A stretch of 64,000 nucleotides of DNA from Candidatus Wolfebacteria bacterium GW2011_GWA1_44_24. Its GTDB lineage: Bacteria; Patescibacteriota; Minisyncoccia; UBA6257; UBA9933. The DNA lies in assembly GCA_001001115.1 (NCBI GenBank), contig LCIO01000001.1, positions 236,339-300,338 on the forward strand, read 5' to 3'. A program made the translations under genes and the position numbers. The notes under the pieces were generated by a model. The model ran no database searches and had not been told where the DNA came from. It was given only the letters and a program-made list of their open reading frames with translations. Shown here one piece after another: positions 1 through 64,000 of this stretch (within the stretch, counting starts at the first letter, position 1; each line of letters begins with the position of its first letter).

Positions 1-963
1 GTAAGTCCGATGCTGCCAAGTCTGGGCCGAAAAAGAAATGTCAAAAACCCGCGAACCGGGAATAGATTTTACAAACGCCGTATCTTTGAAATAAACCATC
101 GTGCCGACTGCCAGCAATAAAACAACCACTCCCCCGAAAAACCATTTGCGCAGATTTTTCCTGCCGTACACGAAATAAGCCGTTCCCGCGACAATTGCCG
201 CCAATAATCCCACAAACGCGCCGCGAGTCGCCGCCAGCCAGAAAAAGACAAAAAACAAAATCATAAAAAACATCAAAATAATTCCTTTTAATGTTTTTAA
301 TTTTTCCCAATAAAAAATAATTCCGCGGGAATTTTTATCTGACTCGCGCCGGTCAGCGCCGAATAAAAGATAGCAGGCGTAAAACAAAGAAAAAACAAGA
401 TACGTCGCCACATAAGCCGGATTGCCGATGGAACCGGAAAACCTGAAACCACTGCCGCCGAACGCTCCGCCGATAAAACCCGACATTTTCAATCCGGCCG
501 CCGCTCCGTAAAGAATCATCAATGCCGCGGCGGCAATCAAGACCCAAAACAATTTCAGCCAATCTTTTTCTTCTCGAAAAACAACCGCCAGGAGCAGAAA
601 GAAAACGTAAAGATGGATTATCTGGATTCCTCCTTCGCCGCGCTCAAAATTGGACCAAAAGGAATTCGACGGATTAACGCCGAAAAATCCCGATAAAATA
701 AAAATAAGGACAAAAATCGAAACGGCGATGACCAGTGGGGATTTTAATTTAGCCGATAAACGGCTGCCCATGACCGACAATTTATCCTGCAGCAATAATC
801 CCAATAAAAAGAAAATGAGGGCTAAATCAACTGCGGCCCTGAAAAAAACATATTTGCCCACAATAAAAGGAAAAAGAGTGGAGGCGGTGACAATAGCCGT
901 CGAAAACGGCGCCAGATAAAGGAAAAATTTGGAAATTTTAAAAAAATTCAAATTATTATTCAC
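1..963 (-). CDS. Polytopic membrane protein, 5' part only; possibly O-antigen ligase/polymerase-like. Putative GTG start near 963; the gene runs off the left edge of the window.
   Basis: Continuous minus-strand frame with no stop from ~963 to 1 (absent from ORF track because no stop in window). Translation is highly hydrophobic with many predicted TM helices (…LFPFIVGKYVFFRAAVDLALIFFLLGLL…SIGNPAYVATYLVF…). Confidence 0.4.
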   Translation of the reverse strand, partial: MNNNLNFFKISKFFLYLAPFSTAIVTASTLFPFIVGKYVFFRAAVDLALIFFLLGLLLQDKLSVMGSRLSAKLKSPLVIAVSIFVLIFILSGFFGVNPSNSFWSNFERGEGGIQIIHLYVFFLLLAVVFREEKDWLKLFWVLIAAAALMILYGAAAGLKMSGFIGGAFGGSGFRFSGSIGNPAYVATYLVFSLFYACYLLFGADRRESDKNSRGIIFYWEKLKTLKGIILMFFMILFFVFFWLAATRGAFVGLLAAIVAGTAYFVYGRKNLRKWFFGGVVVLLLAVGTMVYFKDTAFVKSIPGSRVFDISFSAQTWQHRTY

Positions 964-1018
964 AAGATTTATTTCATCTTATCACCAAGTCTTCCAGAGC
1001 GCAAATACTTTTGAAAAC

Positions 1019-1050
1019 TAAATCGCCCCCGCGATGCGGGGGCGATTTTT
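1019..1050. terminator. Bidirectional rho-independent terminator
   Basis: Perfect GC-rich hairpin AAATCGCCCCCGC-GAT-GCGGGGGCGATTTTT with an A-run before and a T-run after. It sits between the end of the large minus-strand surface gene (1092) and the next gene. Confidence 0.6.
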
Positions 1051-1091
1051 CCGATTATGCGCTATCGGGAAACTCAATTCAGAATGTCAGA

Positions 1092-4000
1092 TTAAGTCTT
1101 CAGCGTCACAATTTCCACCGTTGGCGTTCCTTCAGTGTAAAGGCCTGTGATGGTGTCGTTAAGATCGCCATCAAGGTTGGCGTCATAGCCGCCAAGATCG
1201 CTTTCCTTTACATAGAACAAGATATTGCCAAGAGCGTTGACGGATATTTGAACAGTATTGTTGTTTTCAGCCGCAACGTTTGTCTTAACAATCAAGTACC
1301 TCCAAGAACCGCCATCAATCTTGCGATTGGATTCGGAAACAGTCTCTATGTCGCCGAACGGCAATGTTGAAGAGCTCAAGCTGGTCCACAAACTGGAAGT
1401 GCCATAGCTGACATCGGCGCTGGCGCTGCCGGCTCCCATACTGGAAGCGTAAAGCTTCCAAGTGGTGGTTGCCACCGAACTGGTGGCGCTGCCGCCGTTA
1501 GCAAAAGTGATTGTGCCGGTAGCAAAGTAAATCGGATTGTTACCGTTATTGGTAACTTTGAACACTCCGACTGTTTGTCCAGCTGACAATCCAAGCGTAG
1601 TCGCCGTAGTCGGCGAAACACCGGAAACCGTGACTTTTTGAGGCACGATATAGGTGATGCCGGTTGATGTCGCCGTACCCGACTTGGTTCCGGTTGTTAA
1701 GCCGGTAACCGAGCCTTTTACCGCTATGTCGTCAGTCGTTGAAGCAACCATAAACCTGAAGTTGTCTCCAAGTTTGGACGCCGCACCGGAAACATCGGCT
1801 TTAACATAAATGTTAACGCCGGTTGTCGGCACTGGAGCGGAAAGCAAGTTGTCAACGGCGGTAAAGGTCTTTGAACAAGAGCTTACGCCGCACAAATCAA
1901 ATTGCGCCGCTGTGGCAAACGGACTGGCTGAAGGACTACCCTCGTACAATTTAATGTTCGCGAGAGTGGTGGTCGCCAGCGCCGCGCCGGTCGATGTCGC
2001 CGTAATCTTCAACGAAGTGATTTTTTGCGGTTCAAAGAGAGAAGTCAGTTTGAACGCAAAATATGTTCCGCCGGAAGTGCCGATGGACGCCACCTGATTA
2101 ACCGAAGGCGAAGCGCCCGAGCCGGAAACCACCGACAAGAGAAGCTGGCCGGAGCTAACCAAAGTCATTATCTGTCCGCTGCCGGCGAATGTAATGTCTC
2201 CGCCGCTCAAAGTATTGCCAGTGGTAACGCCAGTCGCCGTAATCGCGCTCGTTGAAGAAGCGATTGCATACGAACTGGTCGCATTATTGGGAATACCGGA
2301 CAAAATATTGGCTTTGAAATGCAATGTAGTCGGCGAAGTTCGAGTCACCAAAAGCGGATTGCTCAAATTAAACGTCACCGCATTGCTGGACAACGATTCG
2401 GTTGAAGCGGTTGTCGCAAGAGATGAAGTTTCGTCGCCTTTATACAGCGCATAGCCCTTAATGAAGTTGGCCGGCGAAGAACTGCTATTAGCCTGAGTCA
2501 CGACAATCTTGGTGACATTGACATCTTCGCCGCTTGATTGGGCGTTCAGCTCAATGATGGCAAATTCATAACCATTGGTGCCGGCAACAATCGATTGCGC
2601 AAGCGGAGTTGACAAAGTGGTTGCCGACAAAGCCGCCGCCTTGACCGAAATGGCGTTGCCATCGGTGGCGGTTGCTCCCGGGTCAACCAAATCGTTGGTT
2701 ACCAATCTCTTAACCTGCGTCAGGTCAAAAGATTTAACCGTGTAAGTGCTGGCCGCGGTCGCAGTGGTCGAAATTGAACCCTTAACCGTGATAGTGCTGT
2801 CTGTTCCGGCTGTTAATATCGGATAAGAGGACAATGTGAAAGTGCTGGCGCTTGCCACGCCGATGCTTGAAGCCGCGGTGCTGTAAACGGTTACGCCGTT
2901 GACTTCCACTTTAACCGTGCCAGTCAAAACAATGCCTGTTCCGCTGGTGGCGATGTAGAAGCTGATTTGGCGAAGTTCCATATTTTCACCGTTCGGTTTG
3001 GCCATATATTTAGCCAAAATAACGTCGGTTGAACCCGGAGTCACCGAACTGGTCGGAGAATCCGTGGCTCGGCTGAATGTCAGCGAACCCGAACCGATTG
3101 TCTGGATATTGAATCCATTGCCAATCGGAAAGGCTGTGTCATTCGTGCCGGCGCCCGGTATCACTGATACCATGGTGGTAGCGCCGCGAAGGTCAATGTC
3201 GTAGTTGTTATAAACCGCGAAATTGACTGTTCGGCTGGCGCCGTTGATGATTTTCGCTTTAACGATGAAATCCTTCGAAGTTCCCTTGTCAATATTGACG
3301 GGACTGGCCGAAAGATTAAATGTGACGTATTTACCAACCTGTTGAGCCGTGGCAAGCACGGTGGTGCCGTCCTGGGCAAGGAGTTGGACGTCTTTAACAT
3401 CGGTATCAGCCGCGCTGCCATAATTGTACAACATCAAAGTGTACAATTTTATCGCTTCATTGCTTGAAGATTCCGTAATGCGGAATCGGGTAATTTCCTG
3501 AACATTATTGGGGTCAACATTTAATGTTGAAGAACCCGTGGAAGTCAGCGCGTCAAGGGTTGTTGAAGCCAATGAAGTGCCGCCATTGACAACGCTCATC
3601 GCGTTGCCGTTGATCGGGAAAACGCCGTTAACCGCCGAAGCGTCGGAAACGATAGCCGAAGCCGAAGCAAGGCTGAAGCTTACGGTGCCGTTATAATCAC
3701 CGGTTACTAAATTGAACCGAACCGTGGCGGTTTCAGTTTTACCGGCTGAAACAGCAATCGGATCAGTTGACATCGTAATCAACACCGTATTATCGGCGTT
3801 AATTGAAGTAACCACGGTGCCGTGACGGACGCCGCTGGAATCAACCACGTCAACGCCGTTCATTTTGGTGTTGGCCAAGAAACCGCTCTTGGTTACCGTA
3901 ATAGCGGTAATTTTTGCGTCTTGGGAAGCGGTTAAATTAACTTTCAACGCTTTGTTGAAAGCCGTGCCCGAACCAATAGTCGCTGAAGCCGGGTTATCCG

Positions 4001-4499
4001 AGGCCAAAGCCAAAGTCAAACCGGTTCCTGGAGTTGTCGGAGTTGTTGGAGTTGTTGGAGTTGTCGGCGTAGTTACGGCCAATGAAGCCAAATAAGCGCG
4101 GGTTTTGGGACCGAAATATCCGGCAGCCGGAGAAACTCCGGCGCTGGCCTGATATTCACCCAAAGCCGCTCTGGTCAAAGAACCAAAAAAGCCGGTGGCG
4201 CCAACCGCTGCCAAAGCCGCTGCCGCTGATCCTTTATTGACGGATATCAGATAATTCTGCAGGGACTTAACATCGTCTCCCTTGCTGCCGACCGTCAAAT
4301 CGGTGGCAATCGAAGGAATTGAAGTCGCTGGCGCTTGAACCGCCAACTGCGCCTGCAAAGCCTGAATCTGAGCCAGCAAGGCCGTGATTTGCGCCTGCAA
4401 ATCGACGGTTGTCTGACCCATAGCGCCAACAGGAATCATGGTCGCTATCATGGTGATGGCAACCAGGGTTGTTGAAAATTTGTTTAATGTATTACTCAT
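1092..4499 (-). CDS. Very large (1135 aa) cell-surface protein with N-terminal signal/TM, coiled-coil, peptidoglycan-binding (PG_binding_1-like) domain, (TPT)n linker and a long Thr/Ser/Ala-rich repetitive Ig-like region
   Basis: ORF track 1135 aa. N-terminus is MSNTLNKFSTTLVAITMIATMIPVGA. The motif LQNYLISV…FGSLTRAALGEYQ…GYFGPKTRAYL matches the PG-binding domain 1 pattern. TPTTPTTPTTPTTP linker and low-complexity T/S/A/V/G-rich β-strand-like repeats. Terminator downstream. Confidence 0.75.
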   Translation of the reverse strand: MSNTLNKFSTTLVAITMIATMIPVGAMGQTTVDLQAQITALLAQIQALQAQLAVQAPATSIPSIATDLTVGSKGDDVKSLQNYLISVNKGSAAAALAAVGATGFFGSLTRAALGEYQASAGVSPAAGYFGPKTRAYLASLAVTTPTTPTTPTTPTTPGTGLTLALASDNPASATIGSGTAFNKALKVNLTASQDAKITAITVTKSGFLANTKMNGVDVVDSSGVRHGTVVTSINADNTVLITMSTDPIAVSAGKTETATVRFNLVTGDYNGTVSFSLASASAIVSDASAVNGVFPINGNAMSVVNGGTSLASTTLDALTSTGSSTLNVDPNNVQEITRFRITESSSNEAIKLYTLMLYNYGSAADTDVKDVQLLAQDGTTVLATAQQVGKYVTFNLSASPVNIDKGTSKDFIVKAKIINGASRTVNFAVYNNYDIDLRGATTMVSVIPGAGTNDTAFPIGNGFNIQTIGSGSLTFSRATDSPTSSVTPGSTDVILAKYMAKPNGENMELRQISFYIATSGTGIVLTGTVKVEVNGVTVYSTAASSIGVASASTFTLSSYPILTAGTDSTITVKGSISTTATAASTYTVKSFDLTQVKRLVTNDLVDPGATATDGNAISVKAAALSATTLSTPLAQSIVAGTNGYEFAIIELNAQSSGEDVNVTKIVVTQANSSSSPANFIKGYALYKGDETSSLATTASTESLSSNAVTFNLSNPLLVTRTSPTTLHFKANILSGIPNNATSSYAIASSTSAITATGVTTGNTLSGGDITFAGSGQIMTLVSSGQLLLSVVSGSGASPSVNQVASIGTSGGTYFAFKLTSLFEPQKITSLKITATSTGAALATTTLANIKLYEGSPSASPFATAAQFDLCGVSSCSKTFTAVDNLLSAPVPTTGVNIYVKADVSGAASKLGDNFRFMVASTTDDIAVKGSVTGLTTGTKSGTATSTGITYIVPQKVTVSGVSPTTATTLGLSAGQTVGVFKVTNNGNNPIYFATGTITFANGGSATSSVATTTWKLYASSMGAGSASADVSYGTSSLWTSLSSSTLPFGDIETVSESNRKIDGGSWRYLIVKTNVAAENNNTVQISVNALGNILFYVKESDLGGYDANLDGDLNDTITGLYTEGTPTVEIVTLKT

Positions 4500-4888
4500 T
4501 TTTTATTTTTAAGTTAGGAGTCGATTTTTACTTCAAAAAGTGAGGTTTTTGAGAATAAAAATGACAATAAAATTTTATGATTTAAATGTTTTTGTTTCTG
4601 GAAAGTTATCGCTTTCATCAACCGACCCGCTGTCTGGCCATGTGAGGTTAGGCAGCAGCTTAATAAAAGAATAACCTGTATAGCAAATAAAAAACTCACT
4701 TTCAAAAAGTGAGACTGATGCCAAAAACCAAAGCTAACGCCAAAAGCTTGATTGCGATTCAGCCTCACTTCTGAATCTTTATATCTGTTGATAATAACCG
4801 CTGGTTATCCCTTTGACAATAGCCTGACTGTGGATAACCGCTTCTTCACCTCTATAATATTTCTAACGAATAAGGAGGCTGTTTGTTT

Positions 4889-5632
4889 CTACGGCCGCCA
4901 CCTGGAAGCCGCAAAAATGACAACGATAGACGCTATAAAAATAATGATGTTTTTCAAAGCCCCTTGCCGGTTAAGGGTTCCGTTTAAATGATGGATAGCC
5001 GACTCTTTCATGACCAAAACCATCGCCAAAAGCAAAGCGCTTGAATTCAAAAAACCCAAAGGCAGAAGAGCGACGGCCCAAAAAAATTGAAGATTCAAGA
5101 AAGTAAAACCAGCGGCCAATAAATTTACTTTCGCCGCCGTTTGTCCCAAATTCAGCGCGAAACGAAACGCTTCGTGCCAAAGCAAAAATATTGCCAGACC
5201 GGCCAATAGATATTTCAACGCAAAAAAATTTGATTTATCGGAAAGAAAAAACGCGACAAAAACCAAAAACATCAAAGAATTGTTGAAAAGATGATAGAGC
5301 GGCTGGCGATGGACGAAAATCAGATTTTTAATTCCAAGCAGAAGAAAAAATAAAAAAGATAAAATCAAAACAACAGCTAATCGCAACGGCCATTGTTCGT
5401 TGAACGGATAAAAAACGAAAAGCAAAGAAACAACGAGGAGGATTAGAAAAGAAGAAAGCATCGGCCGGGTTTTGGAAAACGGCTGGAAATAAAAATAAGC
5501 GGCCGCGACAATGAAAATAACGGTCAACGGCCAGCCGGCGGCCGCCAAAAATACGAACAAGCCGAAAATCGCGGCCTTAAGCGCCGATCGTGATGTGTTC
5601 CCCCTTAAAACCAAGCTTAATTTTTTTGGCAT
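4889..5632 (-). CDS. Integral membrane protein, unknown function. Start trimmed to an internal Met to reduce overlap with clpB.
   Basis: ORF 4889..5674 is highly hydrophobic with 6-8 predicted TM helices. Overlaps the clpB 3' end, so MPKKLS at 5632 was chosen as start; the start is uncertain. Confidence 0.5.
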
Positions 5633-8216
5633 CTTTAAGTTCGCCTTTAATAATCCGATTGGCCAATTCGTCAAGAATCAATTTTTGAATCATCCGCTTG
5701 ATCGGCCTCGCGCCGTAATCCGGGTCAAAACCGGCTTCCGCAATATGCCGTCTTAAGGAATTGTCGACAGTGACTTCAAATCCCCGGTTGGCCAATTTTT
5801 CCTTCAGCATTCCGAGTTGAAGGTCGATGATTTTTTCAATTTCTTTTTTCCCCAAAGGATTAAAAATGATGATTTCATCCAAACGATTCAAAAATTCCGG
5901 ACGGAAAGTTTCTTTAAGCGATTCTTCCACCCGTTCTTTGAATTCATCGGTTTTGTTCTTTTGCTCGTCAACGTCTATTCTGGTGCTAAAACCCAATTTG
6001 GAAATTTCCCGGAAATACTCGCTGCCGACGTTTGAAGTCAGAACGATAATGGAATTTTTGAAATTGATTATTTTGCCCTTGCCGTCGGTCAATCGACCGT
6101 TATCCAAAACCTGAAGTAAAAGGTTAAAAACTTCAGGATGGGCTTTTTCGATTTCATCGAATAAAATCAGGCTGTATGGCCGATGACGGACGGTTTCGGT
6201 TAATTGCCCGCCTTCTTCGTGTCCCACATAGCCGGGCGGCGAGCCGATAAGCCGCGCCACGCTGTGGCGTTCCATATATTCGGACATATCGATTCTAATC
6301 AGGGCTTTTTCGTCGTTAAACATGAATTCCGCCAAAGCCCGCACCAGCTCGGTTTTGCCCACGCCGGTCGGACCCAAAAACATAAAAGAGCCGAAAGGTT
6401 TGTCTTCGGGGGCCAAGCCCGCGCGCGCCCGGCGAAGAGCGCTGGAGATGGCTTTAATCGCTTTTTCCTGGCCGATGACTCTTCCGGAAAGAACTTCCTC
6501 TATTTTGGAAAGTTTTTCCGCTTCAGACTCAAGCATTCTCGAAACCGGAATGCCGGTCCAGCGGGAAACCACGGCCGCAATGTCTTCTTCGTCAACTTTT
6601 TCTTTTATAAAATGCTGTTCCGCGCCTTTTTTTATTTTCCCCCTTCCTCTTTCAACATATTTTTTTTCAAAAGCTTTCAACTCTTTTTCCGCCTGAGGCA
6701 ATTCGCCATAGACGATTTTCGCCACTTTCTCCAAATTTCCTTCCCGCTCGGCCAGTTCCGCTTCTTGGCGCAAATTTTCCACCTTCTTTCTCAAATTATG
6801 AAATTCTTCGAAGGTGATTTTTTCTCCGTGCCACTTGGCGGAAAGTCCGTCGTTTTTCTCTTTCAATTTACGCAATTCTTTTTCAATTTCTTTCAGCCGC
6901 TTGTCTTTTTTATTTTCAGAAAGCAGAGCCTGGCGTTCAATTTCCAAACGAGTTATTTCTCTTCTCGTTTTGTCGATTTCTTTCGGCAAACTTTCGGTTT
7001 CCAGCCGCCGGCCGGCCGCGGCCTCGTCAATCAAATCAATGGCTTTGTCCGGCAAAAACCGGTCGGTAATGTAACGAGCCGAAAGATTGACGGCCGAAAC
7101 AATCGCCTCGTCGGAAATTCTGATGCCGTGATGAAGCTCGTATTTTTCTTTAAGCCCGCGCAAAATCGCGACGCTGTCGTTAATCGAAGGTTCATCAACC
7201 ATAACCGGCGAAAATCGCCTCTCCAAAGCCGCGTCTTTTTCAATGTGGCGCTGATATTCCCTGATGGTGGTGGCGCCGATAGCCCTCAATTCTCCCCGAG
7301 CCAAAGCGGGTTTAAGCAAATTGGAAGCGTCAATCGCTCCTTCGGCCGCGCCGGCGCCGACAATCATATGAATTTCATCGATAAAAAGAATGAGCTTCCC
7401 GCTCGATTGCTGGATTTCTTTGATAAACGCTTTGAGCCGGTCTTCGAATTCCCCCCGAAATTTCGTGCCGGCGATTAAAGACCCCAAATCAAGCATGATG
7501 ATTTCTTTGTTCTTCAGCGGTTCCGGCACGTCGCCCGAAGCAATCCGCTGAGCCAATCCTTCAACCACCGCTGTTTTGCCCACGCCGGGTTCGCCGATTA
7601 AGACCGGATTATTTTTGGTGCGCCGGCTTAAAATCTGAATCAAGCGCCGAAGCTCTTCTCCCCGGCCGATGACCGGGTCAAGTTTTCCGGCTCTGGCTGA
7701 ATTCGTCAGATTAACGGCGTATTTTTCCAACACCTGAAATTTTGATTCCGGCGTCTCATCGGTAATCCGCATTGAACCGCGAAGTTGGGCTAAAACCCTA
7801 ATCGCCGTTTCCCGGCGCAAACCAAAGTTTTCCAGAATCCGGCTGGCGCTAGAACCGCTTTCCAAAATCGCCAGAAGCAAATGTTCGCAAGAAATAAATT
7901 CGTCTTTCTGGTGGCCGGCGATTTTCGCCCCCCGATCCAAAACCTGCATCAATTCCTGGGAAAGATAAAGCTGGCCGACATTAGAACCGCCGAAAATTTT
8001 CGGCTGTTTCTTCAATTCTTCATCAAGCGCCTGAGCCAGAGATTCAAGATTGACGCCGGCCCTTATCAGAAGCGGCCTGACAAGAGATTGTTCATCGGAA
8101 ATCAAAGAGATTAAAAGATGGATAATCTTAAGTTCGCCGTGATTTTCTCGGGCCGCCAAATCCTGGGCATTTTGAAGGGCCTCCTGGGCCTTGATTGTAA
8201 AACGATGAAAATTCAT
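5577..8216 (-). CDS. clpB: ATP-dependent chaperone ClpB (Hsp100, two AAA+ modules)
   Basis: 879 aa. N-domain [18 protein letters not shown]. Two Walker A motifs ([15 protein letters not shown] and [15 protein letters not shown]). Long middle coiled-coil typical of ClpB. Confidence 0.93.
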
Positions 8217-8261
8217 AAATTTTGGTATATTATAATAAAAAAATTAAAAAATTCAACGGGT

Positions 8262-9434
8262 ATGAAAAAAATCTATTTTGATTGCGCCGCTACTACACCG
8301 ATTGATTCGACGGTCAAAAAGGCGATGCTGCCTTATTTTTCCGAAAAATTCGGCAATCCCAGTTCGCTTCATTCTTTCGGACAGGAAGTAATGGCCGCAA
8401 TTGATGACTCAAGGGAAAAAATCGCTCGCTCCATCGGCGCGAATTTTCACGAAATAATTTTTACCGGTTCGGCGACTGAAGCGAATAATCTGGCGTTGCG
8501 CGGCGCAATGAAATTTTTTAATAATCAAAAAATTTCACCCTTAAGGATAATTATTTCTGCGATTGAACACGAATCAATTTTAGAAACCGCTCGAAGTCTT
8601 GAAAAAGAAGGAATAGAAATAATTTATCTGCCGGTTAATAAACAAGGAATTGTTGATTTGAAAAAACTAAAAGATTCCCTCAATGAACGCACGATTTTAA
8701 TTTCCATAATGTACGCCAACAATGAAATCGGAACAATCCAGCCAATCGCTGAAATTGCGAAAATAATCAGTGAATTTAAAAAAGGAGAAAAAATTTCTTT
8801 CCCCTACCCGCTATTTCACACCGACGCCGTTCAGGCCTTCCAATTTTTGAATTGCGATGTCGAAAAATTGAGCGTTGATCTGATGACTTTGTCGGGGCAT
8901 AAAATTTACGGACCAAAAGGAGTCGGCGCGCTATTTATGAAACATATTCCAAATTCTGAATTCCAGATTTTAAATTCCATCATTACCGGTGGCGGACAGG
9001 AATTCGGTTTGCGTTCCGGCACGGAAAACGTGCCCGCCATTGTCGGTTTTGCCAAAGCCGCGGAATTGGCGGTCAAAAACCGCAAAAAAGAATCTGAAAA
9101 AATCGGCCAATTAACGAATTATTTCTGGCAAAAAATCAAAAAAATCTTTCCAAAAACGGAAATAAACGGCAGCAGAAATCGCCTGCCAAATATCTTAAAC
9201 GTCTATTTTTCCAACCGTCGCGCTGAAGATTTGTTAATAAAACTTGATTTGGCCGGCGTTGCGGTTTCTTCCGGCAGCGCTTGTTCAAGCCGCTCGACAA
9301 AACTTTCTTACGTCCTCAAAGCCGTCGGCTGCGATGACAAAAGAATAAAAAGCAGTTTGCGTTTCAGTTTTGGAAAATTCACGACCAAAAAGGAAATTGA
9401 TGAAGTGATAAAAATAATGGAAAATATTTTATAA
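8262..9434 (+). CDS. iscS: Cysteine desulfurase (NifS/IscS family, class V aminotransferase)
   Basis: Start moved to MKKIYFDCAATTP (the ORF-track 5' extension overlaps clpB). Motifs FGNPSSLHSFG, SGHKIYGPKGVGALF (PLP-lysine), SSGSACSS (active-site Cys loop). Confidence 0.85.
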   Translation: MKKIYFDCAATTPIDSTVKKAMLPYFSEKFGNPSSLHSFGQEVMAAIDDSREKIARSIGANFHEIIFTGSATEANNLALRGAMKFFNNQKISPLRIIISAIEHESILETARSLEKEGIEIIYLPVNKQGIVDLKKLKDSLNERTILISIMYANNEIGTIQPIAEIAKIISEFKKGEKISFPYPLFHTDAVQAFQFLNCDVEKLSVDLMTLSGHKIYGPKGVGALFMKHIPNSEFQILNSIITGGGQEFGLRSGTENVPAIVGFAKAAELAVKNRKKESEKIGQLTNYFWQKIKKIFPKTEINGSRNRLPNILNVYFSNRRAEDLLIKLDLAGVAVSSGSACSSRSTKLSYVLKAVGCDDKRIKSSLRFSFGKFTTKKEIDEVIKIMENIL

Positions 9435-10244
9435 GCCAAATGCCAGCAAACTATTTTTAACGGTTTGCTCGCTGATTTTTTCCAGTGACAACCCCTTAAT
9501 TTCCGCCAATTTCTTGGCGGTTTCAATAATATGCGCCGGTTCATTTCTCTGTCCCCGATACGACGCCGGCGCCACATAAGGCGCGTCGGTTTCCAAAAGA
9601 ATTTTTTCCAAAGGAATATATCTGATTATTTCGTCAAAATCGCGATTAAAAGTAATCAAACCGCCGAAGGTGAAATAAAATCCCATTGCCAGCAATTTTT
9701 TGGCATCATCCAAGGTGCCGGTGAAAAAATGAATAACGCCGGGTTTTAAATTCTGAACTTCGGATTTTAAAATTTCAATTGAATCATCAAACGCCTGCCG
9801 GCAATGAATCATCAACGGCTTATCGATTTCATTCGCCAATTTAATGTGTTTTATAAAAACTTCTTTTTGTTTGATTTTTGATTTTTCATCTTTAATTCTA
9901 TAATAATCCAATCCGCATTCTCCGATTGCCACCACTTTTTCATTTTTTGCCAATTCCAGATAATAATTTTTGTCAAAATCTTCCCCCCTGGTTTTATATT
10001 GGATTTTCTCGCCGGCTTCCAATCTATCAACTTCTGTCTCAAAAAGGTGGGCTGGATGAAGACCGACAGCCGCGTAAACGCCTTTCTCGTAATTCTGGGC
10101 GATTTCTACGGCGCGCTTGGAAGTTGTTGACTGCGAACCGACATTAACGAGCCAGATATTATTTTTTAAAGCCTTGTCGATAACTTCCCGCCAATCGTTT
10201 TTAAAAGCATTGAAGTTTACGTGGGTATGAGCGTCAAATAACAT
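9429..10244 (-). CDS. tatD: TatD-family metal-dependent DNase/hydrolase
   Basis: MLFDAHTHVNF…GLHP…ECGLDYY…HCR…ETDAPY motifs typical of TatD. Confidence 0.85.
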   Translation of the reverse strand: MLFDAHTHVNFNAFKNDWREVIDKALKNNIWLVNVGSQSTTSKRAVEIAQNYEKGVYAAVGLHPAHLFETEVDRLEAGEKIQYKTRGEDFDKNYYLELAKNEKVVAIGECGLDYYRIKDEKSKIKQKEVFIKHIKLANEIDKPLMIHCRQAFDDSIEILKSEVQNLKPGVIHFFTGTLDDAKKLLAMGFYFTFGGLITFNRDFDEIIRYIPLEKILLETDAPYVAPASYRGQRNEPAHIIETAKKLAEIKGLSLEKISEQTVKNSLLAFGL

Positions 10245-10247
10245 AGA

Positions 10248-11363
10248 TTATTCAACAATTTCAAGAATTTCAAAATCAACATCGGCAATGCCATTCCCGT
10301 CATAATTAAGAAGAAAAATCGGCCGAATATAAACGGCGCCTGGATACATTTTACCCGGGTCGCCGGAACTCGGTTTACGCCCCCCGGCCGGCGTTCCATG
10401 CCCCTTAAAATAACCGGTAAAAATATCATAACCGGCTCCGGCAACCAAGGCGATGCCGTCAGCGGCAAAATAGTGCTGACTGGTATATGTATTATCCCCG
10501 GATTCATTAAGATAAGTTGTTTTATCCGAAGCTATTCCCGCTATGCCGCAATAAACAGAAGAAGGATTTTGAATTTGGCGAATTTTGCAAGAAATTTTAT
10601 ACAACGCGTTCGAATCAAAAGGAATATTTTCCTGCCACTCATACCACACAAATTGATTTGCGTTCAAATAATCTCCCTCGCTGTCGGCTCCCAACAAAAC
10701 CGTTCCCGACCCGATATTTTTATACCAACCCGGTTGGCCGGCCTTATTAACAACAACGGGGAAATCATTAAATGAAAAATTGGTTTTGCGATTAGGAGTT
10801 AAAAACAAATCGGTGCCAAGTTCATAAGCAATGGAATCGCCGCCGTCTCGCGAGACCCGAGAAAGATACTTCGTTGATTCCAACCATGCCGTCAATTCCC
10901 AACTCCCTCCCGCGACATAACTATAATAAAGATTGTTTTCCGCAATATTTATCGGGTCAACCGGTAAAACCGACAGCAAGGAGCCGATACTTAAAGAAGT
11001 TAAATCCACCGGAACCCATCCAAAACCATTGGTTTTACGATAATTATCCGGAGTTGAACAAGCATAATCCCAACCAAAAGGCAAAACAGGCAGATTTGAA
11101 TTAACGCAAGTCGGCGAAGTATCGGGGATTGAGACATAAACAATTGAAGAAGAGCCGAAATTGGCGCCGCCCTGAGAAAGATAAATGTTCAAAGCGGAAT
11201 TTAAAGAGTTAAGCTCCGATAATCTTTTTGAATCTCTGGTGTTTTTTAAAAGCTCTGAAGGATTTAAAACCAAAACTGTCGTTGTTGATAAAATCGCCAA
11301 AATGCCGATAACGATAAGAAGTTCGAGAAGCGTAAAAGATTTTTCGCCGTTGAATTGTTTCAT
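10248..11363 (-). CDS. Large type IV pilin/pseudopilin-like protein (prepilin-type N-terminal cleavage/methylation domain)
   Basis: N-terminus KSFTLLELLIVIGILAILSTTTV is the class III signal/N-methylation motif (G/FTLxE). 371 aa with a large C-terminal globular part. Confidence 0.75.
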   Translation of the reverse strand: MKQFNGEKSFTLLELLIVIGILAILSTTTVLVLNPSELLKNTRDSKRLSELNSLNSALNIYLSQGGANFGSSSIVYVSIPDTSPTCVNSNLPVLPFGWDYACSTPDNYRKTNGFGWVPVDLTSLSIGSLLSVLPVDPINIAENNLYYSYVAGGSWELTAWLESTKYLSRVSRDGGDSIAYELGTDLFLTPNRKTNFSFNDFPVVVNKAGQPGWYKNIGSGTVLLGADSEGDYLNANQFVWYEWQENIPFDSNALYKISCKIRQIQNPSSVYCGIAGIASDKTTYLNESGDNTYTSQHYFAADGIALVAGAGYDIFTGYFKGHGTPAGGRKPSSGDPGKMYPGAVYIRPIFLLNYDGNGIADVDFEILEIVE

Positions 11364-11368
11364 TATTT

Positions 11369-12832
11369 TTAACTAATTCGCGGAAATAAATTTTCACCCT
11401 TGCTGACTTTAATGATTTTTCCGGAATGTTTGACGCTTTTAATAATTTTTCCCGAAGTCTCGGGGAGAAACGGTTCCAGCAATAAAGCGACATTTTTTAA
11501 AAGCCCGATTAAATTAAAAATGATTTCTGCTTTGTGTTTCTCGTCTTTAATTTTCCACGGCTCGGTTTTATTGATGTAATTGTCGCCAAAACTAATCAAT
11601 TTCCAGATTGCCGCCAGCGCCTCGTTAAATTTAAATTCTTCAAGTTCGTCATTAACTTGTTTTTTGATCTGTTTTATTTCTTTTGCGATAGCGGGATTAA
11701 GCCGCATTTTTTCGGCAATCAACGGCGTCTTGCCCGCCAAAGTCAAAATGCGGGCGCAAAAATTGCCCAAACCGTTGGCCAATTCGCCGTTATAACGGAA
11801 AATAAATTTTTCCTCGCTGAAATCGCCGTCTTCATAAGCCGGAATTTCCCGCAAAAGATAGTAACGCACCGCTTCGTTTCCGTATTTCTTTATCAAATCA
11901 AAGGGGTTAACCACGTTACCGAGCGATTTTGACATTTTTTGGCCGCCGGAAGTGATGAAGCCGTGAACATAAATTTTTTGGGGCAATGGCAGTTTCGCCG
12001 ACAAAAGCATCGCCGGCCAATAAAGAACGTGGAATTTCAAATTGTCCTTGCCGATAATGTGAAGGTCGGCCGGCCAGAATTTTTTGAAATTTTTCGGATT
12101 TTTGCCCCCGAAACCCAAAGCCGAAATGTAGTTTGTCAAAGCGTCGGCCCAAACATAAATAACCTGAGAATCGTCGTCCGGCGTTGAAATGCCCCAGGGC
12201 AAATTTCTCTTGGGCCGCGAAAAGCTGATGTCTTCTATATCCTGCTTCAAAAAAGCCAGCGCTTCGTTTTTTCTGGCCAACGGAATTATCATCAATTCGT
12301 TCTTTTTTATTTTTGATTCTATCGCTTTGGCGTATTTTGAAAGCCGGAAAAAATAGTTTTCCTCCTCCACCGTTTCCGGTTCCGTCAGATGTTCCGGGCA
12401 TTTGCCGTTAATCAAATCTTTCTCCGTTTTATACGCTTCGCAGCCGACGCAATACAATCCTTTGTATTTTTTTTTATAAATGTCTCCGGCTTTAACCATC
12501 GCCAGCCACATTTTCCGCGCGCCGGGCCAGTGTTTTTTCTTATCCGTGGTCCTGATAAAAGCGTCGTAAGAAATGTTCAGCGATTTATCCAATTCTTTGA
12601 ATTCCAAAGCGTTCCGGTCAACCAATTCTTGCGGCAAAATTCCTTGTTCGCGGGCGGTCTTGAAAATTTTTGAGCCGTATTCATCCGTGCCGGTCAAAAA
12701 AAAGACATCGCTTCTTTTCAAGCGATGATAACGAGCCAAAACATCGGCCCTAACAAACTGCATGGCATGGCCCAAATGAGGAGAAGCGTTAACATAACCG
12801 ATGGCGGTGGTAAGATAAAATTTCTTCGCCAT
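11369..12832 (-). CDS. metG: Methionyl-tRNA synthetase
   Basis: Class I aaRS HIGH (PHLGHAM) and KMSKS (KMSKSLGN) motifs; zinc knuckle CVGCEAY…CPEH. Confidence 0.92.
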   Translation of the reverse strand: MAKKFYLTTAIGYVNASPHLGHAMQFVRADVLARYHRLKRSDVFFLTGTDEYGSKIFKTAREQGILPQELVDRNALEFKELDKSLNISYDAFIRTTDKKKHWPGARKMWLAMVKAGDIYKKKYKGLYCVGCEAYKTEKDLINGKCPEHLTEPETVEEENYFFRLSKYAKAIESKIKKNELMIIPLARKNEALAFLKQDIEDISFSRPKRNLPWGISTPDDDSQVIYVWADALTNYISALGFGGKNPKNFKKFWPADLHIIGKDNLKFHVLYWPAMLLSAKLPLPQKIYVHGFITSGGQKMSKSLGNVVNPFDLIKKYGNEAVRYYLLREIPAYEDGDFSEEKFIFRYNGELANGLGNFCARILTLAGKTPLIAEKMRLNPAIAKEIKQIKKQVNDELEEFKFNEALAAIWKLISFGDNYINKTEPWKIKDEKHKAEIIFNLIGLLKNVALLLEPFLPETSGKIIKSVKHSGKIIKVSKGENLFPRIS

Positions 12833-12841
12833 ATAGCGCGA

Positions 12842-13852
12842 TTATTCTTTAACCGATTTTTTTTGGATTGCCCAATCTTCAATAATTTCCTGGATTACGA
12901 CCGCCGCCGGCACCGCCAGAATTATCCCCGCGAAGCCGAAGAGTTGAGCTCCGGCGAGCAAAGAAATCACCACCACCACGGGATGAAGTCCGGTGGTGTA
13001 TCTCATCACCAAAGGCACCAGCAAATGATTTTCCACCTGCTGAATAATCACGAAAAGCGCCGCTACGGAAAATCCTAGCGTCAAAGATTGCGATATGACA
13101 AGCAGAAACGAAATAATACCGACAAGAACCGGTCCGACATAAGGAACCATTTCCAGAATGCCCGCCAAAATTCCCAATATCAAGCTGTATTTAACTCCCA
13201 AAATCAAAAGTCCGAAAAAAACCGCCAAGCCGATAATCAAACTTAAAATCAGCTGTCCCTGAAGCCACAAACCGATTTTGCGCCGCGCCCGAAAATAAAT
13301 TTTCATCACGTATTCCTCTTGGGCAGAAGGTAAAACCGCCCTTAAAAATTTTTCAACGCCATATTTGCTGGCGGACAAATAAAAAGACAAAACAAAAACC
13401 GCCGTCAAAAACACAGCGCTCCCAAAAATGGCGGAAATAACGCCGATAAAAGAAATGCCGCCCGAAAGCAAAGTGTTGGCGAAATTGCCAAGATACACTC
13501 CTATGTTTTTAATGAAATCTAAAGAGTTGAAAACTTGAACGGCGGGCAGTTTCAATTGATACTTAGAAAGAATATCTGAAAGATTTTTGAATTCCATAAT
13601 CGCCGCCGGAACAATAGCATAAAGAAGCAAAGTCAGAACCGCCGCGCCGGTGAGAAAAATAAGAATCGTCCCTAAAATTCTGGGAATTTTTTTCCGTTCC
13701 AAAAAACTGATAGGGGCATCAAGGGCCGAGGAAATCACCAGCGCCAAAGCCAAAATTATCAAAACATCGCGCAAAAGATAAAGCGCGACGCCGAAAACTA
13801 TCATCAGAAGAATCTTCCAAAGCGATGTCCAGGAAATTTCCAGCTTATTCAT
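12842..13852 (-). CDS. AI-2E family (PerM-like) transporter
   Basis: 336 aa, ~8 TM helices, with a conserved …EMVPYVGPVL… segment typical of the AI-2E/UPF0118 family. Confidence 0.65.
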   Translation of the reverse strand: MNKLEISWTSLWKILLMIVFGVALYLLRDVLIILALALVISSALDAPISFLERKKIPRILGTILIFLTGAAVLTLLLYAIVPAAIMEFKNLSDILSKYQLKLPAVQVFNSLDFIKNIGVYLGNFANTLLSGGISFIGVISAIFGSAVFLTAVFVLSFYLSASKYGVEKFLRAVLPSAQEEYVMKIYFRARRKIGLWLQGQLILSLIIGLAVFFGLLILGVKYSLILGILAGILEMVPYVGPVLVGIISFLLVISQSLTLGFSVAALFVIIQQVENHLLVPLVMRYTTGLHPVVVVISLLAGAQLFGFAGIILAVPAAVVIQEIIEDWAIQKKSVKE

Positions 13853-13864
13853 AATATCACGATA

Positions 13865-15133
13865 TCACAATGTTAAAATTTTTTCAAACCGGTTTTTATC
13901 CTTGAACGGCCCGATAATCGCCAGATTTAATTTATTGTTCTGAAAAATATCTTTGGCCACCGCCATTATTTCTTCGGCTTTGACGGCTTGAATTTTTTGC
14001 GCCAGTTCGTCCGGACCAATGAGTTTTTTGGTCAAGATTTCCTGACCGCCGTAAAAACTCGCCAGTTCATCGGATGTTTCAAGCGAAAGCATTAAATTGC
14101 CGAGCAAATGGTCTTTTGATTTTTGTAGTTCTTTTTCATCAACTGCTTTTTGGCTCAATTTTCTAAATTCTTCAAGAATAGCTTTAATTACCTCCTCTAT
14201 TCTTTTATTATCAACGCCGGCAAAAACAGCTAAATAACCGTGGTCGGTAAATAAATCAGCCTCAGCCCGGATATAATAGGCCGCGCCCATCTCGTCCCTA
14301 ATTTTTTGAAAAAGACGAGAACTCATGCCGCTGCCCAAAATATTAACCAACACTTGAAACGCATACTTTCTTTTATCAAAAATATCATACGCTCTGACGC
14401 CCAAAACCAAATGCGCCTGATCTGATTCTTTATATTTTAATAAAATCTGAGGATTTTCCTGAAATTCTTTGGTTTTAATTTTTGGAATTTTTTTGTTTGT
14501 TTTTATGCCAGAAAAAAAACTTTTAATTTTTCCGACTGCTTCATCATCGAATTTGCCAGAAACAACCGCGATTGTTGACGAAGCCAAATAATGATTTTTT
14601 TTATATTTTAAAAAGTCTTCACGGTTTAGTTCTTTAATAATTTCCTTGCTTCCGGCAATATCCCAGCCGGCCGGCTGGTCGCCGTAAAGAAGGTTTAAAA
14701 ATAATTGTTGAACCCGCCTCATCGGCAAATCTTCGTACATATTTATTTCTTCCACAATAACTCCTCTTTCTTTATTTATTTCGTTCTGGTCGAAAACCGG
14801 ATTGAGATACATATCGGAAATAATATCTAAAATTTTATCAAAATGTTTCGGTTGAGCTTTGGCATAATAACCCGTATATTCTTGACTGGTAAAAGCGTTA
14901 TAAGAAGCCCCTAAGCTATCAAGTTCCGAAGCGATATCTATGGCGCGCGGCCTCTTTTTCGTTCCCTTAAAGCACATATGCTCCAAAAAATGGGAAATGC
15001 CGTTGATTTCTTTGGTTTCATATTTTGAACCGGCTTCAACCAAAACCAAAACCGTTGTTGAAAGACTGTCCGGCTTCGGAACAATAATAATCCGCAATCC
15101 GTTTTCTAATGTGATTTTATTGAATTTTTCCAT
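13865..15133 (-). CDS. M16-family (pitrilysin/insulinase-like) zinc peptidase
   Basis: HxxEH inverted zinc motif (GISHFLEHMCFKGT) near the N-terminus; 422 aa, two-domain M16 size. Confidence 0.8.
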   Translation of the reverse strand: MEKFNKITLENGLRIIIVPKPDSLSTTVLVLVEAGSKYETKEINGISHFLEHMCFKGTKKRPRAIDIASELDSLGASYNAFTSQEYTGYYAKAQPKHFDKILDIISDMYLNPVFDQNEINKERGVIVEEINMYEDLPMRRVQQLFLNLLYGDQPAGWDIAGSKEIIKELNREDFLKYKKNHYLASSTIAVVSGKFDDEAVGKIKSFFSGIKTNKKIPKIKTKEFQENPQILLKYKESDQAHLVLGVRAYDIFDKRKYAFQVLVNILGSGMSSRLFQKIRDEMGAAYYIRAEADLFTDHGYLAVFAGVDNKRIEEVIKAILEEFRKLSQKAVDEKELQKSKDHLLGNLMLSLETSDELASFYGGQEILTKKLIGPDELAQKIQAVKAEEIMAVAKDIFQNNKLNLAIIGPFKDKNRFEKILTL

Positions 15134-16427
15134 TTAACCAATCTATTAATCCGCTGATTTTTATTCTTTCTTGTTTCGTGGTATCGCGGTCGCGAACGGT
15201 AAGCGTATTGTCTTCCAGCGTTCGAAAATCAACCGTTAGACAATACGGCGTGCCGATTTCATCCTGCGAATAATAACGCTTGCCGATGTTGCCACGGTCG
15301 TCGTAAGCAACCATAAATTTTTTGCGCAAATCGTCGTAAATTTTTTTTGCCGAATTAACCAATTCCGGCTTGTTGGCCAAAAGCGGGAAAACCGCCGCCT
15401 TATAAGGAGCCAATTTCGCGTCTAGTTTCAAATAAATCCTTTCCCCTTCTTCCCGATAAGCGTCAATGAGTAAAAACAAAATAGAACGGTCGACTCCGGC
15501 TGAAGTTTCAATGTCCCAGGGAATATATTTCTCGTCGGTTTCCGGATCGCGATAACCCATATCAACGCCGGAAAATTTCTGGTGCCGCGACAAATCCCAA
15601 TCTCCGCGGTTATGAATGCCCATAAATTCCTGCCAGCCCCAGGGCGCGTTATATTCGATGTCAGTCGCGTCAATGGCGTAATGGGCGCGTTCGGTTTTTG
15701 CATGGTCGCGAAAACGCAGATTTTCCTTTCTCATTCCCAACGATAGATACCAATCCATCCTGTTATTTTTCCAGTATTCAAACCATTTTTCGCCCTCTTT
15801 TTCATCCGGCCTGATGTAAAACTGCACTTCCATTTGCTCGAATTCCCGCGAACGGAAAGTAAAATTGCCCGGCGTAATTTCATTGCGGAAAGCCTTGCCG
15901 ATTTGAGCGACGCCGAAAGGAATTTTCACCCTTGTCGAATCAAGAACATTTTTGAAATTAACATGAACGCCATTGGTGATTTCGCCACGAAGAAAAATTT
16001 CCGATTGTTCGCCTTCTACCACTCCCAAATACGCCTTGACCAGCAAATTAAATTGCCGCGGTTCAGTCCAGTCCGCTTTTTTGTCTTTGTGGATTTTTTC
16101 ATGATTTTTAATTTCTTCTTCCTTATCGGCCCGAATCCGCTGATGACAAATTTTACATTCAACCAATGGGTCGGCGAACGCTTTCAAATGGCCCGAAGCT
16201 TCCCAAGCTTTCGGATTCATCATAATCGCCGCATCGATGCCGACGATATCATCGCGGCGTTCCACCATATTTTCCCACCACAAATCCTTCAAATTTTTTT
16301 TAAGCAAGGCGCCGACCGGGCCGTAATCCCAGGTGCCGGCCAAACCGCCGTAAATTTCCGAGCCGGGAAAAATAAATCCCCGGCGCTTAGCCAAAGAAAC
16401 GATTTTATCCGTCAGATTATTTGTCAT
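15117..16427 (-). CDS. glyQS: Glycyl-tRNA synthetase (class II, dimeric GlyRS type)
   Basis: N-terminus RRGFIFPGSEIYGGLAGTWDYGPVG is diagnostic of α2-type GlyRS; 436 aa. Confidence 0.88.
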   Translation of the reverse strand: MTNNLTDKIVSLAKRRGFIFPGSEIYGGLAGTWDYGPVGALLKKNLKDLWWENMVERRDDIVGIDAAIMMNPKAWEASGHLKAFADPLVECKICHQRIRADKEEEIKNHEKIHKDKKADWTEPRQFNLLVKAYLGVVEGEQSEIFLRGEITNGVHVNFKNVLDSTRVKIPFGVAQIGKAFRNEITPGNFTFRSREFEQMEVQFYIRPDEKEGEKWFEYWKNNRMDWYLSLGMRKENLRFRDHAKTERAHYAIDATDIEYNAPWGWQEFMGIHNRGDWDLSRHQKFSGVDMGYRDPETDEKYIPWDIETSAGVDRSILFLLIDAYREEGERIYLKLDAKLAPYKAAVFPLLANKPELVNSAKKIYDDLRKKFMVAYDDRGNIGKRYYSQDEIGTPYCLTVDFRTLEDNTLTVRDRDTTKQERIKISGLIDWLNGKIQ

Positions 16428-18166
16428 TGGATTACTTGAGTATAATTCAAATCCAAACCGCTGTCTTTCAACGATTTGGTGCTAAGGGCTTCGGCGGCAA
16501 CATTCAATTCGACACCGGTAAATTCGTCAACGGCGGCGGCAATGGTCTGGCTGAGCAACGGAATTTCTTTTCCGACTTGAGTGATATTAGGCAAAACTTC
16601 TATTTGAAAAATCGCTTCAATTGGTTTTCCGATAATGCCTTTGGCGGCCGAAATTCTATCAATAGACCAATTAATCTCGCTTGTTCTTTCATTATAAATC
16701 GGCTGGGATGCGACGCTACTTTTAACAATATCTGTCAGCCGCGCCCCTGAAAGCAAACTAGCTTTAATATTTACATCCTTAACGTCTGTGGCGTAATTTT
16801 TAACGAGCCAATGAATGGTGAAATTAAGCGGCTGGTTGACTCTCGGCGGCAAAACGCCTTTATTGACAATACCCGACGGATCGCGGAAATAAACAGCGGG
16901 TTCAACGCTGATTTGTCCTCCAACTTTCGTTTCCAAACCGCTCAAGCCAATGGTTTTGTCGGCCGAAACGTAATAAGGCACAGTAGGCGAAGAAATTTCA
17001 GCTACGACTTTCAAAACAAAATTTTTATCGGACAACTTTTTAATGGGATAAAATTGTTTTGTTTTGATTTCGAACTCAGTGCCGGCGCTTGAACCGGCCG
17101 GCACCTGCCGAAGATTCGAAACATTGGCCGCGTTCCAGACTAAAATATTATTTCGAGAATTAAAAGAACCGCCGGTTTTCAAGGTCGGAAAATCAAATAT
17201 TTCTCCGTTCAACTGAGCGGTAATGACCGCATCGCTTAAAACAACATCGCTGTTATTTTGGTAAACAATCCGATATTTTAATAAATCTCCCGGCCAGGCG
17301 ATATAATTTTCCGTTTCATTCAAGATAATTTTCAGAGAAAGAGGCGAGGGCGCGATGTAAACGCTGGCGGCTTTTTCGGCAATCGCATACTTTTGGCCCC
17401 GATACGCCGTCTCAATTTGCGATTTGATTTCAAAAAACGACTGTTCAGGTCCGATGATTCTGCCTTTTAGGGAAATCTTAGCCTGGGCATTTTTCTCCAG
17501 CTCGCCGATTTCCAAAATATTGCCGGACAATTTCGGATTCGATTCTTTCAAGACAAAATTTTTCGGAAAAATAAAATTCAGTCGGGCACCGGAAAAATTG
17601 TTTTCCGAAATATTGGCGTAATTGACGATAATTTCAAATTCTTCGTTGTTTAAAACTTTTTCCGGAGCCGACAAATCAAGTTTTACGGCCGATTCCCGAA
17701 CCGACACTTCAACATTTTGTTTTTTCTCAAAACGAGCTTTTAAGGTTGAAACATAACCGACTGAAATATTAAAATTTTTCACACTGCCTTCTCCGGCGAC
17801 AATCAAAATCTGAAATTTATCTTTGAAAATCGCGTCCGGTTCCAAATCGTCGATTTTTTTGGAAAATACGCGTTTCTCTCCGCTTTCGCCCAAAATTATC
17901 GCGGATTCTGGCAAAAAAACGGAAAGATTGACGTCTTGAAGAGTATTCTTTGAACTATTGTCAAAATCAACCGACAAATCAAAAGGAACGCCGACCATCG
18001 CATTGGCCGGAACGGAAACCGAAAGATTAATTTCCCGTTCAGTGGAAAAATATTGATAAAGATAATAACCGCTGAAAGCAATCAATATTAAAACAAACGG
18101 CGTTAAAATCCAGAATAAAATCCGGCTGAAGCGGCTGATTTTGGAAATGATTATTCTTTCGGACAT
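16424..18166 (-). CDS. Hypothetical secreted/membrane-anchored protein (N-terminal TM, large β-rich ectodomain)
   Basis: 580 aa. Single N-terminal TM (ILFWILTPFVLILIAFSGYYLY), remainder hydrophilic and β-strand-rich. No recognisable catalytic motif. Confidence 0.5.
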   Translation of the reverse strand: MSERIIISKISRFSRILFWILTPFVLILIAFSGYYLYQYFSTEREINLSVSVPANAMVGVPFDLSVDFDNSSKNTLQDVNLSVFLPESAIILGESGEKRVFSKKIDDLEPDAIFKDKFQILIVAGEGSVKNFNISVGYVSTLKARFEKKQNVEVSVRESAVKLDLSAPEKVLNNEEFEIIVNYANISENNFSGARLNFIFPKNFVLKESNPKLSGNILEIGELEKNAQAKISLKGRIIGPEQSFFEIKSQIETAYRGQKYAIAEKAASVYIAPSPLSLKIILNETENYIAWPGDLLKYRIVYQNNSDVVLSDAVITAQLNGEIFDFPTLKTGGSFNSRNNILVWNAANVSNLRQVPAGSSAGTEFEIKTKQFYPIKKLSDKNFVLKVVAEISSPTVPYYVSADKTIGLSGLETKVGGQISVEPAVYFRDPSGIVNKGVLPPRVNQPLNFTIHWLVKNYATDVKDVNIKASLLSGARLTDIVKSSVASQPIYNERTSEINWSIDRISAAKGIIGKPIEAIFQIEVLPNITQVGKEIPLLSQTIAAAVDEFTGVELNVAAEALSTKSLKDSGLDLNYTQVIQ

Positions 18167-18721
18167 TTATATCAATACTATCTCTTTTTTGGGAATTTTT
18201 ATAGCGCACTTGGCGCAAAAGAAAATATAGTCTTCCGGAGAGAAAAAATTTATTTCTTTCCCGCGGCAAAAAACGCAAGCCGCGTGAGCCGGGTCAAAGC
18301 CCAAAATTTTGATGATTAACCGATAAATGGCTTTTTCTTTTTTTTGATAAATAAGCCAATTGGCGACAATCTCTTTCATTGCCAGCCATAATTTGCGGTC
18401 CGGCTGAAGATCAAAAGTCATTTCCTTGAAAAATTTGATAAAATTCAAAAGCCTGAAAAAAACCGCTGGATTTTCCTTAAAATTGGCCGAATTAGCGATA
18501 GTTAAAGCGTCGACTATCTGAAAGCCGTTTTTTTCCACCAGCCGGACTTGAATAAAATTAAGCGGCTCCAGGTGTCCGTTTAATTTTGAGGTGATTCTTT
18601 TGACGCTTTTGGCTTTAGCGGTTATTTTCCCCAAATCCTCGGTGTATAAAATTATTCTCGCGTCCAAATCGCCGCTGTCTTCCTTGTCCAGTACCAGCGC
18701 TTCGGTAAAGTATTCTACCAT
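18167..18721 (-). CDS. recO: DNA repair protein RecO
   Basis: Start at internal MVEYFTEALVL (OB-fold N-terminus). C-terminal zinc finger CVFCRGK…CAKC typical of RecO. Confidence 0.7.
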   Translation of the reverse strand: MVEYFTEALVLDKEDSGDLDARIILYTEDLGKITAKAKSVKRITSKLNGHLEPLNFIQVRLVEKNGFQIVDALTIANSANFKENPAVFFRLLNFIKFFKEMTFDLQPDRKLWLAMKEIVANWLIYQKKEKAIYRLIIKILGFDPAHAACVFCRGKEINFFSPEDYIFFCAKCAIKIPKKEIVLI

Positions 18722-18985
18722 AACGCGAATTTTAGCAGATCGAAAGAGTGATTTCCATTCCAATTTTACATAAGCTTGACAAAATAAAACCACTGGTTAT
18801 AATTCCTTAAAATCAATCGCGAATTATATAGCCCCGAAAGGGGTTTTTTGATTGGGATTTATAAATAAATTATAAAAATTACGAGTGTTGTTTACATTTT
18901 CCAGCAGATTGCCTTTCAGAACCAGAATATTTTTGTTCCAGCGACAAAAATTTCTTCCCCCTCGGCGCGCTGGCTCCGACTATTG

Positions 18986-19064
18986 ATGTAAAGATTTTTG
19001 AAACCTAAACGGAAGCGCAGTCCGCCAGCTGGCGGACGTGAGCGGGTTGAAAAAACTTTACATT
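18986..19064. other. Conserved hairpin element, copy 1: ~55-nt core GAAACCTAAACGGAAGCGCAGTCCGCCAGCTGGCGGACGTGAGCGGGTTGAA flanked by an inverted repeat (TGTAAAGATTTTTG / AAAAAACTTTACA)
   Basis: Near-identical core (1 nt difference, in the inner hairpin loop) is present at 24769-24822. Internal perfect hairpin GTCCGCC-AGCT-GGCGGAC. The outer stems differ in sequence between copies but are self-complementary in each. Confidence 0.6.
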
Positions 19065-19098
19065 TTCCGTTGCAGAGTAAACAACGCTTGAAAATCTT

Positions 19099-19563
19099 AT
19101 GAATAAATACAATAAATATCTGGCGGCTCTCTTGGTTGTGATGAGTTTTAACGTTCTTCAAACCAATGTTTTCCAGCCAAAAATAGCCGTTATTAACGAA
19201 AATTATTCGCTAGACGACTCTTTAACGGCCCAAAATCGGCCTGTTTTGACGCTTGAGAATCAAAAAGTTGCCAAGCCAAAAATCTTAAAAGTTTGGTTAA
19301 CCGCTTATTCCAGCACGCCCGAGCAAACCGATGAAACGCCGTTTATCACGGCTTCTGGAAGTTATGTCAGGAACGGCGTTGTGGCGGCCAATTTCCTGCC
19401 AATGGGAGCTAAAATCCGCATTCCAGAAGTTTTCGGCAGCCAAATTTTCGTCGTTGAAGACCGAATGCATCCCAGATATCAGAACTATATTGATATCTGG
19501 TTTCCCGATGCCGAACAAGCCAAAAATTTCGGCAAAAAAATAAGTAAAATAGAAATCCTATAA
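19099..19563 (+). CDS. 3D-domain (MltA/YabE-like) cell-wall-binding protein, secreted
   Basis: Signal peptide/TM (LAALLVVMSF). C-terminal …WLTAYSS…ETPFITASG…GVVAANFLPMGAKIRIP…IFVVEDRMHPRYQNYIDIW matches the 3D domain (conserved D residues). Confidence 0.75.
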   Translation: MNKYNKYLAALLVVMSFNVLQTNVFQPKIAVINENYSLDDSLTAQNRPVLTLENQKVAKPKILKVWLTAYSSTPEQTDETPFITASGSYVRNGVVAANFLPMGAKIRIPEVFGSQIFVVEDRMHPRYQNYIDIWFPDAEQAKNFGKKISKIEIL

Positions 19564-20106
19564 AGACAAAGAGAAAATCGGGAGATCGACCCTAATCGCT
19601 TCTCCTTTGTTCTCTTTGTGGGGAACCATTAAATGCCCCTGATTTTTGGCAAGCTCGTACAACTCTTTGGTAATTTTAACGTCGTTAAGACAATAATTTT
19701 TTAATTCTTCCATTCTGCCTTCGCGATATAAAACCGGCGCCTCAAGGCTCAAACCGTTCTTGCCAAAACCCAAATTGGTTTTCGCCAGAATATCCAAACC
19801 GACTCGCCGGCCAAGCAAGATTTCAATCTCATCCAGAATATCAATCCGCGGGATGGAAAAAATGTCGAAATTAAAGTGTTTTTTCAAAACCGGCAAATCA
19901 AAACGGGAGATGGCGAAACCGACGAGCAAACCGGCATTTCTCAAAATTTCGCCGGCTTCTTTGATTTCGTTCTCATGAAAATGAAAAAATTTGTCTTGGC
20001 CATACGAATAAAGACCGACCAAAGAAATTTCTAATGCGTCGAAATTATCATGACCGACTTCAATGAAAGTATTTTTGGTTTCGATGTCTAATACAATGGT
20101 ATCCAT
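19558..20106 (-). CDS. DEDD-family 3'-5' exonuclease (DnaQ/PolB-exonuclease-like)
   Basis: Start at MDTIVLDIETKNT (Exo I motif DxE). The upstream ORF-track extension is low-complexity. Exo III-like YCLNDVKITKELY. Confidence 0.65.
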   Translation of the reverse strand: MDTIVLDIETKNTFIEVGHDNFDALEISLVGLYSYGQDKFFHFHENEIKEAGEILRNAGLLVGFAISRFDLPVLKKHFNFDIFSIPRIDILDEIEILLGRRVGLDILAKTNLGFGKNGLSLEAPVLYREGRMEELKNYCLNDVKITKELYELAKNQGHLMVPHKENKGEAIRVDLPIFSLSL

Positions 20107-20107
20107 T

Positions 20108-20581
20108 TTACACGTGTCGGTCCGCCACCTTGGAAGCCGCGTAGCTGTTCGGCTTAGTGCGAGCCTCAAAATTATAAGCCCTAACCATTCCCACCACTTC
20201 ATTAATCATTGATTTTGTTTCGCCGTTTTCGCCGACATCAATATGAATTTCAAAATCAAAATGCGGCGCGTCGAAACTTTTCAAACTTGCCAGGACTTTT
20301 TGCGCCGCTTCAAGTGAAAACATCACTTCTTGGATTATCCGGTCGCGCAAAGTATGAAATTTATCCAATTCAATCCGGCGCCAAAAATAACGGCCGCCAT
20401 TCCCCACCCGATGGACAACCACCGCGGTGATAAAATCAACCGGCAAGCCCTCTTTAGCCTCGGAATCAGAACCAATGATAATTTTATAATGCCGCTTTTC
20501 GTCATCTTTCATAAAACGGATGATTTCGGAAACGGTTTGTTCAATATTTAATTTTAAGCCAAACGGCGTGTTGAAATTCAT
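20108..20581 (-). CDS. Hypothetical RNase H-like fold protein (DUF458/YkuK-like)
   Basis: 157 aa. Pattern …KIIIGSDSE…FITAVVVHRVGNGGRYF… resembles the YkuK/DUF458 family; assignment is tentative. Confidence 0.4.
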   Translation of the reverse strand: MNFNTPFGLKLNIEQTVSEIIRFMKDDEKRHYKIIIGSDSEAKEGLPVDFITAVVVHRVGNGGRYFWRRIELDKFHTLRDRIIQEVMFSLEAAQKVLASLKSFDAPHFDFEIHIDVGENGETKSMINEVVGMVRAYNFEARTKPNSYAASKVADRHV

Positions 20582-20583
20582 AT

Positions 20584-21573
20584 TTATTTTTGTATCGTTT
20601 TTTTTATTTTATTCAATAAATTTTTGTCTTCTTTCAATTTTTGAGTCGCGGCATCCATTCCCACCCCCAGTTTCTCTCCTTCAAAACTATAGGTATTGCC
20701 GCTCTTGCCGACTGTTCCCTGCTTCAAAGCGACATTCAAAATATCGGCGGCGTAAGAAATTCCCTCGCCATACATTATGTCAAATTCCGCGATTTTAAAA
20801 GGTGGCGCCACTTTGTTTTTGGCCACCTTGGCTTTAACGCGATTGCCGACCACTTCTTCTCCTTTTTTAATTTGCGCAATGCGCCGAATATCAATCCTTA
20901 CCGATGCGTAAAACTTCAACGCCCGGCCGCCTGGAGTCGTGGTCGGCTCGCCGTATCCCATCATCCCGATTTTGTCTCGAAGTTGATTTATAAAAATTAT
21001 TAAAGTGTTTGATTTTGAAGAAATAGCCGTGAGTTTTCTTAACGCTTGACTCATCATTCTTGCCTGAAGTCCGATAAACTGCGCCCCCATTTCTCCTTCA
21101 ATCTCGATTTTTGGAGTAAGAGCCGCCACCGAATCAACAACAATCACGTCAATAATTCCCGAACGCACCAAGCTTTCCAGGATATTAAGCGCTTCCTCGC
21201 CGCTGTCCGGCTGGGAAATAATCAAATCATTAATTTTTACGCCTAATTTTTTGGCGTATTCCGGGTCAAGCGCGTGTTCGGCGTCAATAAAAGCGGCTTT
21301 GCCTCCCTGTTTTTGCGCTTCAGCGACAGCATGAAGCGCGAGAGTGGTTTTACCGCTCGATTCCGGGCCAAAAATTTCAATAATTCTTCCTCTCGGAAAA
21401 CCTCCCACTCCTAAAGCCAAATCCAACGAAAAAGAACCCGTTGGAACAACGGCGACATCGACTTTTTTAACATCGCCCAATTTCATCACCGCCCCTTCGC
21501 CAAACTTTTCTTGAAGCGACTCCAGCAATTTTTCCAAATCTTGTTTTTCTTCCGCGGTTTTTTGTTTTGTCAT
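20584..21573 (-). CDS. recA: Recombinase RecA
   Basis: Walker [15 protein letters not shown]1/L2 loops, C-terminal …NKIKKTIQK; 329 aa. Confidence 0.95.
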
Positions 21574-22211
21574 TATGGTTGATAAATAATTCGCCTGGTC
21601 TCTTTTACTTCTTTTCCTAAAAATCTTTTAACCTTGAATTCAATTGAATTGGCGCCGGGGTTAAGCTCGATTTCTTTTTCAAATTGACCGTTGGCACTAA
21701 CAAAAATTTCTTCGCTATTAATCATCAATTTATCCCGATAATCCCCCAACTCGCCGCTTAATTTAAAATTCGGCTCTCTGACAATCAAATTGTCGCCGGC
21801 CGGATTTAAAATTTCCATTTTCGGAATGCCCAATAAGCTGTTAATCCGCCAAACCAGAAAAAGTATAACAAAGACAAAAATAATTGCAATCGCAATTCTC
21901 TTGATTTTTCTCGGCTTAACGGCAAAACGATTAAAAGGCAGCCGATCATCAAGATTCATTCCGGCGATGATTTCGTCTTTGTAAGCTTGCCACGTTCCTT
22001 CGCCGTCGATTCTCAAGACTTCGGAAATTTTCATCAAATAACCCCGCAAATAAGCAAGCGGAGGAAATTTTTTGAAATCGCCCTCAATAAAAGCACTTAA
22101 GTGGCGCTTGGAAATGCCGGTTAATTCCGACAGCCGCTCAATGGTCAAGCCGCGGATTTCCATGGCTTCGCCCAAAAACTCCTTAAAAGATTTTTGCTTA
22201 TCGTTAGTCAT
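21573..22211 (-). CDS. RodZ-like cytoskeletal protein (N-terminal Cro/C1 HTH, single TM, C-terminal domain)
   Basis: [30 protein letters not shown], a TM segment ([16 protein letters not shown]), and co-location with ftsK/recA. Confidence 0.6.
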
Positions 22212-24312
22212 AATAAACTTCTCTCGGTTTGGCTCCTTCGCCGGGCCCGATAATTCCCTTGGCTTCCATTATATCCAGAAGCCGGGCGGCCCGGGCATAA
22301 CCGATTTTAAGCCGGCGCTGAAGAAGCGAAGCCGACGCCTTTTTCGCGGCTTTAACCGTTTCCACCGCCTCGTCATACAACTCGTCTTCTTCGCCGGATT
22401 CGGCGTATTCGTCAAAAATATTCGATAAATTATCGCTATTAGCTACGCCGTTTTCAAAATTTAAATCCTTTGGTTCTTCTGTGTCAGCGGAAAAATTTTT
22501 ATTGTTTTCCCTAATGAAATTGGTTACTTTGCTTATTTCCTCTTCAGAAAGATAAGCCCCCTGGATTCTTTTCGGCTTTGATAATTCCGATGAAGTAAAG
22601 AGCATGTCTCCGCCGCCCAAAAGCTTTTCCGCTCCGGCTGAATCCAAAATAGTCCGGGAATCAACTTGAGAAGCGACTTGAAGGGCCATTCTGGAAGTGA
22701 TATTGGCCTTAATCAAACCGGTGATGACTTCAACCGACGGCCGCTGAGTGGAAACAATCAGGTGAATGCCCGTAGCTCTGGCCATCTGAGCCAATCTGAC
22801 AATCGCACCCTCGATTTCCCGGCCGTAAGTCGCCATCAAATCAGCCAATTCGTCGATCACCAGTAAAATATAAGAAAGCGGTTCATCCGGATGCTTTTTA
22901 TTATAACTTTGAACGTCGCGCGAACCGGCCCCCAAAAGCGTTTCGTAGCGCTTATCCATTTCTTCAATCAGCCAGCGAAAAACGCCGGCGGTTTTTTTGG
23001 TTTGAGTGATGACCGGCGCGATCAAATGAGGCAGGCCGTCATACGCGGAAAGTTCCACCCTCTTCGGGTCAATTAAAATCATTTTCAAAGTTTCGGGCGA
23101 ATTTTTATAAAGCAAGGAGATTAAAAGGGAATGGATGGCGATTGATTTTCCCGAACCGGTTGAACCGGCAATGAGCAAATGCGGCATTTTTTCAATATCC
23201 GCGAAAATCGGTTCTCCCGAAACATCGCGGCCCAAAATAAAACCAAGGAGTCCGGAGTCCGCGAATTCCGGATAATTCATCAAACTTCCCAGCCGAACTA
23301 TGGCCGCCACCTTATTCGGCACTTCAATGCCAACCAATGATTTCCCGGGAATCGGCGCTTCAATCCTAATGGGATGAGCGGCCAAAGCCAAAGACAAATC
23401 TTGATTCAAAGCCATGATTCGCGACAATTTAATGCCTTCGGCCGGCTTAAGGGTATAACGGGTAACTTTCGGGCCGATGTTAATTTCTCCCATTTCCACC
23501 GGAATGCCGAATCCCTCCAACGTCCTTTTGATGATATTGGCGCTGGCGCGCAAATCTCCAGAAGTCGGTTTTTCAATGGACGACTTAAGAAGTTCTAACG
23601 GAGGAAAAACATAATTGCCCGACGCCCGGCGTTTAGGAAGAGACATTTTTTTGAATCCTATCGCGGCCGCGATTTTTTCCTTAATTGGTTCCTGTTTATC
23701 CTCTGTTTTCGGCTCTTCAACTGCCGCAATTTCATTCGTCGGCGCTGGAGCCGGCTCGCTGACTTTCAACGGCGCCAGAGTCAAAACAGGTTCTTTGTCT
23801 TTTTTCATTCTCATTTTGAGAGGTAAATTAAGAGTAACCAGTAAAGAAGCAATATTAATAACGCCGACAATAACCAGCGAAGCCATATAACCAAAAAGAT
23901 ATTCCAGGGAACCGATTCCGGCGCCGACAATTCCACTCTTGGAAGGAAGAACAATGTCAATCAGACCCAAGCCGGCAAAAACGAAAACCACGGCGCCCAG
24001 AAAAGTAATCTGATAAATCCGGCGCCGTTCGGAAATCAAAAACACGCCCGCCATAATCAAAAAAGTCAAAGGTAAGAGATAATATCCCCAGCCGAAAAGC
24101 CATTTAAAAATATCGTAAAAAAAATTGCCGACCGGACCGGCGTTTTGAAAACTCGCCAAAAACAAAATCGCGGCCGCGCCGAAAAAAATCACCGCCCAAA
24201 CGCTTTTCTTGGTCTCTGGATGAAGCCGAAATTCTTCCGATTCGCCCGACATCAAAGATTTAACGCCGAATGCTTTTTTGCTTTTTCTTTTGCGCGACAT
24301 CTTTTGCTTCAA
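22204..24312 (-). CDS. ftsK: DNA translocase FtsK/SpoIIIE
   Basis: N-terminal 4-5 TM helices. Motor domain with Walker A GSTGSGKS and Walker B LLVIDELADL. C-terminal γ winged-helix (…LYDEAVETV…IMEAKGIIG). Confidence 0.92.
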   Translation of the reverse strand: MKQKMSRKRKSKKAFGVKSLMSGESEEFRLHPETKKSVWAVIFFGAAAILFLASFQNAGPVGNFFYDIFKWLFGWGYYLLPLTFLIMAGVFLISERRRIYQITFLGAVVFVFAGLGLIDIVLPSKSGIVGAGIGSLEYLFGYMASLVIVGVINIASLLVTLNLPLKMRMKKDKEPVLTLAPLKVSEPAPAPTNEIAAVEEPKTEDKQEPIKEKIAAAIGFKKMSLPKRRASGNYVFPPLELLKSSIEKPTSGDLRASANIIKRTLEGFGIPVEMGEINIGPKVTRYTLKPAEGIKLSRIMALNQDLSLALAAHPIRIEAPIPGKSLVGIEVPNKVAAIVRLGSLMNYPEFADSGLLGFILGRDVSGEPIFADIEKMPHLLIAGSTGSGKSIAIHSLLISLLYKNSPETLKMILIDPKRVELSAYDGLPHLIAPVITQTKKTAGVFRWLIEEMDKRYETLLGAGSRDVQSYNKKHPDEPLSYILLVIDELADLMATYGREIEGAIVRLAQMARATGIHLIVSTQRPSVEVITGLIKANITSRMALQVASQVDSRTILDSAGAEKLLGGGDMLFTSSELSKPKRIQGAYLSEEEISKVTNFIRENNKNFSADTEEPKDLNFENGVANSDNLSNIFDEYAESGEEDELYDEAVETVKAAKKASASLLQRRLKIGYARAARLLDIMEAKGIIGPGEGAKPREVYYD

Positions 24313-24343
24313 TTAAACACCAAATTTTGGTAAAATTCAATCA

Positions 24344-25789
24344 ATGAAAATGAATCCGAAAATATTTAAAGCTTACGATATCCGCGGCAAATACCCGCGC
24401 GAAATAAACGAAAATATTGTAATGGAAATAGTGGATAAATTTTTACCCCGCAAGTTAAAAATTAAAATTATTATCGGCCGCGACGCTCGTTTAAGTTCGC
24501 CGAATTTATACAAAGCGGCAATCAAACGATTAAAAATTCAATCCGCCGACTGGCGGAGGAAATTAAAAATTGTCCCGGCGGGATTGATTACCACACCGAT
24601 GCTTTCTTTTTTGGTCAATTATCTGAAAGCTGATTTCGGCATAATGATTACCGCCAGCCATAACCCAAAAGAATACAATGGTTTGAAAATCGTCGGCAAA
24701 AACGCCATGCCGATAAGCGGAAAAGATGTTTTACAATTATTATAAACAACAAATACAAAATTGTTTCTGAAACCTAAACGGAAGCGCAGTCCGCCAACTG
24801 GCGGACGTGAGCGGGTTGAAGAAACAATTTTGTATTCGTTGTTGACGATGGCTGTTATGAATTATATAAAAATTTACGCTGATTTTCTTAAAAAATTTTT
24901 ACGACCTCGACAAAAATTGAAGGTGGTTTTTGATTGTTCCAATGGCGTTGCCGGCCCGATAATTAAACAGCTGACAACCGACAGCCAACAACTGAAAACT
25001 TTTTTGATTAATGAAAAATCCGATGGCAATTTTCCGGCTCATGGGCCGAATCCGCTTAAACCCAACGCGTTAAAACAACTCCAAAATGAAGTCAAAAAAC
25101 ACAAAGCTACTCTCGGAATAATTTTTGACGCCGACGGCGACAGAGTATTTTTCATCGATAATCGCGGCCGCTTTGTTGACCCGGACGTGATTTCTCGATT
25201 GTTAATTTGGCACCTTAAGCCAAAAAAAGTTGTTATCGATGTCCGGACGGGATGGCTCGTAAGAAAATTCAAAATTAAAAATTCAAAATTAAAAATTCAC
25301 GAATCAAGCGTTGGGCATTATTTCATAAAAAAATTAATGCGCAAAACTAATGCGGATTTAGGCGTCGAACGTTCGGGGCATTATTATTTCGGACCAAACA
25401 TTCATAATCAAAAAAATCTTTATTTTGATTCGGGAATCCTTGCCGCCATTGAAACAATCAATGCGGTTTCAAAATTGCCGTATTCTTTGGCGGATTTCAG
25501 CGATTTATTTCCGCCGCTTTATCGCTCCGGCGAAATCAACATAAAAATCGGCCAGCCGCAAAATATAATAAAAAAAATTGAAAAAAAATTGAAAAATCAA
25601 GCAATAAAAACTTCTCGCCTTGACGGCTTAACGATGGAATTCAATCCTTCGGCAAGCCCGGGAAAAGCCTGGCGGTTTAATCTGCGGCCGTCAAACACCG
25701 AACCGCTGGTCAGATTAAATATTGAAGCAACCGATAAACGATTTCTTGACAATTTTCTTAAAAAGATTTATTCTTTAATTAGCAATTAG
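24344..25789 (+). pseudogene. manB: Phosphomannomutase/phosphoglucomutase (α-D-phosphohexomutase) interrupted in frame by a ~98-nt hairpin element that introduces a single TAA stop (24743-24745). ORF-track pieces: 24344..24745 and 24761..25789.
   Basis: Fragment 1 has KAYDIRG and the active-site TASHNP…YNGLKIV. Fragment 2 has KVVFDCSNGVAGP (Mg loop region), GIIFDADGDR, …GVERSGHYYF (sugar-binding). Both fragments are in the same frame (24761-24344=417=3×139) and are separated only by the TAA plus the element translation. Confidence 0.75.
24747..24844. other. Conserved hairpin element, copy 2, inserted inside the PMM/PGM gene: same core as copy 1, flanked by a different inverted repeat (CAACAAATACAAAATTGTTTC / GAAACAATTTTGTATTCGTTG)
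   Basis: Core identical to 19000-19052 except CAGCTG→CAACTG. Flanking 21-nt near-perfect inverted repeat. The insert keeps the host gene frame but is preceded by an in-frame TAA. Confidence 0.65.
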
Positions 25790-25815
25790 CGACAACTAAA
25801 AAGGGGGTGAGGTGA

Positions 25816-26394
25816 TTGGCAAAGCTCATAATCTTGGATTTCGACGGGGTTTTGGTTAAAAGTGGAAAGATGGAAAAGTGCTGGCGGAAATTTTCGGAAG
25901 AACTTACCCTGAAAAAAACACCGCGTTTTTTGCTGGAATTTTGCGACATCTTCGATTTCCTGGCAAAGCCGGCTCCGGAATTAAAACCTGAGGCCAAACG
26001 CTTTATTCGGGAACGAGATTCGAAATCGGAGCTCCTGGCTCTTATTACCGACCGCAGCTTGTTCTTTATTTCCTCGTTCTTTTCCAAGAGCAAAGAAATT
26101 TCGCCGACTGATTTTGAATTTATCCAAGTCCGAGAAAGTTTTCTCAACCAATTTTCGCCCTGGATAAAATTCATCGGCGAGCCCAAAACAAAACCGCAAA
26201 TTTTTGTTTCCGCTCAAACAAAACCCGCTCCGGAAGTTCTGAAAAACAAAGAGTTAAAACGCTTCTTGGATGAAAGAAATATTAAACAAGAAGAGGTTCT
26301 TATTATTGACGACCTCTTTGAAATGAGAAAAGCGGCGCGGGAAATGGGCTTTCCGGCGCTGGCGCCGAAATTATTTTTCCAAACCGAACCCTGA
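25816..26394 (+). CDS. HAD-superfamily hydrolase
   Basis: TTG start 4 nt after a strong SD (AAAGGGGGTGAGGTGA). Motif I LIILDFDGVLV. Motif IV-like …EEVLIIDD. Confidence 0.6.
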   Translation: MAKLIILDFDGVLVKSGKMEKCWRKFSEELTLKKTPRFLLEFCDIFDFLAKPAPELKPEAKRFIRERDSKSELLALITDRSLFFISSFFSKSKEISPTDFEFIQVRESFLNQFSPWIKFIGEPKTKPQIFVSAQTKPAPEVLKNKELKRFLDERNIKQEEVLIIDDLFEMRKAAREMGFPALAPKLFFQTEP

Positions 26395-26428
26395 TGCTTA
26401 AATCATCAAAAAGGGTCCGGTTTTTTTA

Positions 26429-26785
26429 TTAAAGCAAATTAAAAAAATGCGGCCAAAAAACTAGCAAACCGATAATAACTGCTCCAAAACTGGCCACTAA
26501 AACTATCGCGGCCATCAAATCCTTTATAAGCCGCACCTGCTCGTTATATTTTGGCTGAAGGAAATCCAACAATCGCTCAATGACGACATTAACCAATTCC
26601 AAAGTCAGCACCGTGAAAATTGCCGTCATCAAAACCGCTTTTTCGGTCCGACTGGTCGGAAAATAAAGCATTGCCGCGACAACCAGCGCGGCAACGATAA
26701 TCATTATCTTAAAATTCCGCTCGTGAATAAGGGTTTCTTTCAAGCCGTTAAAAGCGTATTTGAAGCTATCGCGCAATTTTCTCAT
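26429..26785 (-). CDS. dgkA: Diacylglycerol kinase / undecaprenol kinase (DgkA family)
   Basis: 118 aa, 3 TM helices, with …RNFKIM…EKAVLMTAIFTVLTLELVNVVIE… matching the DgkA signature region. Confidence 0.75.
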   Translation of the reverse strand: MRKLRDSFKYAFNGLKETLIHERNFKIMIIVAALVVAAMLYFPTSRTEKAVLMTAIFTVLTLELVNVVIERLLDFLQPKYNEQVRLIKDLMAAIVLVASFGAVIIGLLVFWPHFFNLL

Positions 26786-27602
26786 CTTTATTTAAATTAT
26801 AAAAGTTTTCAAAAACTTTTGCCACTAAAATCGGGCCGGCGCCGCCTGGCGTAGGCGTATAAAATGACAATTGATCTCCGATATTTGATAATTGACCGCT
26901 ATCTAAATCGCCGGAAATTTTATTGTTTTCATCAAAAGAATATCCGAAATCAATTATTCCGGCATCTTGTTTCAATATTTCCGGTTTTATCAAACCGGCC
27001 TGACCAACGCCAGAAATTATCAAATCGTAATTTTTCAAGTCGGATAAATCGCTGTTTTTTTTAAAAATTTTCAGCTCCTTGACTTGGTTCATTAACCAAA
27101 CGGCAACCGGTTTGCCGATTAAAAAACCGGCGCCAACAACTGCGACCTTAACATCTGACAACCGACATTTGACCTCTGACAATATTTCTTCAACTGTTTC
27201 GATTGCCGGCGGCAAAACCGGATTTCGGCCAACATAAAACGCGCCAAGCGCCCGCTCGCCCAAAACATCAATATCTTTTTCCCGCGGAATAACGTTCAAT
27301 ATATAATGCTTATTAATATGTTCCGGCAAAGGCAACTGCACAATCACGCCGCCAACCTTTTTTAAAAGCGCGATTTTTAAAACTTCTTTTCGCAACTCGT
27401 CGTTTTTTAAATCTGACGAGGATTTATAAATTCGAAAATCAATACCCAACTCTTTGGCGACATTTTCTTTTTGTTTTAAAAAACTTTCCGATTGCTGATT
27501 ATCGCCCGCTAAAACCGCCGCCAAAATTTTCTCCGGTTTAGGCCGGGTTTTCAATTCGTCAATGATATTTTGAGCTATTTTTTTACCGTCAATAATCTTC
27601 AT
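26766..27602 (-). CDS. folD: Bifunctional methylene-THF dehydrogenase/methenyl-THF cyclohydrolase FolD
   Basis: IIDGKKIA, VQLPLP, VVGAGFLIGKP, TPTPGGAGP motifs. Confidence 0.9.
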   Translation of the reverse strand: MKIIDGKKIAQNIIDELKTRPKPEKILAAVLAGDNQQSESFLKQKENVAKELGIDFRIYKSSSDLKNDELRKEVLKIALLKKVGGVIVQLPLPEHINKHYILNVIPREKDIDVLGERALGAFYVGRNPVLPPAIETVEEILSEVKCRLSDVKVAVVGAGFLIGKPVAVWLMNQVKELKIFKKNSDLSDLKNYDLIISGVGQAGLIKPEILKQDAGIIDFGYSFDENNKISGDLDSGQLSNIGDQLSFYTPTPGGAGPILVAKVFENFYNLNKDEKIAR

Positions 27603-27603
27603 T

Positions 27604-27996
27604 TTAAATATTTTTATAATGCTTTATTACATAATCTTTTCTACAAATTGTCAAGGCAATTAAATCTATTTGCCAACCCTTCTTGTCGTCAATCAATTCT
27701 AATCGATGATTGGCGTACAAAGAAGCGGTTCTTTGAAGTTTTGCCAATTTAACACTCGTCAGCTGATTTTCGGCCGAAATTTGATTGTAATTTTCGTTAA
27801 CGGTGTGTAATTTTTCCACACCACGAACGGTTTTTACTTCTACAAACACCAGGGTTTTATCCGGCGCCTTGGCAATTATATCCAATTCTCCCCATTTTTG
27901 CCTAAAATTGCGTTCAATTATCTTATATTTATTCTCCATAAGATATCTACAAGCTATATTTTCACCAAACTGGCCGATTTCTGATTTATAAGTCAT
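27604..27996 (-). CDS. yraN: YraN/UPF0102-family endonuclease
   Basis: GENIACRYL…GELDIIA…LVFVEVKT (PD-(D/E)xK-like UPF0102 signature). Confidence 0.75.
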   Translation of the reverse strand: MTYKSEIGQFGENIACRYLMENKYKIIERNFRQKWGELDIIAKAPDKTLVFVEVKTVRGVEKLHTVNENYNQISAENQLTSVKLAKLQRTASLYANHRLELIDDKKGWQIDLIALTICRKDYVIKHYKNI

Positions 27997-28099
27997 TTAA
28001 TCAATTATACAATAATAAAGTGAATATGCCACACCGTAATCAATGTAAAACGTTTTCACATGCTAAACAAAAAACAAATTTGCCACAAAATGATTAAAA

Positions 28100-28115
28100 A
28101 TGTTTCACGGCAAAC
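28100..28115. promoter_or_regulatory. parS-like centromere site TGTTTCACGGCAAACA (14/16 to consensus TGTTTCACGTGAAACA), embedded in a cluster of 4 further TGTTTCAC half-sites (≈28047-28225)
   Basis: Direct read of sequence. Half-sites: cgTTTTCACat (28051), gTGTTTCACac (28179), aTGTTTCACac (28198), TGTTTTACAc (28210). No parAB in window. Confidence 0.5.
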
Positions 28116-28228
28116 ATTAAAAAACGCTATGATTAAAAAACCCACATTTCATGCGGGTTTTTAAAAATGGCCGTTTCCAGTGTTTCACACTTTTTACAAT
28201 GTTTCACACTGTTTTACACTTTTTGTCA

Positions 28229-28258
28229 AGAAAAAAGCCCGAAATTGAATCTCGGGCT
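28229..28258 (-). terminator. Rho-independent terminator downstream of galT
   Basis: Hairpin AGCCCGA-aattgaatc-TCGGGCT followed (on the minus strand) by TTTTTT. A second hairpin+T-run lies at ~28137-28162. Confidence 0.65.
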
Positions 28259-28282
28259 TTATAATTTTACATCATTTACATT

Positions 28283-29317
28283 TTAGGCTTTTCTTAAAAC
28301 TTCTGCCGCTTCTTCTGGAAGCACATTGTTAATATGGAAACCCGTGGCGATTTCAAATGAACTATAGAGCCGAATTCTCGGGATTATTTCGATGTGCCAG
28401 TGAAAATCTTCCCGAAGGGTCTGCCACTTTGACCAACAAGCATTCTGGTTAGGGGCGGTATAGACAACCATTGTGTAAGAAACGCCGTCTTCTTCGCCGG
28501 TAACCACCGCGTTGAGTTTCATAATCGCGGTTTTAAGCATAGCGGCGAATTCCAGGTCAAAAAACGATTCTTCAAAAAACGGTTCATGACGCTTCGGCAA
28601 TACAAGCATTTCATACGGCACCCTGCTCCATGGCGGCGCTAAAAGGATATGACTCCTGCTCTCCATTATTATCCTTTCGCCGTTTTTCTCTTCCACTCCG
28701 AGAATATCGCACAAAAGACACCTGTTTTTCGAATTAAAATGCTTTTTCAGATGCCAGAGTTTTTCTTTCATCGCCGACGATATTACCGGCGAACCGACCA
28801 CTACCGCGTGGGGATGGGTTATTTTTACCCGCGTCCCGCTGCCGTAGTTTTTATAAACCAGGACTTGCCGGATATTCCCGTCTTTTTTAAGGTCGCTGAT
28901 TCTTTCCCCGAATACGCCTAGAATTTCCTTGATTTTTTCCGCCGGCATATTGGGCCAGGTATCATCGTGGCGCGATGACTCGACGATAATCTCATTGGCG
29001 CCCGTAGCGGAAATAAAATCGTAAATATCCATGCCGAGCCGTTTTTGTTTTTCTACCCGAAAAATCGGATTTTTATCCGGCACCACCCGGATCCGCCAGC
29101 CTGGTTGATTGGGCCAACCGTTATCGCGGCGCGCCGTTATTTCCGAAGGTGTCAATTTTTCATTGCCTTCGCAAAACGGACAAGGCTCGATACCGCATTT
29201 GCCATCTCCTTTGTGATGAATCGTATATTTGCCGCTAAGAGGATTTTTTATGAGATGCGATTCTTCCAGCAAGCTTTTTGTTTCTGACAACATCTTTTCC
29301 TTACTATTCAGTTCCAT
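28283..29317 (-). CDS. galT: Galactose-1-phosphate uridylyltransferase (GalT, HIT superfamily)
   Basis: CPFCEGNE zinc/active-site motif; HxHxQ-like VVYTAPNQ…HWHIEIIP. 344 aa. Confidence 0.8.
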   Translation of the reverse strand: MELNSKEKMLSETKSLLEESHLIKNPLSGKYTIHHKGDGKCGIEPCPFCEGNEKLTPSEITARRDNGWPNQPGWRIRVVPDKNPIFRVEKQKRLGMDIYDFISATGANEIIVESSRHDDTWPNMPAEKIKEILGVFGERISDLKKDGNIRQVLVYKNYGSGTRVKITHPHAVVVGSPVISSAMKEKLWHLKKHFNSKNRCLLCDILGVEEKNGERIIMESRSHILLAPPWSRVPYEMLVLPKRHEPFFEESFFDLEFAAMLKTAIMKLNAVVTGEEDGVSYTMVVYTAPNQNACWSKWQTLREDFHWHIEIIPRIRLYSSFEIATGFHINNVLPEEAAEVLRKA

Positions 29318-29415
29318 ATAAATAACCTCCCTTTTAAGTTGTTAAGCGTTCATGCCCGTTTTGGCTCACGTTGAACGGATTATAACAAAAATTTCCAGAT
29401 AAGAAAACTTTCCTG

Positions 29416-29487
29416 TGGGCGATGCAGGGATTGAGCCTGCGGCCTTCTCGGTGTAAACGAGACGCTCTGCCACTGAGCTAATCGCCC
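29416..29487 (-). tRNA. tRNA-Val (anticodon TAC)
   Basis: Minus-strand cloverleaf GGGCGAT-TA-GCTCAGTGGCAGAGC-G-TCTCG-TTTACAC-CGAGA-…-GCAGG-CTCAATC-CCTGC-ATCGCCC-A. CCA not encoded. Confidence 0.85.
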
Positions 29488-29491
29488 GACA

Positions 29492-30067
29492 TTACATCCT
29501 TTTTATCATCCTTCTGACAATATTCTCAAAAATAACGATAACAACAATGAAGCCGATTATCAAGAAAGCGGCGGTTTTCAGGTCTTGACGCAAAACATTT
29601 GTTTTGTAAGCGAAAACATACCCCAAAGAAACAAAAGTAATGGACCAAATAAGTCCGGCCAGCCAGCTGTATCTCAGCAACTCCTTAAGCGGAATTTTTA
29701 CATAGCCGCTGGCCACCAAAACAAGCTTGTTAAAACTCCAGGCGAATTTTGAAATAAAAACATACAAGCCGTCGTTAATTTTCAATTTTTCCAAAAAAGC
29801 GCCGGCTTTTTCCAGATGAATGAACAGAAATTTTTTTCTTTTTGATTCGGCAAGTTTCCAGCCGATTGACCAATAGATTAAATCGTGGACAATCGAGGCT
29901 GCAAAAGCTACAATTATAACATCAAGAATATCAAGGTAGCCATTGCGGCTCAGAACTCCGGCCAAAAGCAAAATCACTTCTCCCTCAATCAAAACGGCGA
30001 GAAAAATAATTACATACGAGATAAAGCGATGAGTTTCGGAAAAATTAACGAGCAATGATTCAACCAT
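29492..30067 (-). CDS. DedA/SNARE-associated family membrane protein
   Basis: Start at MVESLL. The ORF-track N-terminal extension is the translation of repeat module M1. DedA signature …VLSRNGYLDILDVIIVAFAASIVHDLIYW…. Confidence 0.7.
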   Translation of the reverse strand: MVESLLVNFSETHRFISYVIIFLAVLIEGEVILLLAGVLSRNGYLDILDVIIVAFAASIVHDLIYWSIGWKLAESKRKKFLFIHLEKAGAFLEKLKINDGLYVFISKFAWSFNKLVLVASGYVKIPLKELLRYSWLAGLIWSITFVSLGYVFAYKTNVLRQDLKTAAFLIIGFIVVIVIFENIVRRMIKRM

Positions 30068-30074
30068 AAAAAGT

Positions 30075-30204
30075 GTGCAGTATTCTTGAATTAGTCCGAA
30101 CGCATTTCGTCCTGAGCTTGTCGAAGGGTGAGGAAGTCCCACCGCGAAAATTCGGAAAGGCGGCGGAGCCGCACCGCTGACAATTTCAAGTTTTTCTTTG
30201 GCGG
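30075..30204. repeat. Intergenic modular repeat, copy A (modules M1 GGTGCAGTATTCTTGAATTAGTCCGAACRCATTTCG … M2 GCGGAGCCGCACCGCTGACAATTTCAAGTTTTTCTTTGGCGGC)
   Basis: Same two end modules at 51518-51656 with a different GC-rich middle. M2 also occurs at 52812-52852. Confidence 0.7.
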
Positions 30205-31029
30205 CTACTTTATCTTTTTAACTTTAATCCCATGTTTATGCAAGAGTTTAATCCCATCATCATTTCCATAAGGATGCAAATAATAAACTTCCGAAATATG
30301 TTTTTTCAAAATTTCTTGAGAGCAAAGAATACATGGCGGAATAAGAATATAAAGTTTTGTCTTTTTCAAATCAACACCTTTAGATTCTGCTTTTTTGATA
30401 ACAATATGCTCGGCATGTATGTCTTTGCTCTCAATGTTGTCCGACTCGGCAATAATCTTTCCTTGCAAAGTAATAAGCGCGGAAATTTTTCCAATAGATG
30501 CCTTGCTATGGTCAGCCAAAAAATACAAGCGTCGAACAATTGGATTTTTAATTTTGGAATAATCGCGCTGTGCCAATATCTGTTTGGCAAGAAAACTCGT
30601 GCTGGAGCAGCGCACGTCTTTCTCAAGGAAAACTACTTTAATATTTGGAAATTTGTCGTTAATCAAACGAGCGCGGTATTTTCTATACTTCATCGTCTCT
30701 TTCGAGAAAACGTAGTTTCGCGGTTTGATAATTTCCAAATATTTTTCGTAGTGAGACGGCTTATCGAGAATCAAAACAAAATCAACAAATTCAAGTGCCG
30801 CGACAATTTCAGCACGACGTTTTTCACTAACGATGGGGCGATTAAATCCCTTCCGAACCCTAACTGTTTTGTCCGCTTGGACGATTACGACGAGGGGTCT
30901 GCCGACTTCGCTACATTTCCGCAAATAGCGGAGGTGGCCAGCATGGAACAAATCAAAAACGCCACCGACGAGCGTTGCTGTATGTGGCTTGAGCGTCTTT
31001 TTGAGCTTTGTAAGGGTAATAATTTTCAT
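30205..31029 (-). CDS. Fusion protein: N-terminal cytidylyltransferase-fold nucleotidyltransferase (archaeal RibL/FAD-synthase-like, HxGH motif) + C-terminal CMP/dCMP-type zinc deaminase domain (HAE…PCxxC)
   Basis: N-terminus GGVFDLFHAGHLRYL plus …NRPIVSEKRRAEIVAALEFVDFV (compare RibL …RKPIIPEEQRREMVEALKPVD). C-terminus HAEHIVI…LIPPCILCSQ. Preceded by module M4 TTTTGGGGGAAGAAAATTTTTT directly 5' of the ATG. Confidence 0.6.
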   Translation of the reverse strand: MKIITLTKLKKTLKPHTATLVGGVFDLFHAGHLRYLRKCSEVGRPLVVIVQADKTVRVRKGFNRPIVSEKRRAEIVAALEFVDFVLILDKPSHYEKYLEIIKPRNYVFSKETMKYRKYRARLINDKFPNIKVVFLEKDVRCSSTSFLAKQILAQRDYSKIKNPIVRRLYFLADHSKASIGKISALITLQGKIIAESDNIESKDIHAEHIVIKKAESKGVDLKKTKLYILIPPCILCSQEILKKHISEVYYLHPYGNDDGIKLLHKHGIKVKKIK

Positions 31030-31034
31030 TCATT

Positions 31035-31155
31035 ATTTAAAAAATTTTCTTCCCCCAAAATGCAAAATCGCCAATTCGTTTTTGCCCCCAAAATTGAATA
31101 CCGATTGGTCGCCGAGCGAAGCGAGGCGAACCTTTCAAACTTGCGAATTCCTTTC
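31035..31155. repeat. Intergenic modular repeat, copy E (module M4 AAAAAATTTTCTTCCCCCAAAAT + tRNA-proximal module …CAAACTTGCGAATTCCTTTC) in the 3' trailer of tRNA-Leu
   Basis: M4 is identical to 53641-53663. tRNA-proximal part resembles 53741-53760. Confidence 0.6.
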
Positions 31156-31240
31156 TGGTGCCGAGGGTGGGATTTGAACCCACACGCCTTGCGGCGCCAG
31201 CTCCTAAAGCTGGTGCGTCTGCCAATTTCGCCACCTCGGC
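31156..31240 (-). tRNA. tRNA-Leu (anticodon TAG), CCA encoded
   Basis: GCCGAGG-TG-GCGAAATTGGCAGACGC-ACCAGC-TTTAGGA-GCTGG-long variable arm-GGGTTCAAATCCCACCCTCGGCACCA. Confidence 0.85.
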
Positions 31241-31247
31241 AAAAAGA

Positions 31248-31276
31248 TTGACTTTCAATTTAGATTATGTTATAAA
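31248..31276 (+). promoter_or_regulatory. σ70-like promoter for the SPFH gene (TTGACT-17 nt-TATAAA)
   Basis: TTGACTttcaatttagattatgtTATAAA ~90 nt upstream of the SD AGGAGG and ATG at 31370. Confidence 0.5.
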
Positions 31277-31369
31277 TCTAATCAAGTTCTTTCACATAAA
31301 TAATATGGCGGAATTGAGATAAAAACAACTTAACTGGCCCCGCTAAACAAGGGCAAACAAGGAGGAAAT

Positions 31370-32626
31370 ATGGATATGGGAAAAAAAGAGTCGTTGCTGA
31401 AAGCGCTTAAAGGCTTCTGGCTCGCGCTTAAAGGATTCTGGCTCGCAATGGGCATAATCTGCTTAATCCTGTTTTCCGCCGATATCTGGTTATCCGGATA
31501 TTCAAATTCCACGACATTTCTTGGCGCGGAATGGAAATGGAATTGGGGGTTGGCGGCATTTTTAGCCCAATTGTTTTATGTCGTTGTAAGTTTCCGGATA
31601 GTCGGACCGACAGAACTCGGAGCGGTGCTTTTCTTCGGAAAACCTCTATATAACGTGAAGTCCGGGCTAAACCTCGTTCCGTTCCTTGTGTGTCGGTTAG
31701 TAAAGAATACAAGGAATATTATCGAGATTGAGCTTCCTACTAGGCCTGAACTAATATTCAGGTCGGAATTAGAAAAAGAAGAGGTTGTTCCAAAGGATCT
31801 TCTGGACAATGGATACAAACCTCCAATCAGGGTTCAATTTGGCGCGCCGGGAATTGAATTGAGCACAAAAGAACTCGAGTCTCAGCTCAACGATCCCAAT
31901 ATCATGGAAGATGAACGCAAAAGATTGGAGAGAATCAAAAAACTCTATGAGACTTTAAATAGGTTTATAGCAAACGAAAATATCCAAAACGATCCGCTAA
32001 ATGTCCGCATGACTGCGGAAACTCCTCTCACGGTTCGATTGAAAATCAAAAGCCTTGTTAGGTTTTTGATAACGTTCGATTCACTAGAGAAAGCAAAAGG
32101 CCAAATCCAAGATATCGCGGTAGCGATGCTTAACCGCGAATTTTCAAAAATCACTCCCGCGGTGGCTCAAGCTCATCTCGGAACGTTTAGTGAGCTCATC
32201 AAAGAGGAAATCGCCGAAAGAATAGAGAGCAATAAGGGTGATGGCGGCATAGAGATTGTGACTGTGCTTTTGCGTCCTTTTGGCTACAGTCACAAACTTA
32301 ACGCATCTCTTCAATCATTTGCCGAAGCGCGAGCGAAAAAGCGGGCAACGGTTATTGATGCCGAAGCTCAGAAAGAGAAAGATACGCTTGAAGGCGAAGG
32401 AAAAGGTGCCGCTGAAAAAGCTATTATTGATGGAAGGACTGAGGGGTTTAAAGGAATGATGGAAAAACTCGGAGTTTCTGCTCAAGAGGTGCTTGGAGCT
32501 GAAATCGCCAGAGAATTCGCTGTCAATCCCGGCCAAAAAACGGTTATCGTCGGTCAAAAAGGCTTTGCTGATGTTCTTGGCATTGCCGCTGCGATAGGCG
32601 AGACTTTCAAGGAGGGAGGAAAATGA
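31370..32626 (+). CDS. SPFH/band-7 (stomatin/flotillin/HflK-like) membrane-scaffold protein
   Basis: Strong SD (CAAGGAGGAAAT). N-terminal TM. SPFH core …VVSFRIVGPTELGAVLFFGK…NLVPFLVCRLVKNTRNIIEIELP… Long C-terminal coiled-coil/Ala-rich region. N-terminal tandem duplication LKALKGFWLALKGFWLA. Confidence 0.75.
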   Translation: MDMGKKESLLKALKGFWLALKGFWLAMGIICLILFSADIWLSGYSNSTTFLGAEWKWNWGLAAFLAQLFYVVVSFRIVGPTELGAVLFFGKPLYNVKSGLNLVPFLVCRLVKNTRNIIEIELPTRPELIFRSELEKEEVVPKDLLDNGYKPPIRVQFGAPGIELSTKELESQLNDPNIMEDERKRLERIKKLYETLNRFIANENIQNDPLNVRMTAETPLTVRLKIKSLVRFLITFDSLEKAKGQIQDIAVAMLNREFSKITPAVAQAHLGTFSELIKEEIAERIESNKGDGGIEIVTVLLRPFGYSHKLNASLQSFAEARAKKRATVIDAEAQKEKDTLEGEGKGAAEKAIIDGRTEGFKGMMEKLGVSAQEVLGAEIAREFAVNPGQKTVIVGQKGFADVLGIAAAIGETFKEGGK

Positions 32627-33132
32627 GACTGGAGTTAATAATCTTTTTCATCTTTCTTGCAAGCGCGATTGTACTTTTCGCGTGGAAAAAAATAGAAAAA
32701 GAGGTTGAGAAGCCACAAGAGAAAAAACCCGGAGGGCCACAGCCGCCATCACCTAGCCGGAAAAAAATCCACTTAGCTAATGGCGTTGGGCTGGCCATAA
32801 TAATCCTCGCCGCAGTTATCATCTACAAGATGGTCGGAGAGGAATGGTTTCAGCCGCGGACGGCAACGGCAATCCACAAAGTCTGGGTTTTAGACCAGAC
32901 TGTGACGGTGTCATCAAATGAGTGGGTAAATTTACCCATAAAGTTTGACGGCAAGGAGTATAAGTTTGCTCCGGACACGACATCGGCAGAGATTGAATTC
33001 GTTGCCGACGGCCGTTACGGAATCGCCGACAGCCGCACCCAGTTTGACTTCGGAGAAATCCGAAAGTCGCTGAAGGCTAGAGCAATAAAGGAAAAAGCGG
33101 TGGTTTATATGTATACCGCTAATCCTTCCTGA
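32623..33132 (+). CDS. Membrane protein translationally coupled to the SPFH gene (possible NfeD-like partner)
   Basis: ATGA overlap with upstream stop. Two hydrophobic segments separated by a Pro/Lys-rich linker. β-rich C-terminal domain. NfeD assignment is by gene context only. Confidence 0.45.
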   Translation: MRLELIIFFIFLASAIVLFAWKKIEKEVEKPQEKKPGGPQPPSPSRKKIHLANGVGLAIIILAAVIIYKMVGEEWFQPRTATAIHKVWVLDQTVTVSSNEWVNLPIKFDGKEYKFAPDTTSAEIEFVADGRYGIADSRTQFDFGEIRKSLKARAIKEKAVVYMYTANPS

Positions 33133-33149
33133 GAAGGTGATTTATTCAA

Positions 33150-33185
33150 AGCCGCGCAAGGATTTATCCAAGCGCGGCTGTTTTA
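33150..33185 (+). terminator. Rho-independent terminator
   Basis: AGCCGCGCAAGG-atttatcc-AAGCGCGGCT followed by GTTTTATTTT. Confidence 0.6.
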
Positions 33186-33250
33186 TTTTAAAATTATTTG
33201 TTATTATGAATATATTGATATTGGTTGAATTTAATTTATAATTTAATTGA

Positions 33251-33670
33251 ATGATTAAATCATTTTCCGGAAATAAATTTTTATATTTGATTGCGATATT
33301 TATCATTTTTTTAAACATTCTGTTTTTTATCGGTATTAATAATATATCAGCGGCGGAGCCTCCTCCCGGCGGCACAACATACACCACTCCCTCTAAAAGC
33401 GGCGGTTTATACGACCCCTTGGGGGGACAAACCATCACCAGTTTAATCCAAAATCTTATCGGGTTTCTCATTAAAATCGGCGCGCCTATCGTGGCTTTGA
33501 TGGTTTTATACGGCGGTTTTTTGATATTGACCGCCGGCGACAAACCCGAGCAGATTACCAAGGGAAAAAACACCATTCTTTACGCGGCTATTGGCTATAC
33601 AATTATCTTGTGTTCTTGGGGCGTTATTTATATAATTCAACAAGTACTGGGAGCGAAATTAATAAAATGA
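33251..33670 (+). CDS. Small secreted two-TM-helix protein, subfamily B (…YGGFLILTAG…); first gene of the tandem array
   Basis: Promoter TTGATA-16-TATAAT upstream. Signal peptide/anchor then AEPPPGG…, TM1 IGAPIVALMVLYGGFLILTAG, loop DKPEQITKGKN, TM2 TILYAAIGYTIILCSWGVIYII. Paralog of 35319..35708 (-). Confidence 0.7.
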   Translation: MIKSFSGNKFLYLIAIFIIFLNILFFIGINNISAAEPPPGGTTYTTPSKSGGLYDPLGGQTITSLIQNLIGFLIKIGAPIVALMVLYGGFLILTAGDKPEQITKGKNTILYAAIGYTIILCSWGVIYIIQQVLGAKLIK

Positions 33671-33999
33671 AAATCTTAAACAAAATTTCATTATTTTCAA
33701 CAATTTTTTATTTAATGGGCATTTTCCCATTAATTGGTTTTGCTCAAGAATCTCCCGTTAAAAGCATTGATGATGTAATGAATGTTTTAAAAAGCATTGT
33801 TAATGTGATGTACACGGCTTTCTTTATTGTGGCGATTATGTTTATAATCCTTGCGGCTTTTAATTATTTAACCGCCCAAGACGATCCGGAAAAAATCAAA
33901 AGCGCCACTCGCCAGATAATGTGGGCGGCGGTGGCGATAGCGGTGGCTTTAATTTCGGTAGGATTTAATAAAATTGTAGAAAGTTTTATAAAACCATAA
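33667..33999 (+). CDS. Small secreted two-TM-helix protein, subfamily A (…LAAF(N/T)YLTAQxDPEKIK…), array gene 2
   Basis: ATGA-coupled to gene 1. Signal peptide …PLIGFA|QE. TM1 …MYTAFFIVAIMFIILAAFNYLTAQDDPEKIKSATRQIMWAAVAIAVALISVGF. 56-nt stretch identical to gene 3. Confidence 0.7.
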   Translation: MKILNKISLFSTIFYLMGIFPLIGFAQESPVKSIDDVMNVLKSIVNVMYTAFFIVAIMFIILAAFNYLTAQDDPEKIKSATRQIMWAAVAIAVALISVGFNKIVESFIKP

Positions 34000-34461
34000 A
34001 TGTTTTTGAATATAAAAAAAATCTTTATTTTATTATTGATATTGGGAATTATTTTCCCGATTTTTTCATTTGCTGCGTTTCCTGTGGGAGAAGTTGCTGG
34101 GCCTGGAGGAAAATTACCAGAAGGCGCGGGAATTAAAGAAGTTTCTGATTTAGTTGGCATTCTTACAAAAGTTCTTGCGTGGATATATACAATTCTTTTT
34201 ATTATTGCGATTATATTCATCCTCATTGCCGCTTTCACTTATTTAACCGCTCAAGCGGACCCGGAAAAAATCAAAACTGCCACTCGCCAGATAATGTGGG
34301 CGGCGGTGGCGATAGCGGTGGCTTTAATTTCGGTGAGTATTAATGTGATAATAAGCAATTTTATAAGCCCAAGCGATAGTGGAGTTTTAGTAAATCCTAG
34401 CGGACAAAGTCCTTATTATTTAGATGTAGATCTTGGAATTTTCAATAAACCGCGAAAATAA
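34000..34461 (+). CDS. Small secreted two-TM-helix protein, subfamily A, array gene 3 (longest; extra C-terminal tail)
   Basis: Start codon immediately after the gene 2 stop. Signal peptide …IFSFA|AFPV. Conserved core IAAFTYLTAQADPEKIKTATRQIMWAAVAIAVALISV. Confidence 0.7.
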   Translation: MFLNIKKIFILLLILGIIFPIFSFAAFPVGEVAGPGGKLPEGAGIKEVSDLVGILTKVLAWIYTILFIIAIIFILIAAFTYLTAQADPEKIKTATRQIMWAAVAIAVALISVSINVIISNFISPSDSGVLVNPSGQSPYYLDVDLGIFNKPRK

Positions 34462-34467
34462 ATAAAG

Positions 34468-34836
34468 ATGAAAAAAGTTTTAATTTTATCAATATTTTTA
34501 TCAATATTTATTGCAAATAATTCTTTTGCCATAACTGCCGGAACAATTCCTTCAGCCGAGCAATTGGGCGTTTCTAACGCCCCGAAAATTGAAAAAGTTG
34601 ACACATTAGTTAATATTATTAGAAATATCGTAAAGTGGACATATATAATTTTCTTTATCGTGGCCGTATTTTTTATAATTTTAGCGGCTTTCACTTATTT
34701 AACCGCTCAAGCGGACCCAGAAAAAATCAAAACTGCCAATAAACAAATTCTTTACGCGGTTATCGCCATTGTTATCGCTCTTTTAGCCATCGGCTTTGAT
34801 ACGATAATAAAATCATTTCTGCAAAGCGGCGCTTGA
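34468..34836 (+). CDS. Small secreted two-TM-helix protein, subfamily A, array gene 4
   Basis: Signal peptide …NNSFA|ITAG. Core NIVKWTYIIFFIVAVFFIILAAFTYLTAQADPEKIKTANKQILYAVIAIVIALLAIGFDTII. Confidence 0.7.
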   Translation: MKKVLILSIFLSIFIANNSFAITAGTIPSAEQLGVSNAPKIEKVDTLVNIIRNIVKWTYIIFFIVAVFFIILAAFTYLTAQADPEKIKTANKQILYAVIAIVIALLAIGFDTIIKSFLQSGA

Positions 34837-34904
34837 TTGCTTTTTAGCTTGAATGTTTTAATATATTAATATGTATTGAAAAGGTCGCAAATGCTTATTT
34901 AATT

Positions 34905-35258
34905 ATGAAAACAAAAATTTTTATTATTGCCGCGGGATTATTGGCAGTTTCGGCAATCGCGGGAAATGTCGCTTTAGCGATTCAAATTCCGGGTATCAGT
35001 CAGGTCGGCCCCACATCGGTGACCGGAACAGTGGATGTGATTAAAAATATTGTTAAGTGGGTTTATATTCTATTCTTCATCATCGCCGTTCTTTTCATTA
35101 TTTTGGCGGCTTTCAATTATTTGACTGCCCAGGGCGACGAAGAAAAAGTCAAAACCGCGAAAAATCAGATTATTTACGCGGTAGTGGCGATTGTCGTGGC
35201 TTTGCTGGCCGTCAGTTTTGACACCATTATCAGCAATTTCCTGCAAAGCGGTCAATAA
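34905..35258 (+). CDS. Small secreted two-TM-helix protein, subfamily A, array gene 5
   Basis: Signal peptide …NVALA|IQIP. Core NIVKWVYILFFIIAVLFIILAAFNYLTAQGDEEKVKTAKNQIIYAVVAIVVALLAVSFDTII. Confidence 0.7.
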   Translation: MKTKIFIIAAGLLAVSAIAGNVALAIQIPGISQVGPTSVTGTVDVIKNIVKWVYILFFIIAVLFIILAAFNYLTAQGDEEKVKTAKNQIIYAVVAIVVALLAVSFDTIISNFLQSGQ

Positions 35259-35278
35259 ATTCTCAAAATTTTCCAAAC

Positions 35279-35316
35279 AAAAAACCCCGTTAGAATTTTC
35301 TATCGGGGTTTTTGTT
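35279..35316. terminator. Bidirectional terminator between convergent array genes
   Basis: AAAAACCCCG-ttagaattttctat-CGGGGTTTTT (A-run/T-run flanked). Confidence 0.5.
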
Positions 35317-35318
35317 TA

Positions 35319-35708
35319 TCAGCAGAATTTTCCCGCCTTTCCCCATTCCCAGGGCTTGAAGCTGCCTCCTCCTAAAATTTCTATAACTTCCCTAATAATC
35401 AGCCAGGCGCCCACGGCGATTAAAACGCCGATAATCGCCGATTGGATGATTTTCCGGCCTTGGGCCGCCCGTTCGGCCGATTCTCCGGCGGTCAATATTA
35501 CAAATCCGCCGTAAACAATGAAAATCACCGTAACGGGAATGGCGATGTTGTAAAGAGCGAAATTAATGACATTTTCAGCCAAAGTTTTCAGATGGCAAAA
35601 ATTGCACGCCGGTTCTCCGGCGCCGCCGCACGGCACAAGACCGGCGGCTTGAACAGCCATAACAGAAAACACGAAACAGAAAATGGAAAATAGAATTATT
35701 TTTTTCAT
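35319..35708 (-). CDS. Small secreted two-TM-helix protein, subfamily B (…YGGFVILTAG…), convergent with the array
   Basis: Signal peptide …AVQA|AGLVPCGG. Cys-rich N-terminus (CGGAGEPACNFC). TM1 IAIPVTVIFIVYGGFVILTAGESAERAAQGRK, TM2 IIQSAIIGVLIAVGAWLII. Paralog of 33251..33670. Confidence 0.7.
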   Translation of the reverse strand: MKKIILFSIFCFVFSVMAVQAAGLVPCGGAGEPACNFCHLKTLAENVINFALYNIAIPVTVIFIVYGGFVILTAGESAERAAQGRKIIQSAIIGVLIAVGAWLIIREVIEILGGGSFKPWEWGKAGKFC

Positions 35709-36998
35709 TTAAAGATTATTTATCTCGTTTTCGGCCTGTTCCAGCGCTTTTTCCGGCGACAATCTTCCGTTTAACACAGATTCTACCATATTGGAAAAAA
35801 TTTGTTTAACCGCGTTGTTGTCCGGCTGAAACCAGGATTTGGCGGTCAGAGTTTGATTAACAAATACTCCCAAGTCCGGGTCGTTTTGATATTTTTTGAA
35901 TAAATCTCTTAACGCCGGCGGCCGCTTTGACGCCAGAAGATACTGTTCGGCGATTTGATTATTGGCGGCAACGGAGATTATAAAATCCCACGCCAAAGCC
36001 GCGTTTTTGCTTTGATTAGAAACTGCCAAGCCCCAATAATCGGCGTAATTTACCGGCTTTTCTTTATTAAACTGAAGCATCGGCGCAACCGCCAAATTCA
36101 AAAAAGGATTTTTTGATTTAATAACCGGAATTGCCGAAGCATAATTCAAAATCGCGGCGGTTGTTTCCTGGCTGAAATTATCCAAAGAAGGCCGGAGGTT
36201 GTCGTTCCAGGTGTAATAAACGCTGGAAGGATTGCCGAATTGAAGATAAAAATTCAGGGCCTCAAGGCCGCCGGTTCTGGAAAAATTCGCTTGGCCGTTT
36301 TTATCGATCATTTCGGCGCCGAACTGAAACATCAATAAACTCAATAAATCGCCGGCCTTGTCAACGCTTTTTTCCGAACCGCCGATTGCCAAAGCCGCTT
36401 TGGCGATTTTGCCGCCGGAACCGATTTCTCTGAGCCGCGGAATCAGATATTTGAATTCATCCCAAGTTTTCGGCGCCACTGCCGCGCCTTTGACGTCAAA
36501 ATAATCTTTATTGTAAATCAGCGCGAGGGTATCAACATAAAGAGGCAAAGCGTAAATTCTGGCGGCGCTTGTAAAATCCTGCTCCGCCACTTGAGGGAAC
36601 AATTGGCGAAATCGGGCTAAAGAAATTTGCGTTTCAGCTGCCGGAAAAATTTTATTGTAATGTTTCGGCAGCCAACTATTGCGAAACATAAAAATATCCG
36701 GACCTTGACCGCTGGCCAAGGCGTCAACCAGAGAATCTTCAAAACTGTTTTCCGGAAATTGAGCGTAAGTTATTCTGACGCTCGGATTAATCTGGGAATA
36801 AGCGTCTATGGTTTGCCTCATTATCGTTTCATCTTCAATGCCCCAGAAAACGATTTCCGTTTGTTTTCCGCCGTAAAGGCCGCCGCCGGTTCCCGATTGC
36901 CTTAATCCCGGAAGGACGCCCAAAAGAATCAAAACGAAAAATAAAACCGCTGATCCGGCAATGCCAATAATAATTATTTGATTGCGGGTGAAATTCAT
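35709..36998 (-). CDS. ABC transporter extracellular solute-binding protein (family 1, sugar/oligosaccharide type)
   Basis: N-terminal TM anchor. 429 aa with SBP_bac_1-like composition (…IVFWG…DIFMF…W…). Confidence 0.6.
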
Positions 36999-39448
36999 AA
37001 AACAACTATTCCCGCCACCTTGTCTCCTTCTTTTAATCTCATTATTTTGACTCCGGAAGTGGCGCGGCCGCTGATTCTGACGCTGGAAATTTTTGTTCTG
37101 ATAATTTGGCCCTTAGCGGAAAGCGCCAATAATTCTTCTTCATCGCCGATAATCCGGGCGCTAACGACTTTTCCGGTTTTGCTTGTGACTTTGGCGGTTT
37201 TAATTCCCGAACCGCCGCGGCTTTGAACTTTATATTCTTTAAGCGCTGTTTGTTTGGCAAATCCGTTTTCCATCACCACTAATAGCCGCTGGTCGCTGGT
37301 TGCTGGTTGCTGGTCTTTTTTAATTATATCAATTCCAGCCACAAAATCACCGCCTTTCAACCTAATGGCCTTGACGCCGGCCGCTGTCCGGCCCGTTGGC
37401 CGCAATTGGCTTTCTTTGAATCTGATTGCCTGACCAAAAACGGTGGTTAAAATAATTTCGTCTTTCCCGGAAGAAAGCTTTGCCCACTTCAATTCGTCTC
37501 CCTTGGAAAGATTAATGGCAATGATGCCGCTTCGCCTGACATTGGAAAAATCTTCCAAAGATGTTTTTTTGATTATTCCGTTTTTCGTCGTCATTACCAA
37601 ATAGTTATCGGTTATTGATTGTTTGTTCTCGATTGAAGCGTAAGAAACTATGGCGCTGATGTTTTCCCCAGCCGGAATTTCCAAAAAATTCTGAATCAAT
37701 TTTCCTTTGGCCGTCCGGGAACCAACCGGGATTTCATAAACTTTGGTCTGAAACGCTTTCCCTTTGTCGGTGAAAAATAAAATATTGTCGTGGGTATCGG
37801 CGGAAATAAAATGGCTCAATAAATCTTCTTCCGCCACTTCTCCGCCAATCAACCCCTTGCCGCCGCGGCGCTGAGCCTTAAAAGTCGTCGGGGGAATTCT
37901 TTTAATATAGCCCGCGGCCGAGAGAGAAATAACCGCTTCTTCCTGCGGAATCAAATCTTCTTCTTTGAATTCTTTGAGTCCGGCAACGACAACTTTGGTC
38001 CGACGTTCATCGCCGTATTTTTTTTTCAGTTCCAAAAGTTCGTCTTTGATGACTTTTAATATCTTTTGCGGGCTTTTAAGAAGCGTCTCAAGGCCGGCAA
38101 TGAGTTTTCTTTTTTCTTTAAGTTCGTCTTCGATTTTTTGCCGTTCCAAAGCCGCCAAAGTCCTTAATTTCATTTCTAAAATCGCGGCGGCCTGGATATC
38201 GGTGAGTTTGAAATTTTTCACCAATTTTTGGTGGGCTTCTTCGCTGTCTTTTGATTTTTTGATGGTTTCGATAATTTTGTCGATTACCGAAAGCGCTTTA
38301 CTCAATCCTTCCAGAATATGAGCTCTTTCCTTGGCTTTTTTAAGGTCAAATTCCGCCCGCCTTTTCACCACTTCTCGGCGATGTTCGACATAAGCCAAAA
38401 GGATATCTTTAAGCGAAAAAAGCTGGGGCTGAATGCCCGCCGAAAGCGCTATCATGTTAAAATGAAAATCTTTTTGAAGGTCGGTATATTTATATAATTG
38501 ATTGAGGATTTTTTGCGCCAAAGCGTCGTTTTTGAGTTCAATAACGATTCGCAGGCCTTCGCGGTCGCTCTCGTCGCGGATATCGCGGATTCCTTCAATT
38601 CTTTTCTCTTGCGCCAGTCCGGCGATTTTTATAATCAGCTCGGATTTGTTCACCTGGTAGGGGATTTCCGTTATGACAATATCAAGCTGATTTTTGGCTC
38701 GCTCGACAATTTCCGCCTTGGCCCGAACAGTAACGGGGCCGCGGCCGGAAGCATAAACTTCGCCAATCGATTTTTTATCGTAGATAATTCCTCCGGTGGG
38801 AAAATCCGGACCCTGGACAAATCGCAATAAATCTTCAACAGCCGCTTTGGGGTTTTCAATCAGATGGATGACGGCGTCAACGATTTCATTCAGATTATGA
38901 GGCGGAATATTGGTGGCCATTCCCACGGCAATTCCCGAAACGCCGTTTAACAAAAGATTAGGAAGTCTTCCCGGCAAAACTTTCGGCTCGTTGCGGCTAA
39001 CGTCGTAATTGGGTTGCCAATCAACGGTTTCTTTCTCAATATCAAACAAGAGTTCTTCGCTAATTTTTGACAACCGCGCTTCGGTATATCTCATTGCCGC
39101 GGCCGCGTCGCCGTCAACGCTGCCAAAATTGCCCTGGCCGTCGATTAAAGGATAACGCAAGGAAAAATCCTGGGCCATTCTGACCAAGGCGTCGTAAATC
39201 GACATATCGCCGTGCGGATGATATCGGGCCATTGTCTGGCCGATAACATTGGCCGATTTTCTGAATTTGACATTTGCGGTCAAACCGTCATCCCACATTG
39301 CCCAGAGAATCCGCCTTTGAACCGGCTTCAATCCGTCCCGAACGTCGGGCAAGGCGCGGGAAACAATTACCGACATCGCATAATCAAGATACGACTCGCG
39401 AAGTTCATCGGTGATTTCCCGTTTTTCAATTTTTTCTGTTTTATCCAT
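36995..39448 (-). CDS. gyrA: DNA gyrase subunit A
   Basis: …[29 protein letters not shown]…, active-site Tyr region (AAAMRYTE), C-terminal β-pinwheel repeats. 817 aa. Confidence 0.93.
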
Positions 39449-39468
39449 AAAAAATCGCTTAGAAAGTC

Positions 39469-39747
39469 TTATTCTATAGTAATTGTTCTTTCTCCCATTG
39501 CGCCGTAAAGCAAATTTCCGAATTTTTCTTTAACCTGAATCGCAATTGCCTTGAGGCCAGTCTTAAAAATACGCCAAAAACCGATTTCCGCCTTATCCGA
39601 ATGATTGCCGACCGCTTCAATTGAATATCTCAAATAAATCAGCCAAAAACCGATGACAATAACCGCTGAAACAGCGCTCATTATAAACAGCCAGCGTTTT
39701 TTAACGCTCTCGTCGGCGGCCTGAATTTTTTTAAAAAAATTTTTCAA
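39469..39747 (-). CDS. Small hypothetical membrane protein
   Basis: 92 aa with one TM ([22 protein letters not shown]). Weak support. Confidence 0.35.
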
Positions 39748-40367
39748 GGTTTTAGGGTAACAATCTTTGTTTTTTTAATTTCCGCCAAATCTTTCTTTTT
39801 AATCGTTAATTTCTCCTGCGGCTCGATTTTTTGATGATTAATTTCCTCCAAAAAAATTTTCAAATCATCAGCCGGCCTTTTCAAACCGGAAATTTTATAA
39901 AAAGAAGGAATTACGATTTTCGGCTCAATCTGTTTAATCAATTTAACGGCCGACTTTTGTTCCAAAAAAGGCTTGCCGCCGGCCGGAATGAATAAAATGT
40001 CTATTTCTTCAAAATGCTCGTCGATTTCCAATTCAGGTATTTGGCTTATATGCCCCAAAAAGGCCAAGCGCAAAGATTCAACTTCGAGCAAAAAAACCGT
40101 TTTGAAAAATTTTTCCGAAGATTCTTTCAATAAATTGAAGCCGGCGATATTTATTCCTTTGATATTATATTCGCCGGGGCCGATAATCTGGCCGACTGAT
40201 TCGTCGTCCGGCTGGTTAATCGGCAAAGGCGTCAAGGTTTTGAGCAAAACATCAAACTTAAAACGCGGCGTTGCCAATCCGCTCGAAGCATGGGGCGGGT
40301 CGGTCAATACAGTCGTTTCGCCGCTCATCACCTTAAAACAACCTTCGCCGTAAAAAGAAATTGTCAT
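39744..40367 (-). CDS. Metallo-β-lactamase-fold hydrolase (UPF0173-like)
   Basis: 207 aa. …ISFYGEGCFKV…VLTDP… and …FLGHISQ… fit the MBL fold pattern; assignment tentative. Confidence 0.5.
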   Translation of the reverse strand: MTISFYGEGCFKVMSGETTVLTDPPHASSGLATPRFKFDVLLKTLTPLPINQPDDESVGQIIGPGEYNIKGINIAGFNLLKESSEKFFKTVFLLEVESLRLAFLGHISQIPELEIDEHFEEIDILFIPAGGKPFLEQKSAVKLIKQIEPKIVIPSFYKISGLKRPADDLKIFLEEINHQKIEPQEKLTIKKKDLAEIKKTKIVTLKP

Positions 40368-40443
40368 GAATATTTTATAGTTTATATTGTATCAAAAAAG
40401 GTATTGATTTTCAACCGGCTTTGTTATAACATTCCTTACTGTT

Positions 40444-41535
40444 ATGAATTCAAAAGCAATCAACCCCGCTCTTCTGCCTCAAATCATCAAAACCGAGCCG
40501 GACTTAATTTCCTTCCTTAAAGAAGGGGATTTGGTGGAAACCAGAATTTTAACTAAAGCGCCAAAGGCGGTTTATTTTGATTTGAATAAATTCGGCACCG
40601 GCATTGTTTACGGCAACGAACTCATGAATTCCAGGGATATTCTGAAAAACTTGGCCGAAGGCGAAACAATAAGCGCCAAAGTGATTTCCTCCGACAACGA
40701 AGAAGGATTTATCGAGCTTTCATTAGCCGGCGCCTACAAGCAAAAAGAATGGCAAGTTTTGAAAGAAACGATGGAAAATGACGAAATTCTAAGTGTTAAA
40801 ATAAGCGGCGCCAATACCGGCGGCTTAACGACTGAGATCAGCGGCATCAAAGCTTTTTTGCCCGTTTCCCAACTAAGCAATAAAAATTATCCAAGAGTCG
40901 AATCAAACAATCGGCAAGACATCGTAAAAGAACTGGGAAAAATGGTCGGCCAGGAATTAAAGGTTAAAATCATCGACCTTAATTCCCGCACCAATAAATT
41001 GATTCTTTCCGAAAAAGAAGCGGCTGAAGAAGACACAAAAAAGCTTCTGGCCAATTACAAAGTTGGCGATATGGTTGACGCGATTGTTTCCGGGGTGACA
41101 AATTTCGGCGTTTTTGTCCGTTTCATCGACCAGCCGGCAATCGAAGGAATGATTCATATTTCGGAACTGGACTGGAGAATAATCGACCATCCCAAAGAAG
41201 TCGTAAAAATTGACGAAACCATCAAGGCAAAAATTGTTGAAATCAAAGACAGCCAGGTTTTTCTCTCTCTTAAATCTTTAAAATCCGATCCTTGGCAAGG
41301 TATCGAAGAAAAATTAAAAAAAGGGGAGGAGATAAGCGGCGTTGTTTATAAATGCAATCCTATAGGCGCTTTGATAAATTTGAACAACGGTCTTCAGGGA
41401 TTGATTCATGTTTCCGAATTCGGCTCAACCGAAGAAATGAAAAAACAACTGGAAATCAACAAAGAATATCAGTTCGTCATTGACGCGGTCAAGCCGGAAG
41501 AAAAAAGAATTATCTTAAAAATCGCTAAAAAATAG
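40444..41535 (+). CDS. rpsA: S1 RNA-binding domain protein (ribosomal protein S1-like, four S1 repeats)
   Basis: Promoter TTGATT-15-TATAAC upstream. Four ~70-aa S1 repeats (…GDLVETRILTK…, …ILSVKISGANTGGL…, …GDMVDAIVSGVTNFGVFVRF…, …EISGVVYKCNPIGALINL…). Confidence 0.75.
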   Translation: MNSKAINPALLPQIIKTEPDLISFLKEGDLVETRILTKAPKAVYFDLNKFGTGIVYGNELMNSRDILKNLAEGETISAKVISSDNEEGFIELSLAGAYKQKEWQVLKETMENDEILSVKISGANTGGLTTEISGIKAFLPVSQLSNKNYPRVESNNRQDIVKELGKMVGQELKVKIIDLNSRTNKLILSEKEAAEEDTKKLLANYKVGDMVDAIVSGVTNFGVFVRFIDQPAIEGMIHISELDWRIIDHPKEVVKIDETIKAKIVEIKDSQVFLSLKSLKSDPWQGIEEKLKKGEEISGVVYKCNPIGALINLNNGLQGLIHVSEFGSTEEMKKQLEINKEYQFVIDAVKPEEKRIILKIAKK

Positions 41536-41749
41536 TTATCCCCAATGGGTATTGATTTTTTTACAATAAAATGTTAAGCTTTTAAAAGTATTGAGGAGCG
41601 GGAAAAGTGTAATCTTTATATTTTTCCAGCTCTTTAATAGTTAGTTTTGTTTGTAGGAATAAAAAGAAGGGAGGAAAAAGAACCAAGAAGGAATGGGGGT
41701 GTGTTGGAATAAAAACCTGAAGCAAAGAAAGGAAGGAGGAGAAAAAGAT

Positions 41750-42181
41750 ATGGAAAACGCGGACAGACACGGACGGGGGAGGAAATGCATTATATGTCTC
41801 AAGCCCTTCAAAAAGGGGGAAGATTCCATTTCGGGAGCGCATTCGGACCGCTGCTACACGGAATTAGGGATAGTTTTGGAGATAAAAACGATCTCCAACC
41901 AGATTATTAACCTCCTCAGCGAGAAAGGCGTGATAATCAACGCCGCCATCAAAACAAACATCATGGAAGCGGTACGCTTCGATGGGGTAAAGAAAGCGGC
42001 AAAGGCCCTCATCTCATTCCTGAAAAAAAACTTCGGGAAAATAAAAGCGTTGCCGTTCGCCGAGTACGTTCGCTTCGTCGTCAAAGAAACGGAAGAGCTG
42101 GCGGACATCCTCGGCCTTCGTCGCTCGCCCTTCGCTGTCTTTATCGCCACTTCAAACAAAGAAATGCGCGCCAGTCCGTGA
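41750..42181 (+). CDS. Hypothetical protein with N-terminal CxxC, preceded by a long purine-rich leader
   Basis: SD AAGGAGGAG then ATG at 41750. CIICLKPF…SDRCY. No family recognised. Confidence 0.4.
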   Translation: MENADRHGRGRKCIICLKPFKKGEDSISGAHSDRCYTELGIVLEIKTISNQIINLLSEKGVIINAAIKTNIMEAVRFDGVKKAAKALISFLKKNFGKIKALPFAEYVRFVVKETEELADILGLRRSPFAVFIATSNKEMRASP

Positions 42182-42236
42182 AGTCCGCGGGCGCGCTGAT
42201 AAAAGAGGACGCCTCCCCTCTTTTATCTCTTCAAGA

Positions 42237-42268
42237 GCCGCAAGGTCTTTCTGACTTGCGGCTTTTTT
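42237..42268 (+). terminator. Rho-independent terminator
   Basis: GCCGCAAG-gtctttctga-CTTGCGGC followed by TTTTTT. Confidence 0.7.
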
Positions 42269-42270
42269 AT

Positions 42271-42304
42271 TTCAAAATTGACAGTAAATTTGTTATAATA
42301 TAAT
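42271..42304 (+). promoter_or_regulatory. ftsH promoter (TTCAAA -35, extended -10 TGTTATAAT); short or no leader
   Basis: …TTCAAAattgacagtaaattTGTTATAATataatctctggaATG. The ATG at 42312 lies <15 nt from the predicted TSS and has no SD. Confidence 0.45.
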
Positions 42305-42311
42305 CTCTGGA

Positions 42312-44150
42312 ATGATGAATAATTTATCAAAAAATATTTTGTGGGCGGTGATGACTCTTCTAATAATCGCTTTTGTTTTTTCTTTGCTCTATTCGGGACA
42401 AAAAACGCCGGCGGTTCTAACTTTGGACCAATTGGCGACAAAAATCAATTCCGGTGAAGTTTCAAAAATTGTTGTCAGCGGCAATGATTTAAAGATTGAA
42501 TTAAAAACCGCTGAAAAAGCGGTTTCTAAAAAAGAAGCTGAAACCAGTTTGACCGAAACTCTTAAAAATTACGGCGTTGAGCCGCTGGCGCTTCAAAAAG
42601 TCGGCTTTGAAATTCAGGAAGAATCGGGATTGCGATTTTGGCTTTCAATTCTAATCCCGTCGCTTCTGCCCCTGATTATTATCGGCGTTTTCTTCTGGCT
42701 GATGTTCCGCCAGGCAAAAACCGGAATGAGCCAGGCCTTCACTTTCGGCAAAGCCAATATCAAGCTTTTTTCTCAATTTAAAGACCGGATCACCTTCGAA
42801 GACGTGGCTGGACTCAAAGAAGCCAAACAAGAATTGATGGAAGTGGTTGATTTTCTGAAAAATCCCAAAAAATATCTGGAAATCGGCGCCAAAATTCCGC
42901 GAGGCGTTTTATTGTACGGCGCGCCGGGTACCGGGAAAACGCTTTTGGCGCGCGCCGTTGCCGGCGAAGCCAATGTTCCGTTTTTCCATATCTCCGGTTC
43001 GGAATTTGTGGAAATGTTTGTCGGTGTGGGAGCTTCGCGCGTCCGCGATCTTTTTGACACCGCCAAAAAAGCCGGCCGGTCAATAATCTTTATCGATGAA
43101 ATTGACGCGGTGGGACGGGAACGCGGCGCCGGACTCGGCGGCGGGCATGACGAAAGGGAACAAACCTTAAATCAAATTTTGGTGGAGATGGACGGCTTTG
43201 AAAAAAACGACGCCCGGATAGTTATCGCGGCCACCAATCGTCCGGATGTTTTGGACCCGGCGTTGCTTCGGCCGGGCCGGTTTGACCGCCGGGTAATTCT
43301 TGATTTGCCGGATATCAACGACCGCGAAGAAATTTTAAAAATCCATTCTCTCGGTAAAATGCTGGTAAAAGATATCAGTTTGCGGAGAGTGGCGGAACGC
43401 ACGCCGGGATTTTCCGGAGCTGATTTGGCGAATTTAATGAATGAAGCGGCTATTTCAGCGGCTCGTCAAAATAAACTCTCCATCAGCCAGCAGGATATTT
43501 TTGATTCCGTCGAGAAAGTTCTGCTCGGACCCGAACGCCGCTCCAGAATTCTATCCAAAAAAGAAAAAGAAATTACCGCTTATCACGAAGCCGGACACGC
43601 TTTGGTGGCGGCGGGCTTAAAAAATGCCGACCCGGTTCATAAAGTATCAATCGTCGCCCGAGGCCGAGCCGGCGGCTACACCATGAAGTTGCCGATTGAG
43701 GAAACTTATTTGCGCACCAAATCCCAGTTTATGGCGGATCTCGCCACTATGCTTGGCGGGTATGTTTCCGAAAAAATCGTTTTCAGCGATATTTCCACCG
43801 GCGCTTCTAATGATTTGCAATCCGCTTCTTCTTTAGCGAGAAAACTGGTGACTAAATTCGGGATGAGCGAAAAATTGGGACCGATAACTTTCGGCAAAAC
43901 CGACGAATTGGTTTTTTTAGGCCGGGAAATCGCCATGGAAAAAAATTATTCCGAAAAAGTGGCGGCGGAAATAGATAAAGAAATAAAAGAAATCATTGAA
44001 AAGGCTCGTCAAGCGGCAAAAAGAATTATTGTTTCCAAGCGGAAATCCCTGGAAAAACTCGCTAAAACTTTGATGGAGAAAGAAACGCTTGAACGGGAAG
44101 AGTTTGAAAGCTTGATAAAAAGTTTTAAATTAAGAACAATAACTGTATAG
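42312..44150 (+). CDS. ftsH: ATP-dependent zinc metalloprotease FtsH
   Basis: Two N-terminal TM helices. AAA Walker [22 protein letters not shown], zinc motif HEAGHALV. 612 aa. Confidence 0.95.
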
Positions 44151-44165
44151 ATAAAACCGTTAAAC

Positions 44166-44239
44166 GCGCCTGTAGCTCAGTTGGTCAGAGCGCCGAGCTT
44201 ATACCTCGGTGGTCCTTGGTTCGAATCCAAGCAGGCGCA
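44166..44239 (+). tRNA. tRNA-Ile (anticodon TAT; decodes AUA)
   Basis: GCGCCTG-TA-GCTCAGTTGGTCAGAGC-G-CCGAG-CTTATAC-CTCGG-TGGTC-CTTGG-TTCGAAT-CCAAG-CAGGCGC-A. Confidence 0.8.
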
Positions 44240-44243
44240 CCGC

Positions 44244-45494
44244 ATGAAATTCATCGCCGACCTTCACATCCACTCCAAATATTCCCGCGCCACTTCTCCA
44301 AACATGGTTTTGGAAGAACTGGACCGCTGGGCTGACGACAAAGGCATTTTGGTTATGGGAACCGGAGATTTCACCCATCCGAAATGGTTTAAGGAGATTA
44401 AAGAAAAATTAGAACCGGCCGAACCCGGGCTTTTTAAGTTGAAGCCACAATACAAGAAAAAAACCTTCAAAGAAACTCTGGCTGAAACGCGATTTTTGTT
44501 AAGCGTGGAAATTTCCGGTATTTACAAAAAAAATGGAAAAGTTCGCAGAATCCATAATTTAATTTTTAGCCCGAATATTAAAATAGCGGAAGAAATAAAC
44601 AGTCAGTTGGGTAAAATCGGCAATTTAAAATCCGACGGCCGGCCGATTCTGGGACTTGATTCCGAAAGGTTGGCTGAAATCATTTTTAACATCAACTCCG
44701 AAGCGGCAATTATCCCGGCTCACGCCTGGACGCCGTGGTTCAGTATTTTCGGCTCAATGTCCGGTTTTGATTCCATTGAAGAATGTTTTGGCAAATACGC
44801 TGATAAAATTTTTGCCATTGAAACCGGCTTGAGCAGCGACCCGGCAATGAACTGGCAGCTTTCAAAACTGGACAATATTGCTCTGATTTCCAATTCCGAT
44901 TCTCACAGCTTGGAAAAAATCGGCCGCGAAGCCAACATATTCGACACAAAATTGTCTTATAAGGGAATAATAGATGCGATAAAAAGCGGCGCGCCAAAAT
45001 TTGTCGCCACCATCGAATTTTTCCCGGAAGAAGGCAAATATCATTATGACGGCCACAGAAACTGCGATGTCATTTTCCATCCCGACGAAACAGCCAAACA
45101 CAACGGCATTTGTCCGGTCTGTAAAAAACCGCTGGTCATCGGCGTAATGAATCGCGTCGCCAAACTAGCGGACAAAAAAAACCTAAAAATAGAAATTGAA
45201 AATAATATCCGTAAATATGATGATTTTACGCCTTACTATAACTTGGTGGCGTTGAGAACCATTATCGCCGAAGCTTTTGCTGTTGGTCCGACTTCCAAAA
45301 AAGTAAAAGCCGAATACGAAAAATTGGTAAAAATATTCGGCAATGAACTTAAAATCCTTATGGAAACTGATTATGACGATTTAAAATCCGCCGCCGGCGT
45401 CAAAATCGCCGAAGGAGTAAAAAGAGTCAAGGAGGGCAAATTAAAAATCCGTCCCGGCTATGACGGCGAATACGGAGAAGTCAAAATTTTTTAA
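44244..45494 (+). CDS. PHP-domain nuclease, endonuclease Q (EndoQ)-like, with C-terminal zinc ribbon
   Basis: Start trimmed to MKFIADLHIHSKYS (the ORF-track start lies inside the tRNA). Motifs shared with archaeal EndoQ: DLHIHS.YS, GTGD, IHNLIFSP, AHAWTPW, SNSDSHS, GKYHYDGHRNC, CPVCKK, and C-terminal …IRPGYDGEYGEVKIF. Confidence 0.7.
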   Translation: MKFIADLHIHSKYSRATSPNMVLEELDRWADDKGILVMGTGDFTHPKWFKEIKEKLEPAEPGLFKLKPQYKKKTFKETLAETRFLLSVEISGIYKKNGKVRRIHNLIFSPNIKIAEEINSQLGKIGNLKSDGRPILGLDSERLAEIIFNINSEAAIIPAHAWTPWFSIFGSMSGFDSIEECFGKYADKIFAIETGLSSDPAMNWQLSKLDNIALISNSDSHSLEKIGREANIFDTKLSYKGIIDAIKSGAPKFVATIEFFPEEGKYHYDGHRNCDVIFHPDETAKHNGICPVCKKPLVIGVMNRVAKLADKKNLKIEIENNIRKYDDFTPYYNLVALRTIIAEAFAVGPTSKKVKAEYEKLVKIFGNELKILMETDYDDLKSAAGVKIAEGVKRVKEGKLKIRPGYDGEYGEVKIF

Positions 45495-47203
45495 ATTTCA
45501 ATCACCACCGGCAAAATCATCGGACGGCGATTTGTTTTATTGTACAAAAACTGCCCGATTTGGTCTCTTATCATCGCCTTAATATAATCAGCGTCAATCT
45601 GCTGGGAAGGAACGCGAGTTACCATTGATTTGATTCTTTTTCTGATTTCTTCAACAAGCTCCTTATTCTCTTTCAAATAAATAAATCCGCGGGAAATAAT
45701 ATCGGGATTTTTCAAAAACCTGCTGGTATGGCGGTCTAATGTCGTGATTATCACAACCATTCCCTCCTGCGCCAACACTCGGCGATCCCTTAAAACAACC
45801 TCTCCCACATCGCCCACTCCCAACCCGTCAACCATAACGTAATATGACGGCACCATTTCTTCGGAAATCCGCGCCGCATCTTTTGATAATAATAATACTT
45901 GACCGTTGTCAACAATCGGCGTTTCTTCCGGCCTTAATTTCAGCGCCTCTTGTGCCAATTGAGCATTGCGCCAACGCATAAAATAATATCCGTGAACCGG
46001 AGTATAAAATTTCGGCTTCACCATTTTCATCACAATTTTAAGATCTTCCTGAGGCGCGTGCCCGCTGGAATGGATATCAACCATCCTTGAGTGATAAATT
46101 ATTCCGCCTTGCCTGGCGATGTCATCTAAAAGAATTTGGACGCTTCTTTCGTTCCCGGGAATAACCGACGAAGATAAAAGCACGATGTCTCCTTTCTTAA
46201 TCTGCACTTGCTTGTGGTCGCCGTTAATAATGCGCATTAAACTAGCATTGGATTCTCCCTGAGCGCCGGTGCATAAAAGCACAATTTTATCATCTTTATA
46301 TTTATTAATTTCGTTGAGCGGAATAATGGTTTCTTTTTTAATTTTCATAAAACCGAGATTCTGGGCGATTTGAATGTTATTTTTCATTGAAAATCCGCTG
46401 ACGAAAATCTTCCTGTTATATTTTTCGGCGATTTTAATTATTTCCGAAAGCCTGTCTAAAAGCGAAGCGAATGTGGCAACAATAATTCTTCCGTCGGCTT
46501 TTTTGAATATCTTTTCTATTTCCGCTTCCACAATGCGTTCAGAAAGAGAATGTCCCTCTTTGTCGGCTCCGGTTGACTCAAGCAAAAGAGTGTGGATTTT
46601 TTGCTTTCCGATTTTTTCCCAAGTATCCAGATTTTGAGGGTTTCCTTCAACATCATAATCAACCCTAAAATCTCCGGGATGGACCATTTTCCCGACGGGC
46701 GTGTCTAAAATTACGCCGATGCTGTCGGGGATTGTATGAGCGGTGCTAAAAAATTCTACCCTGAAATTCTCCGATATTTGCTTGATTTCGCCGTCTTTCA
46801 CTATTTCAAATTCAAGTTTTGGCGCGTTTGGAAAATCTTCCTGGCGGCGATTTATCATTGCCCTATTAAGCGCTGTCGTATATATCAGAGGATTGCCGAT
46901 TTTATTCATTATATAAGGAATAGCGCCGATGTGGTCCAAATGGCCGTGCGTGACAATCAGCCCTTTGATATTTTTTTTCTTGGCCTCCAGATAAGAAATA
47001 TTGGGAATGATAAAATCTATCCCGGGAGTCGTTTCTTCAGGAAATTGAAGGCCGGCGTCAATAACGACAATTTCATTTCCGTATTCGAAAAACATCATAT
47101 TGCGCCCGACTTCTTCAAGCCCGCCTAAAGCGACAAATCTAACAACCCCTTCCTTTGGATGAGTTTTTATAAATTCTTTTTTAATTGTTCGTTTAATGGG
47201 CAT
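45491..47203 (-). CDS. rnj: Ribonuclease J (β-CASP metallo-β-lactamase RNase)
   Basis: Start trimmed to MPIKRT (the ORF-track extension overlaps tRNA-Leu). …VVRFVALGGLEEVGRNMMFFEYGNEIVVIDAG…, HxHxDH (THGHLDHIG), β-CASP region. Confidence 0.85.
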   Translation of the reverse strand: MPIKRTIKKEFIKTHPKEGVVRFVALGGLEEVGRNMMFFEYGNEIVVIDAGLQFPEETTPGIDFIIPNISYLEAKKKNIKGLIVTHGHLDHIGAIPYIMNKIGNPLIYTTALNRAMINRRQEDFPNAPKLEFEIVKDGEIKQISENFRVEFFSTAHTIPDSIGVILDTPVGKMVHPGDFRVDYDVEGNPQNLDTWEKIGKQKIHTLLLESTGADKEGHSLSERIVEAEIEKIFKKADGRIIVATFASLLDRLSEIIKIAEKYNRKIFVSGFSMKNNIQIAQNLGFMKIKKETIIPLNEINKYKDDKIVLLCTGAQGESNASLMRIINGDHKQVQIKKGDIVLLSSSVIPGNERSVQILLDDIARQGGIIYHSRMVDIHSSGHAPQEDLKIVMKMVKPKFYTPVHGYYFMRWRNAQLAQEALKLRPEETPIVDNGQVLLLSKDAARISEEMVPSYYVMVDGLGVGDVGEVVLRDRRVLAQEGMVVIITTLDRHTSRFLKNPDIISRGFIYLKENKELVEEIRKRIKSMVTRVPSQQIDADYIKAMIRDQIGQFLYNKTNRRPMILPVVIEI

Positions 47204-47217
47204 TTTTTTATTTTTTG

Positions 47218-47300
47218 TGGGCGCGGAGGGATTTGAACCCTCAAGGACAAAGTCCATACGCTCCTGAAGCGTACGCGTATGCCAATTCCGCCACGCGCCC
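47218..47300 (-). tRNA. tRNA-Leu (anticodon CAG)
   Basis: GGGCGCG-TG-GCGGAATTGGCAT…-TACGC-TTCAGGA-GCGTA-long variable arm-GAGGG-TTCAAAT-CCCTC-CGCGCCC-A. Confidence 0.8.
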
Positions 47301-47312
47301 GCAAAATCTGCT

Positions 47313-48950
47313 TTATTTAAACACTCTTGCTGTCTTAATATACCATTGAGCGATATTTTTAAAACGCTCCTCGGGAGAAGAAATCGACGATTCTTCCACT
47401 CCCGAAAGCGTCTTCTTGCTGACATAAAGATAATCCGGCGAATAAAGGAAAACTGCCGGATGGTCCTGCTCAATCAACGATTGAAGACTCATGAATTCGG
47501 ACTGCCTTTTTGTTTCGTCAAAATCCTTCCTGATCGATTCAATCAGACTGTCCGCAATTTTATTCTCGTAAAGCGCCAAATTCAGGCCGGGATAAAATCT
47601 TTCCGAAGAATGCCAGAAAGAAAAAAGGTCTGGGCTTTTGCCCAAAATATTGCCGAAAAGAATCATCTGATAATTTCTATTTTTAATGATATTGTTGTTA
47701 ATCTCGGCCAAAGAAAGAACTGAAATGTTCAGTTTAACTCCGATCTTCAGCCATTGGTCGCGAATAAGTTCCGCGGTTTTGATTAAGAAAGGCATTTCCG
47801 GAACCGTCAAATTAAATTCCAGTTTAACCGTATTTTTTTCTATCTCTTTTGTCCGGACGTTCTCCTTATTATTCCATTTCCAGCCGGTATTTTCAAGAAT
47901 GGCGTTGGCTTTATCAAAAGAAGAAGATTCTGAACCAAGTCCGGAAGGCCCGCCAATCAACGGTCCGGAAACCGGCGTTGCTTGCCGTTTTAAGACTTTG
48001 TCGATAATTTCATTTTTGTCAACGGCCGTATTCAGCGCCAATCTCACATTTTTATCCTTTAGGGCTGGCTGGGCGTTGATATTGAAAAAGACGGCATAAT
48101 ATTTCAGCGTCTTAAAAAAAGAAATTTTATGGGTAAAAGCGATTTTAGACAAATCATCGGGGTTTGTCAAACCAAAACCGTCGATGGCGCCGAGATTAAA
48201 AGCGTTGACCATTTCTTCTTCGTTGGTAAAAAAAACAAATTCGATTTCTCCCAAGTAAGGCGCTGGCCCGAAATAATTTTTACTTTGCTCTAAAACATAA
48301 GAGGTAATATAACCGTCAGAGCGTTTGCTCAAATTTTTGAACCGAAAAGGACCGCTGCCGACCGGCTCAAAATTATAATTGGAGAGTCGCAAATTGGCGG
48401 CCGGAATATCGGCAAAAATGTGTTTGGGAATTGGTTTAAGACCCAAAACGGTGTCGTTGAAAAAAGAGTAAGAGGCGGGAAGATTAAATTCCACTTCCCG
48501 TTCGCTGACCCTTGAAATTTTAACGCCTTGCCAATTGGAAAAAAGAGGAGAGCGGACATCCGAATTCTGAATGGTTTCCACCGTAAAAATAACATCGTCG
48601 GAAGTTATCGGCCGGCTGTCCTGCCAGAAAATTCCGTCTTTCAAGCGATAACGCCAGCTTTTGCCGTCTTCGCTGATTTTATAAGTGTCAATCATTCCGG
48701 AAAAATCGCCGAAAAGCAATTCAACCAAATCCTTATCTGCGCTTGAAACCGTCAAAACCGGATTGATAAAACTCGGCTGGCCAAGAACACCTTCCCTGTG
48801 TTCGCCGCCGGAAACCGCCACAATTTTTGTGTTTTCCTTGATATAATTCGCCGCCAGCAAGGAAAAAGAAAGCAAAAATACGAACAGCGCTCCGCTGAAA
48901 ATAAAAATTTCCTTGCGCGAAAAAAACTTGAATAATTGTTTAATAAACAT
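47313..48950 (-). CDS. ABC transporter substrate-binding protein, family 5 (oligopeptide/dipeptide OppA/DppA-like)
   Basis: N-terminal anchor. 545 aa. …GGEHREGVLGQPSFINP… and overall family-5 SBP architecture. Confidence 0.65.
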   Translation of the reverse strand: MFIKQLFKFFSRKEIFIFSGALFVFLLSFSLLAANYIKENTKIVAVSGGEHREGVLGQPSFINPVLTVSSADKDLVELLFGDFSGMIDTYKISEDGKSWRYRLKDGIFWQDSRPITSDDVIFTVETIQNSDVRSPLFSNWQGVKISRVSEREVEFNLPASYSFFNDTVLGLKPIPKHIFADIPAANLRLSNYNFEPVGSGPFRFKNLSKRSDGYITSYVLEQSKNYFGPAPYLGEIEFVFFTNEEEMVNAFNLGAIDGFGLTNPDDLSKIAFTHKISFFKTLKYYAVFFNINAQPALKDKNVRLALNTAVDKNEIIDKVLKRQATPVSGPLIGGPSGLGSESSSFDKANAILENTGWKWNNKENVRTKEIEKNTVKLEFNLTVPEMPFLIKTAELIRDQWLKIGVKLNISVLSLAEINNNIIKNRNYQMILFGNILGKSPDLFSFWHSSERFYPGLNLALYENKIADSLIESIRKDFDETKRQSEFMSLQSLIEQDHPAVFLYSPDYLYVSKKTLSGVEESSISSPEERFKNIAQWYIKTARVFK

Positions 48951-48996
48951 TAAATCTGTCCGGGCCTGCTTGGTCGGATTGCCGGATTTACAAAAA

Positions 48997-49209
48997 CTAT
49001 CTAAGCAGGCTGAATAAAGATAATCCCATTAAGATGACGACCAAAACAATGGTTGCGCCGAAAATTATCCGTTCCAACCCGCGGCGAGTCTGGTAAAACC
49101 CCCCTTCGGACCCGCCAAAAACTCCGGAAAGTCCGGAAGAGCGTTCTTGCAATAAAATTAAAACAATCAAAACAACGGAAACAATAATTTGAATGACGGA
49201 GATAAGCAT
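48997..49209 (-). CDS. secG: Preprotein translocase subunit SecG
   Basis: 70 aa, two TM helices, with the characteristic LLQ…SGLSGVFGGS…G motif. Confidence 0.8.
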   Translation of the reverse strand: MLISVIQIIVSVVLIVLILLQERSSGLSGVFGGSEGGFYQTRRGLERIIFGATIVLVVILMGLSLFSLLR

Positions 49210-49619
49210 TATTTATGGAATCTTTTCGCCAAAAAATCGGAAATGAGGTGAACCGCGCTAATAATCAACGTGGCGTATAATAAAGACAATATGCCGTTAA
49301 TTTTAACGCTTTCGGAATAAAAGTCAAGAAAATAAAGAATGGCGGCGTTGATGAAAATCAGTCCCGCCCCCAGAGTAACAATAATAAAAGGGCTGAAGAT
49401 GAGTTTTAAAACCGGCTTGATGAAGATATTAATGGCGGTAAAAATCACCACCGTTGTCAAAAATTGAACCGATAAAAAACCGGCGGTAATTTCAAAACCT
49501 TTAATAAAATAAGCAGCCAGCCAAAGAGACAAAAAATTGGAAAGAAAAAGAAAAATTAGCTTAAAAATCAATCTCATAATTATCCACAGCTTCTGTTTGG
49601 AATATCCGGGATTATCCAT
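49209..49619 (-). CDS. Small 4-TM membrane protein (phage-holin-4-like/YvlD-type fold?)
   Basis: Hydrophobic 4-helix protein. Start uncertain; trimmed to avoid overlap with the divergent gene. Confidence 0.4.
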   Translation of the reverse strand: MDNPGYSKQKLWIIMRLIFKLIFLFLSNFLSLWLAAYFIKGFEITAGFLSVQFLTTVVIFTAINIFIKPVLKLIFSPFIIVTLGAGLIFINAAILYFLDFYSESVKINGILSLLYATLIISAVHLISDFLAKRFHK

Positions 49620-49670
49620 TATACTATAAAATAGTAATCCAAAGGTCGATAAATATTTTATCACAAAGAA

Positions 49671-50348
49671 ATGATAATTCAAAATTTAGCGGATGCCACA
49701 ATTAGTTCACTTCTGAACACTTGGGGCGGTGTCATCGGTTTTATTCCGTCGTTGATCGGCGCGTTGATTATTTTAATCATCGGCTTGATTGTCGCGGCCG
49801 GTTTGAAATCGCTGGTAGAAAGAATTCTTAGCGCCGTCAAATTGGACAACTTGCTTCGCCGATTGGAGGTGGAAAGTTATTTCCAGCGCGCGGGAATGTC
49901 GTTGAATTCAGGCAAATTTTTCGGCTCATTAGTTTACTGGTTTTTCGTGATTGTTTTTGTTCTAGCGGCAGCCGATACGGTTGGCCTAAGAGGGCTTTCT
50001 CAGTTTCTGGGAGAAGTCGTCGCTTACATTCCAAACATTATCGTTGCCGCATTGATAATGCTGGTAACGGCATTGGTGGCTAGCGCTCTAAGAACCGCGG
50101 TCAGCTCATCGGTGATGAGCGCCAAGCTTCACGCTTCCAAATTTTTGGGAACATTGGTTTGGTGGGCGGTGGTGGTTTTCGGCTTTATCAGCGCTTTGAT
50201 ACAGCTGGGAATCGCGCCCATGCTTCTCAACACCCTGATTACCGGCTTGGTTGCGATGTTGGCCTTAGCCGGCGGCATTGCTTTCGGTTTAGGAGGCAAA
50301 GATTACGCGGCTTATCTTTTAAACAAATTAAAAGAGCGCGTTGAATAA
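49671..50348 (+). CDS. Membrane protein with conserved TM-helix repeats (MscS-related N-terminal-like)
   Basis: 225 aa, 5-6 TM helices with repeated …LVxxxxxALxxxV… pattern. Terminator immediately downstream. Confidence 0.45.
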   Translation: MIIQNLADATISSLLNTWGGVIGFIPSLIGALIILIIGLIVAAGLKSLVERILSAVKLDNLLRRLEVESYFQRAGMSLNSGKFFGSLVYWFFVIVFVLAAADTVGLRGLSQFLGEVVAYIPNIIVAALIMLVTALVASALRTAVSSSVMSAKLHASKFLGTLVWWAVVVFGFISALIQLGIAPMLLNTLITGLVAMLALAGGIAFGLGGKDYAAYLLNKLKERVE

Positions 50349-50366
50349 AAAATTCATAGATTATTC

Positions 50367-50399
50367 AAAAACCCCCGCATTGCGGGGGTTTTTGTTTTC
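50367..50399. terminator. Bidirectional rho-independent terminator
   Basis: AAAAACCCCCGC-att-GCGGGGGTTTTTGTTTT. Confidence 0.75.
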
Positions 50400-50443
50400 T
50401 TATTTACTATCCTATTTTACGATCGTTAAATAGGATAGTAAAC

Positions 50444-50779
50444 TTATTTCCCTCTGCCTTCGTATTTTTCAAAAATCGTCCAAAAACTGAGGTTTTTTTC
50501 TCCCTGATTATAAACCTTGTGGAAATCGCCGGCAGGCACAAGCACCATATCCCCGGTTTTGACTTGAATTTTGCGGCTGGCCGCCTCCATCAATCCTTCG
50601 CCGTCAATAAAAACGTAAACCTCATCGGCATCGACATGGGAATGACCGGTGGTGGCTTTTTGCGGCTCAAGCTCGGTCAAAGAAACCGTTAAATGATTCA
50701 GGTCAGATAAATCGTAAACTTTATAAATCTCGTTGTCTCTTATAAGCTTGGCCGATTGTTTATACTCCTTAATATCCAT
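50444..50779 (-). CDS. Cupin-domain protein
   Basis: 111 aa. G(x)5HxH…E…G / …PxGxxHxxxN-like two-motif cupin pattern (TTGHSHVDADEVYVFIDGEG…GDMVLVPAGDFHKVYN). Confidence 0.65.
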   Translation of the reverse strand: MDIKEYKQSAKLIRDNEIYKVYDLSDLNHLTVSLTELEPQKATTGHSHVDADEVYVFIDGEGLMEAASRKIQVKTGDMVLVPAGDFHKVYNQGEKNLSFWTIFEKYEGRGK

Positions 50780-50828
50780 ATATCCATAGAATAATAAATT
50801 ATGGCGATAATTTCAATTGTAAAAAATA

Positions 50829-50862
50829 AAAAAAGCCCCGAGCAATAAACTGCAAGGGGCTC
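50829..50862 (-). terminator. Terminator at the left edge of the higher-GC island
   Basis: On the minus strand: AGCCCC-ttgcagtttattgctc-GGGGCTTTTTTT. Confidence 0.5.
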
Positions 50863-50883
50863 GATGATTAACAAGCGCTGTCG

Positions 50884-51369
50884 CTAACTCGCTATGCGCT
50901 TGTAGAGGAAAAACGGCATAAGCCGGAGAATTAACTCTCGGCTCCACCATTTTACCCAGGAACGGGTGCGCGGTTGCGTCGAGTCCGAACAGAACCACCC
51001 GTCGTTGGGGAACGGAAGCGCACAGACCCGAAGCGCAATCCGCGCTCCAGCTTCTTTAATTGCTTCCCGCATATCTCTCTTGCACCGCCAAAGATGCGGT
51101 TCAGCGGCAACGACCCAGAGCTCTCCGAATCCTTTCTTTATTGCCCACTGGACAGCTCCTCGCGCAACACGGAGAGTCGGCGGCGGATTGCCGGGTTCCT
51201 CCTTGATATATTCCACCGAAATAGCATCCCCAACACAAACATCGCTTTGAGTGTACACCGTAGCGTCAAGGTTATACGCTTTTGTCGAGCAAATTGTAGT
51301 GATGAGCCGATTAGAACGGATGGTTTTTGGGACTCCAAATCCAAATGCAACAATGCCTGTGTTTTTCAA
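50884..51369 (-). CDS. Hypothetical protein, markedly higher GC than surroundings
   Basis: TTG start with strong SD (ATAGGAGGTGAAGA). 161 aa, no recognised motif. Local GC ≈55-60% versus ≈35-40% for neighbours. Confidence 0.5.
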   Translation of the reverse strand: MKNTGIVAFGFGVPKTIRSNRLITTICSTKAYNLDATVYTQSDVCVGDAISVEYIKEEPGNPPPTLRVARGAVQWAIKKGFGELWVVAAEPHLWRCKRDMREAIKEAGARIALRVCALPFPNDGWFCSDSTQPRTRSWVKWWSRELILRLMPFFLYKRIAS

Positions 51370-51517
51370 TCTTCACCTCCTATATTTGAAGTTGTAAAAA
51401 GAGCTGATTTCTAACTAAATTAAATATAACATAGATTATTTTATTTGTAAAGAGTGAGAAAAAATTTACTGATTTGCTTTGTCCGCCGATGGCCTAAATC
51501 TTCTAAAAAGAAAATTT

Positions 51518-51656
51518 GGTGCAGTATTCTTGAATTAGTCCGAACACATTTCGCCGCCTGCGGCGGCAAAGATTCGCCTGCCTGAATTGGTGCGGCTCGC
51601 CCCGCCGAGCGGGGCTCGCCGCGTTCTTTGACAATTTCAAGTTTTTCTTTGGCGAC
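51518..51656. repeat. Intergenic modular repeat, copy B (M1 … GC-rich palindromic middle … M2)
   Basis: M1 and M2 ends are shared with copy A. Middle contains CCGCCTGCGGCGG and CGCCCCGCCGAGCGGGGCTCGCCGCG palindromes. Confidence 0.7.
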
Positions 51657-51710
51657 AAATTCATTCTCGGAAAAGAAAAAAGCGGCTTTGTCATTCATGA
51701 CAGGGTGCCG

Positions 51711-52571
51711 CTAAACCCTCTGTTTAAGTTCTTTTCGAACATACAGTGTTGGTCGCCAAGGGTGGCACATAAAAATAGAGCCGAAGCTGACGGCTTTCGC
51801 GCCGAGACTTCTGACTTTTTCGAGATCGTCGAAATCCCACACGCTTGGTCCGATTACAGGAATTGTTGTCAGCTCGGTAAGTTTCTTGACCAAACCCCAT
51901 GTGAATGGCTGAGCAATTTTTCCAGATACACCACCACCCCCAAGGATTTCAAGAGGGCTTCGGCGATTTGGGAAAGCTACTGCCCAGGGAATGCTGTTGA
52001 TTGAAATGGCTTCGACAAGATTCTCAGCCCCTTTCACGATTTGCGAAATATCGTGAGTGACAGACACTTTAAGAATCAACGGCAGACGAGAATTGGTCTT
52101 GACCGCTTCGCAACTTGCAATGACTCTCGCTGTGTCTTGCAAGACGTAAGTTTCAGCGTTCGGACATGAAGCGTTGATTTCCAACCCAGCTAAGTCAAAG
52201 CCGTTCAGCATCCCTGCCATTTCCGCTAATTCTTCCGGTTCTCCGAAAATCGAAACAATCAGAGGAATTTTTGTTGAATTGAGTGATGGGCCGATTTTCT
52301 TACACCACCAATCAATCCCTGGGTTTGACAGCCCGACTGCGTTGACAACCCCGCCACGGACTAATCGCAGGCAACGAAATGGATTATACCATCGCAGATT
52401 TCCTTCCGTTGGCCGAAGTGTCAATGTTTTGGTTACCGAAGTAAAGAGTGTTGGGTCAAGAAGCCCGATCCAACGCCAAGGTTGTTCCCATAGCCAACCC
52501 TTTCCGTCGAAACTCAATGCACCACTTGCGGTCATGTATTCAAAGGTATGACCATTGGAAAACCTTATCAT
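51711..52571 (-). CDS. Dihydroorotate dehydrogenase-family flavoprotein (class-1 DHOD/PyrD-like TIM barrel), higher GC
   Basis: SD AAAAAGGAGGTGAATAACC-ATG. Motifs YMTASGA (NASG-like), TKTLTLRPTEGN, VNAVGLSNPG, LEINASCPN, GGGGVSG, IPVIGPSV(GG). Confidence 0.6.
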   Translation of the reverse strand: MIRFSNGHTFEYMTASGALSFDGKGWLWEQPWRWIGLLDPTLFTSVTKTLTLRPTEGNLRWYNPFRCLRLVRGGVVNAVGLSNPGIDWWCKKIGPSLNSTKIPLIVSIFGEPEELAEMAGMLNGFDLAGLEINASCPNAETYVLQDTARVIASCEAVKTNSRLPLILKVSVTHDISQIVKGAENLVEAISINSIPWAVAFPNRRSPLEILGGGGVSGKIAQPFTWGLVKKLTELTTIPVIGPSVWDFDDLEKVRSLGAKAVSFGSIFMCHPWRPTLYVRKELKQRV

Positions 52572-52714
52572 GGTTATTCACCTCCTTTTTGTGTTGTAAG
52601 GTACAAAATAAGTTAGATTTTCCCAACCTATTGCCAAACAGATATTACACCTCAAAAAATAAAAAATCAAACAAAAAACAGAAATTCCCCAGAATTTCTG
52701 TAACAAATAATATG

Positions 52715-52852
52715 AAAAAATTTTCTTTTACCCAAAATTCAAAATATGGTTTCCTCCAGAGGTGGGCAGGCGAGCCGATGTTTTTCTCTGGGTTCTTTTG
52801 CGGTTTTGAGCGGAGCCGCACCGCTGACAATTTCAAGTTTTTCTTTGGCGGC
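52715..52852. repeat. Intergenic modular repeat, copy C (M4-like + M3 GAGCCGATGTTTTTCTCYGGGTTCTTTTGCGGTTTTGAGCGG + M2)
   Basis: M3 is shared with 53670-53718. M2 is identical to copy A. Confidence 0.7.
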
Positions 52853-52905
52853 ATTTAATTATGAATTCTCAAAACAAGAATAACGCTATGACTACAAATC
52901 AACAA

Positions 52906-53634
52906 CTACTTGCTTACATCGTAAGCAACGCGGACATTAGACCCCTCGGGTTTTATTTTTCTGATTGTTATTCCGCGAATATCTGCAAGATTGTTTACAT
53001 GTGTCCCGCCACAAGGAACGCCGAAGTCTCCATACATCACAACGCGAGCAGGTTTTCCCTCTAGCAGATATTCAGGGACATGATGGCAAACTTCGTGCAT
53101 CTTTTCCTTCGGCATAAAAATAAGTTTGGTTGGGCGATTTTCACCAATAAATTTATTGCACAAATTTTCAATGTCGGTTTTCAATTTTTCCTTATCCAGT
53201 TCGCCAAGACTTCCGGCGTATTCAACATAAGGACCTTCTGGAAAATGATAGCCCTTGCCGGGCACCCAATTAAGTTTCAAGGCAGTAACCGCCATGTCAA
53301 CAACATGACCGGCAGAGTTAATACGACTGTTGAGTGCGCGGCGTGTTTCATCAACTACACACTTGACGGTTTCTCCGGTTTGAAAAGTTACGGAATCAAA
53401 TTTTCCGATGTGCTTCACTACTCCCTCAACAAAGCGCACTTCTTCAACGGAAAATTTTCCAGAAGGTCTTTCGATTACGCCCTTGTCGTATGGCTGACCG
53501 CCACCTTGCGGATAGAAAACAGTTTGATCCAAAAGAACAATATCCTTACCGTTTTCTTGCGTTACCTCCAAAACCTTTGCTTCAGTAGCAAGGAGATTGA
53601 AATCTTCCAAATAAAGCAGTTTCGTTGGTTGCAT
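52906..53634 (-). CDS. alaX: AlaX-like alanyl-tRNA editing protein (Ser/Gly-tRNA(Ala) deacylase; Thr/Ala-RS second additional domain)
   Basis: Zinc-binding HxxxH (…AGHVVDMAV…) and CxxxH (…PCGGTH…) motifs. 242 aa. M4 module directly upstream of ATG. Confidence 0.75.
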   Translation of the reverse strand: MQPTKLLYLEDFNLLATEAKVLEVTQENGKDIVLLDQTVFYPQGGGQPYDKGVIERPSGKFSVEEVRFVEGVVKHIGKFDSVTFQTGETVKCVVDETRRALNSRINSAGHVVDMAVTALKLNWVPGKGYHFPEGPYVEYAGSLGELDKEKLKTDIENLCNKFIGENRPTKLIFMPKEKMHEVCHHVPEYLLEGKPARVVMYGDFGVPCGGTHVNNLADIRGITIRKIKPEGSNVRVAYDVSK

Positions 53635-53640
53635 AGGATT

Positions 53641-53760
53641 AAAAAATTTTCTTCCCCCAAAATTAAAATATGGTTCGAGCCGATGTTTTTCTCCGGGTTC
53701 TTTTGCGGTTTTGAGCGGCGCGGCTTCGCCGCCTTTCCGATCAAACTTGCAATTTCCTAC
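53641..53760. repeat. Intergenic modular repeat, copy D (M4 + M3 + inverted M2-like segment) abutting the tRNA-Arg 3' end
   Basis: M4 identical to 31039-31061. M3 matches 52772-52812. Segment CCGATCGGAAAGGCGGCGAAGCCGCG is the reverse complement of part of copy A. Confidence 0.65.
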
Positions 53761-53761
53761 A

Positions 53762-53836
53762 TGGTGCCCCCGCGAGGAATCGAACCTCGATTTTAGCCTT
53801 CGGAGGGCTATGTTCTATCCATTGAACTACGGAGAC
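53762..53836 (-). tRNA. tRNA-Arg (anticodon CCG), CCA encoded
   Basis: GTCTCCG-TA-GTTCAATGGATAGAAC-A-TAGCC-CTCCGAA-GGCTA-AAAT-CGAGG-TTCGATT-CCTCG-CGGGGGC-ACCA. Acceptor stem has two G·U pairs. Confidence 0.7.
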
Positions 53837-53838
53837 AG

Positions 53839-54096
53839 CTATTTTATAAAATTTTTATCAATTTTACGATAAAATTTAATTCTTTCGTTTGTATTATTTT
53901 TTAAAGTATATTCTCGAAATCTTGCTTCTGAACGAAAATTAAAATATTCTTCTCCCAATAAAACGAGTGGCCGTCGGTCTCTCGTCGCCACAACAAATCC
54001 TTTATTATGACGCTCTAATCTTTGTTTTAAATTATCAGTATGCCCGACATAATACTTGCCGTCAATTAGAGACTTTAATAAATAAACATAATACAT
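53839..54096 (-). CDS. Small GIY-YIG nuclease-domain protein (YhbQ/UPF0213-like)
   Basis: YYVYLLKS…GKYYVGHTDNL…R…HN (GIY-YIG core). 85 aa. Confidence 0.7.
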   Translation of the reverse strand: MYYVYLLKSLIDGKYYVGHTDNLKQRLERHNKGFVVATRDRRPLVLLGEEYFNFRSEARFREYTLKNNTNERIKFYRKIDKNFIK

Positions 54097-54145
54097 GACT
54101 CCTTCGGTCTCCGACTCTTCGAGTCGTTAGACTCGGAGAGAGGGA

Positions 54146-54175
54146 GGCATTGTATCCATTCAACTACGAGGACAA
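54146..54175 (-). pseudogene. Degenerate duplicate of the 5' ~30 nt of tRNA-Arg(CCG)
   Basis: GGCATTGTATCCATTCAACTACGAGGACAAA versus the tRNA 5' region GGCTATGTTCTATCCATTGAACTACGGAGACAG (~85% identity over the D-arm/acceptor). Confidence 0.5.
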
Positions 54176-54679
54176 AAACATTAATTTAATATAAACCACA
54201 TCGCTCGGCGCGGGCGAGTAAGAAATTTTTTCCTCCACTTTTTTAAAAGCGTCTTTGATTTTTTTCGCCAATTGTTTAGCCAATTGATTTTCCGTTGAAG
54301 TAACAATCAAGTTTCTTTTGTCTTTCTTAATTTCAATCAGGCGGTGCTGGGAATCGCGAGCGTAAGCTCGACGGCCAAAAGCCTCTATTAAATGGACGAG
54401 TTCTTTTAAAAACTTGTCGGGGATGTTTAAAATGACGATTTCTCCTTCAAACTGCTTGTTTTTTATCATCTTGCAGGCCGGACAAAGCAAAAATTTTATC
54501 GCCAGATTCTCGGCAAGGTTCTTATAATGGCGAAGATTGTGGTGCCAAGATTTTTTATAGTAAACCGCGTTGCAGTTTTTACAGAAAACCAGTCCAGTTT
54601 TCCCGCGGACAAATTCATGCTCCTCGGTACGCGGCGCGTAAAATTCAATGGCTTCGGTTTTAACGATATTTTTTTTCAT
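54164..54679 (-). CDS. Hypothetical zinc-ribbon protein (two CxxC pairs)
   Basis: CKNCNAVYY…CPACKM. 171 aa with Lys-rich C-terminus. No confident family. Confidence 0.4.
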   Translation of the reverse strand: MKKNIVKTEAIEFYAPRTEEHEFVRGKTGLVFCKNCNAVYYKKSWHHNLRHYKNLAENLAIKFLLCPACKMIKNKQFEGEIVILNIPDKFLKELVHLIEAFGRRAYARDSQHRLIEIKKDKRNLIVTSTENQLAKQLAKKIKDAFKKVEEKISYSPAPSDVVYIKLMFLSS

Positions 54680-55803
54680 CAGTAAACTAAGTTATATATT
54701 AACCCCGAAATAAAAACAAGAATCAAAAAATAAACGATAACCGGGTTGATTTTGCGTAAAAATCCAACCGCCGGCGCGGCTTTGAAACTTTTTTGCCACA
54801 TCAAAATCACTAAAATTCCTTCCAAGCCGACAAAAACGCCGCCGGTCAGCGCCACCATCTCCAAAAAATTCTGAAAACCCAAAAAATAAAGAATTAAAGG
54901 AGAAAACGCCGCGACTAAGCCGGATAAAATATGCGGAAAATTCAAATCGTGTTCCAAACTTTTTTTGATGTCGCGGCCGATAACGATGTAGGTACTCCAC
55001 AAAGAAATTATCCCCAAAACGCCCAAAACTCCGATAATTAAAAGAGGAGTTTGGCCCAACAAACCGGAAATGGAATCTTCGGAAACTATTTTTGACAAGC
55101 CTAAAATTCCAAAAATAAACAATGTGAAAACCGCGGCCGGCGCGACGCTCCCGACAATAATCGATTTTTTTGCCAAAAGAGGCGAGAGACTGTTGTTTCG
55201 GAAATAGCCGAGCAACGCCGGAATAGCCACCCTGCCGGCCAAAGAAAATAGAATGACTCCGTACGGCAGAAAAGCGTTATTAAAATTAAAAAGCGGCGCA
55301 GTAAATATTTTTCCCAAATTTTCCGCGCCAAAAAGAAAAACTATCAAAACGATTAAGGCCGTGCCGAGAAAAATCAGAAGCTCGGAAATCGCCAATTTAT
55401 TAATTCCCAAAAAAATCGCGGCTGAGCCGAAAAACCAAAAAATCAACAGTTTGTGAATATCGCTTGCTCCCGGCAAAATCAAATTAATAAAACTGATGGA
55501 GAGAATCAAATAAACGGTGAGAGAAAAAATCGCTCCCAAAATCGTCATCAGCATTCCGGACCAAAAACCAATATCGCCGAAATAGATTCTCGCGTAGCCG
55601 GCAAAACGATGATTTTCCGAAGTTCGTAAAATAATATCCGCGTACATTAAATGAATCAGAATGGAAACCAAGCCGAAAAAAAATAAATAAAATAAACCCA
55701 AGCCAATGCCGGATTTTTGAAAAACATAAGGCAGGGCAAACATTCCGGCGCCGATAATCGTTTCAGCCAGTAAGCCGGCCGGCAGAATAAAATTCTTATA
55801 CAT
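54679..55803 (-). CDS. Amino-acid permease-like transporter (Trp/Tyr-permease/amino-acid transporter fold)
   Basis: 374 aa, ~11 TM helices. N-terminal GAGMFALPYVF motif typical of aromatic amino-acid permeases. Confidence 0.55.
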   Translation of the reverse strand: MYKNFILPAGLLAETIIGAGMFALPYVFQKSGIGLGLFYLFFFGLVSILIHLMYADIILRTSENHRFAGYARIYFGDIGFWSGMLMTILGAIFSLTVYLILSISFINLILPGASDIHKLLIFWFFGSAAIFLGINKLAISELLIFLGTALIVLIVFLFGAENLGKIFTAPLFNFNNAFLPYGVILFSLAGRVAIPALLGYFRNNSLSPLLAKKSIIVGSVAPAAVFTLFIFGILGLSKIVSEDSISGLLGQTPLLIIGVLGVLGIISLWSTYIVIGRDIKKSLEHDLNFPHILSGLVAAFSPLILYFLGFQNFLEMVALTGGVFVGLEGILVILMWQKSFKAAPAVGFLRKINPVIVYFLILVFISGLIYNLVY

Positions 55804-55809
55804 ATATAA

Positions 55810-56055
55810 TTAAACGGCGTAAATTTTGTCTCCCTCTCTCACCTTTTCGCCGACCTTAATCCCAACCTCCTGTCCTTTTTTGGCGCTTTCAATGTCTTTG
55901 TGGTCGTACTGTATCGATTCAATGGTTTGGGTGAAATCCGTGTGAGCGCCCTTTAAATGGACGGTTTCTCCGATTTTTACCGCCTGATTGAATTTCGCGA
56001 TTGCCACGCCCAGATGGCCGTAATAATGAGTGATTTCACCGATTGGTTTTTCCAT
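55810..56055 (-). CDS. Small β-barrel protein (EF-Tu domain-2-like)
   Basis: 81 aa. …GHLGVAIAKFNQAVKIGETVHLKG…GQEVGIKVGEKVREGDKIY resembles translation-factor domain II; tentative. Confidence 0.35.
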   Translation of the reverse strand: MEKPIGEITHYYGHLGVAIAKFNQAVKIGETVHLKGAHTDFTQTIESIQYDHKDIESAKKGQEVGIKVGEKVREGDKIYAV

Positions 56056-56097
56056 AAAGCGTTCGCTAATTAGCGATTACTTCGCGACCTTTAGTTT

Positions 56098-56691
56098 TCA
56101 GTGATTGTGGTTGTTTTCTTTTTCTTTTTTAATTATATCCGCCAGTTTATCCAAAAGCGTTTTGGGGTCAGCAGCAAAAACAATTTTTCCCTCCATTTCT
56201 TTGGCCCGGTGGGATTTTTCAATCAAAGTTTTGAAAAGTTCGTCTGTTTCCCATTCCCCCTGCAAAATGCCAATGGGCTTTTTGTCTTCAAAAGTAATGG
56301 TGAATTCATTTAACGTGCCCATCCGGCCGCAGCCGAAAATCACGGCGTCGGCCGATCTCACCAAAAGCAAATTTCTGCCCGAATAATTAAAGCCGGTATA
56401 AATGATTAAATCATGATAATCGGTGGGCAGCTGAAAATCTTTAATGTGTTCTTTTTCGGTGGCAGCCGGAGACAAACCAACCACGATGCCTCCCTCAGCT
56501 TTGGCGCCTTTGGCGGCCCAGTAAGGGAAGCCGGTAGTGGCGCCGGTTACCAAAACTGCGTCATGCCGGACAATTTCTTTTCCCAATTCTTCGGCAATAT
56601 TAAAAGCCGTTTGTCCGCAATGGCCGGTTTCCGCCGCGCCGGAAACGCAGATTTTATATTTATAAGTTGTATGACAAATATTATTATCCAT
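56098..56691 (-). CDS. LOG/TIGR00725-family Rossmann-fold nucleotide-binding protein
   Basis: …ICVSGAAETGHCG… (GxGxxG-like), …AVLVTGATTG…, PGGxGTxxE-like GCGRMGTLNE. Confidence 0.6.
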   Translation of the reverse strand: MDNNICHTTYKYKICVSGAAETGHCGQTAFNIAEELGKEIVRHDAVLVTGATTGFPYWAAKGAKAEGGIVVGLSPAATEKEHIKDFQLPTDYHDLIIYTGFNYSGRNLLLVRSADAVIFGCGRMGTLNEFTITFEDKKPIGILQGEWETDELFKTLIEKSHRAKEMEGKIVFAADPKTLLDKLADIIKKEKENNHNH

Positions 56692-56699
56692 CCAAAAAA

Positions 56700-58067
56700 T
56701 TATAACACAACCGCGTCTCCCATTGAAGGCACAATCGCCTCAACCGCCAAGTCGTCCATAATTTTGCCAGCCAAAGGCAAAGACTGGTCTTCTTCTCCCT
56801 GGACCACAAAAACTTTTTTTAATGATTTTTCGGCCGACCTCAGCCACTTCAACAGTTTTAAACTGTCGGCGTGAGCCGAATAACCTCCGATATTTTCTTT
56901 CCGGCAATTAACCGAAACTTCTTCGCCAAAAATTTTCACTTTTTTCTCTCCGTCCAAAATCCGCCGGCCCAAAGAATCTTTTGACTGATAACCGATGAAT
57001 AAAATGGCGCTTTTGTGGTCGGGCAAATAACGAAATTCATGATGAAGAATTCTGCCGCCCTGAGACATTCCGCTGCCGGCGATAATGATTTTCGGCGGCG
57101 GCACGCCGTTGATTTCTTTTGACTGTTCGGTGGTTAAAGAGAATTTTAATCCCGGAAAGTCAAAAATGGCGTCTCCTTTGCGCATCAAAGCCAGGGATTC
57201 CTTGTCGAAATAATCCGAATCTTGGGAATATTTCTTATAAATCGCGGTAAGTTTAATGGCCAGCGGACTGTCGATAAAAATCGGAACTCGCGGAATACGG
57301 CCGTTTTCCACAAGTTCATTAAGTTCATAAAGCAAGTCCTGCGTCCGTTCCATGGCAAAAGCCGGAATCATCAACGTTCCGCCGGCCTCTATCGTATCTT
57401 CGATCACGTCTTCTAAAATGTCTTTTCTTCTTTCCAAATCTTCGTGGACTCTATTGCCGTAAGTTGATTCAATAACCGCGTAATCGACAGCCGGAAGATT
57501 TTCTGTGTCTCTGACAATCGGAGTGGCAACATTGCCCAAGTCGCCGGAAAAAGCGATTTTTTTGCCGTCAACGGCAACAACGATGAAGCTTGAGCCAAGA
57601 ATATGGCCGGCGTCAAAAAATTCTATCTCAATCCCGCCCTGGGCAGAGCCAATTCGAAATTTTTGGCGATACCTGATTGTTTTCCAAAGCTCCATTGTTT
57701 TATTGATGTCTTCAAGAGAGTAAAGCGCTGGCATCTTTTTTTCTTCGGCTTCCTTATTCAAAAGATGCTCGGAATCAATCAAAAGATGTTCGGCAAAATT
57801 TTTGGTCGGCGCCGTAGAAAAAATTTCTCCTCTGAAGCCGTCTTTATAAAGTTTCGGCAAACGACCGGTGTGGTCTATATGAGCGTGAGTAATCAAAACC
57901 GCGTCAATGATTTTCGGATCATAGGGAAACGGCTCGAAATTGTGACGCTCGCAAAAACTCGAACCCTGAAAAAGCCCGCAATCGATCAAAATTTTCGCGT
58001 TTTCGCTTTCCAATAAATAATTGGCGCCGGTTACCGTCCGGGCCGCGCCGTAAAAAGTCAGTTTCAT
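56700..58067 (-). CDS. β-CASP metallo-β-lactamase RNA-processing nuclease (CPSF73/RNase J-like family)
   Basis: MKLTFYGAARTVTGANYLLE…ILIDCGLFQG…, HxHxDH (THAHIDHTG), β-CASP and C-terminal His motifs. 455 aa. Confidence 0.75.
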   Translation of the reverse strand: MKLTFYGAARTVTGANYLLESENAKILIDCGLFQGSSFCERHNFEPFPYDPKIIDAVLITHAHIDHTGRLPKLYKDGFRGEIFSTAPTKNFAEHLLIDSEHLLNKEAEEKKMPALYSLEDINKTMELWKTIRYRQKFRIGSAQGGIEIEFFDAGHILGSSFIVVAVDGKKIAFSGDLGNVATPIVRDTENLPAVDYAVIESTYGNRVHEDLERRKDILEDVIEDTIEAGGTLMIPAFAMERTQDLLYELNELVENGRIPRVPIFIDSPLAIKLTAIYKKYSQDSDYFDKESLALMRKGDAIFDFPGLKFSLTTEQSKEINGVPPPKIIIAGSGMSQGGRILHHEFRYLPDHKSAILFIGYQSKDSLGRRILDGEKKVKIFGEEVSVNCRKENIGGYSAHADSLKLLKWLRSAEKSLKKVFVVQGEEDQSLPLAGKIMDDLAVEAIVPSMGDAVVL

Positions 58068-58519
58068 AAATAAATTATTCTTTCATTTTCCCTTTTCCCG
58101 TGTTCAAATTTTATCTTAATTATATTTTTGGGTAAATACCTTTTAACTACTTCCGGCCATTCAATCAAAACAATGTTCTGCGGATTGTTTAAAATTTCTT
58201 TTAATCCCAATTCCAGCAGTTCTTTGGGTTTGTGAAGGCGATAATAATCAATATGATAAATATTTTTAAATCTTAAATTTTTGATCTTAAATCTTTTTGC
58301 CAGTACAAAAGTCGGACTGGTTATTTTTTTTCTGATTCCCGCGCCCCTCATAAATCCTTGGACAAAAGTTGTTTTGCCCGTTCCCAAATGGCCGCTTAAA
58401 GCCAAAACCAGAGCAGCTTTGCCGGAAAATTTCGTTTTAAGGATTTCTCGGGCCAGTAAGGCGGCGAATTTTTTAGTCTTAATGAAACCGTTGGATTCTA
58501 TCGAGCTATATTTAACCAT
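58064..58519 (-). CDS. tsaE: tRNA threonylcarbamoyladenosine biosynthesis ATPase TsaE (YjeE)
   Basis: Walker A LSGHLGTGKTTFVQGF. ~150 aa. …HIDYYRL… motif. Confidence 0.8.
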   Translation of the reverse strand: MVKYSSIESNGFIKTKKFAALLAREILKTKFSGKAALVLALSGHLGTGKTTFVQGFMRGAGIRKKITSPTFVLAKRFKIKNLRFKNIYHIDYYRLHKPKELLELGLKEILNNPQNIVLIEWPEVVKRYLPKNIIKIKFEHGKRENERIIYL

Positions 58520-59499
58520 TTATAAGTCTCTTCTGTTGCCATCCTGCCGATCGGCGTTCTCTGAAGAAAACCGATTTTTATCAAATAGGGCTCGTAAACT
58601 TCTTCAATAACTCCTTTTTCTTCGCCCAAGGCCGCGGTCAAGGCGTTGACTCCCACCGGTCCACCCCCAAATTTCTCAATTATCATTTTCAAAAGATGGC
58701 GGTCGTAGGATTCCAGTCCCATTTCGTCAATTTCCAAAATTTTAAAAGTTTCCGAGACAATCTCTTTGTCAATAATTTTTAAATTTCTCATCTCGGCAAA
58801 ATCTCTTGAACGCTTAAGCAAACGGTTAGCCAAGCGGGGAGTGAAGCGCGACGCCCTAGCAATGGCTGAAACCGCTTCCGAAGCGATTTCAAAACCAAGG
58901 ATTTTGGCCGAGCGCTCGACAATCGCTTCGATGTCTTGTTTTTCATAATAATCAAATCTGAAAATCGCGCCAAAACGCGAACGCAAAGGAGGAGAAATTA
59001 AATTAACCCGGGTGGTGGCGCAAATCAGAGTAAAATAAGGCAAGTCCAGGGAAATCGCCCTTGCCGAAGGGCCCTTGCCGAGAGTCAAATGAATTTTCCT
59101 CTCGTCAATGGCTGAATAAAATAATTCTTCAACGGGCCTCGGTACCCGATGAGCTTCATCAATAAACAAAATGTCTTTTTCTTCCAAGTTGGATAAAATG
59201 GCCGCCAAATCGCCGATTCGGCTTAAACTCGGCCCCGAGACAACCCGCAAATTACTTTTGCTCTCTGCGGCGATTAAATGAGCCAGAGTGGTTTTCCCCA
59301 GTCCCGGCTGGCCGTAGAATAACAAATGATCGAATGGTTCGTTTCTTTTATTAGCGGCCTCCAAAATTATTTTCAGGCCTTTTTTAATTCTTTTCTGGCC
59401 GATATAATCATTCCAAGAAAAAGGCCTCAATACAGCATCGAGAGATTGGTCATCTTTCGGTTTTTGATTCCTTGTTTTCTTAATATTGACTTTTTTCAT
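58498..59499 (-). CDS. ruvB: Holliday-junction branch-migration helicase RuvB
   Basis: Walker A GQPGLGKTTLAHLIA, Walker B LFIDEAHR, sensor motifs, C-terminal winged helix. 333 aa. Confidence 0.93.
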   Translation of the reverse strand: MKKVNIKKTRNQKPKDDQSLDAVLRPFSWNDYIGQKRIKKGLKIILEAANKRNEPFDHLLFYGQPGLGKTTLAHLIAAESKSNLRVVSGPSLSRIGDLAAILSNLEEKDILFIDEAHRVPRPVEELFYSAIDERKIHLTLGKGPSARAISLDLPYFTLICATTRVNLISPPLRSRFGAIFRFDYYEKQDIEAIVERSAKILGFEIASEAVSAIARASRFTPRLANRLLKRSRDFAEMRNLKIIDKEIVSETFKILEIDEMGLESYDRHLLKMIIEKFGGGPVGVNALTAALGEEKGVIEEVYEPYLIKIGFLQRTPIGRMATEETYKWLNIAR

Positions 59500-59525
59500 A
59501 AAGTATGCTATGTTGTTGATAACCG

Positions 59526-59672
59526 TCTGACCCTGTGGGCAAATTAGGAATTGTTTTTAGTTTTCGGACGATTCGGCTCCGGCTGGGTCTATCCTCGGAA
59601 CAATTCTTGACCTTGCGGGATTTATCTCCCGCGAGACTTTAACCAATGTGCCCACAGAGTCAGGCGGTTTTT
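59526..59672 (+). ncRNA. Candidate structured small RNA (~145 nt) closed by a 15-bp outer stem and followed by T7; class unknown
   Basis: Outer stem CTGACCCTGTGGGCA / TGCCCACAGAGTCAG. Inner stem GGAATTGTT / AACAATTC. Hairpin CTTGCGGGA-tttatc-TCCCGCGAG. 3' GGCGGTTTTTTA. Lies between the pilB stop and the ruvB start. No SRP RNA helix-8 motif seen. Confidence 0.4.
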
Positions 59673-61399
59673 TATTGCCACGCTATCGATCCGGTCGCCG
59701 ATTCCACTTCCTCAAAAGAAGTGAAGCCGGAAATTATTTTCAAAATACCATCCTGCTGCATAGTTACCATTTCCTGATTCAGGGCGAATCTTTCAATCGC
59801 TGATTCCGGAGCTCCGGCCAAAATCAAATCCTCCAACTCTTTACGAGAGGAAAGGTCGCGATGAGCCGGATTAATAAGCAATTTTTCATACTCCGGGTCG
59901 TTTAATAATAATTCATAAATTCCGATTCGGCCAAGATAACCGGAGTTATTACATTTTAAGCATCCTTTCGGCTGATAAATTTTAATTTCTTTGAAATTGT
60001 CCCGGCTGACTCTTCTCGGCAATTTATCAAAGAATTTCTCGATTTTGTTTTTAAGTTCGGGGTTGGTCTCTTGGGGACTTTTACAAAACCGGCACAAGCG
60101 GCGAACCAGTCTTTGGGCGATTATCAAATTCAGCGCCGGCCCGATGCTGGACGGCTTAACGCCCAAATCAAGCAGCCGAGGAACGACGCCCGAAGCCGAA
60201 TTGGCGTGAACCGTTGAAAAAACCAAATGTCCGGTCAGGGCGGCTTGAATACCGATTTCCGCTGTTTCTTTGTCGCGCATTTCGCCGACTAAAATAACGT
60301 CTGGGTCCTGACGCATTAAAGAACGTAAACCGTTGGCAAAAGTGTACCCCGCCCCTTCGTCAACCTGGGTCTGTTCAATCCCTTCCAAATGATACTCAAT
60401 CGGATCTTCAATGGCGATGATTTTTATGGTCGGGCTTTTTTTATATTTAAGGAAAGCGTAAAGGGTGGTGGTTTTGCCGGCGCCGGTCGGTCCGGCGTTT
60501 AAAATCATGCCGTTGGGCCTTTTCAATTCGGTTTTAATAATTTCTAAATCGTCTTCCCTGATCCCCAAATCCGACAGGGTTAAGTTGACGACTTCCGGGT
60601 CAAGCAAACGCATTACCGCCACTTCCCCGAATTCCGAAGGCGCGATCGCCACCCTGACTTCGATTTTTTTATCAGGGAAAGAAATGCTGAATCGGCCGTC
60701 TTGCGGTTTGTTGCGAATATTAATTTTCAGATCGGAAAGCAATTTGACGCGCGAAAGCAATCGGGAATAAAAATCGCGCCCAAAATTTTCAAACGCGTCG
60801 TGCAAAATGCCGTCAATTCTAATTCTTAATTTCACCCTATCTTCAAGCGGCTCAAAATGAACATCCGATGCCCGCAAGACAAGCGCGCCGAACAAAACAA
60901 TTTCAAAAATTTTGCCCAACTCATCATTAAGAAAATCAATTGAGCCAAGTGCTTCGGTAAAATTTTTAACCGAAACCAATTTCTCTTTAAGTTTTAAGAA
61001 TTTGTCCGTCTGAATTTCAATTTTGCCGGTGATTTGCTTTTGACGCTCGGAAATAAAGCGGTAAAAATCAAAAGCGCGGGAAAGGCCGCTTAAAGAAGCG
61101 GTAAAAAGCCGAATTTCAAACCCCTGGGACTTCAGTTTTTTAGTCAATTCTTTGACTAAAAACGAGTCGGGGTCCGCGGCCGCTATAAATAATTTTTTTT
61201 CTTTAATATCAACGGCAACAATTTGCGTCTTTTTGGCGATTTCCTTAGAAATCAATCCCAGCGCTTCAGTATTAATGGGTAAGGCCGACAAATCAATATA
61301 GGGATGGCCACTTTTTTGAGCTCTTCTTTGAGCGTCTCGCTCTTCGGCTTGGCGCCGCAAATTAGTCAATTTTTGCTGAAGATTAGAACCTGGCAACAT
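59672..61399 (-). CDS. pilB: Type IV pilus assembly / type II secretion ATPase PilB (GspE family)
   Basis: N-terminal T2SSE_N region. Walker A GPTGAGKTTT, Asp box, His box (…VHANSASG…), tetracysteine CxxC…CxxC. Start set at the internal Met (MLPGSNLQQKL); the ORF-track start at 61432 would overlap promoter-like TATATAATAT. Confidence 0.85.
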   Translation of the reverse strand: MLPGSNLQQKLTNLRRQAEERDAQRRAQKSGHPYIDLSALPINTEALGLISKEIAKKTQIVAVDIKEKKLFIAAADPDSFLVKELTKKLKSQGFEIRLFTASLSGLSRAFDFYRFISERQKQITGKIEIQTDKFLKLKEKLVSVKNFTEALGSIDFLNDELGKIFEIVLFGALVLRASDVHFEPLEDRVKLRIRIDGILHDAFENFGRDFYSRLLSRVKLLSDLKINIRNKPQDGRFSISFPDKKIEVRVAIAPSEFGEVAVMRLLDPEVVNLTLSDLGIREDDLEIIKTELKRPNGMILNAGPTGAGKTTTLYAFLKYKKSPTIKIIAIEDPIEYHLEGIEQTQVDEGAGYTFANGLRSLMRQDPDVILVGEMRDKETAEIGIQAALTGHLVFSTVHANSASGVVPRLLDLGVKPSSIGPALNLIIAQRLVRRLCRFCKSPQETNPELKNKIEKFFDKLPRRVSRDNFKEIKIYQPKGCLKCNNSGYLGRIGIYELLLNDPEYEKLLINPAHRDLSSRKELEDLILAGAPESAIERFALNQEMVTMQQDGILKIISGFTSFEEVESATGSIAWQ

Positions 61400-61432
61400 T
61401 GATAATATTATATAACAGAAATAGTTTTCCAC

Positions 61433-61530
61433 AACTAATTCACAGATTCTTGGTTTCGCGTCATTTGACTAAATCTATAATCAAAATAAAATAGGGATAA
61501 TCGTTTGCAAAATAAAAATTTAAAACAACC
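61433..61530 (+). promoter_or_regulatory. dnaA upstream region with DnaA-box-like TTTTCCACA
   Basis: …agTTTTCCACAactaattcacag… 8/9 match to TTATCCACA; AT-rich. Confidence 0.45.
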
Positions 61531-62886
61531 ATGAACTCCGAACAACTCTGGGAAACAACTTTATCGGAACTTGAACTCCAAATCTCGCGAGCCAACTTTC
61601 TGACTTGGCTTAAAAACAGCCGCTTGCTCGAAAAAAAAGACGGTGGAGAAGTTTTGATCGGCCTGGCGAATAATTTTGCCAAAGAATGGGTGGAAAATAA
61701 ATATCACAAGATGATTTTTGAGATACTTAAAAACCATGACGACTCCGTTAAAAAAATTGAATATACGGTTGTCGGCTCAAAAATATCTTTTTCGGAAAAA
61801 AATTTTTCAGAGAACAAAGAACGTCAACCAACTCTTCCGGAATTCAAAGTTGATCCCGAGACGGGACTGCACCCCCGATACGTTTTAAATTCGTTCGTTG
61901 TCGGCTCTTCCAACGAGCTAGCTTACGCGGCCAGTCTCGCGGTTGTTAAAAATGTAGGATCAAAATATAATCCGCTTTTTATTTATGGCGGCACCGGCCT
62001 CGGCAAAACCCACCTGATTCAGGCCATCGGCAATGAAATTAAAAAAATTTATAAAAATAAAGTTAAGGTTAAATATGTGCATTGCGAAAAATTCGTCAAT
62101 GAAGTGGTTAGCGGCATTCGCAATAAAAGAATGGAGGATATTAAAGATAGATATCGCAGTATTGATGTTTTAATTATTGACGACATTCAATTCATCGGCG
62201 GCAAAGAAAGAAGTGAGGAAGAATTTTTCCACACCTTCAACGTTTTGCATGAAAATAACAAACAAATCATTATTTCCTCCGACCGGCCGCCGGCCTCTTT
62301 GCCGACGCTTCACGAACGGCTGCGTTCGCGTTTTGAGGGCGGAATGGCCGCGGACATCACTTACCCGGACTTTGAAACGCGAATGGCTATTATTAAAACC
62401 AAGTTGGCGGAAATAAAAGGCGATTTGCCGGATAATATCTGCCAAATTATCGCTTCCCGGGTGCAAAGAAACATTAGAGAAATTGAGGGAATTTTGAATA
62501 AAATCTTGTTTTATGGAGAAACAAAACGCATCGGGTTGGATTCTAAAACAGTTGAAGAAATAATCGACAACACCATCAAGCGGGTGGATAAAAAGGTGAC
62601 TCCCAATCAAATAATTGGGGCGGTGGCTAATTTTTTTGAAGTTTTGCCCGAAGATATCTCTAACCACTCTCGCCGGAAAAAAGTGATTGAACCGAGGCAA
62701 ATTTCTATTTTCCTGCTTCGGGAAATATTGGGGATGTCTTATCCGGATATTGGGGAAAAAATAGGGAAAAGAGACCACACCACCGCCATTCACTCTTATG
62801 AGAAAATTTTAAGGGAAACCAACAAAAATCAACCGTTAAACCAAAAAATCGCGCTAATAAAAGAATTAATTTACGAAAATCAATAA
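61531..62886 (+). CDS. dnaA: Chromosomal replication initiator DnaA
   Basis: Walker A GGTGLGKTHL, Walker B LIIDDIQF, sensor/box VII, C-terminal DnaA-box-binding HTH (…VIEPRQISIFLLREILGMSYPDIGEKIGKRDHTTAIHSYEKI…). Confidence 0.95.
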   Translation: MNSEQLWETTLSELELQISRANFLTWLKNSRLLEKKDGGEVLIGLANNFAKEWVENKYHKMIFEILKNHDDSVKKIEYTVVGSKISFSEKNFSENKERQPTLPEFKVDPETGLHPRYVLNSFVVGSSNELAYAASLAVVKNVGSKYNPLFIYGGTGLGKTHLIQAIGNEIKKIYKNKVKVKYVHCEKFVNEVVSGIRNKRMEDIKDRYRSIDVLIIDDIQFIGGKERSEEEFFHTFNVLHENNKQIIISSDRPPASLPTLHERLRSRFEGGMAADITYPDFETRMAIIKTKLAEIKGDLPDNICQIIASRVQRNIREIEGILNKILFYGETKRIGLDSKTVEEIIDNTIKRVDKKVTPNQIIGAVANFFEVLPEDISNHSRRKKVIEPRQISIFLLREILGMSYPDIGEKIGKRDHTTAIHSYEKILRETNKNQPLNQKIALIKELIYENQ

Positions 62887-63039
62887 ACTTATTAACCCCC
62901 GCTTATTCACAAGCAGTCTGGGTTTAAAAATTAAAAACAGTTAATTTAGTAATGGACATTTTAAGTTTATCCACAAATTAACATCCCCCAACTAAAACTA
63001 CTAATTATTTATTTATATAGTTATTATATAATTGTTATT
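62887..63039. promoter_or_regulatory. oriC candidate in the dnaA-dnaN intergenic: perfect DnaA box TTATCCACA, a second TTATTCACA, and an AT-rich DNA-unwinding element
   Basis: …cgcTTATTCACAagc… ; …agtTTATCCACAaatt… ; then …ctaattatttatttatatagttattatataattgttatt immediately 5' of dnaN. Confidence 0.7.
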
Positions 63040-64000
63040 ATGAAATTTATTGTTCTTAATAAAAATCTTAAAGATGGGTTGCGGGCAATAGAGCGGATTG
63101 CCGAAGAAAATTCTAATCTGCCGATTTTAAAGAATTTTTTAATTGAATCGTTTGAAAATAAAATTAAACTGGCGGCGACCAATCTTGAACTGGGAATAAT
63201 TAGTTTTATTTCTGGGAAAATTATTGAAAACGGCGGATTAACAATACCGCTGAATTTATTTAATTCAATAATTAATAATCTTCAAGTTGAAAGAATTAAT
63301 TTGGAGTTAACTAAAAATAATAAATTATCAATAAAAACCGACAACTATCAGGCGGAAATTCAAGGAATTAAAAAAGAAGAATTCCCAATTATTCCAAAAA
63401 TAAAAAACGACGAATTTTATTTAAAAATTCAAAATTCGGAACTAAAAAACATTTTATCGTTAATTGTCGGCGCCGCGGCCCAAGAAAACAGGCCAGAACT
63501 CAACGGTATTTTATTGGACTACCAAACAACTTTATTAAAATTAGCCGCCACCGACACCTTCCGGCTTTCGGAAAAAACTATTTTCAACACCCAGTTTGAA
63601 TCAAATATAGATAAAAATTTTAAAATAATCATCCCCCTAAAAACAATCCAAGAAGTTATTCGGGGATTACAATTTAATGAAGAAGGAAAAACCGCTATTT
63701 TTTTTGACGCCAATCAAATTCTTTTCAAAACCGAAAACACGGAAATAATTTCTCGGCTGATTAACGGCGAGTATCCTGATTATCAGCAGATTATTCCCAA
63801 AAATTTTGAAACGGAAATATCCCTAAACAAAGATGAATTAATCGGCGCCCTTAAACTAGCCGGTGTTTTTACAGACCAACTCAACGAAATAAAATTTATT
63901 ATCAAAGAAGGCGCTAAAAACATAGAAGTATTTTCTTTTAATCAATCTCTGGGAGAAAACCGGTATTTGATTCCGGCAAAAATAAAAGGAGCGGCGGCGG
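63040..64000 (+). CDS. dnaN: DNA polymerase III β sliding clamp (dnaN), 3'-truncated by the window edge
   Basis: MKFIVLNKNLKDGLRAIERI…LKLAATNLELGI…; three-domain β-clamp pattern and position immediately after dnaA. Confidence 0.85.
   Translation, partial: MKFIVLNKNLKDGLRAIERIAEENSNLPILKNFLIESFENKIKLAATNLELGIISFISGKIIENGGLTIPLNLFNSIINNLQVERINLELTKNNKLSIKTDNYQAEIQGIKKEEFPIIPKIKNDEFYLKIQNSELKNILSLIVGAAAQENRPELNGILLDYQTTLLKLAATDTFRLSEKTIFNTQFESNIDKNFKIIIPLKTIQEVIRGLQFNEEGKTAIFFDANQILFKTENTEIISRLINGEYPDYQQIIPKNFETEISLNKDELIGALKLAGVFTDQLNEIKFIIKEGAKNIEVFSFNQSLGENRYLIPAKIKGAAA

Follow-up and report, generated by a model that had tools for sequence, protein, structure and literature searches.

Two hairpin repeats in a Candidatus Wolfebacteria contig as probable short members of a MITE-like palindromic repeat family of Patescibacteria

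The two copies in the window and their loci

The window, i.e. the whole 64-kb stretch of DNA analysed here, contains two copies of a hairpin repeat. RecO_N was confirmed by Pfam for positions 18167-18793, next to copy 1, while the downstream ORF at 19099-19563 gave no match in a Pfam search. Thus, of the divergent recO/3D-domain intergenic region described in the initial annotation, the recO side is confirmed and the 3D domain is not. The elements of copy 1 are:

18986-19063, + strand: copy 1 of the hairpin repeat, a short form without terminal repeats (covariance model 72.1 bits, E 4e-18)
18986-18993 paired with 19056-19063, + strand: outer arm of copy 1, ATGTAAAG with CTTTACAT
Inner layout of copy 1: T5/A5 helix, then tandem G.A (19000-19001 with 19049-19050), then helix AACCT/GGGTT
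19007-19014, + strand: 8-nt bulge, AAACGGAA
Above the bulge: GC, G.A and CA/UG with a bulged G
19020-19037, + strand: tip hairpin, GTCCGCC-AGCT-GGCGGAC
19064-19075, + strand: TTTTCCGTTGCAG, leftover of a longer right arm, the partner of which, CTGCAACGGAAAA, is present in the metagenome locus L089 and deleted in the window

L089 is a metagenome variant of the copy-1 locus, the left arm of which extends 12 nt further and pairs with the segment that is orphaned at 19064-19075 of the window. Compared with window positions 18950-18990, L089:640-770 contains about 90 extra nucleotides, including the full left arm of the repeat. The window has lost the left-arm segment together with these ~90 nt. 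The extra nucleotides of L089 also hold a palindrome, GGCGCGCTGG...CTCCGAC-TATT-GTCGGAG...CCAGCGCGCC, and the deletion in the window relative to L089 has its end within both hairpins. No target duplication was detected at copy 1. An empty site for this copy was sought by synteny with the relative L172, in which synteny stops at ftsK.

A perfect sigma-70 consensus promoter (TTGACA-16-TATAAT) is located on the + strand at 18776-18803, upstream of copy 1 and of the ORF at 19099, and is followed after about 27 nt by a terminator-like hairpin with a T run (18830-18845). Promoter and hairpin (18776-18845) could constitute a leader, an attenuator or a tiny RNA.

Copy 2 had been placed inside a PMM gene. 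It is found instead between an ORF for domain I and an ORF for domains II-IV, which are separate in relatives as well:

24344-24745, + strand: PMM/PGM ORF1, upstream cistron, domain I (Pfam PF02878, E 2.6e-28)
24541-24558, + strand: core-less mini-palindrome ATCCGCCGACTGGCGGAG within ORF1, the same module as in the tips of both copies
24735-24745, + strand: AATTATTATAA, left copy of a candidate target-site duplication, holding the TAA stop (24743-24745) of ORF1
24746-24843, + strand: copy 2 of the hairpin repeat (covariance model 85.6 bits, E 5e-22)
Arms of copy 2, + strand, core 24764-24825: ACAACAAATACAAAATTGTTTCTG and GAAGAAACAATTTTGTATTCGTTGTT
24789-24806, + strand: tip of copy 2, GTCCGCC-AACT-GGCGGAC
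24844-24859, + strand: 16-nt tail, GACGATGGCTGTTATG, between right arm and right direct repeat
24848-25789, + strand: PMM/PGM ORF2, downstream cistron, domains II-IV (Pfam PF02879/PF02880/PF00408)
24860-24869, + strand: AATTATATAA, right copy of the candidate target-site duplication

The nearest PMM homologues are 58-66% identical, some of them are labelled Wolfebacteria, and nearly all are annotated as domain II-IV proteins of ~300 aa. In the homologues' contigs inspected from three relatives, a separate domain-I ORF overlaps the second ORF by 13-19 nt in another frame, and the junction is empty, with no copy of the repeat. Since relatives without the element show the same split, the PMM gene was already divided, and copy 2 separates its two cistrons; stop-codon readthrough, translational bypass and intron-like removal were dropped on these grounds. 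In the relatives, the gene may be either really split or read by a programmed frameshift. Domain II-IV-only homologues form more than 80 protein clusters, a few of which are labelled Wolfebacteria (window 24344-25789; L063, L065, L067; L069-L071). Unsplit PMM versions, two of them labelled Harrisonbacteria, contain unrelated GC-rich palindromic inserts, in frame, at the same linker. The mini-palindrome ATCCGCCGACTGGCGGAG is in frame in domain I, where it corresponds to 3-4 extra residues (IQSADWRRKLK) in an alignment with homologues; the module is also nested in the tip of L153:1374-1461.

The direct repeat flanking copy 2 (10/11 nt) is imperfect, and reading AATTATTATAA and AATTATATAA as its target-site duplication is therefore tentative. 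The 16-nt tail GACGATGGCTGTTATG probably belongs to the insert. Two ATGs in it, at 24848 and 24857, are in frame with ORF2, precede the conserved NYIKIYADFL and are available to this cistron; the putative ORF2 start was set by alignment with the ORF2 starts of relatives (MDYIKIY...). Copy 2 would have inserted into the overlap of the two cistrons, and both would have survived, with the duplicated target preserving the stop of ORF1 and the inserted tail supplying an in-frame ATG for ORF2.

Both window copies end in their own palindromic arms and lack the terminal repeats of their long relatives. They have a 62-nt core in common (18995-19056 and 24764-24825, 95% identical; repeat family D11), and within the core hairpin described in the initial annotation a loop base is indeed the sole difference (AGCT in copy 1, AACT in copy 2). 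The outer arms of the two copies have no mutual similarity and each pair is self-complementary, in line with the conserved centre and unrelated flanks described there. In the segment TTTYTG...GAARAAA, the T/C and A/G differences between the copies are compensatory (U-A to C-G). Copy 1 folds with -33.3 kcal/mol (z -4.0) and copy 2 with -50.0 kcal/mol (z -8.9); in both cases, 0 of 200 shuffles were equally stable. An independent covariance model, trained on 13 copies that all come from outside the window, confirms that only two copies are present, as it yielded no further match with E<0.07 in the rest of the 64 kb. A match at 44431-44499 (E 0.21), within an ORF, was taken as chance.

Several other features of the window were noted. 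The genes dnaA (61531-62886) and dnaN (62965-63999) are both present, which places the replication origin probably near 61.4 kb; negative GC skew across almost all of the window and a majority of genes on the - strand are consistent with a single replichore. A cluster of small paralogous genes at 33610-35708, three tested members of which match a type IV secretion pilin family, accounts for the 222-nt repeat family D1 (33777-35251). A 43-nt repeat with exact copies and a 54-nt repeat with 91% identity (30163-30205, 52771-52852, 53676-53729) adjoin tRNA genes and a short AlaRS-related (tRNA-synt_2c/SAD) ORF at 52906-53634, and may represent duplicated ends of an AlaX-like gene.

Extent and conserved anatomy of the family

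The pattern AAACGGAAGCGC-N(8-30)-GYGAGCGGGTT was scanned against 185,579 species genomes, one per species. This yielded 62 loci, 56 of them in Patescibacteria MAGs (up to 15 loci per MAG), and the remaining six matches, outside CPR, lack the hairpin. The CPR MAGs with the repeat are labelled Jorgensenbacteria, Wolfebacteria, Paceibacterota or Saccharibacteria, or are unclassified. The covariance model detects 69 copies in these loci, including eight that do not fit the pattern. With a looser pattern, in which GGAAGCGCAG and CGT were left unconstrained, 100 groundwater metagenome loci were retrieved, from which the model recovers 100 copies; although free in the pattern, the GGAAGCGCAG and CGT positions are still conserved in most distinct metagenome sequences. 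The copies expected beyond the window thus exist, 169 in total by the covariance model, in Patescibacteria MAGs and groundwater metagenomes. Viral contigs scanned with the core pattern gave 0 matches, a BLAST search of a long element against phage and plasmid collections gave none, and a literature search on the core sequence, CPR repeats, MITEs and ribozymes found nothing relevant. The repeat family is previously undescribed.

The unit is 75-180 nt in size, without an ORF of its own, and is located at contig ends in many cases; one MAG contains twelve identical cores. From 5' to 3', variable arms are followed by Y-U-G-A opposite U-G-A-R, which forms a tandem G.A, by the helix AACCY/GGGUU, by the 8-nt bulge AAACGGAA, and by two G-C pairs, a G.A mismatch, CA/UG and a bulged G. 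The tip hairpin varies freely across the family in sequence and in length (roughly 10-40 nt). The asymmetric centre, consisting of the bulge AAACGGAA, GCGCA/GUGAGC and the tandem G.A, is nearly invariant, and the tandem G.A is missing from some Wolfebacteria copies. Tips are often perfect palindromes (CGCG, AGCT, TCGCGA or GCCGGC centres) or GNA triloops. GNA triloops are typical of stable DNA mini-hairpins, and the tips may hint at hairpins at the DNA level. Short core-less hairpins with a CUGAA...UUGAAG foot (tandem G.A) or with terminal repeats occur at L065:4339-4373, L063:4608-4641 and L032:2698-2745, and could be deletion derivatives or footprints of the repeat.

The covariation of the stems that had been proposed from the two window copies extends to the family. 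Paired cells make up 97.9% in a set of 58 distinct sequences and 97.5% in a second set of 71, compared with 80-83% in column shuffles and 32-56% with slid partners. Two-sided changes of pairs amount to 204 and 196 cells in the two sets and affect 16 and 14 of 23 pairs, counts that come from copies which are not phylogenetically independent; even the nearly invariant AACC/GGUU helix has two compensated variants. Because of this non-independence, and because palindromes self-correct by template switching, the covariation indicates that complementarity is maintained and not that the RNA has a function.

The mismatches are distributed asymmetrically between the strands. On the core-sense strand, G.U-type mismatches exceed A.C-type mismatches in the modelled pairs (79 vs 28) and in the next 14 arm positions (76 vs 19). 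About half of the copies have U.G at the Y-G pair, and rare variants in 'invariant' pairs are wobble-compatible (GGAAGTGC, GCGTGG). The G.U excess and these variants suggest that one strand is selected to fold.

Mobility and genomic context

Long relatives of the window copies, present in several MAGs, have a constant length of 144-145 nt and termini, CTTTGAATTACGAAA and TTTCGTAATTCAAAG, that form terminal inverted repeats (TIRs). Exact 7-bp direct repeats, AT-rich, are found at a fixed offset outside these termini in 13 elements (1.9 expected), and AT-rich flanking direct repeats of at least 6 nt in 28 of 77 elements (about 8 expected). The short forms L074 and L034 have clean 10-nt duplications at their flanks. 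A TA target duplication of the IS630 type was superseded by the measured 7-bp duplication. These long elements contain the same core, which contradicts the earlier reading of the conserved centre as a sign of structural selection 'rather than' of a classical TIR-bearing MITE. Filled and empty sites were identified in related contigs with flanking proteins that are 83-96% identical (for example in the pairs L111/L077, L077/L111, L003/L128, L021/L160, L074/L171, L160/L017).

The arms of copy 1 recur, together with an identical core, in L076, where the right flank is another one, and L089 has a longer version of them. L074, L101, L009, L054, L060 and others have arms homologous to those of copy 2, and the differences are compensated. 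Since each arm type recurs elsewhere, the arms are subfamily sequence carried by the element and not target palindromes; judged by their sequence, the arms of the two window copies represent two widespread subfamilies. An insertion into pre-existing palindromes, which had been considered as an alternative, is thus not the source of the arms, but small palindromes are nested in hairpin loops. A 20-bp perfect palindrome, CCTGCCTGCCGGCAGGCAGG, occurs inside repeats at two positions, one separating CTGA from AACCC and the other in the tip loop (L007:1660-1690, L052, L021:7400-7482, L104:9545-9640), and looks like a second, tiny palindrome-seeking insert. The tip module of the window copies, TCCGCCAACTGGCGGA, is nested within another tip in L153.

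Among 146 non-redundant copies, 32 are sense and 31 antisense to co-directional genes, 15 are located between convergent and 10 between divergent genes, and the neighbours are unrelated housekeeping genes. This random orientation and the unrelated neighbours indicate that the repeat is not a gene-linked RNA; an orientation or position consistent with respect to a class of genes, as for cis-regulatory RNAs, is not seen (32 sense vs 31 antisense). One copy, in L022:2461-5718, is located in the 23S-5S rRNA spacer, antisense to the rRNA operon.

Some copies reside within genes. In ligA, a copy is inserted in frame just before the KxDG motif in three contigs (L015, L135, L169). A GT2 glycosyltransferase gene carries an in-frame copy in four contigs, antisense in three (L029, L107, L094) and sense in the fourth (L093), which indicates that the copy was flipped in place and stayed open. 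At the GT2 site of three genomes, arms and core are 95-100% identical and the coding flanks 77-86%, while the tip is 40-80% identical and has a 9-nt indel. A selfish insert in decay would not usually show such conservation of arms and core, for which gene conversion or selection is needed.

Copies also share positions between genomes. Three MAGs, with NusA proteins about 60% identical, have a copy immediately after nusA, not always in the same orientation; two MAGs have one in the argS-smpB interval, and two have one upstream of mraZ. The argS-smpB pair has flanks that are about 90% identical and an identical core, its mid-arms differ, and its outer asymmetric module is inverted with respect to the core. 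The two possible arrangements of outer module and core are about equally common within single MAGs. The differences in the argS-smpB pair and these mixed orientations point to inversion between arms, exchange among copies, or both.

None of the 57 ORFs of the window is a transposase, HUH enzyme or recombinase according to Pfam. A recurrent partner gene was sought by clustering the ORFs of 440 kb of loci, and no transposase family emerged; the recurrent families are ValRS, NusA, MraZ, SmpB, ArgRS, an ABC transporter and other housekeeping proteins. An autonomous insertion sequence with matching termini was not seen in the window or in ~1.1 Mb of loci.

Relation to known systems and probable nature of the repeat

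The two window copies are probably short members of a Patescibacteria-wide, non-autonomous, MITE-like family of mobile palindromic repeats with RPE-like behaviour. The family is multi-copy and dispersed, has a long form with TIRs and 7-bp duplications, and differs in presence or absence between close relatives. Copies between genes occur in either orientation, and copies within genes are in frame, persist across species and are able to flip.

The definition of MITEs summarised in PMC3184786 was used as the criterion, and the family agrees with it in size (<~300 bp), in lacking a transposase gene, in being multi-copy and in presence/absence polymorphism. Like the bacterial MITEs Correia/NEMIS, ERIC, RUP and Nezha, the CPR repeat is short, non-coding and multi-copy and folds into a long hairpin; it likewise has TIRs and target-site duplications (in the long forms), filled and empty sites, and either intergenic orientation. 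Its sequence is unrelated to those MITEs and its host belongs to Patescibacteria, a phylum absent from the 2024 MITE review PMC10969869. The family further differs by an internal asymmetric core, conserved across subfamilies with diverged arms, and by common short forms without TIRs, both window copies among them; its parent insertion sequence was not found in the window or the loci.

The bcr1 repeats of the Bacillus cereus group are ~150 nt long, with short flanking direct repeats, strain-variable positions and compensatory changes that keep the fold (PMC3184786). The CPR repeat resembles them in its ~150-nt scale and in these other respects. Unlike bcr1, which has two independent stem-loops and 5-bp direct repeats, it folds into a single rod-like hairpin, hypervariable at the tip, and has duplications of 7 bp, and while transcription of bcr1 was shown, the CPR repeat is described here from sequence alone. 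RPEs are palindromic repeats of ~100-150 bp that occur in frame in unrelated housekeeping genes and are kept in orthologues (PMC10969869). The ligA and GT2 copies of the CPR repeat behave alike, whereas the window copies themselves are not in frame in genes, most copies are intergenic, and there is no sequence relation. To our knowledge, RPEs have not been reported to invert in situ within an ORF or to combine a nearly invariant core with a tip that is hypervariable.

REP sequences are palindromes of 20-40 bp, one end of which bears the tetranucleotide GTAG or CGTC (PMC3733652). In the copy alignments, the feet of the CPR repeat read GCGCAG... and ...CGTGAGC, without GTAG or CGTC. REP/REPIN elements are similar in being dispersed imperfect palindromes with conserved imperfections and a likely role of the folded single strand; the CPR repeat differs by TIRs, target duplications and a much longer unit, and a RAYT gene is not among the window ORFs. 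PATEs, derived from IS200/IS605, have no TIRs, no target duplication and distinct left and right subterminal hairpins, whereas the CPR family has TIRs, 7-bp duplications and a single central hairpin. Integron attC sites share with it variable-sequence hairpins with conserved structure and unpaired bases, a variable terminal structure, and AAC/GTT triplets near the hairpin foot. The attC core sites R''/R' are RYYYAAC/GTTRRRY and are located in cassette arrays adjoining intI. Against this consensus, the left CTGAAAC of the CPR repeat misfits RYYYAAC, the right GTTGAAG fits at 6/7 positions, and the copies are dispersed and bidirectional.

Other resemblances were discarded. A kink-turn or box C/D-like motif at CUGA...UGAAGA lacks the 3-nt bulge and has a symmetric tandem G.A, and some Wolfebacteria copies do not contain it. 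Pairing does not fit tRNA-like, SRP-like or group II domain V structures, and Rfam is silent on them, and TIGR arrays are tandem whereas the CPR family is dispersed. Overall, the repeat family behaves like a MITE and like RPEs and does not appear to be a riboswitch, a known ribozyme or a REP/IS200-type element.

For the MITE-like family, the proposed mechanism is that long forms would be moved by a DDE-type transposase encoded elsewhere, making staggered 7-bp cuts. Short forms, window copies included, would be deletion or truncation derivatives or older minimal units. Arm complementarity and flipping of the centre would result from recombination or template switching between the arms, with additional selection on the fold of one strand. 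The invariant centre would most likely be a recognition module, in which a candidate protein acts on the folded core-sense strand, as ssDNA or RNA, and its recognition would serve the propagation of the element itself or its tolerance by the host. DDE cut-and-paste transposition requires neither a conserved internal core nor a strand-specific fold. A core that is nearly invariant across divergent lineages counts against a plain DDE reading, and the strand-specific fold is at odds with mechanism and context, since a DDE-type mechanism needs no fold and orientation to host transcription is random.

These features leave some room for function in the centre itself. About 25 positions are unpaired or non-canonical and nearly invariant, and the helices that enclose them covary and differ in length. 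This would suit an RNA carried by the repeat, either a new self-cleaving ribozyme or a protein-binding module, that is active when the core-sense strand is transcribed; the one-strand excess of G.U over A.C, the wobble substitutions within 'invariant' pairs (GGAAGTGC, GCGTGG) and the perfect consensus promoter on the same strand upstream of copy 1 point in this direction, and small ribozymes elsewhere are often embedded in repeats. Such an RNA is nevertheless quite improbable. At the gathering score, Rfam recognised in the window and 16 loci only tRNA, rRNA and tmRNA elsewhere (in the window, five tRNAs only) and none at the element, and at E<=10 copy 1 and one long relative gave only chance-level miRNA/snoRNA-like matches, with all known self-cleaving classes included in the search. 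A riboswitch or self-cleaving ribozyme, for which an Rfam comparison had been suggested, thus finds no family, no gene association and no orientation bias. Furthermore, half of the copies are antisense to their neighbours, in-gene copies are translated in frame in both orientations, the simple rod offers no evident way for two-loop docking, and many tips are perfect DNA palindromes. A wider version, in which the centre would be an undescribed one-strand module, i.e. a small self-cleaving or ligating ribozyme or a docking site for a CPR protein, that rides on or has created the MITE family, is unlikely; it would include, with the same low probability, that the centre is kept intact even within protein-coding genes.

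The apparent selection of one strand to fold would also agree with an ssDNA hairpin element that a Y1 HUH transposase mobilises, as in REP/REPIN-RAYT or IS200/IS605 (PATE) systems, or with a palindrome-targeting element. So would the bulge and mismatches that persist in an otherwise self-correcting palindrome, the common GNA triloops at the tips, the mini-palindromes nested in loops and the short forms without terminal repeats. IS200/IS605 and REP elements, however, have neither terminal inverted repeats nor target duplications, whereas the long forms have clear TIRs and 7-bp target duplications. As the hairpin foot carries no GTAG/CGTC tag and no Y1 transposase gene was seen in the window or the loci, the membership in these groups put forward in the initial annotation was not upheld; the arms belong to the element and do not come from the target, and there is no orientation bias relative to gene direction. 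This origin is very unlikely. A host-domesticated structural element, selected at fixed positions and rarely spreading, as a protein-binding site or an insulating or terminating hairpin, is improbable as well. It would account for orthologous positions in divergent genomes (downstream of nusA, argS-smpB, upstream of mraZ), for GT2 arms and core that are 95-100% identical next to coding flanks of 77-86%, and for a core conserved across Jorgensen-, Wolfe-, Pacei- and Saccharibacteria-labelled MAGs, although such conservation can be explained by gene conversion between copies. Against this role stand insertions that are clearly recent and keep their target duplications intact, close relatives in which the site is empty, near-identical copies within one genome that suggest bursts, interrupted coding sequences, orientation flips at orthologous sites and the presence of just 2 copies in the 64-kb window.

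CPR genomes are small and densely packed, and a repeat that fills spacers, breaks assemblies and splits or extends ORFs affects both their annotation and their assembly. In-frame insertion into essential genes likewise affects the annotation of uncultured CPR bacteria, in which the covariance model could directly flag these repeats. The combination of a conserved centre, covarying arms, a hypervariable tip, flipping and wobble bias makes the family a good case for distinguishing selection on structure from self-templated palindrome repair. Of all features, only the conserved asymmetric centre could still conceal something new: if it were indeed a ribozyme or a protein-binding motif, it would represent a new class of functional nucleic acid that is specific to a major bacterial radiation.

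Follow-up and report, generated by a model that had tools for sequence, protein, structure and literature searches.

Intergenic repeats beside tRNA genes in CPR bacteria: probable arms of miniature single-gene cassettes derived from a large serine recombinase gene

The window, by which we mean the whole 64-kb stretch of DNA analyzed, contains two arrays with three cargo genes, the second being a two-gene array, and both tRNAs and all neighboring genes lie on the minus strand. Read along that strand, locus 1 has the order tRNA-Leu(UAG), copy B, the gene at 31029..30205, copy A and dedA, and locus 2 has the order tRNA-Arg(CCG), copy E, alaX, copy D, a gene for a dihydroorotate-dehydrogenase-like (DHOD-like) protein, copy C and a 161-aa gene. 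The span 30075-31155 is exactly one unit, behind tRNA-Leu. The features, named according to the reading developed below, are as follows.

31156..31240, minus strand: tRNA-Leu(UAG), identified by ARAGORN and Rfam; unit 1 is anchored (attached) at its 3' end, ...GGCACCA.
31030..31155, minus strand: copy B, 5' arm of unit 1, consisting of a GAA spacer, M5 (31135-31152), the hairpin HPX (31107-31134), segment x (31062-31106) and M4 (31037-31061), then 7 nt to the ATG.
30205..31029, minus strand: cargo 1, a 274-aa fusion of a cytidylyltransferase-like domain and a dCMP/cytidine deaminase (Pfam PF01467 and PF00383).
30075..30204, minus strand: copy A, 3' arm of unit 1, consisting of M2 (30178-30204), HP1, MID, a divergent second hairpin and M1 (30075-30109), which ends in CTGCAC next to the dedA ATG.
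29492..30067, minus strand: dedA (VTT domain), host flank outside unit 1.
53762..53836, minus strand: tRNA-Arg(CCG); the second array is anchored at its 3' end, ...GGGCACCA.
53635..53761, minus strand: copy E, a 5' arm variant, consisting of a TGT spacer, M5, an inverted HP1, M3, linker and M4, then 7 nt to the alaX ATG.
52906..53634, minus strand: cargo 2, a free-standing AlaX-type editing-domain protein of 242 aa (C-terminal part of Pfam PF01411, and PF07973).
52715..52852, minus strand: copy D, an inter-cassette junction, consisting of M2, HP1, M3, a degenerate linker and a degenerate M4.
51711..52571, minus strand: cargo 3, a DHOD-like protein of 286 aa (Pfam PF01180).
51518..51656, minus strand: copy C, terminal 3' arm of the second array, consisting of M2, two GC-rich hairpins and M1 ending CTGCACCA.

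The five intergenic copies have exact modules of 21-23 nt in common, where chance predicts none in the 64-kb window: the M2 core (22 nt) occurs three times, and M1 (23 nt), M3 (21 nt) and M4 (22 nt) occur twice each, compared to 0.00-0.07 module matches expected from dinucleotide shuffles, even with 3 mismatches permitted. A preliminary description had placed the copies at 30075-30204, 31035-31155, 51518-51656, 52715-52852 and 53641-53760, and these coordinates were borne out, as was the statement that two of them touch tRNA 3' ends, with B and E beginning directly past the tRNA CCA. The same description resolved the copies into four modules, M1 to M4. Those modules are real, but the list was incomplete, and we found that the copies also share M5 (AGGAAWTYGCAAG), immediately past the tRNA CCA; HPX, the GC-rich hairpin in copy B; a linker (GAAAAACATCGGCTCGAACCATATTTT) in the M3-M4 interval; and the palindromes HP1 and HP2. 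The claim that part of copy D is the reverse complement of part of copy A was wrong, as the inverted match to copy A (30152-30183) is in copy E (53709-53740) and copy D matches copy A in direct orientation.

The positions first given for the modules relative to genes held up well. M4 ends 7-8 nt 5' of the ATG of 31029..30205 and from that of alaX, and a degenerate M4 lies ~144 nt 5' of the DHOD-like ATG, close to the ~150 nt originally noted. The DHOD-like gene is preceded by a Shine-Dalgarno sequence of its own and, upstream, by a terminator-like hairpin (52678-52701); with these signals and this distance, it illustrates that not every between-arm gene fits the unit neatly. M1 abuts the dedA ATG (30067) and accounts for a spurious GTG-started extension (ORF 29492..30142), again as described. 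ORFs inside the arms have already been called by several gene callers.

The modules recur outside the window: in a search of species-representative genomes, a 20-mer of M2 was present in at least 120 stretches. Among the matches listed, almost all were Patescibacteria of many lineages, an apparent taxonomic range that mis-binning could inflate because many of the loci are on short MAG contigs. M1 followed M2 in 89 of the 125 matches listed, most commonly at 117 nt from the start of the 20-mer; these loci were chosen by an exact M2 match, and estimates of conservation are biased as a result. Against a profile of 70 CPR copies, copies A and C scored nhmmer E-values of 1.1e-33 and 1.9e-24, respectively.

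Across CPR genomes the units follow one order: a tRNA 3' end (...GCACCA), a 5' arm of ~125 nt, one cargo ORF and a 3' arm of ~125 nt. The 5' arm is either M5-hairpin-M4 or M3-linker-M4, with the cargo ATG ~7 nt past M4, and the 3' arm is M2-hairpins-M1, again ending GCACC(A). Module maps of ~45 loci gave the pattern tRNA or M1, then M5-HPX-M4 or M3-linker-M4, a gap of 461-1126 nt, and M2-MID-M1. In total, 50 M4-to-M2 intervals fell within 461-1126 nt, and in many of these gaps a single ORF spanned 84-101% of the length, usually with its start codon 7-8 nt past M4. An arm of the copy B type is also found upstream of LSR (large serine recombinase) genes and of other cassettes, the M3-linker-M4 arm of copy E occurs at more than 15 other loci, and the M2-HP1-M3-linker-M4 junction of copy D recurs at two (L035 and L130). 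All 29 M5 sites were preceded by ...CACCA plus 3 nt. The anchor was a real tRNA in 18 of them (11 Arg, 5 Leu, 1 Met and 1 Gly), M1 in 6 and other sequence in 5, four of which end in CACCA; in unit 1, M5 likewise comes after GCACCA plus 3 nt, as at the 18 tRNA-anchored sites elsewhere. The cargo was highly diverse, with 39 proteins falling into 34 clusters that include methyltransferases of three kinds, a LOG-like protein, asparaginase, PyrB, GTP cyclohydrolase II, a CYTH protein and a BNR protein. These loci demonstrate both a cassette architecture linked to tRNAs and the diversity of what the cassettes carry.

Every module matches part of an LSR gene that is found CPR-wide, namely the region upstream of it, codons ~30-53, or codons ~447-487 in reverse complement, demonstrating homology between the repeats and this gene. 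M2 corresponds to codons ~30-40, M3 (including that of copy E) to codons ~46-53, and the copy E linker to codons ~447-455. In copy D, M2-HP1-M3 stays in the LSR frame (VSGAAPLKTAKEP vs VASFQEAKTAKEP). Copy B, read on the plus strand, is a remnant of codons ~454-487, and tblastn with the LSR of locus L087 aligned residues 454-487 to 31060-31161 (+) at 68% identity (E 1.5e-10). The modules are contiguous around the LSR gene in nine fully displayed loci and, by module map, in several more. The L087 ORF (4247-5809) contains the Resolvase, Recombinase and Zn_ribbon_recom domains (PF00239, E 4e-21; PF07508, 2e-15; PF13408, 3e-8), which identify the module-linked enzyme as a serine recombinase, and the gene is bracketed by inverted repeats of 100 nt that are 98% complementary. 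Third codon positions within M2 showed a conservation of 0.95-0.97 vs a background of 0.5-0.65, indicating constraint at the DNA level. At E<=1e-40 the family comprises 7,758 clusters, of which the best 120 were all at least 79% identical. Most of these best matches covered only ~94% of the query, as expected if LSR conservation stops near residue ~487, where the tRNA/M1 junction lies. When the 120 loci and the window were searched together, 10 of these 121 sequences had an LSR match of at least 200 aa; the window was not among them.

Comparisons between genomes bear on whether the units move. Near-identical units occur in different genomes; for example, loci L090 and L124 have one unit in common, at 94% over 888 nt, and the similarity stops exactly at the M1 end. 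Homologs of cargo 1 with 73-88% identity are found in four other genomic contexts. In one of them (L260), where the homolog follows a tRNA-Arg, the insert is closed by an exact 17-nt direct repeat of the tRNA 3' end, and L261 has a 14-nt direct repeat of this kind. Comparison with relatives placed a break in synteny exactly at the dedA start: in the relatives, dedA lies 4 nt after tRNA-Ile(UAU) and the modules are absent, whereas in the window M1 occupies the position held by tRNA-Ile, which here precedes a different gene. These comparisons show the same unit in different genomes and a synteny break exactly at a tRNA 3' end. Within the window, the tRNA ends and M1 have only GCAC(CA) in common, which looks like a generic pseudo-tRNA end; characterized LSRs recognize sites of ~40-50 bp, and the units use at least four anchoring tRNA species. 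No empty site, circular junction or presence/absence polymorphism was found among strain-level contigs. Exact-protein look-ups of dedA and of GIY-YIG, the gene next to tRNA-Arg, returned identical contexts throughout, with several strain-level contigs breaking at the arms. Scanning metagenomes for empty sites with the 26-nt tRNA-Leu 3' end listed 119 unrelated matches, none occupied, this pattern being too widely conserved to single out empty sites. Viral contigs (IMG/VR) had zero matches to M2 or M4 and therefore gave no sign of a phage origin.

We conclude that the repeats are probably the conserved arms of CPR-wide miniature gene cassettes of ~1.0-1.4 kb, each with a single cargo ORF, that derive from an LSR gene, are linked to tRNAs and are mobilized by an LSR. 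In this reading, a unit starts 3 nt past the GCACCA 3' end of a tRNA or past the look-alike end of a preceding unit. The 5' arm, in either of two forms (M5-hairpin-x-M4 or M5/HP1-M3-linker-M4), sets M4 ~7 nt 5' of the cargo ATG and probably supplies expression signals. The 3' arm (M2-HP1-MID-HP2-M1) terminates in a pseudo-tRNA 3' end, GTTCGrAC...CTGCACC(A), and by re-creating the target such an end could allow units to stack into arrays. All arm modules derive from the LSR gene that is abundant in CPR bacteria, and we infer that site-specific recombination by a trans-acting LSR is what inserts, excises or shuffles units. The GCACCA/M5 junction is the candidate recombination site, possibly together with the HP1 palindrome. 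HP1 occurs in three junction types (M2/MID, M2/M3 and M3'/MID), which point to a second kind of exchange beyond this simple model. Of the earlier suggestions, att-site remnants of an integrative element come closest to the evidence, given the abutment on tRNA 3' ends, the LSR homology and the direct repeat in L260; the arms are not simple remnants, however, but stereotyped sequences around single variable cargo genes in many CPR genomes.

A different reading of the same homology is that the copies are inert scars, the decaying traces left as an integrative element encoding an LSR was repeatedly inserted, inverted and deleted next to tRNA genes, with ordinary host or passenger genes between them and arms that are functionless today and look conserved only through recent spread of the element. 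In favor of this, each module is a piece of the LSR gene or of its flanks, some LSR genes (L052, L062 and L075) are truncated, with junctions after M2 or M3, no LSR gene is present in the 64-kb window and no other integrase in its units, and strain polymorphism was not seen. Random decay, however, would not be expected to yield one type of unit with 7-8 nt between M4 and the ATG and one ORF drawn from 34 unrelated cargo families, nor arms up to 94-96% identical between Jorgensen-, Magasanik-, Nomura- and Lipton-bacteria and WWE3, nor a shared unit such as that of L090 and L124 whose similarity stops at M1. We consider this reading unlikely.

A further step down in probability, and in our judgment a rather remote one, is the proposal that the ~125-nt arms are homology landing pads, at which genes are swapped in a RecA-dependent manner after DNA uptake with no need for a site-specific recombinase. 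Both arms are long enough and similar enough between genomes for homologous exchange, the mosaic arms, and junctions lying at short GC-rich palindromes, are compatible with homologous or template-switch exchange, and pilus and secretion ATPase genes are present in CPR genomes, including the source genome. This proposal leaves unexplained the strict linkage to tRNA GCACCA, the duplicated tRNA 3' end in L260, the physical association with LSR genes and the DNA-level conservation of M2 inside the LSR ORF.

The repeats are neither a small RNA family nor ordinary promoters. Searching Rfam 15 at gathering and E-value thresholds, we found that tRNAs alone reached threshold. Single-strand folds of the five copies on both strands were no better than shuffles except for copy C (z = -3.2), whose fold is attributable to its palindromes, and RNAalifold on 70 aligned copies gave essentially no consensus structure. 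Hairpin loops flip between two complementary forms, which is DNA-palindrome behavior, and 10 full elements are antisense to both flanking genes. These results give no support to the small non-coding RNA family suggested at first. The companion suggestion of promoter/5'-leader cassettes is plausible for M4 only, where a co-oriented ATG follows no more than 40 nt away in 14 of the 16 close cases, mostly at a constant distance of ~6-7 nt; M1 has no orientation preference toward neighboring genes (10 co-oriented, 9 opposite), and scans for sigma-70 promoters and intrinsic terminators found none inside the modules. The HP1...M1 segment was also considered as a tRNA gene; it has an acceptor-like pairing (GGTGCGG/CTGCACC) but no T-arm, anticodon arm, covariation or ARAGORN call, and is kept as a pseudo-tRNA 3' end only. 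Some copies are preceded by a promoter module close to consensus (TTGAAA-17-TATGAT), from which transcription would begin at M2, CCGC/GCGG of HP1-MID shows a few paired changes, and the M4-start codon distance is fixed, but with the negative structure searches, flipping loops and indifferent M1 orientation, we give hardly any credence to a structured non-coding RNA family or to cis-regulatory leaders or trailers. It is similarly far-fetched that the copies are REP/BIME-like or MITE-like mosaic palindromes moved by another transposase (e.g. RAYT or IS200/605 TnpA) and serving structural or regulatory roles, as their variable module order and orientation, GC-rich imperfect palindromes, short M2-M1 forms (47-59 nt) and nested other palindromes might suggest, because the modules share homology with a serine recombinase gene, bracket cargo rather than standing as solo repeats, and are common to several Patescibacteria classes when described REPs are species-specific, and because an unsystematic look recognized no target-site duplication or HUH-type ends.

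The genomes of CPR bacteria are tiny and their metabolism patchy, and little is understood of the ways in which they acquire and exchange genes. Beyond the proposed LSR-mobilized cassettes themselves, we tentatively put forward the broader idea, for which the odds are somewhat less than even, of an integron-like LSR gene-capture system in CPR/Patescibacteria, in which single genes for metabolic or surface proteins sit between recombinase-derived arms, are inserted at GCACCA ends behind tRNA genes, are stacked by way of the pseudo-tRNA end and are swapped across very distant CPR lineages. Our search of the literature on the module sequences, CPR repeats, Patescibacteria serine recombinases, and combinations of cassette, tRNA and recombinase found no description. 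Should the model hold, gene exchange would have a concrete vehicle defined by its sequence, in which one cargo gene lies between two conserved ~125-nt arms behind a tRNA anchor, with ties to an LSR family of thousands of members. Such a system would parallel integrons with a serine recombinase as its enzyme and would be a source of compact natural LSR/att systems; if true, the broader idea would amount to a major route of HGT in reduced-genome bacteria that has so far gone undescribed. Among the cargo are genes of nucleotide metabolism (PyrB, DHOD-like protein, dCMP deaminase and GTP cyclohydrolase II). The arm sequences can be used now as probes for a cassette census of metagenomes and for excision or integration junctions in reads, and they could also point out where repeats have broken assemblies or ORFs are mis-annotated in CPR MAGs.

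Among known systems, the RNA families of Rfam 15 offer no covariance-model match or covariation-supported structure. BIME/REP elements of Enterobacteria and BOX elements of Streptococcus pneumoniae resemble the repeats in having few motifs, variable order and orientation, and imperfect palindromes. Those elements, however, are confined to one species or genus, whereas the CPR modules span very distant Patescibacteria lineages, are recombinase-derived, bracket cargo and are tied to tRNAs, so that the palindromes do not make them REPs or BIMEs. They are also unlike MITEs, as the units carry an ORF, their ends are only weakly similar as inverted repeats, and no target-site duplication was seen. 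The inverted repeats that bracket the serine recombinase gene in related loci have the geometry of an invertible segment, as in the DNA invertases Hin, Gin, Cin and Pin, but the repeats are 100 nt vs ~26 bp, the enzyme is a large one with Recombinase and zinc-ribbon domains, and alternative expression states are not evident in the CPR loci.

Parallels are also found with tRNA-targeting integrative elements and genomic islands and with LSR elements (phiC31/Bxb1-type integrases, SCCmec Ccr, Tn4451 TnpX and Tn5397 TndX), which we considered together. The associated CPR protein has the LSR domain layout of an N-terminal resolvase domain, a recombinase domain and a zinc ribbon (the L087 ORF), and in related loci its gene adjoins an att-like junction. 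Insertion is right at the tRNA 3' end (18 of 29 M5 sites, both window sites included), with a tRNA-end look-alike at the far boundary (an exact repeat of 17 nt in L260 and one of 14 nt in L261, but only GCAC(CA) in the window); targeting of tRNAs is typical of tyrosine integrases rather than LSRs. The CPR units differ from these integrative elements in being ~1 kb with one gene, in mostly lacking their own recombinase, in using several anchor tRNAs (Arg, Leu, Met and Gly) and in having an LSR ORF that crosses the element boundary.

Compared to integrons, in which the enzyme is the tyrosine recombinase IntI, the CPR units have an LSR as the associated enzyme and a tRNA gene 3' end rather than attI as the anchor. 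They lack GTTRRRY/RYYYAAC cores and the R''/L''/L'/R' anatomy of attC; the 3' arm has an inverted pair (10/12; CTTGAAATTGTC / GACTAATTCAAG) without attC cores. In addition, CPR cassettes have a 5' arm (with the putative leader M4) as well as a 3' arm, both of them pieces of a recombinase gene. The resemblance lies in arrays whose small cassettes mostly have a single ORF and whose cargo is very diverse, in the conserved elements of ~60-140 nt between genes, which are associated with recombination and contain imperfect inverted repeats, in the association with a dedicated site-specific recombinase gene and in cassettes common to distant hosts.

The five repeat copies are present at the positions given in the preliminary description, and the minus strand holds all of the genes around them as well as both tRNAs, in the following order.

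Locus 1, minus strand: tRNA-Leu(UAG); copy B (31035-31155); cytidylyltransferase/deaminase gene (cargo 1, 30205..31029); copy A (30075-30204); dedA; tRNA-Val.
Locus 2, minus strand: tRNA-Arg(CCG); copy E (53641-53760); alaX; copy D (52715-52852); DHOD-like gene; copy C (51518-51656); 161-aa gene.

Cores of the modules recur exactly in the window (M2, 22 nt, three times; M1, 23 nt, M3, 21 nt, and M4, 22 nt, twice each), compared to an expectation of at most 0.07 matches in dinucleotide shuffles with 3 mismatches allowed. As had been described, two copies touch tRNA 3' ends, with B and E starting directly behind the encoded CCA; M4 ends 7-8 nt ahead of two ATGs; and M1 adjoins the dedA ATG, creating a spurious extended ORF. 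The inverted match to copy A that had been placed in copy D lies instead in copy E (53709-53740). Modules M1-M4 are real but are not the full set, which also includes M5 (just behind CCA), the hairpin HPX, a linker between M3 and M4, and the palindromes HP1 and HP2. The span originally described, 30075-31155, is exactly one cassette unit (unit 1: copy B, cargo 1, and copy A), and the second locus is an array of two genes, with copy D (M2-HP1-M3-linker-M4) as the inter-cassette junction. Several independent assemblies of the source population break in copy E/tRNA-Arg or in cargo 1 (contig ends in L274, L275, and L276; contig starts in L268, L270, and L271; L-numbers denote fetched CPR, or Patescibacteria, loci), one being a 91.6-kb contig that stops ~95 nt into copy E; these breaks reflect either arms acting as assembly-breaking repeats or population heterogeneity.

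The window comes from a CPR bacterium of groundwater whose dedA orthologues indicate Wolfebacteria-like Parcubacteria. Scanned for exact matches to an M2 20-mer, representative genomes (one for each species) gave at least 120 stretches. Nearly all matches listed were Patescibacteria MAGs with many lineage names (Jorgensen-, Giovannoni-, Wolfe-, Vogel-, Lipton-, Kaiser-, Nomura-, Nealson-, Uhr-, Falkow-, Magasanik-, Morani-, and Gottesman-bacteria, Microgenomates, and WWE3), some on short contigs for which bin labels may be unreliable. M1 followed within 300 nt in 89 of the 125 M2 matches listed, most commonly at an M2-M1 length of 117 nt measured from the 20-mer start; short forms (47-59 nt) are direct M2/M1 joins, and longer forms contain nested palindromes. 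Outside the searched 20-mer, identity was 94-96% for some pairs of differently named lineages, with an overall median of only 71%, indicating that subfamilies exist. Searching the fetched CPR DNA (0.88 Mb, from loci chosen by exact M2 match) with a profile gave 168 copies or fragments. Scans of IMG/VR with M2 and M4 gave no copy, and full-text literature searches gave no description of the repeats or cassettes.

Module maps of ~45 loci gave a common unit.

Unit: [tRNA or M1 ...GCACCA + 3 nt] - M5 - HPX - x - M4 (or HP1 - M3 - linker - M4) - one gene - M2 - HP1 - MID - HP2 - M1 (x and MID are further shared segments).

The M5 core lies 3-4 nt behind ...CACCA in all 29 cases, the anchor being a real tRNA 3' end in 18 (11 Arg, 5 Leu, 1 Met, and 1 Gly), M1 in six, and another sequence in five, four of these ending in CACCA. 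M4-to-M2 intervals (n = 56) comprised six that are the N-terminus of a large serine recombinase (LSR) gene (117-118 nt) and 50 of 461-1126 nt, many of which are 84-101% covered by a single ORF with its start codon mostly 7-8 nt past M4. Genes within 40 nt downstream of M4 were co-oriented with it in 14 of 16 cases; M1 had no orientation preference toward genes (10 co-oriented, 9 opposite). Cargo is diverse: 39 proteins fell into 34 clusters, including three kinds of methyltransferase, a LOG-like protein, asparaginase, aspartate carbamoyltransferase, GTP cyclohydrolase II, a CYTH protein, a BNR-repeat protein, and many secreted or membrane proteins.

In nine fully read loci of different lineages, and in several more on module maps, the modules are arranged contiguously around a gene for a ~490-520-aa protein, whose Resolvase, Recombinase, and Zn_ribbon_recom domains identify it as an LSR.

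LSR locus: divergent gene <- ATG - M4' - linker' - M3' - HP1 - MID - HP2 - M1 - CCA - M5 - HPX - x - M4 - ~20 nt - ATG of the LSR.
M2: LSR codons ~30-40, coding (E)(F/Y)AAKEKLEIV.
M3 core: LSR codons ~46-53, coding AKTAKEPG.
Linker: LSR codons ~447-455.
Reverse complement of x-HPX-M5: LSR codons ~454-487, encoding REFVFTPKIEYQLVAERSEA...FPVW.

In a tblastn search of the 64-kb window, the LSR had a plus-strand match to copy B (31060-31161; 68% identity; E 1.5e-10), and no intact LSR gene was present. The LSR reading frame is preserved through M2-HP1-M3 in copy D. Short ORFs within arms at 51441-51698, 52645-52854, and 53562-53744, which appear in ORF lists and in public gene calls (JGI 'hypothetical proteins' of 69 and 85 aa), are by-products of recombinase-derived open frames and probably not genes. 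Among 13 LSR genes, conservation at M2 third codon positions was 0.95-0.97 (background 0.5-0.65), and the M2-M3 spacer is a hairpin with compensatory changes (GCTTCC/GGAAGC, GCCTCG/CGAGGC, GCCTCT/AGAGGC), which together indicate nucleic-acid-level constraint inside the ORF. The LSR gene of L087 is preceded by 100 nt that are 98% complementary to a 100-nt stretch within its 3' coding end. The family is very large and comprised 7,758 clusters (90% identity) at E<=1e-40 among 8,000 candidates scored; the best 120 clusters were all at least 79% identical, and most best matches spanned ~94% of the query, consistent with conservation stopping near residue ~487, where the ORF enters tRNA or M1 sequence.

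Inverted repeats of 100 nt bracket the LSR gene in L087 (4104-4203 and 5607-5706) and also in L064, L084, L085, L088, and L132, one repeat encoding the LSR's own C-terminal ~34 residues. Past the element boundary, the LSR ORF continues into sequence antisense to a tRNA or to M1, so the C-terminal tail varies with insertion site; lengths in the family range from 488 to 656 aa.

One unit is common to L090 and L124 (94% over 888 nt), with similarity ending exactly at the end of M1. A cargo-1 homologue in L260 (88% aa identity) lies behind tRNA-Arg(CCG), flanked by diverged M5/M4-like and M2/HP1-like sequence, and a 17-nt direct repeat of the tRNA 3' end ~315 nt past its stop codon is a classic signature of a tRNA-integrated element. 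Other homologues lie behind a duplicated pseudo-tRNA end (L261, 82%), directly behind tRNA-Ile-tRNA-Val with modules absent (L262, 76%), or in an ordinary NDK/AP-endonuclease neighbourhood with tRNA and modules absent (L263, 73%). Three relatives with dedA 66-72% identical share the order FtsH - tRNA-Ile(UAU) - dedA - tRNA-Val where present - UPF0102, also with modules absent; dedA starts 4 nt past tRNA-Ile in L135 and L139, and FolD follows in L135. The window has a different gene after FtsH-tRNA-Ile, and its dedA block lies instead behind the M1 of unit 1, which places the rearrangement breakpoint at the tRNA 3' end, with M1 now in its place. Compared to these relatives, the dedA...FolD-DAGK block has been inverted and relocated, and now lies behind unit 1 (42312-44245 vs 26429-30067), and an MJ0043_C-like gene lies 3 nt downstream of the window's tRNA-Ile. 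In L137 (4493-5000), tRNA-Ile and dedA are separated by a hemerythrin gene, with no modules present; this slot thus gains single genes by other means too.

Two further features of the window were recorded. A near-perfect 99-nt hairpin at 24745-24843 (MFE -48.9 kcal/mol, z -8.7), without a match in Rfam, sits exactly between the halves of a split phosphoglucomutase gene.

24344-24745: ORF, PGM_PMM_I.
24761-25789: ORF in the same frame, PGM_PMM_II-IV.

A second copy of its 62-nt core (95% identity), lacking the outer stem, lies in an intergenic spacer (18995-19056), and the core palindrome TCCGCCAGCTGGCGGA is nested in cassette arms of other CPR genomes (L046, L060, L105, L107, and L125); the hairpin may be another CPR-wide mobile palindromic module. 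At 33200-35700, six paralogous T4SS_pilin (PF18895) genes form a tandem array on both strands, visible as a 222-nt repeat family of 62-73% identity.

Our conclusion is that these repeats form the arms of miniature single-gene cassettes anchored at tRNAs, and that the arms are fossil fragments of an LSR gene and of the att-like region upstream of it. They could possibly be inert scars of an LSR element; truncated LSR genes do stop directly after M2 or M3 (L052, L062, and L075), and among strain-level contigs we found neither an empty site nor a circle junction nor any strain polymorphism. Alternatively, RecA may mediate exchange by using the arms as homology pads. A REP/BIME-like family is unlikely for repeats that occupy fixed places around single genes, palindromic as HP1 and HP2 are. 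A non-coding RNA family is likewise unlikely: copy C, which holds two strong palindromes, folded better than shuffles, and the other single copies did not on either strand; Rfam matched tRNAs only, RNAalifold gave no consensus structure across 70 copies, and HP1/HP2 loops occur in complementary pairs (TCC 35/GGA 5; GCA 31/TGC 10; GAA/TTC), as expected for a DNA palindrome and unlike a constrained RNA loop. Simple sigma-70 and terminator scans gave no signal within modules.

For tRNA-anchored cassettes, the most likely mechanism would be site-specific recombination at the GCACCA/M5 junction by an LSR acting in trans. The uninterrupted M1-CCA-M5 sequence ahead of LSR genes looks as an attP-like or array junction would be expected to look. 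M1 would serve as a generic pseudo-tRNA end, regenerating the target and allowing units to stack; in the window it is identical to the tRNA ends over only 4-6 nt. M4 probably supplies a leader or promoter. Three junction types around HP1 (M2|MID, M2|M3, and M3'|MID), together with the truncated LSR genes, suggest a putative second exchange point at the HP1 palindrome, beyond the simple model.

Judged from sequence, the cassettes would represent a variant of recombinase-associated gene cassettes and may be mobile. Like genomic islands, they insert at tRNA ends, but a unit measures ~1 kb and has one gene, in most cases with no recombinase of its own. Their closest functional likeness is to integron cassette arrays; unlike integrons, however, they are associated with a serine rather than a tyrosine recombinase, lack attC cores, and are anchored at a tRNA instead of attI, and thus do not belong to that class.

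What the first reader, a model, noticed from the sequence alone, without database searches (positions are those of the whole stretch)
31248..35708. SPFH/membrane-partner pair followed by a tandem, translationally coupled array of five hypervariable small secreted two-helix membrane proteins plus a convergent sixth paralog
Six genes (33251-35708) encode 117-153-aa proteins with the same architecture. Each has a Sec signal peptide with an A-x-A cleavage site and a variable 20-40-aa N-terminal segment. This is followed by a hydrophobic helix, a short charged loop (LTAQADPEKIK or LTAGDKPEQ) and a second hydrophobic helix. Two subfamilies exist: A (genes 2-5) and B (gene 1 and the convergent gene). 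In subfamily A the membrane core is near-identical while the exposed N-terminal part is completely different in each gene. Genes are packed with ATGA or TAA-ATG junctions (operon with translational coupling). The array sits directly downstream of an SPFH scaffold protein and its coupled membrane partner, and is bracketed by terminators. Topology and size fit VirB2/TrbC-type T-pilins (inference). No VirB4/VirB6 gene lies in the window, so this could instead be an unrecognised family of variable surface or bacteriocin-like proteins.
Basis: partly seen in the sequence, partly recalled or inferred. Interest (0 to 1): 0.78.

Follow-up and report, generated by a model that had tools for sequence, protein, structure and literature searches.

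The report
VirB2-like pilin gene array, Wolfebacteria
The six small genes are an array of VirB2-like "type IV secretion pilin" paralogs, a kind already described in ultrasmall Patescibacteria; what is less ordinary is that in this lineage the array always sits beside an SPFH scaffold gene pair and a solute-binding-protein gene rather than beside the secretion machinery.

Summary
The six genes are real, at 33251-35708. All six score above Pfam's curated cut-off for PF18895 (T4SS_pilin). UniRef already calls one of them "TrbC/VIRB2 family protein". The window comes from Candidatus Wolfebacteria bacterium GW2011_GWA2_42_10, from Rifle groundwater.

Tandem arrays of 2-11 divergent VirB2-like pilin genes in Patescibacteria were catalogued in 2025. 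One such array is essential in Ca. Southlakia epibionticum.

Several details need correcting:
- The paralogs fall into three ortholog classes, not two: A (g2-g5), B (g1) and a Cys-rich class C (g6).
- The class A cores are 51-70% identical, not near-identical.
- The N-terminal segments differ between paralogs but are conserved between orthologs in distant genomes, so they are not hypervariable.
- g6 is translationally coupled to gyrA-SBP.
- g1-g5 have their own promoter-like site, behind a terminator.

One point was not found in the literature searched. In 10 of 10 related contexts, an SPFH gene plus a fast-evolving membrane partner lies next to the array, in four different layouts.

No VirB4, VirB6 or VirD4 gene lies in the window or in the 10 kb beyond dnaA.

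Verdict: a new member of a known kind, of moderate interest.

The parts
31370..32626 (+). SPFH/Band_7 membrane scaffold protein (418 aa), stomatin-like, with an N-terminal TM region and a lineage-specific insertion
   Evidence: Pfam Band_7 30.7 bits against cut-off 23.6. A profile of 36 homologs hits stomatin 3bk6 at E 2.9e-10, then QmcA, HflK, prohibitin and flotillin. 73 homologs, almost all Patescibacteria.
32623..33132 (+). Partner membrane protein (169 aa), coupled to the SPFH gene by an ATGA overlap. It has two TM helices, a charged Pro-rich loop, and an extracytoplasmic beta-sandwich domain.
33150..33189 (+). Intrinsic-terminator-like hairpin plus U-run after the SPFH-partner pair
   Evidence: Free energy -20 kcal/mol, z -4.59, 0 of 200 shuffles as stable, followed by GUUUUAUUUU.
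33215..33242 (+). Promoter-like site TTGATA-16-TATAAT. Its -10 element ends 8 nt before the g1 ATG.
   Evidence: 11 of 12 consensus matches, the best site in the region; sequence read. A consensus match only; not shown to be functional.
33251..33670 (+). g1, class B VirB2-like pilin (139 aa; motif DPLGG...GAPIVALMVLYGGFLILTAGDKPEQ)
   Evidence: PF18895 44.8 bits. Orthologs are 50-63% identical in L006, L009, L010, L023 and L031.
33667..33999 (+). g2, class A pilin (110 aa), joined to g1 by an ATGA overlap
   Evidence: PF18895 29.6 bits. Ortholog L010_p2 is 66% identical. Named 'TrbC/VIRB2 family protein' in UniRef.
34000..34461 (+). g3, class A pilin (153 aa, with a C-terminal extension), joined to g2 by TAAATG
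   Evidence: PF18895 33.2 bits. Collinear orthologs L010_p3 (49%) and L031_p3.
34468..34836 (+). g4, class A pilin (122 aa)
   Evidence: PF18895 43.3 bits. Ortholog L031_p4 is 57% identical, and the N-terminal FAITAGxIP motif is conserved.
34905..35258 (+). g5, class A pilin (117 aa), the most conserved paralog
   Evidence: PF18895 47.4 bits. Orthologs are 64-68% identical in L031, L021 and L010, including the N-terminal IPGI..PT(S/T)V(S/T)GTVDVIKNIV segment. Modelled as a helical hairpin.
33904..33959 (+). 56-bp tract in g2 identical to 34279-34334 in g3. It is a gene-conversion tract and the crossover site of the g2::g3 chimera in L003.
   Evidence: Longest identical run, with all codons identical. 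The TM2 of g2 has the g3-type sequence, unlike g2 orthologs. Chimera mapped.
34231..34262 (+). 32-bp tract in g3 identical to 34687-34718 in g4
35275..35317 (.). Bidirectional terminator-like hairpin between the ends of g5 and g6
   Evidence: Free energy -20.6 (+) and -21.0 (-) kcal/mol, z -6.28 and -5.55, with flanking A/U runs.
35319..35708 (-). g6, class C Cys-rich VirB2-like pilin (129 aa; AAGLVPCGG..C..C plus a C-terminal Cys), translationally coupled to the SBP gene
   Evidence: PF18895 34.1 bits. TAAATG junction with the SBP gene. Class C orthologs always come first after the SBP gene in L006, L009, L021, L023, L024, L026, L030 and L031.
35709..36998 (-). Membrane-anchored SBP_bac_1 solute-binding protein (429 aa) with no adjacent ABC transporter genes. 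It overlaps gyrA by ATGA and abuts g6.
   Evidence: Pfam SBP_bac_1 90.6 bits. Junctions. SBP-to-pilin gaps of 0-3 nt recur in relatives.
36995..39448 (-). gyrA, first gene of the apparent gyrA-SBP-g6 transcription unit (context)
   Evidence: ORF. DNA_topoisoIV and DNA_gyraseA_C on the identical locus L001.

Best explanation
The six genes encode a fixed set of VirB2-like pilin-family proteins (Pfam PF18895) of a Wolfebacteria (Patescibacteria) genome: four of class A (g2-g5), one of class B (g1) and one Cys-rich class C (g6).

Inferred pathway: each protein is exported by Sec and cleaved by signal peptidase I after residue 21-34. It then sits in the cytoplasmic membrane as a two-helix hairpin, with a paralog-specific N-terminal segment outside the cell.

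By homology with the essential pilin array of the Ca. Southlakia T4SS, the subunits are most likely taken from this membrane pool by a monoderm-type T4SS encoded elsewhere in the genome. That machine would build a pilus-like surface structure or conduit used in the epibiotic lifestyle.

Each paralog is conserved between distant genomes and gene order is collinear. The set therefore looks like distinct structural subunits (major and minor), not a reservoir for antigenic variation.

Expression comes from two units: gyrA-SBP-g6, and a separate g1-g5 unit.

The adjacent SPFH protein and its partner are proposed to form a membrane microdomain or cage that holds or chaperones the pilin pool. This last step has the least support.

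Shown: family membership, architecture, orthology, the conserved neighbourhood, and the junctions and hairpins. Inferred: export, cleavage, polymerisation by a T4SS, and the SPFH role.
For: Family membership:
- All six proteins are above the PF18895 cut-off, with sub-threshold TrbC/VirB2 hits.
- There are near-threshold hits to the NCBIfam Mycoplasma ICE pilin-like conjugal transfer protein, 33-38 bits against 40.
- UniRef uses the name 'TrbC/VIRB2 family protein'.

Architecture:
- Signal-like segment plus two TM helices and a helical-hairpin model.

Literature:
- PF18895 and PF04956 pilins occur in 1,948 VirB4-positive Patescibacteria assemblies. 441 arrays of 2-11 genes are reported (PMC12102498).
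- The Southlakia PF18895 genes SEML1_0014-0019 lie next to VirB6 and are essential (PMC10633639; PMC12857230).

A fixed subunit set:
- Orthologs are 49-68% identical against 43-57% for class A paralogs, in collinear order across the window, L010 and L031.
- For scale, the window and L031 share GyrA 76%, S1 69% and SBP 62%.

SPFH link:
- An SPFH-partner pair lies next to the array in 10 of 10 distinct contexts. These have four layouts and at least six different outer flanks.

A relative, L006, carries a VirD4-like coupling protein about 10 kb from its array. Two other Wolfebacteria genomes are listed as VirB4-positive.
Against: - No VirB4, VirB6 or VirD4 lies in the 64-kb window or in the 10 kb beyond dnaA. 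Whether this genome has a T4SS at all could not be determined.
- TrbC/VirB2 (PF04956) scores are below its cut-off.
- A profile search of PDB sequences finds no solved pilin.
- No pilus made of PF18895 proteins has been seen in any organism (PMC12857230).
- The SPFH role rests on gene neighbourhood only.
- In Southlakia the single SPFH gene is far from the array.
- In Agrobacterium, SPFH mutants keep T4SS function (PMC8656257).
- In the window a terminator separates the SPFH pair from g1.
Confidence: 0.65

Rival explanations
1. The module is self-contained and independent of any T4SS. The SPFH cage, its beta-sandwich partner, the pilin-family hairpins and the orphan SBP would together form a membrane or surface apparatus of their own, for example an adhesion or uptake patch at the host contact site. 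In this lineage the Pfam name 'T4SS pilin' would then be misleading.
For: The array is detached from any T4SS gene across 74 kb. Its constant neighbours are the SPFH pair (10 of 10 contexts) and a tightly coupled SBP (9 of the 10). The fold and PDB sequence tests do not tie the proteins specifically to VirB2.
Against: PF18895 relatives in Saccharibacteria lie inside an essential T4SS cluster. Pilin genes sit away from virB4 in about 42% of assemblies anyway, since they are near it in 1,135 of 1,948. A relative has a VirD4-like gene 10 kb from its array, and other Wolfebacteria are VirB4-positive.
Confidence: 0.15
2. The array is a variation system, the reader's 'hypervariable' idea. Divergent pilin paralogs would be shuffled by recombination to change the exposed N-terminal part, for host-range switching or to escape phage or host defences. 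The multiple VirB2 paralogs of Bartonella and Anaplasma would be the analogy.
For: N-terminal segments differ strongly between paralogs, at 0-40% identity. Identical tracts of 56 bp and 32 bp between neighbouring paralogs indicate gene conversion. One assembly carries a g2::g3 chimera with its crossover inside the 56-bp tract. The 2025 paper itself suggests adaptation to different hosts.
Against: Every paralog is a complete gene with its own signal peptide, so there are no silent cassettes. Orthologs in distant genomes conserve the N-terminal segments and the gene order. Four independent assemblies are 100% identical across the array. The chimera occurs on one contig only, and a repeat collapsed during assembly would give the same sequence. 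The conversion tracts lie in the membrane core, not in the exposed part.
Confidence: 0.1
3. The SPFH adjacency is inherited synteny without function. The genes are ordinary VirB2-like pilins, and the SPFH pair is a housekeeping stomatin-like system, for example regulating FtsH, that happens to lie next to them in one clade.
For: Most contexts share gyrA-SBP on the other side of the array, so they come from related genomes. A terminator and a promoter-like site separate the pair from g1. SPFH proteins commonly act with FtsH, and ftsH lies 9 kb away.
Against: Adjacency survives an inversion, a change of side, and relocation to the MetRS / RNase P-YidC region. It holds with SPFH sequences as low as 25-38% identical, while the genes on the outer side of the SPFH pair differ in nearly every context.
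Confidence: 0.3

Closest known systems
VirB2-like pilin arrays of Patescibacteria (Quinonero-Coronel et al. 2025, PMC12102498; essential array SEML1_0014-0019 of Ca. Southlakia epibionticum, Wang et al. 2023, PMC10633639)
   Same: The same Pfam family (PF18895). Tandem genes for small proteins with a signal peptide and two helices. Low identity between members. A chromosomal location not far from dnaA, about 26 kb here.
   Different: This array is not inside or near a T4SS cluster. It is split into two convergent transcription units. It always neighbours an SPFH pair and an SBP gene, which those papers do not mention. Maximum paralog identity is 57%, against a reported maximum of 54%. [quoted passage not shown]
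VirB2/TrbC T-pilins of Gram-negative T4SS (Pfam PF04956; Agrobacterium VirB2, RP4 TrbC)
   Same: A cleavable N-terminal signal, two hydrophobic helices joined by a short charged loop, and a mature size of about 85-130 aa.
   Different: Scores are below the PF04956 cut-off. The signal peptides are shorter. There is no nearby VirB3 or VirB4 and no sign of a cyclase (TraF). The organism is a monoderm. Six distinct paralogs stand in place of one major pilin.
Mbov_0395 family pilin-like conjugal transfer protein of Mycoplasma ICEs (NCBIfam NF045849)
   Same: g2-g5 match over the whole 80-residue model at 33-38 bits, E 8e-10 to 3e-8. This fits the proposed monoderm (MPF-FATA) ancestry of the Patescibacterial T4SS.
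   Different: The scores are below the curated cut-off of 40 bits. The Mycoplasma gene is single and lies within an ICE.
SPFH-NfeD operons (stomatin-like protein with an NfeD partner), and HflK/C-FtsH
   Same: An SPFH-domain membrane protein translationally coupled to a small membrane partner, with stomatin as the closest solved relative.
   Different: The partner has no NfeD domain. It models as a jelly-roll beta-sandwich, not an OB-fold. The pair is linked to a pilin array, not to a protease.
Multiple VirB2 paralogs of Bartonella and Anaplasma T4SS
   Same: Tandem amplification of divergent pilin genes.
   Different: Those are interpreted as antigenic or host-interaction variation. Here the paralogs are individually conserved across genomes.

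Membership tests
Pfam PF18895 T4SS_pilin | HMM score at or above the gathering cut-off (26.6 bits) | tested here: met
   g1 44.8, g2 29.6, g3 33.2, g4 43.3, g5 47.4 and g6 34.1 bits. The precomputed Pfam labels on the identical public contigs agree.
Pfam PF18895 T4SS_pilin | Small protein with an N-terminal signal and two hydrophobic helices around a short polar loop | tested here: met
   Hydropathy segments, (-3,-1) cleavage candidates, and the AlphaFold hairpin 39-74 / 79-116. No dedicated signal-peptide predictor was available.
Patescibacterial VirB2-like pilin array (PMC12102498) | Two or more pilin genes in tandem, or separated by one non-pilin gene | tested here: met
   Five genes in tandem plus one convergent gene, with no intervening gene.
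Patescibacterial VirB2-like pilin array (PMC12102498) | Strong divergence between members (reported mean 25%, maximum 54% identity) | tested here: met
   21-57% full-length identity, slightly above the reported maximum for g4/g5.
Patescibacterial T4SS locus | Pilin genes in the neighbourhood of virB4 and other T4SS genes | tested here: not met
   No VirB4, VirB6 or VirD4 domain in any sizeable ORF of the window, nor within 10 kb beyond dnaA. The paper finds this proximity in only 1,135 of 1,948 assemblies, so it is not obligatory.
Patescibacterial T4SS locus | VirB4 encoded somewhere in the same genome | not testable with these tools
   The contig is 382,930 bp, and only about 74 kb could be read. 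The genome is absent from the stored part of the paper's Table S1.
VirB2/TrbC pilin (Pfam PF04956) | HMM score at or above the gathering cut-off (27.9 bits) | tested here: not met
   Best scores are 21.0 (g2), 18.7 (g1), 17.4 (g5) and 13.6 (g6) bits. g3 and g4 gave no hit.
VirB2/TrbC pilin (Pfam PF04956) | Fold matching solved conjugative pilins (VirB2, TraA, TrwL) | tested here: inconclusive
VirB2/TrbC pilin (Pfam PF04956) | Polymerises into an extracellular pilus with bound lipid | not testable with these tools
   Needs microscopy or biochemistry. It has not yet been shown for any PF18895 protein.
SPFH/Band_7 superfamily (upstream gene) | SPFH domain | tested here: met
   Band_7 30.7 bits against 23.6. 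The profile hits stomatin, QmcA, HflK, prohibitin and flotillin.
SPFH-NfeD operon | Partner carries an NfeD domain (C-terminal OB-fold) | tested here: not met
Antigenic-variation cassette system (e.g. pilE/pilS type) | Silent partial cassettes plus one expression locus, with fast-evolving exposed parts | tested here: not met
   All six are complete genes with start codon and signal peptide. Orthologs conserve the exposed segments.
Class II bacteriocin-type secreted peptide | Double-glycine or Sec leader on a soluble peptide, with an adjacent ABC exporter or immunity gene | tested here: not met
   The mature proteins keep two TM helices. The neighbours are the SPFH pair, SBP and gyrA. No PADLOC hits.

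The most novel reading that the evidence does not exclude
In the Wolfebacteria-related clade, the SPFH protein, its beta-sandwich partner, a fixed hexad of VirB2-family hairpin proteins (classes C, B and four A) and an orphan membrane-anchored solute-binding protein form one conserved module. The SPFH cage would organise the pilin-family subunits. This would be either a dedicated pilin-handling step that no known T4SS has, or a T4SS-independent contact or uptake apparatus built from co-opted pilin proteins.
Probability: 0.2. Interest if true: 0.7.

Novelty: new member of a known kind. Interest (0 to 1): 0.35.

Why it matters
Patescibacteria make up a large share of uncultivated bacterial diversity. 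They appear to live attached to host cells. Their T4SS and its pilin array are among the few systems shown to be essential for that lifestyle, yet no one knows what the pilin-like proteins build.

This locus adds no new kind of element, but it gives two testable pointers.

First, in this clade the paralogs are individually conserved and collinear. That argues for a hetero-oligomeric structure with specialised subunits, not for antigenic variation.

Second, the array is constantly accompanied by an SPFH scaffold pair and a coupled solute-binding protein. These are candidate partners for the membrane stage of pilin handling or for the function of the structure. If the SPFH link is functional, it would be, as far as the literature searched here shows, the first SPFH system found genetically linked to a pilin array.

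Tried and rejected
- The search for related loci on genome contigs with an SPFH alignment: patterns were too degenerate, and only one relevant locus came back. On metagenome contigs only three loci came back.
- Profile search of PDB sequences with the pilin alignment: only chance hits.
- phmmer of the single SPFH sequence against the PDB: nothing. The profile search worked.
- Homolog search for the partner: only 3 hits, so its model is based on a shallow alignment.
- PADLOC: no defence-system match for the SPFH, partner, pilins or SBP. A defence reading was rejected.
- Supplement searches for GW2011_GWA2_42_10 in the 2025 paper: not in the stored part, so the VirB4 status of this genome stays unknown.
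- NfeD identity of the partner: rejected.
- Bacteriocin and antigenic-cassette readings: rejected (see the membership tests).
- The g2::g3 chimera as proof of shuffling: downgraded. It occurs on one contig only, and a repeat collapsed during assembly would give the same sequence.

Full report
OBSERVATION

- g1 33251-33670 (+)
- g2 33667-33999 (+)
- g3 34000-34461 (+)
- g4 34468-34836 (+)
- g5 34905-35258 (+)
- g6 35319-35708 (-)

Each protein starts with two Lys/Arg and a 12-16-residue uncharged run. Each has a (-3,-1) cleavage candidate: ISA|A, GFA|Q, SFA|A, SFA|I, ALA|I and VQA|A. Two further hydrophobic helices follow, flanking a short charged loop. An AlphaFold model of g5 built on 73 sequences gives a signal helix at 3-23, a disordered linker, and a hairpin of helices 39-74 and 79-116 at pLDDT about 85.

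Junctions are ATGA (g1/g2), TAAATG (g2/g3), a 6-nt spacer (g3/g4) and a 68-nt spacer (g4/g5).

A stable hairpin with a U-run lies at 33150-33189, between the SPFH partner gene and g1. A bidirectional hairpin lies at 35275-35317, between g5 and g6. Both fold much better than shuffles, at z -4.6 and -6.3/-5.6. A near-consensus promoter-like site, TTGATA-16-TATAAT at 33215-33242, precedes g1.

- g2 is 110 aa.
- Only one site is a strict A-x-A.
- Only two junctions are tight.
- The class A cores are 51-70% identical, not near-identical.

WHAT IT IS

[quoted passage not shown] Four give weak TrbC/VirB2 hits. g2-g5 nearly reach the NCBIfam model for a pilin-like conjugal transfer protein of Mycoplasma ICEs.

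Exact look-ups place the window in Candidatus Wolfebacteria bacterium GW2011_GWA2_42_10, locus tags UU85_C0004G0035-0041, from Rifle groundwater. UniRef already names g2 'TrbC/VIRB2 family protein'.

The family is very large. A profile search of 1.84 billion representative proteins returns 59,536 hits at E<=1e-3.

The literature describes this kind of locus directly:
- Quinonero-Coronel et al. 2025 used PF18895 and PF04956 to find VirB2-like pilins in 1,948 VirB4-positive Patescibacteria assemblies. They report 441 arrays of 2-11 pilin genes.
- Wang et al. 2023 showed that the series of pilin genes inside the T4SS cluster of Ca. Southlakia epibionticum is essential.

CONTEXT

The window is ordinary chromosome. 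It holds ClpB, MetRS, RecA, FtsK, GyrA, FtsH, RNase J, RuvB, a PilB-like ATPase and DnaA. No ORF carries a VirB4, VirB6 or VirD4 domain. The 10 kb beyond dnaA in the source genome also lack them. A local HMM finds no seventh pilin. I could not establish whether the rest of the 383-kb contig or genome encodes a T4SS. A related genome has a VirD4-like gene about 10 kb from its array. Two other Wolfebacteria are listed as VirB4-positive.

WHAT THE COMPARISON WITH RELATIVES ADDS

I read ten distinct Pfam-annotated contexts. They were reached from pilin homologs and from SPFH homologs that are 31-100% identical.

First, the paralogs fall into three ortholog classes:
- Class A carries YLTAQxDPEKIK (g2-g5).
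- Class B carries DPLGG...YGGFLILTAGD (g1).
- Class C is Cys-rich, with AAGLVPCGG..C..C and a C-terminal Cys (g6).

Second, the window's g1-g5 have collinear orthologs in L010 and L031:
- g1: 50-51%
- g2: 53-66%
- g3: 45-49%
- g4: 45-57%
- g5: 64-68%

For g5, g2 and g1 these values exceed the paralog's identity to any of its neighbours in the array (43-57% within class A, 21-31% between classes). For g3 and g4 they are comparable, and orthology there rests on the collinear order and shared N-terminal motifs.

The supposedly variable N-terminal segments are conserved within each ortholog group. For scale, the window and L031 share 76% in GyrA, 69% in S1 and 62% in the SBP. The paralogs are therefore old and individually constrained, and 'hypervariable' does not describe them. 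This fits a set of specialised subunits better than antigenic variation.

Third, class C is always the first gene after a membrane-anchored SBP_bac_1 gene, with gaps of 0-3 nt. In the window the SBP stop and the g6 start form TAAATG, and the SBP gene overlaps gyrA by ATGA. So g6 is not an oddly placed convergent paralog. It is the member that is co-transcribed with gyrA-SBP.

Fourth, a Band_7/SPFH gene coupled to a small partner with no Pfam match lies next to the array in all ten contexts, in four layouts:
- gyrA>SBP>C>SPFH>partner>B>A4 (L031)
- the same, with the SPFH-to-g5 block inverted (the window)
- gyrA>SBP>C>B>An convergent on partner<SPFH (L006, L009, L021, L023, L024, L026, L030)
- MetRS>SPFH>partner>B>A..>RNase P (L010, L032)

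The genes on the outer side of the SPFH pair differ in nearly every case. The SPFH sequences themselves drop to 25-38% identity.

The SPFH protein is stomatin-like by profile. The partner has two TM helices and an extracytoplasmic jelly-roll-like domain, and it is not NfeD. It evolves fast.

The three Patescibacteria T4SS papers do not mention an SPFH link. No paper in the library combines SPFH, pilin and Patescibacteria. In Southlakia the only SPFH gene is far from the array. The link is therefore specific to this lineage.

DYNAMICS

g2 and g3 share a 56-bp tract that is identical even at synonymous sites (33904-33959 = 34279-34334). g3 and g4 share a 32-bp identical tract. g4 and g5 are uniformly 70-80% identical at the DNA level. 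The TM2 of the window's g2 has the g3-type sequence, unlike g2 orthologs, which indicates gene conversion.

One assembly (L003) carries a single 139-aa g2::g3 chimera. Its crossover maps inside the 56-bp tract, and exactly 375 bp are lost. The rest of that contig is about 99.9% identical to the window. However, the chimera is seen on one contig only, while the intact genes are seen on 18 or more. A repeat collapsed during assembly would give the same sequence, so the chimera is not yet evidence of shuffling.

MECHANISM

The most likely mechanism runs as follows. Sec exports each protein and signal peptidase I cleaves it. The mature hairpin is stored in the membrane. A monoderm-type T4SS encoded elsewhere then assembles the subunits into a pilus-like structure or conduit at the host contact.

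The six subunits would have distinct roles. The SPFH-partner complex may organise the membrane pool. The coupled SBP has an unknown but probably related role.

Family membership, architecture, orthology and neighbourhood are shown. Export, cleavage, polymerisation and the SPFH role are inferred.

There is precedent for SPFH proteins around secretion systems, but it is mixed. The Agrobacterium T4SS sits in SPFH-marked detergent-resistant membranes without needing the SPFH proteins. That paper also cites a Helicobacter pylori SPFH mutant with reduced T4SS-dependent CagA translocation, and reduced T7SS secretion in Staphylococcus aureus lacking the flotillin FloA (PMC8656257).

VERDICT

This is a new member of a known kind.

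The added value is threefold: the three-class ortholog structure, the evidence against hypervariability, and the conserved SPFH-partner and SBP linkage.

Interest is 0.35. The most novel reading not excluded is a conserved SPFH-organised module, possibly independent of a T4SS, at probability about 0.2.

Noticed in passing
window 35709-36998 (-), with gyrA 36995-39448 (-): An orphan membrane-anchored SBP_bac_1 solute-binding protein with no ABC permease or ATPase gene nearby. It sits between gyrA (ATGA overlap) and the class C pilin g6 (TAAATG). The same SBP-to-class-C coupling, with gaps of 0-3 nt, recurs in L006, L021, L024, L026, L030 and L031. The function of this pairing is unexplained.
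   Followed up: partly
proteins P0197 (606 aa, 7 stretches), P0200 (820 aa, 8), P0198, P0201, P0253 and others: Many database proteins contain 2-8 consecutive PF18895-like units in one polypeptide. They could be true fusions, or tandem arrays read through in lineages with a reassigned stop codon, or gene-calling artefacts.
   Followed up: no
L010 11237-11743, L011 8246-8752, L032 9405-9887: A conserved 160-168-aa non-pilin gene sits inside the array in the MetRS / RNase P layout. It begins MKKIAAIGFVCLIVLVVGCAAH, which looks like a lipoprotein signal. It has no Pfam hit.
   Followed up: partly
L006 1-1487: In a relative, a VirD4-like coupling protein (T4SS-DNA_transf, TrwB_AAD_bind, TraG-D_C) and a DUF8128 protein lie about 10 kb from the pilin array. 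The window has FtsH and RNase J at the corresponding side.
   Followed up: no
L031 17614-19577; L032 18450-18785: bAvd / 23S_rRNA_IVP genes, which are accessory proteins of diversity-generating retroelements, lie next to type IV pilus genes 7-9 kb downstream of the pilin array in two relatives. They are not present in the window.
   Followed up: no
window 59672-61432 (-) and 10248-11363 (-): A PilB-like T2SSE ATPase lies directly upstream of dnaA and divergent from it. A separate 371-aa protein carries a prepilin N-methylation motif. These are type IV pilus components, distinct from the T4SS-type pilins of the finding.
   Followed up: no
window 33237-33253: The -10 element of the best promoter-like site ends only 8 nt before the g1 ATG. 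If that site is used, the g1-g5 mRNA would be essentially leaderless.
   Followed up: no
L021/L022 4827-5762: A tyrosine recombinase (Phage_integrase) gene lies immediately upstream of the SPFH gene in one relative. This could relate to the rearrangements seen around the module.
   Followed up: no
window 1092-4499 (-) and 16424-18166 (-): Two large proteins with almost no annotation. One is 1,135 aa, with only a peptidoglycan-binding domain. The other is 580 aa, with a weak transglutaminase C-terminal Ig-like hit. They may be surface proteins.
   Followed up: no
window 44166-44241 (+): A tRNA-Ile with anticodon UAU, immediately after ftsH.
   Followed up: no
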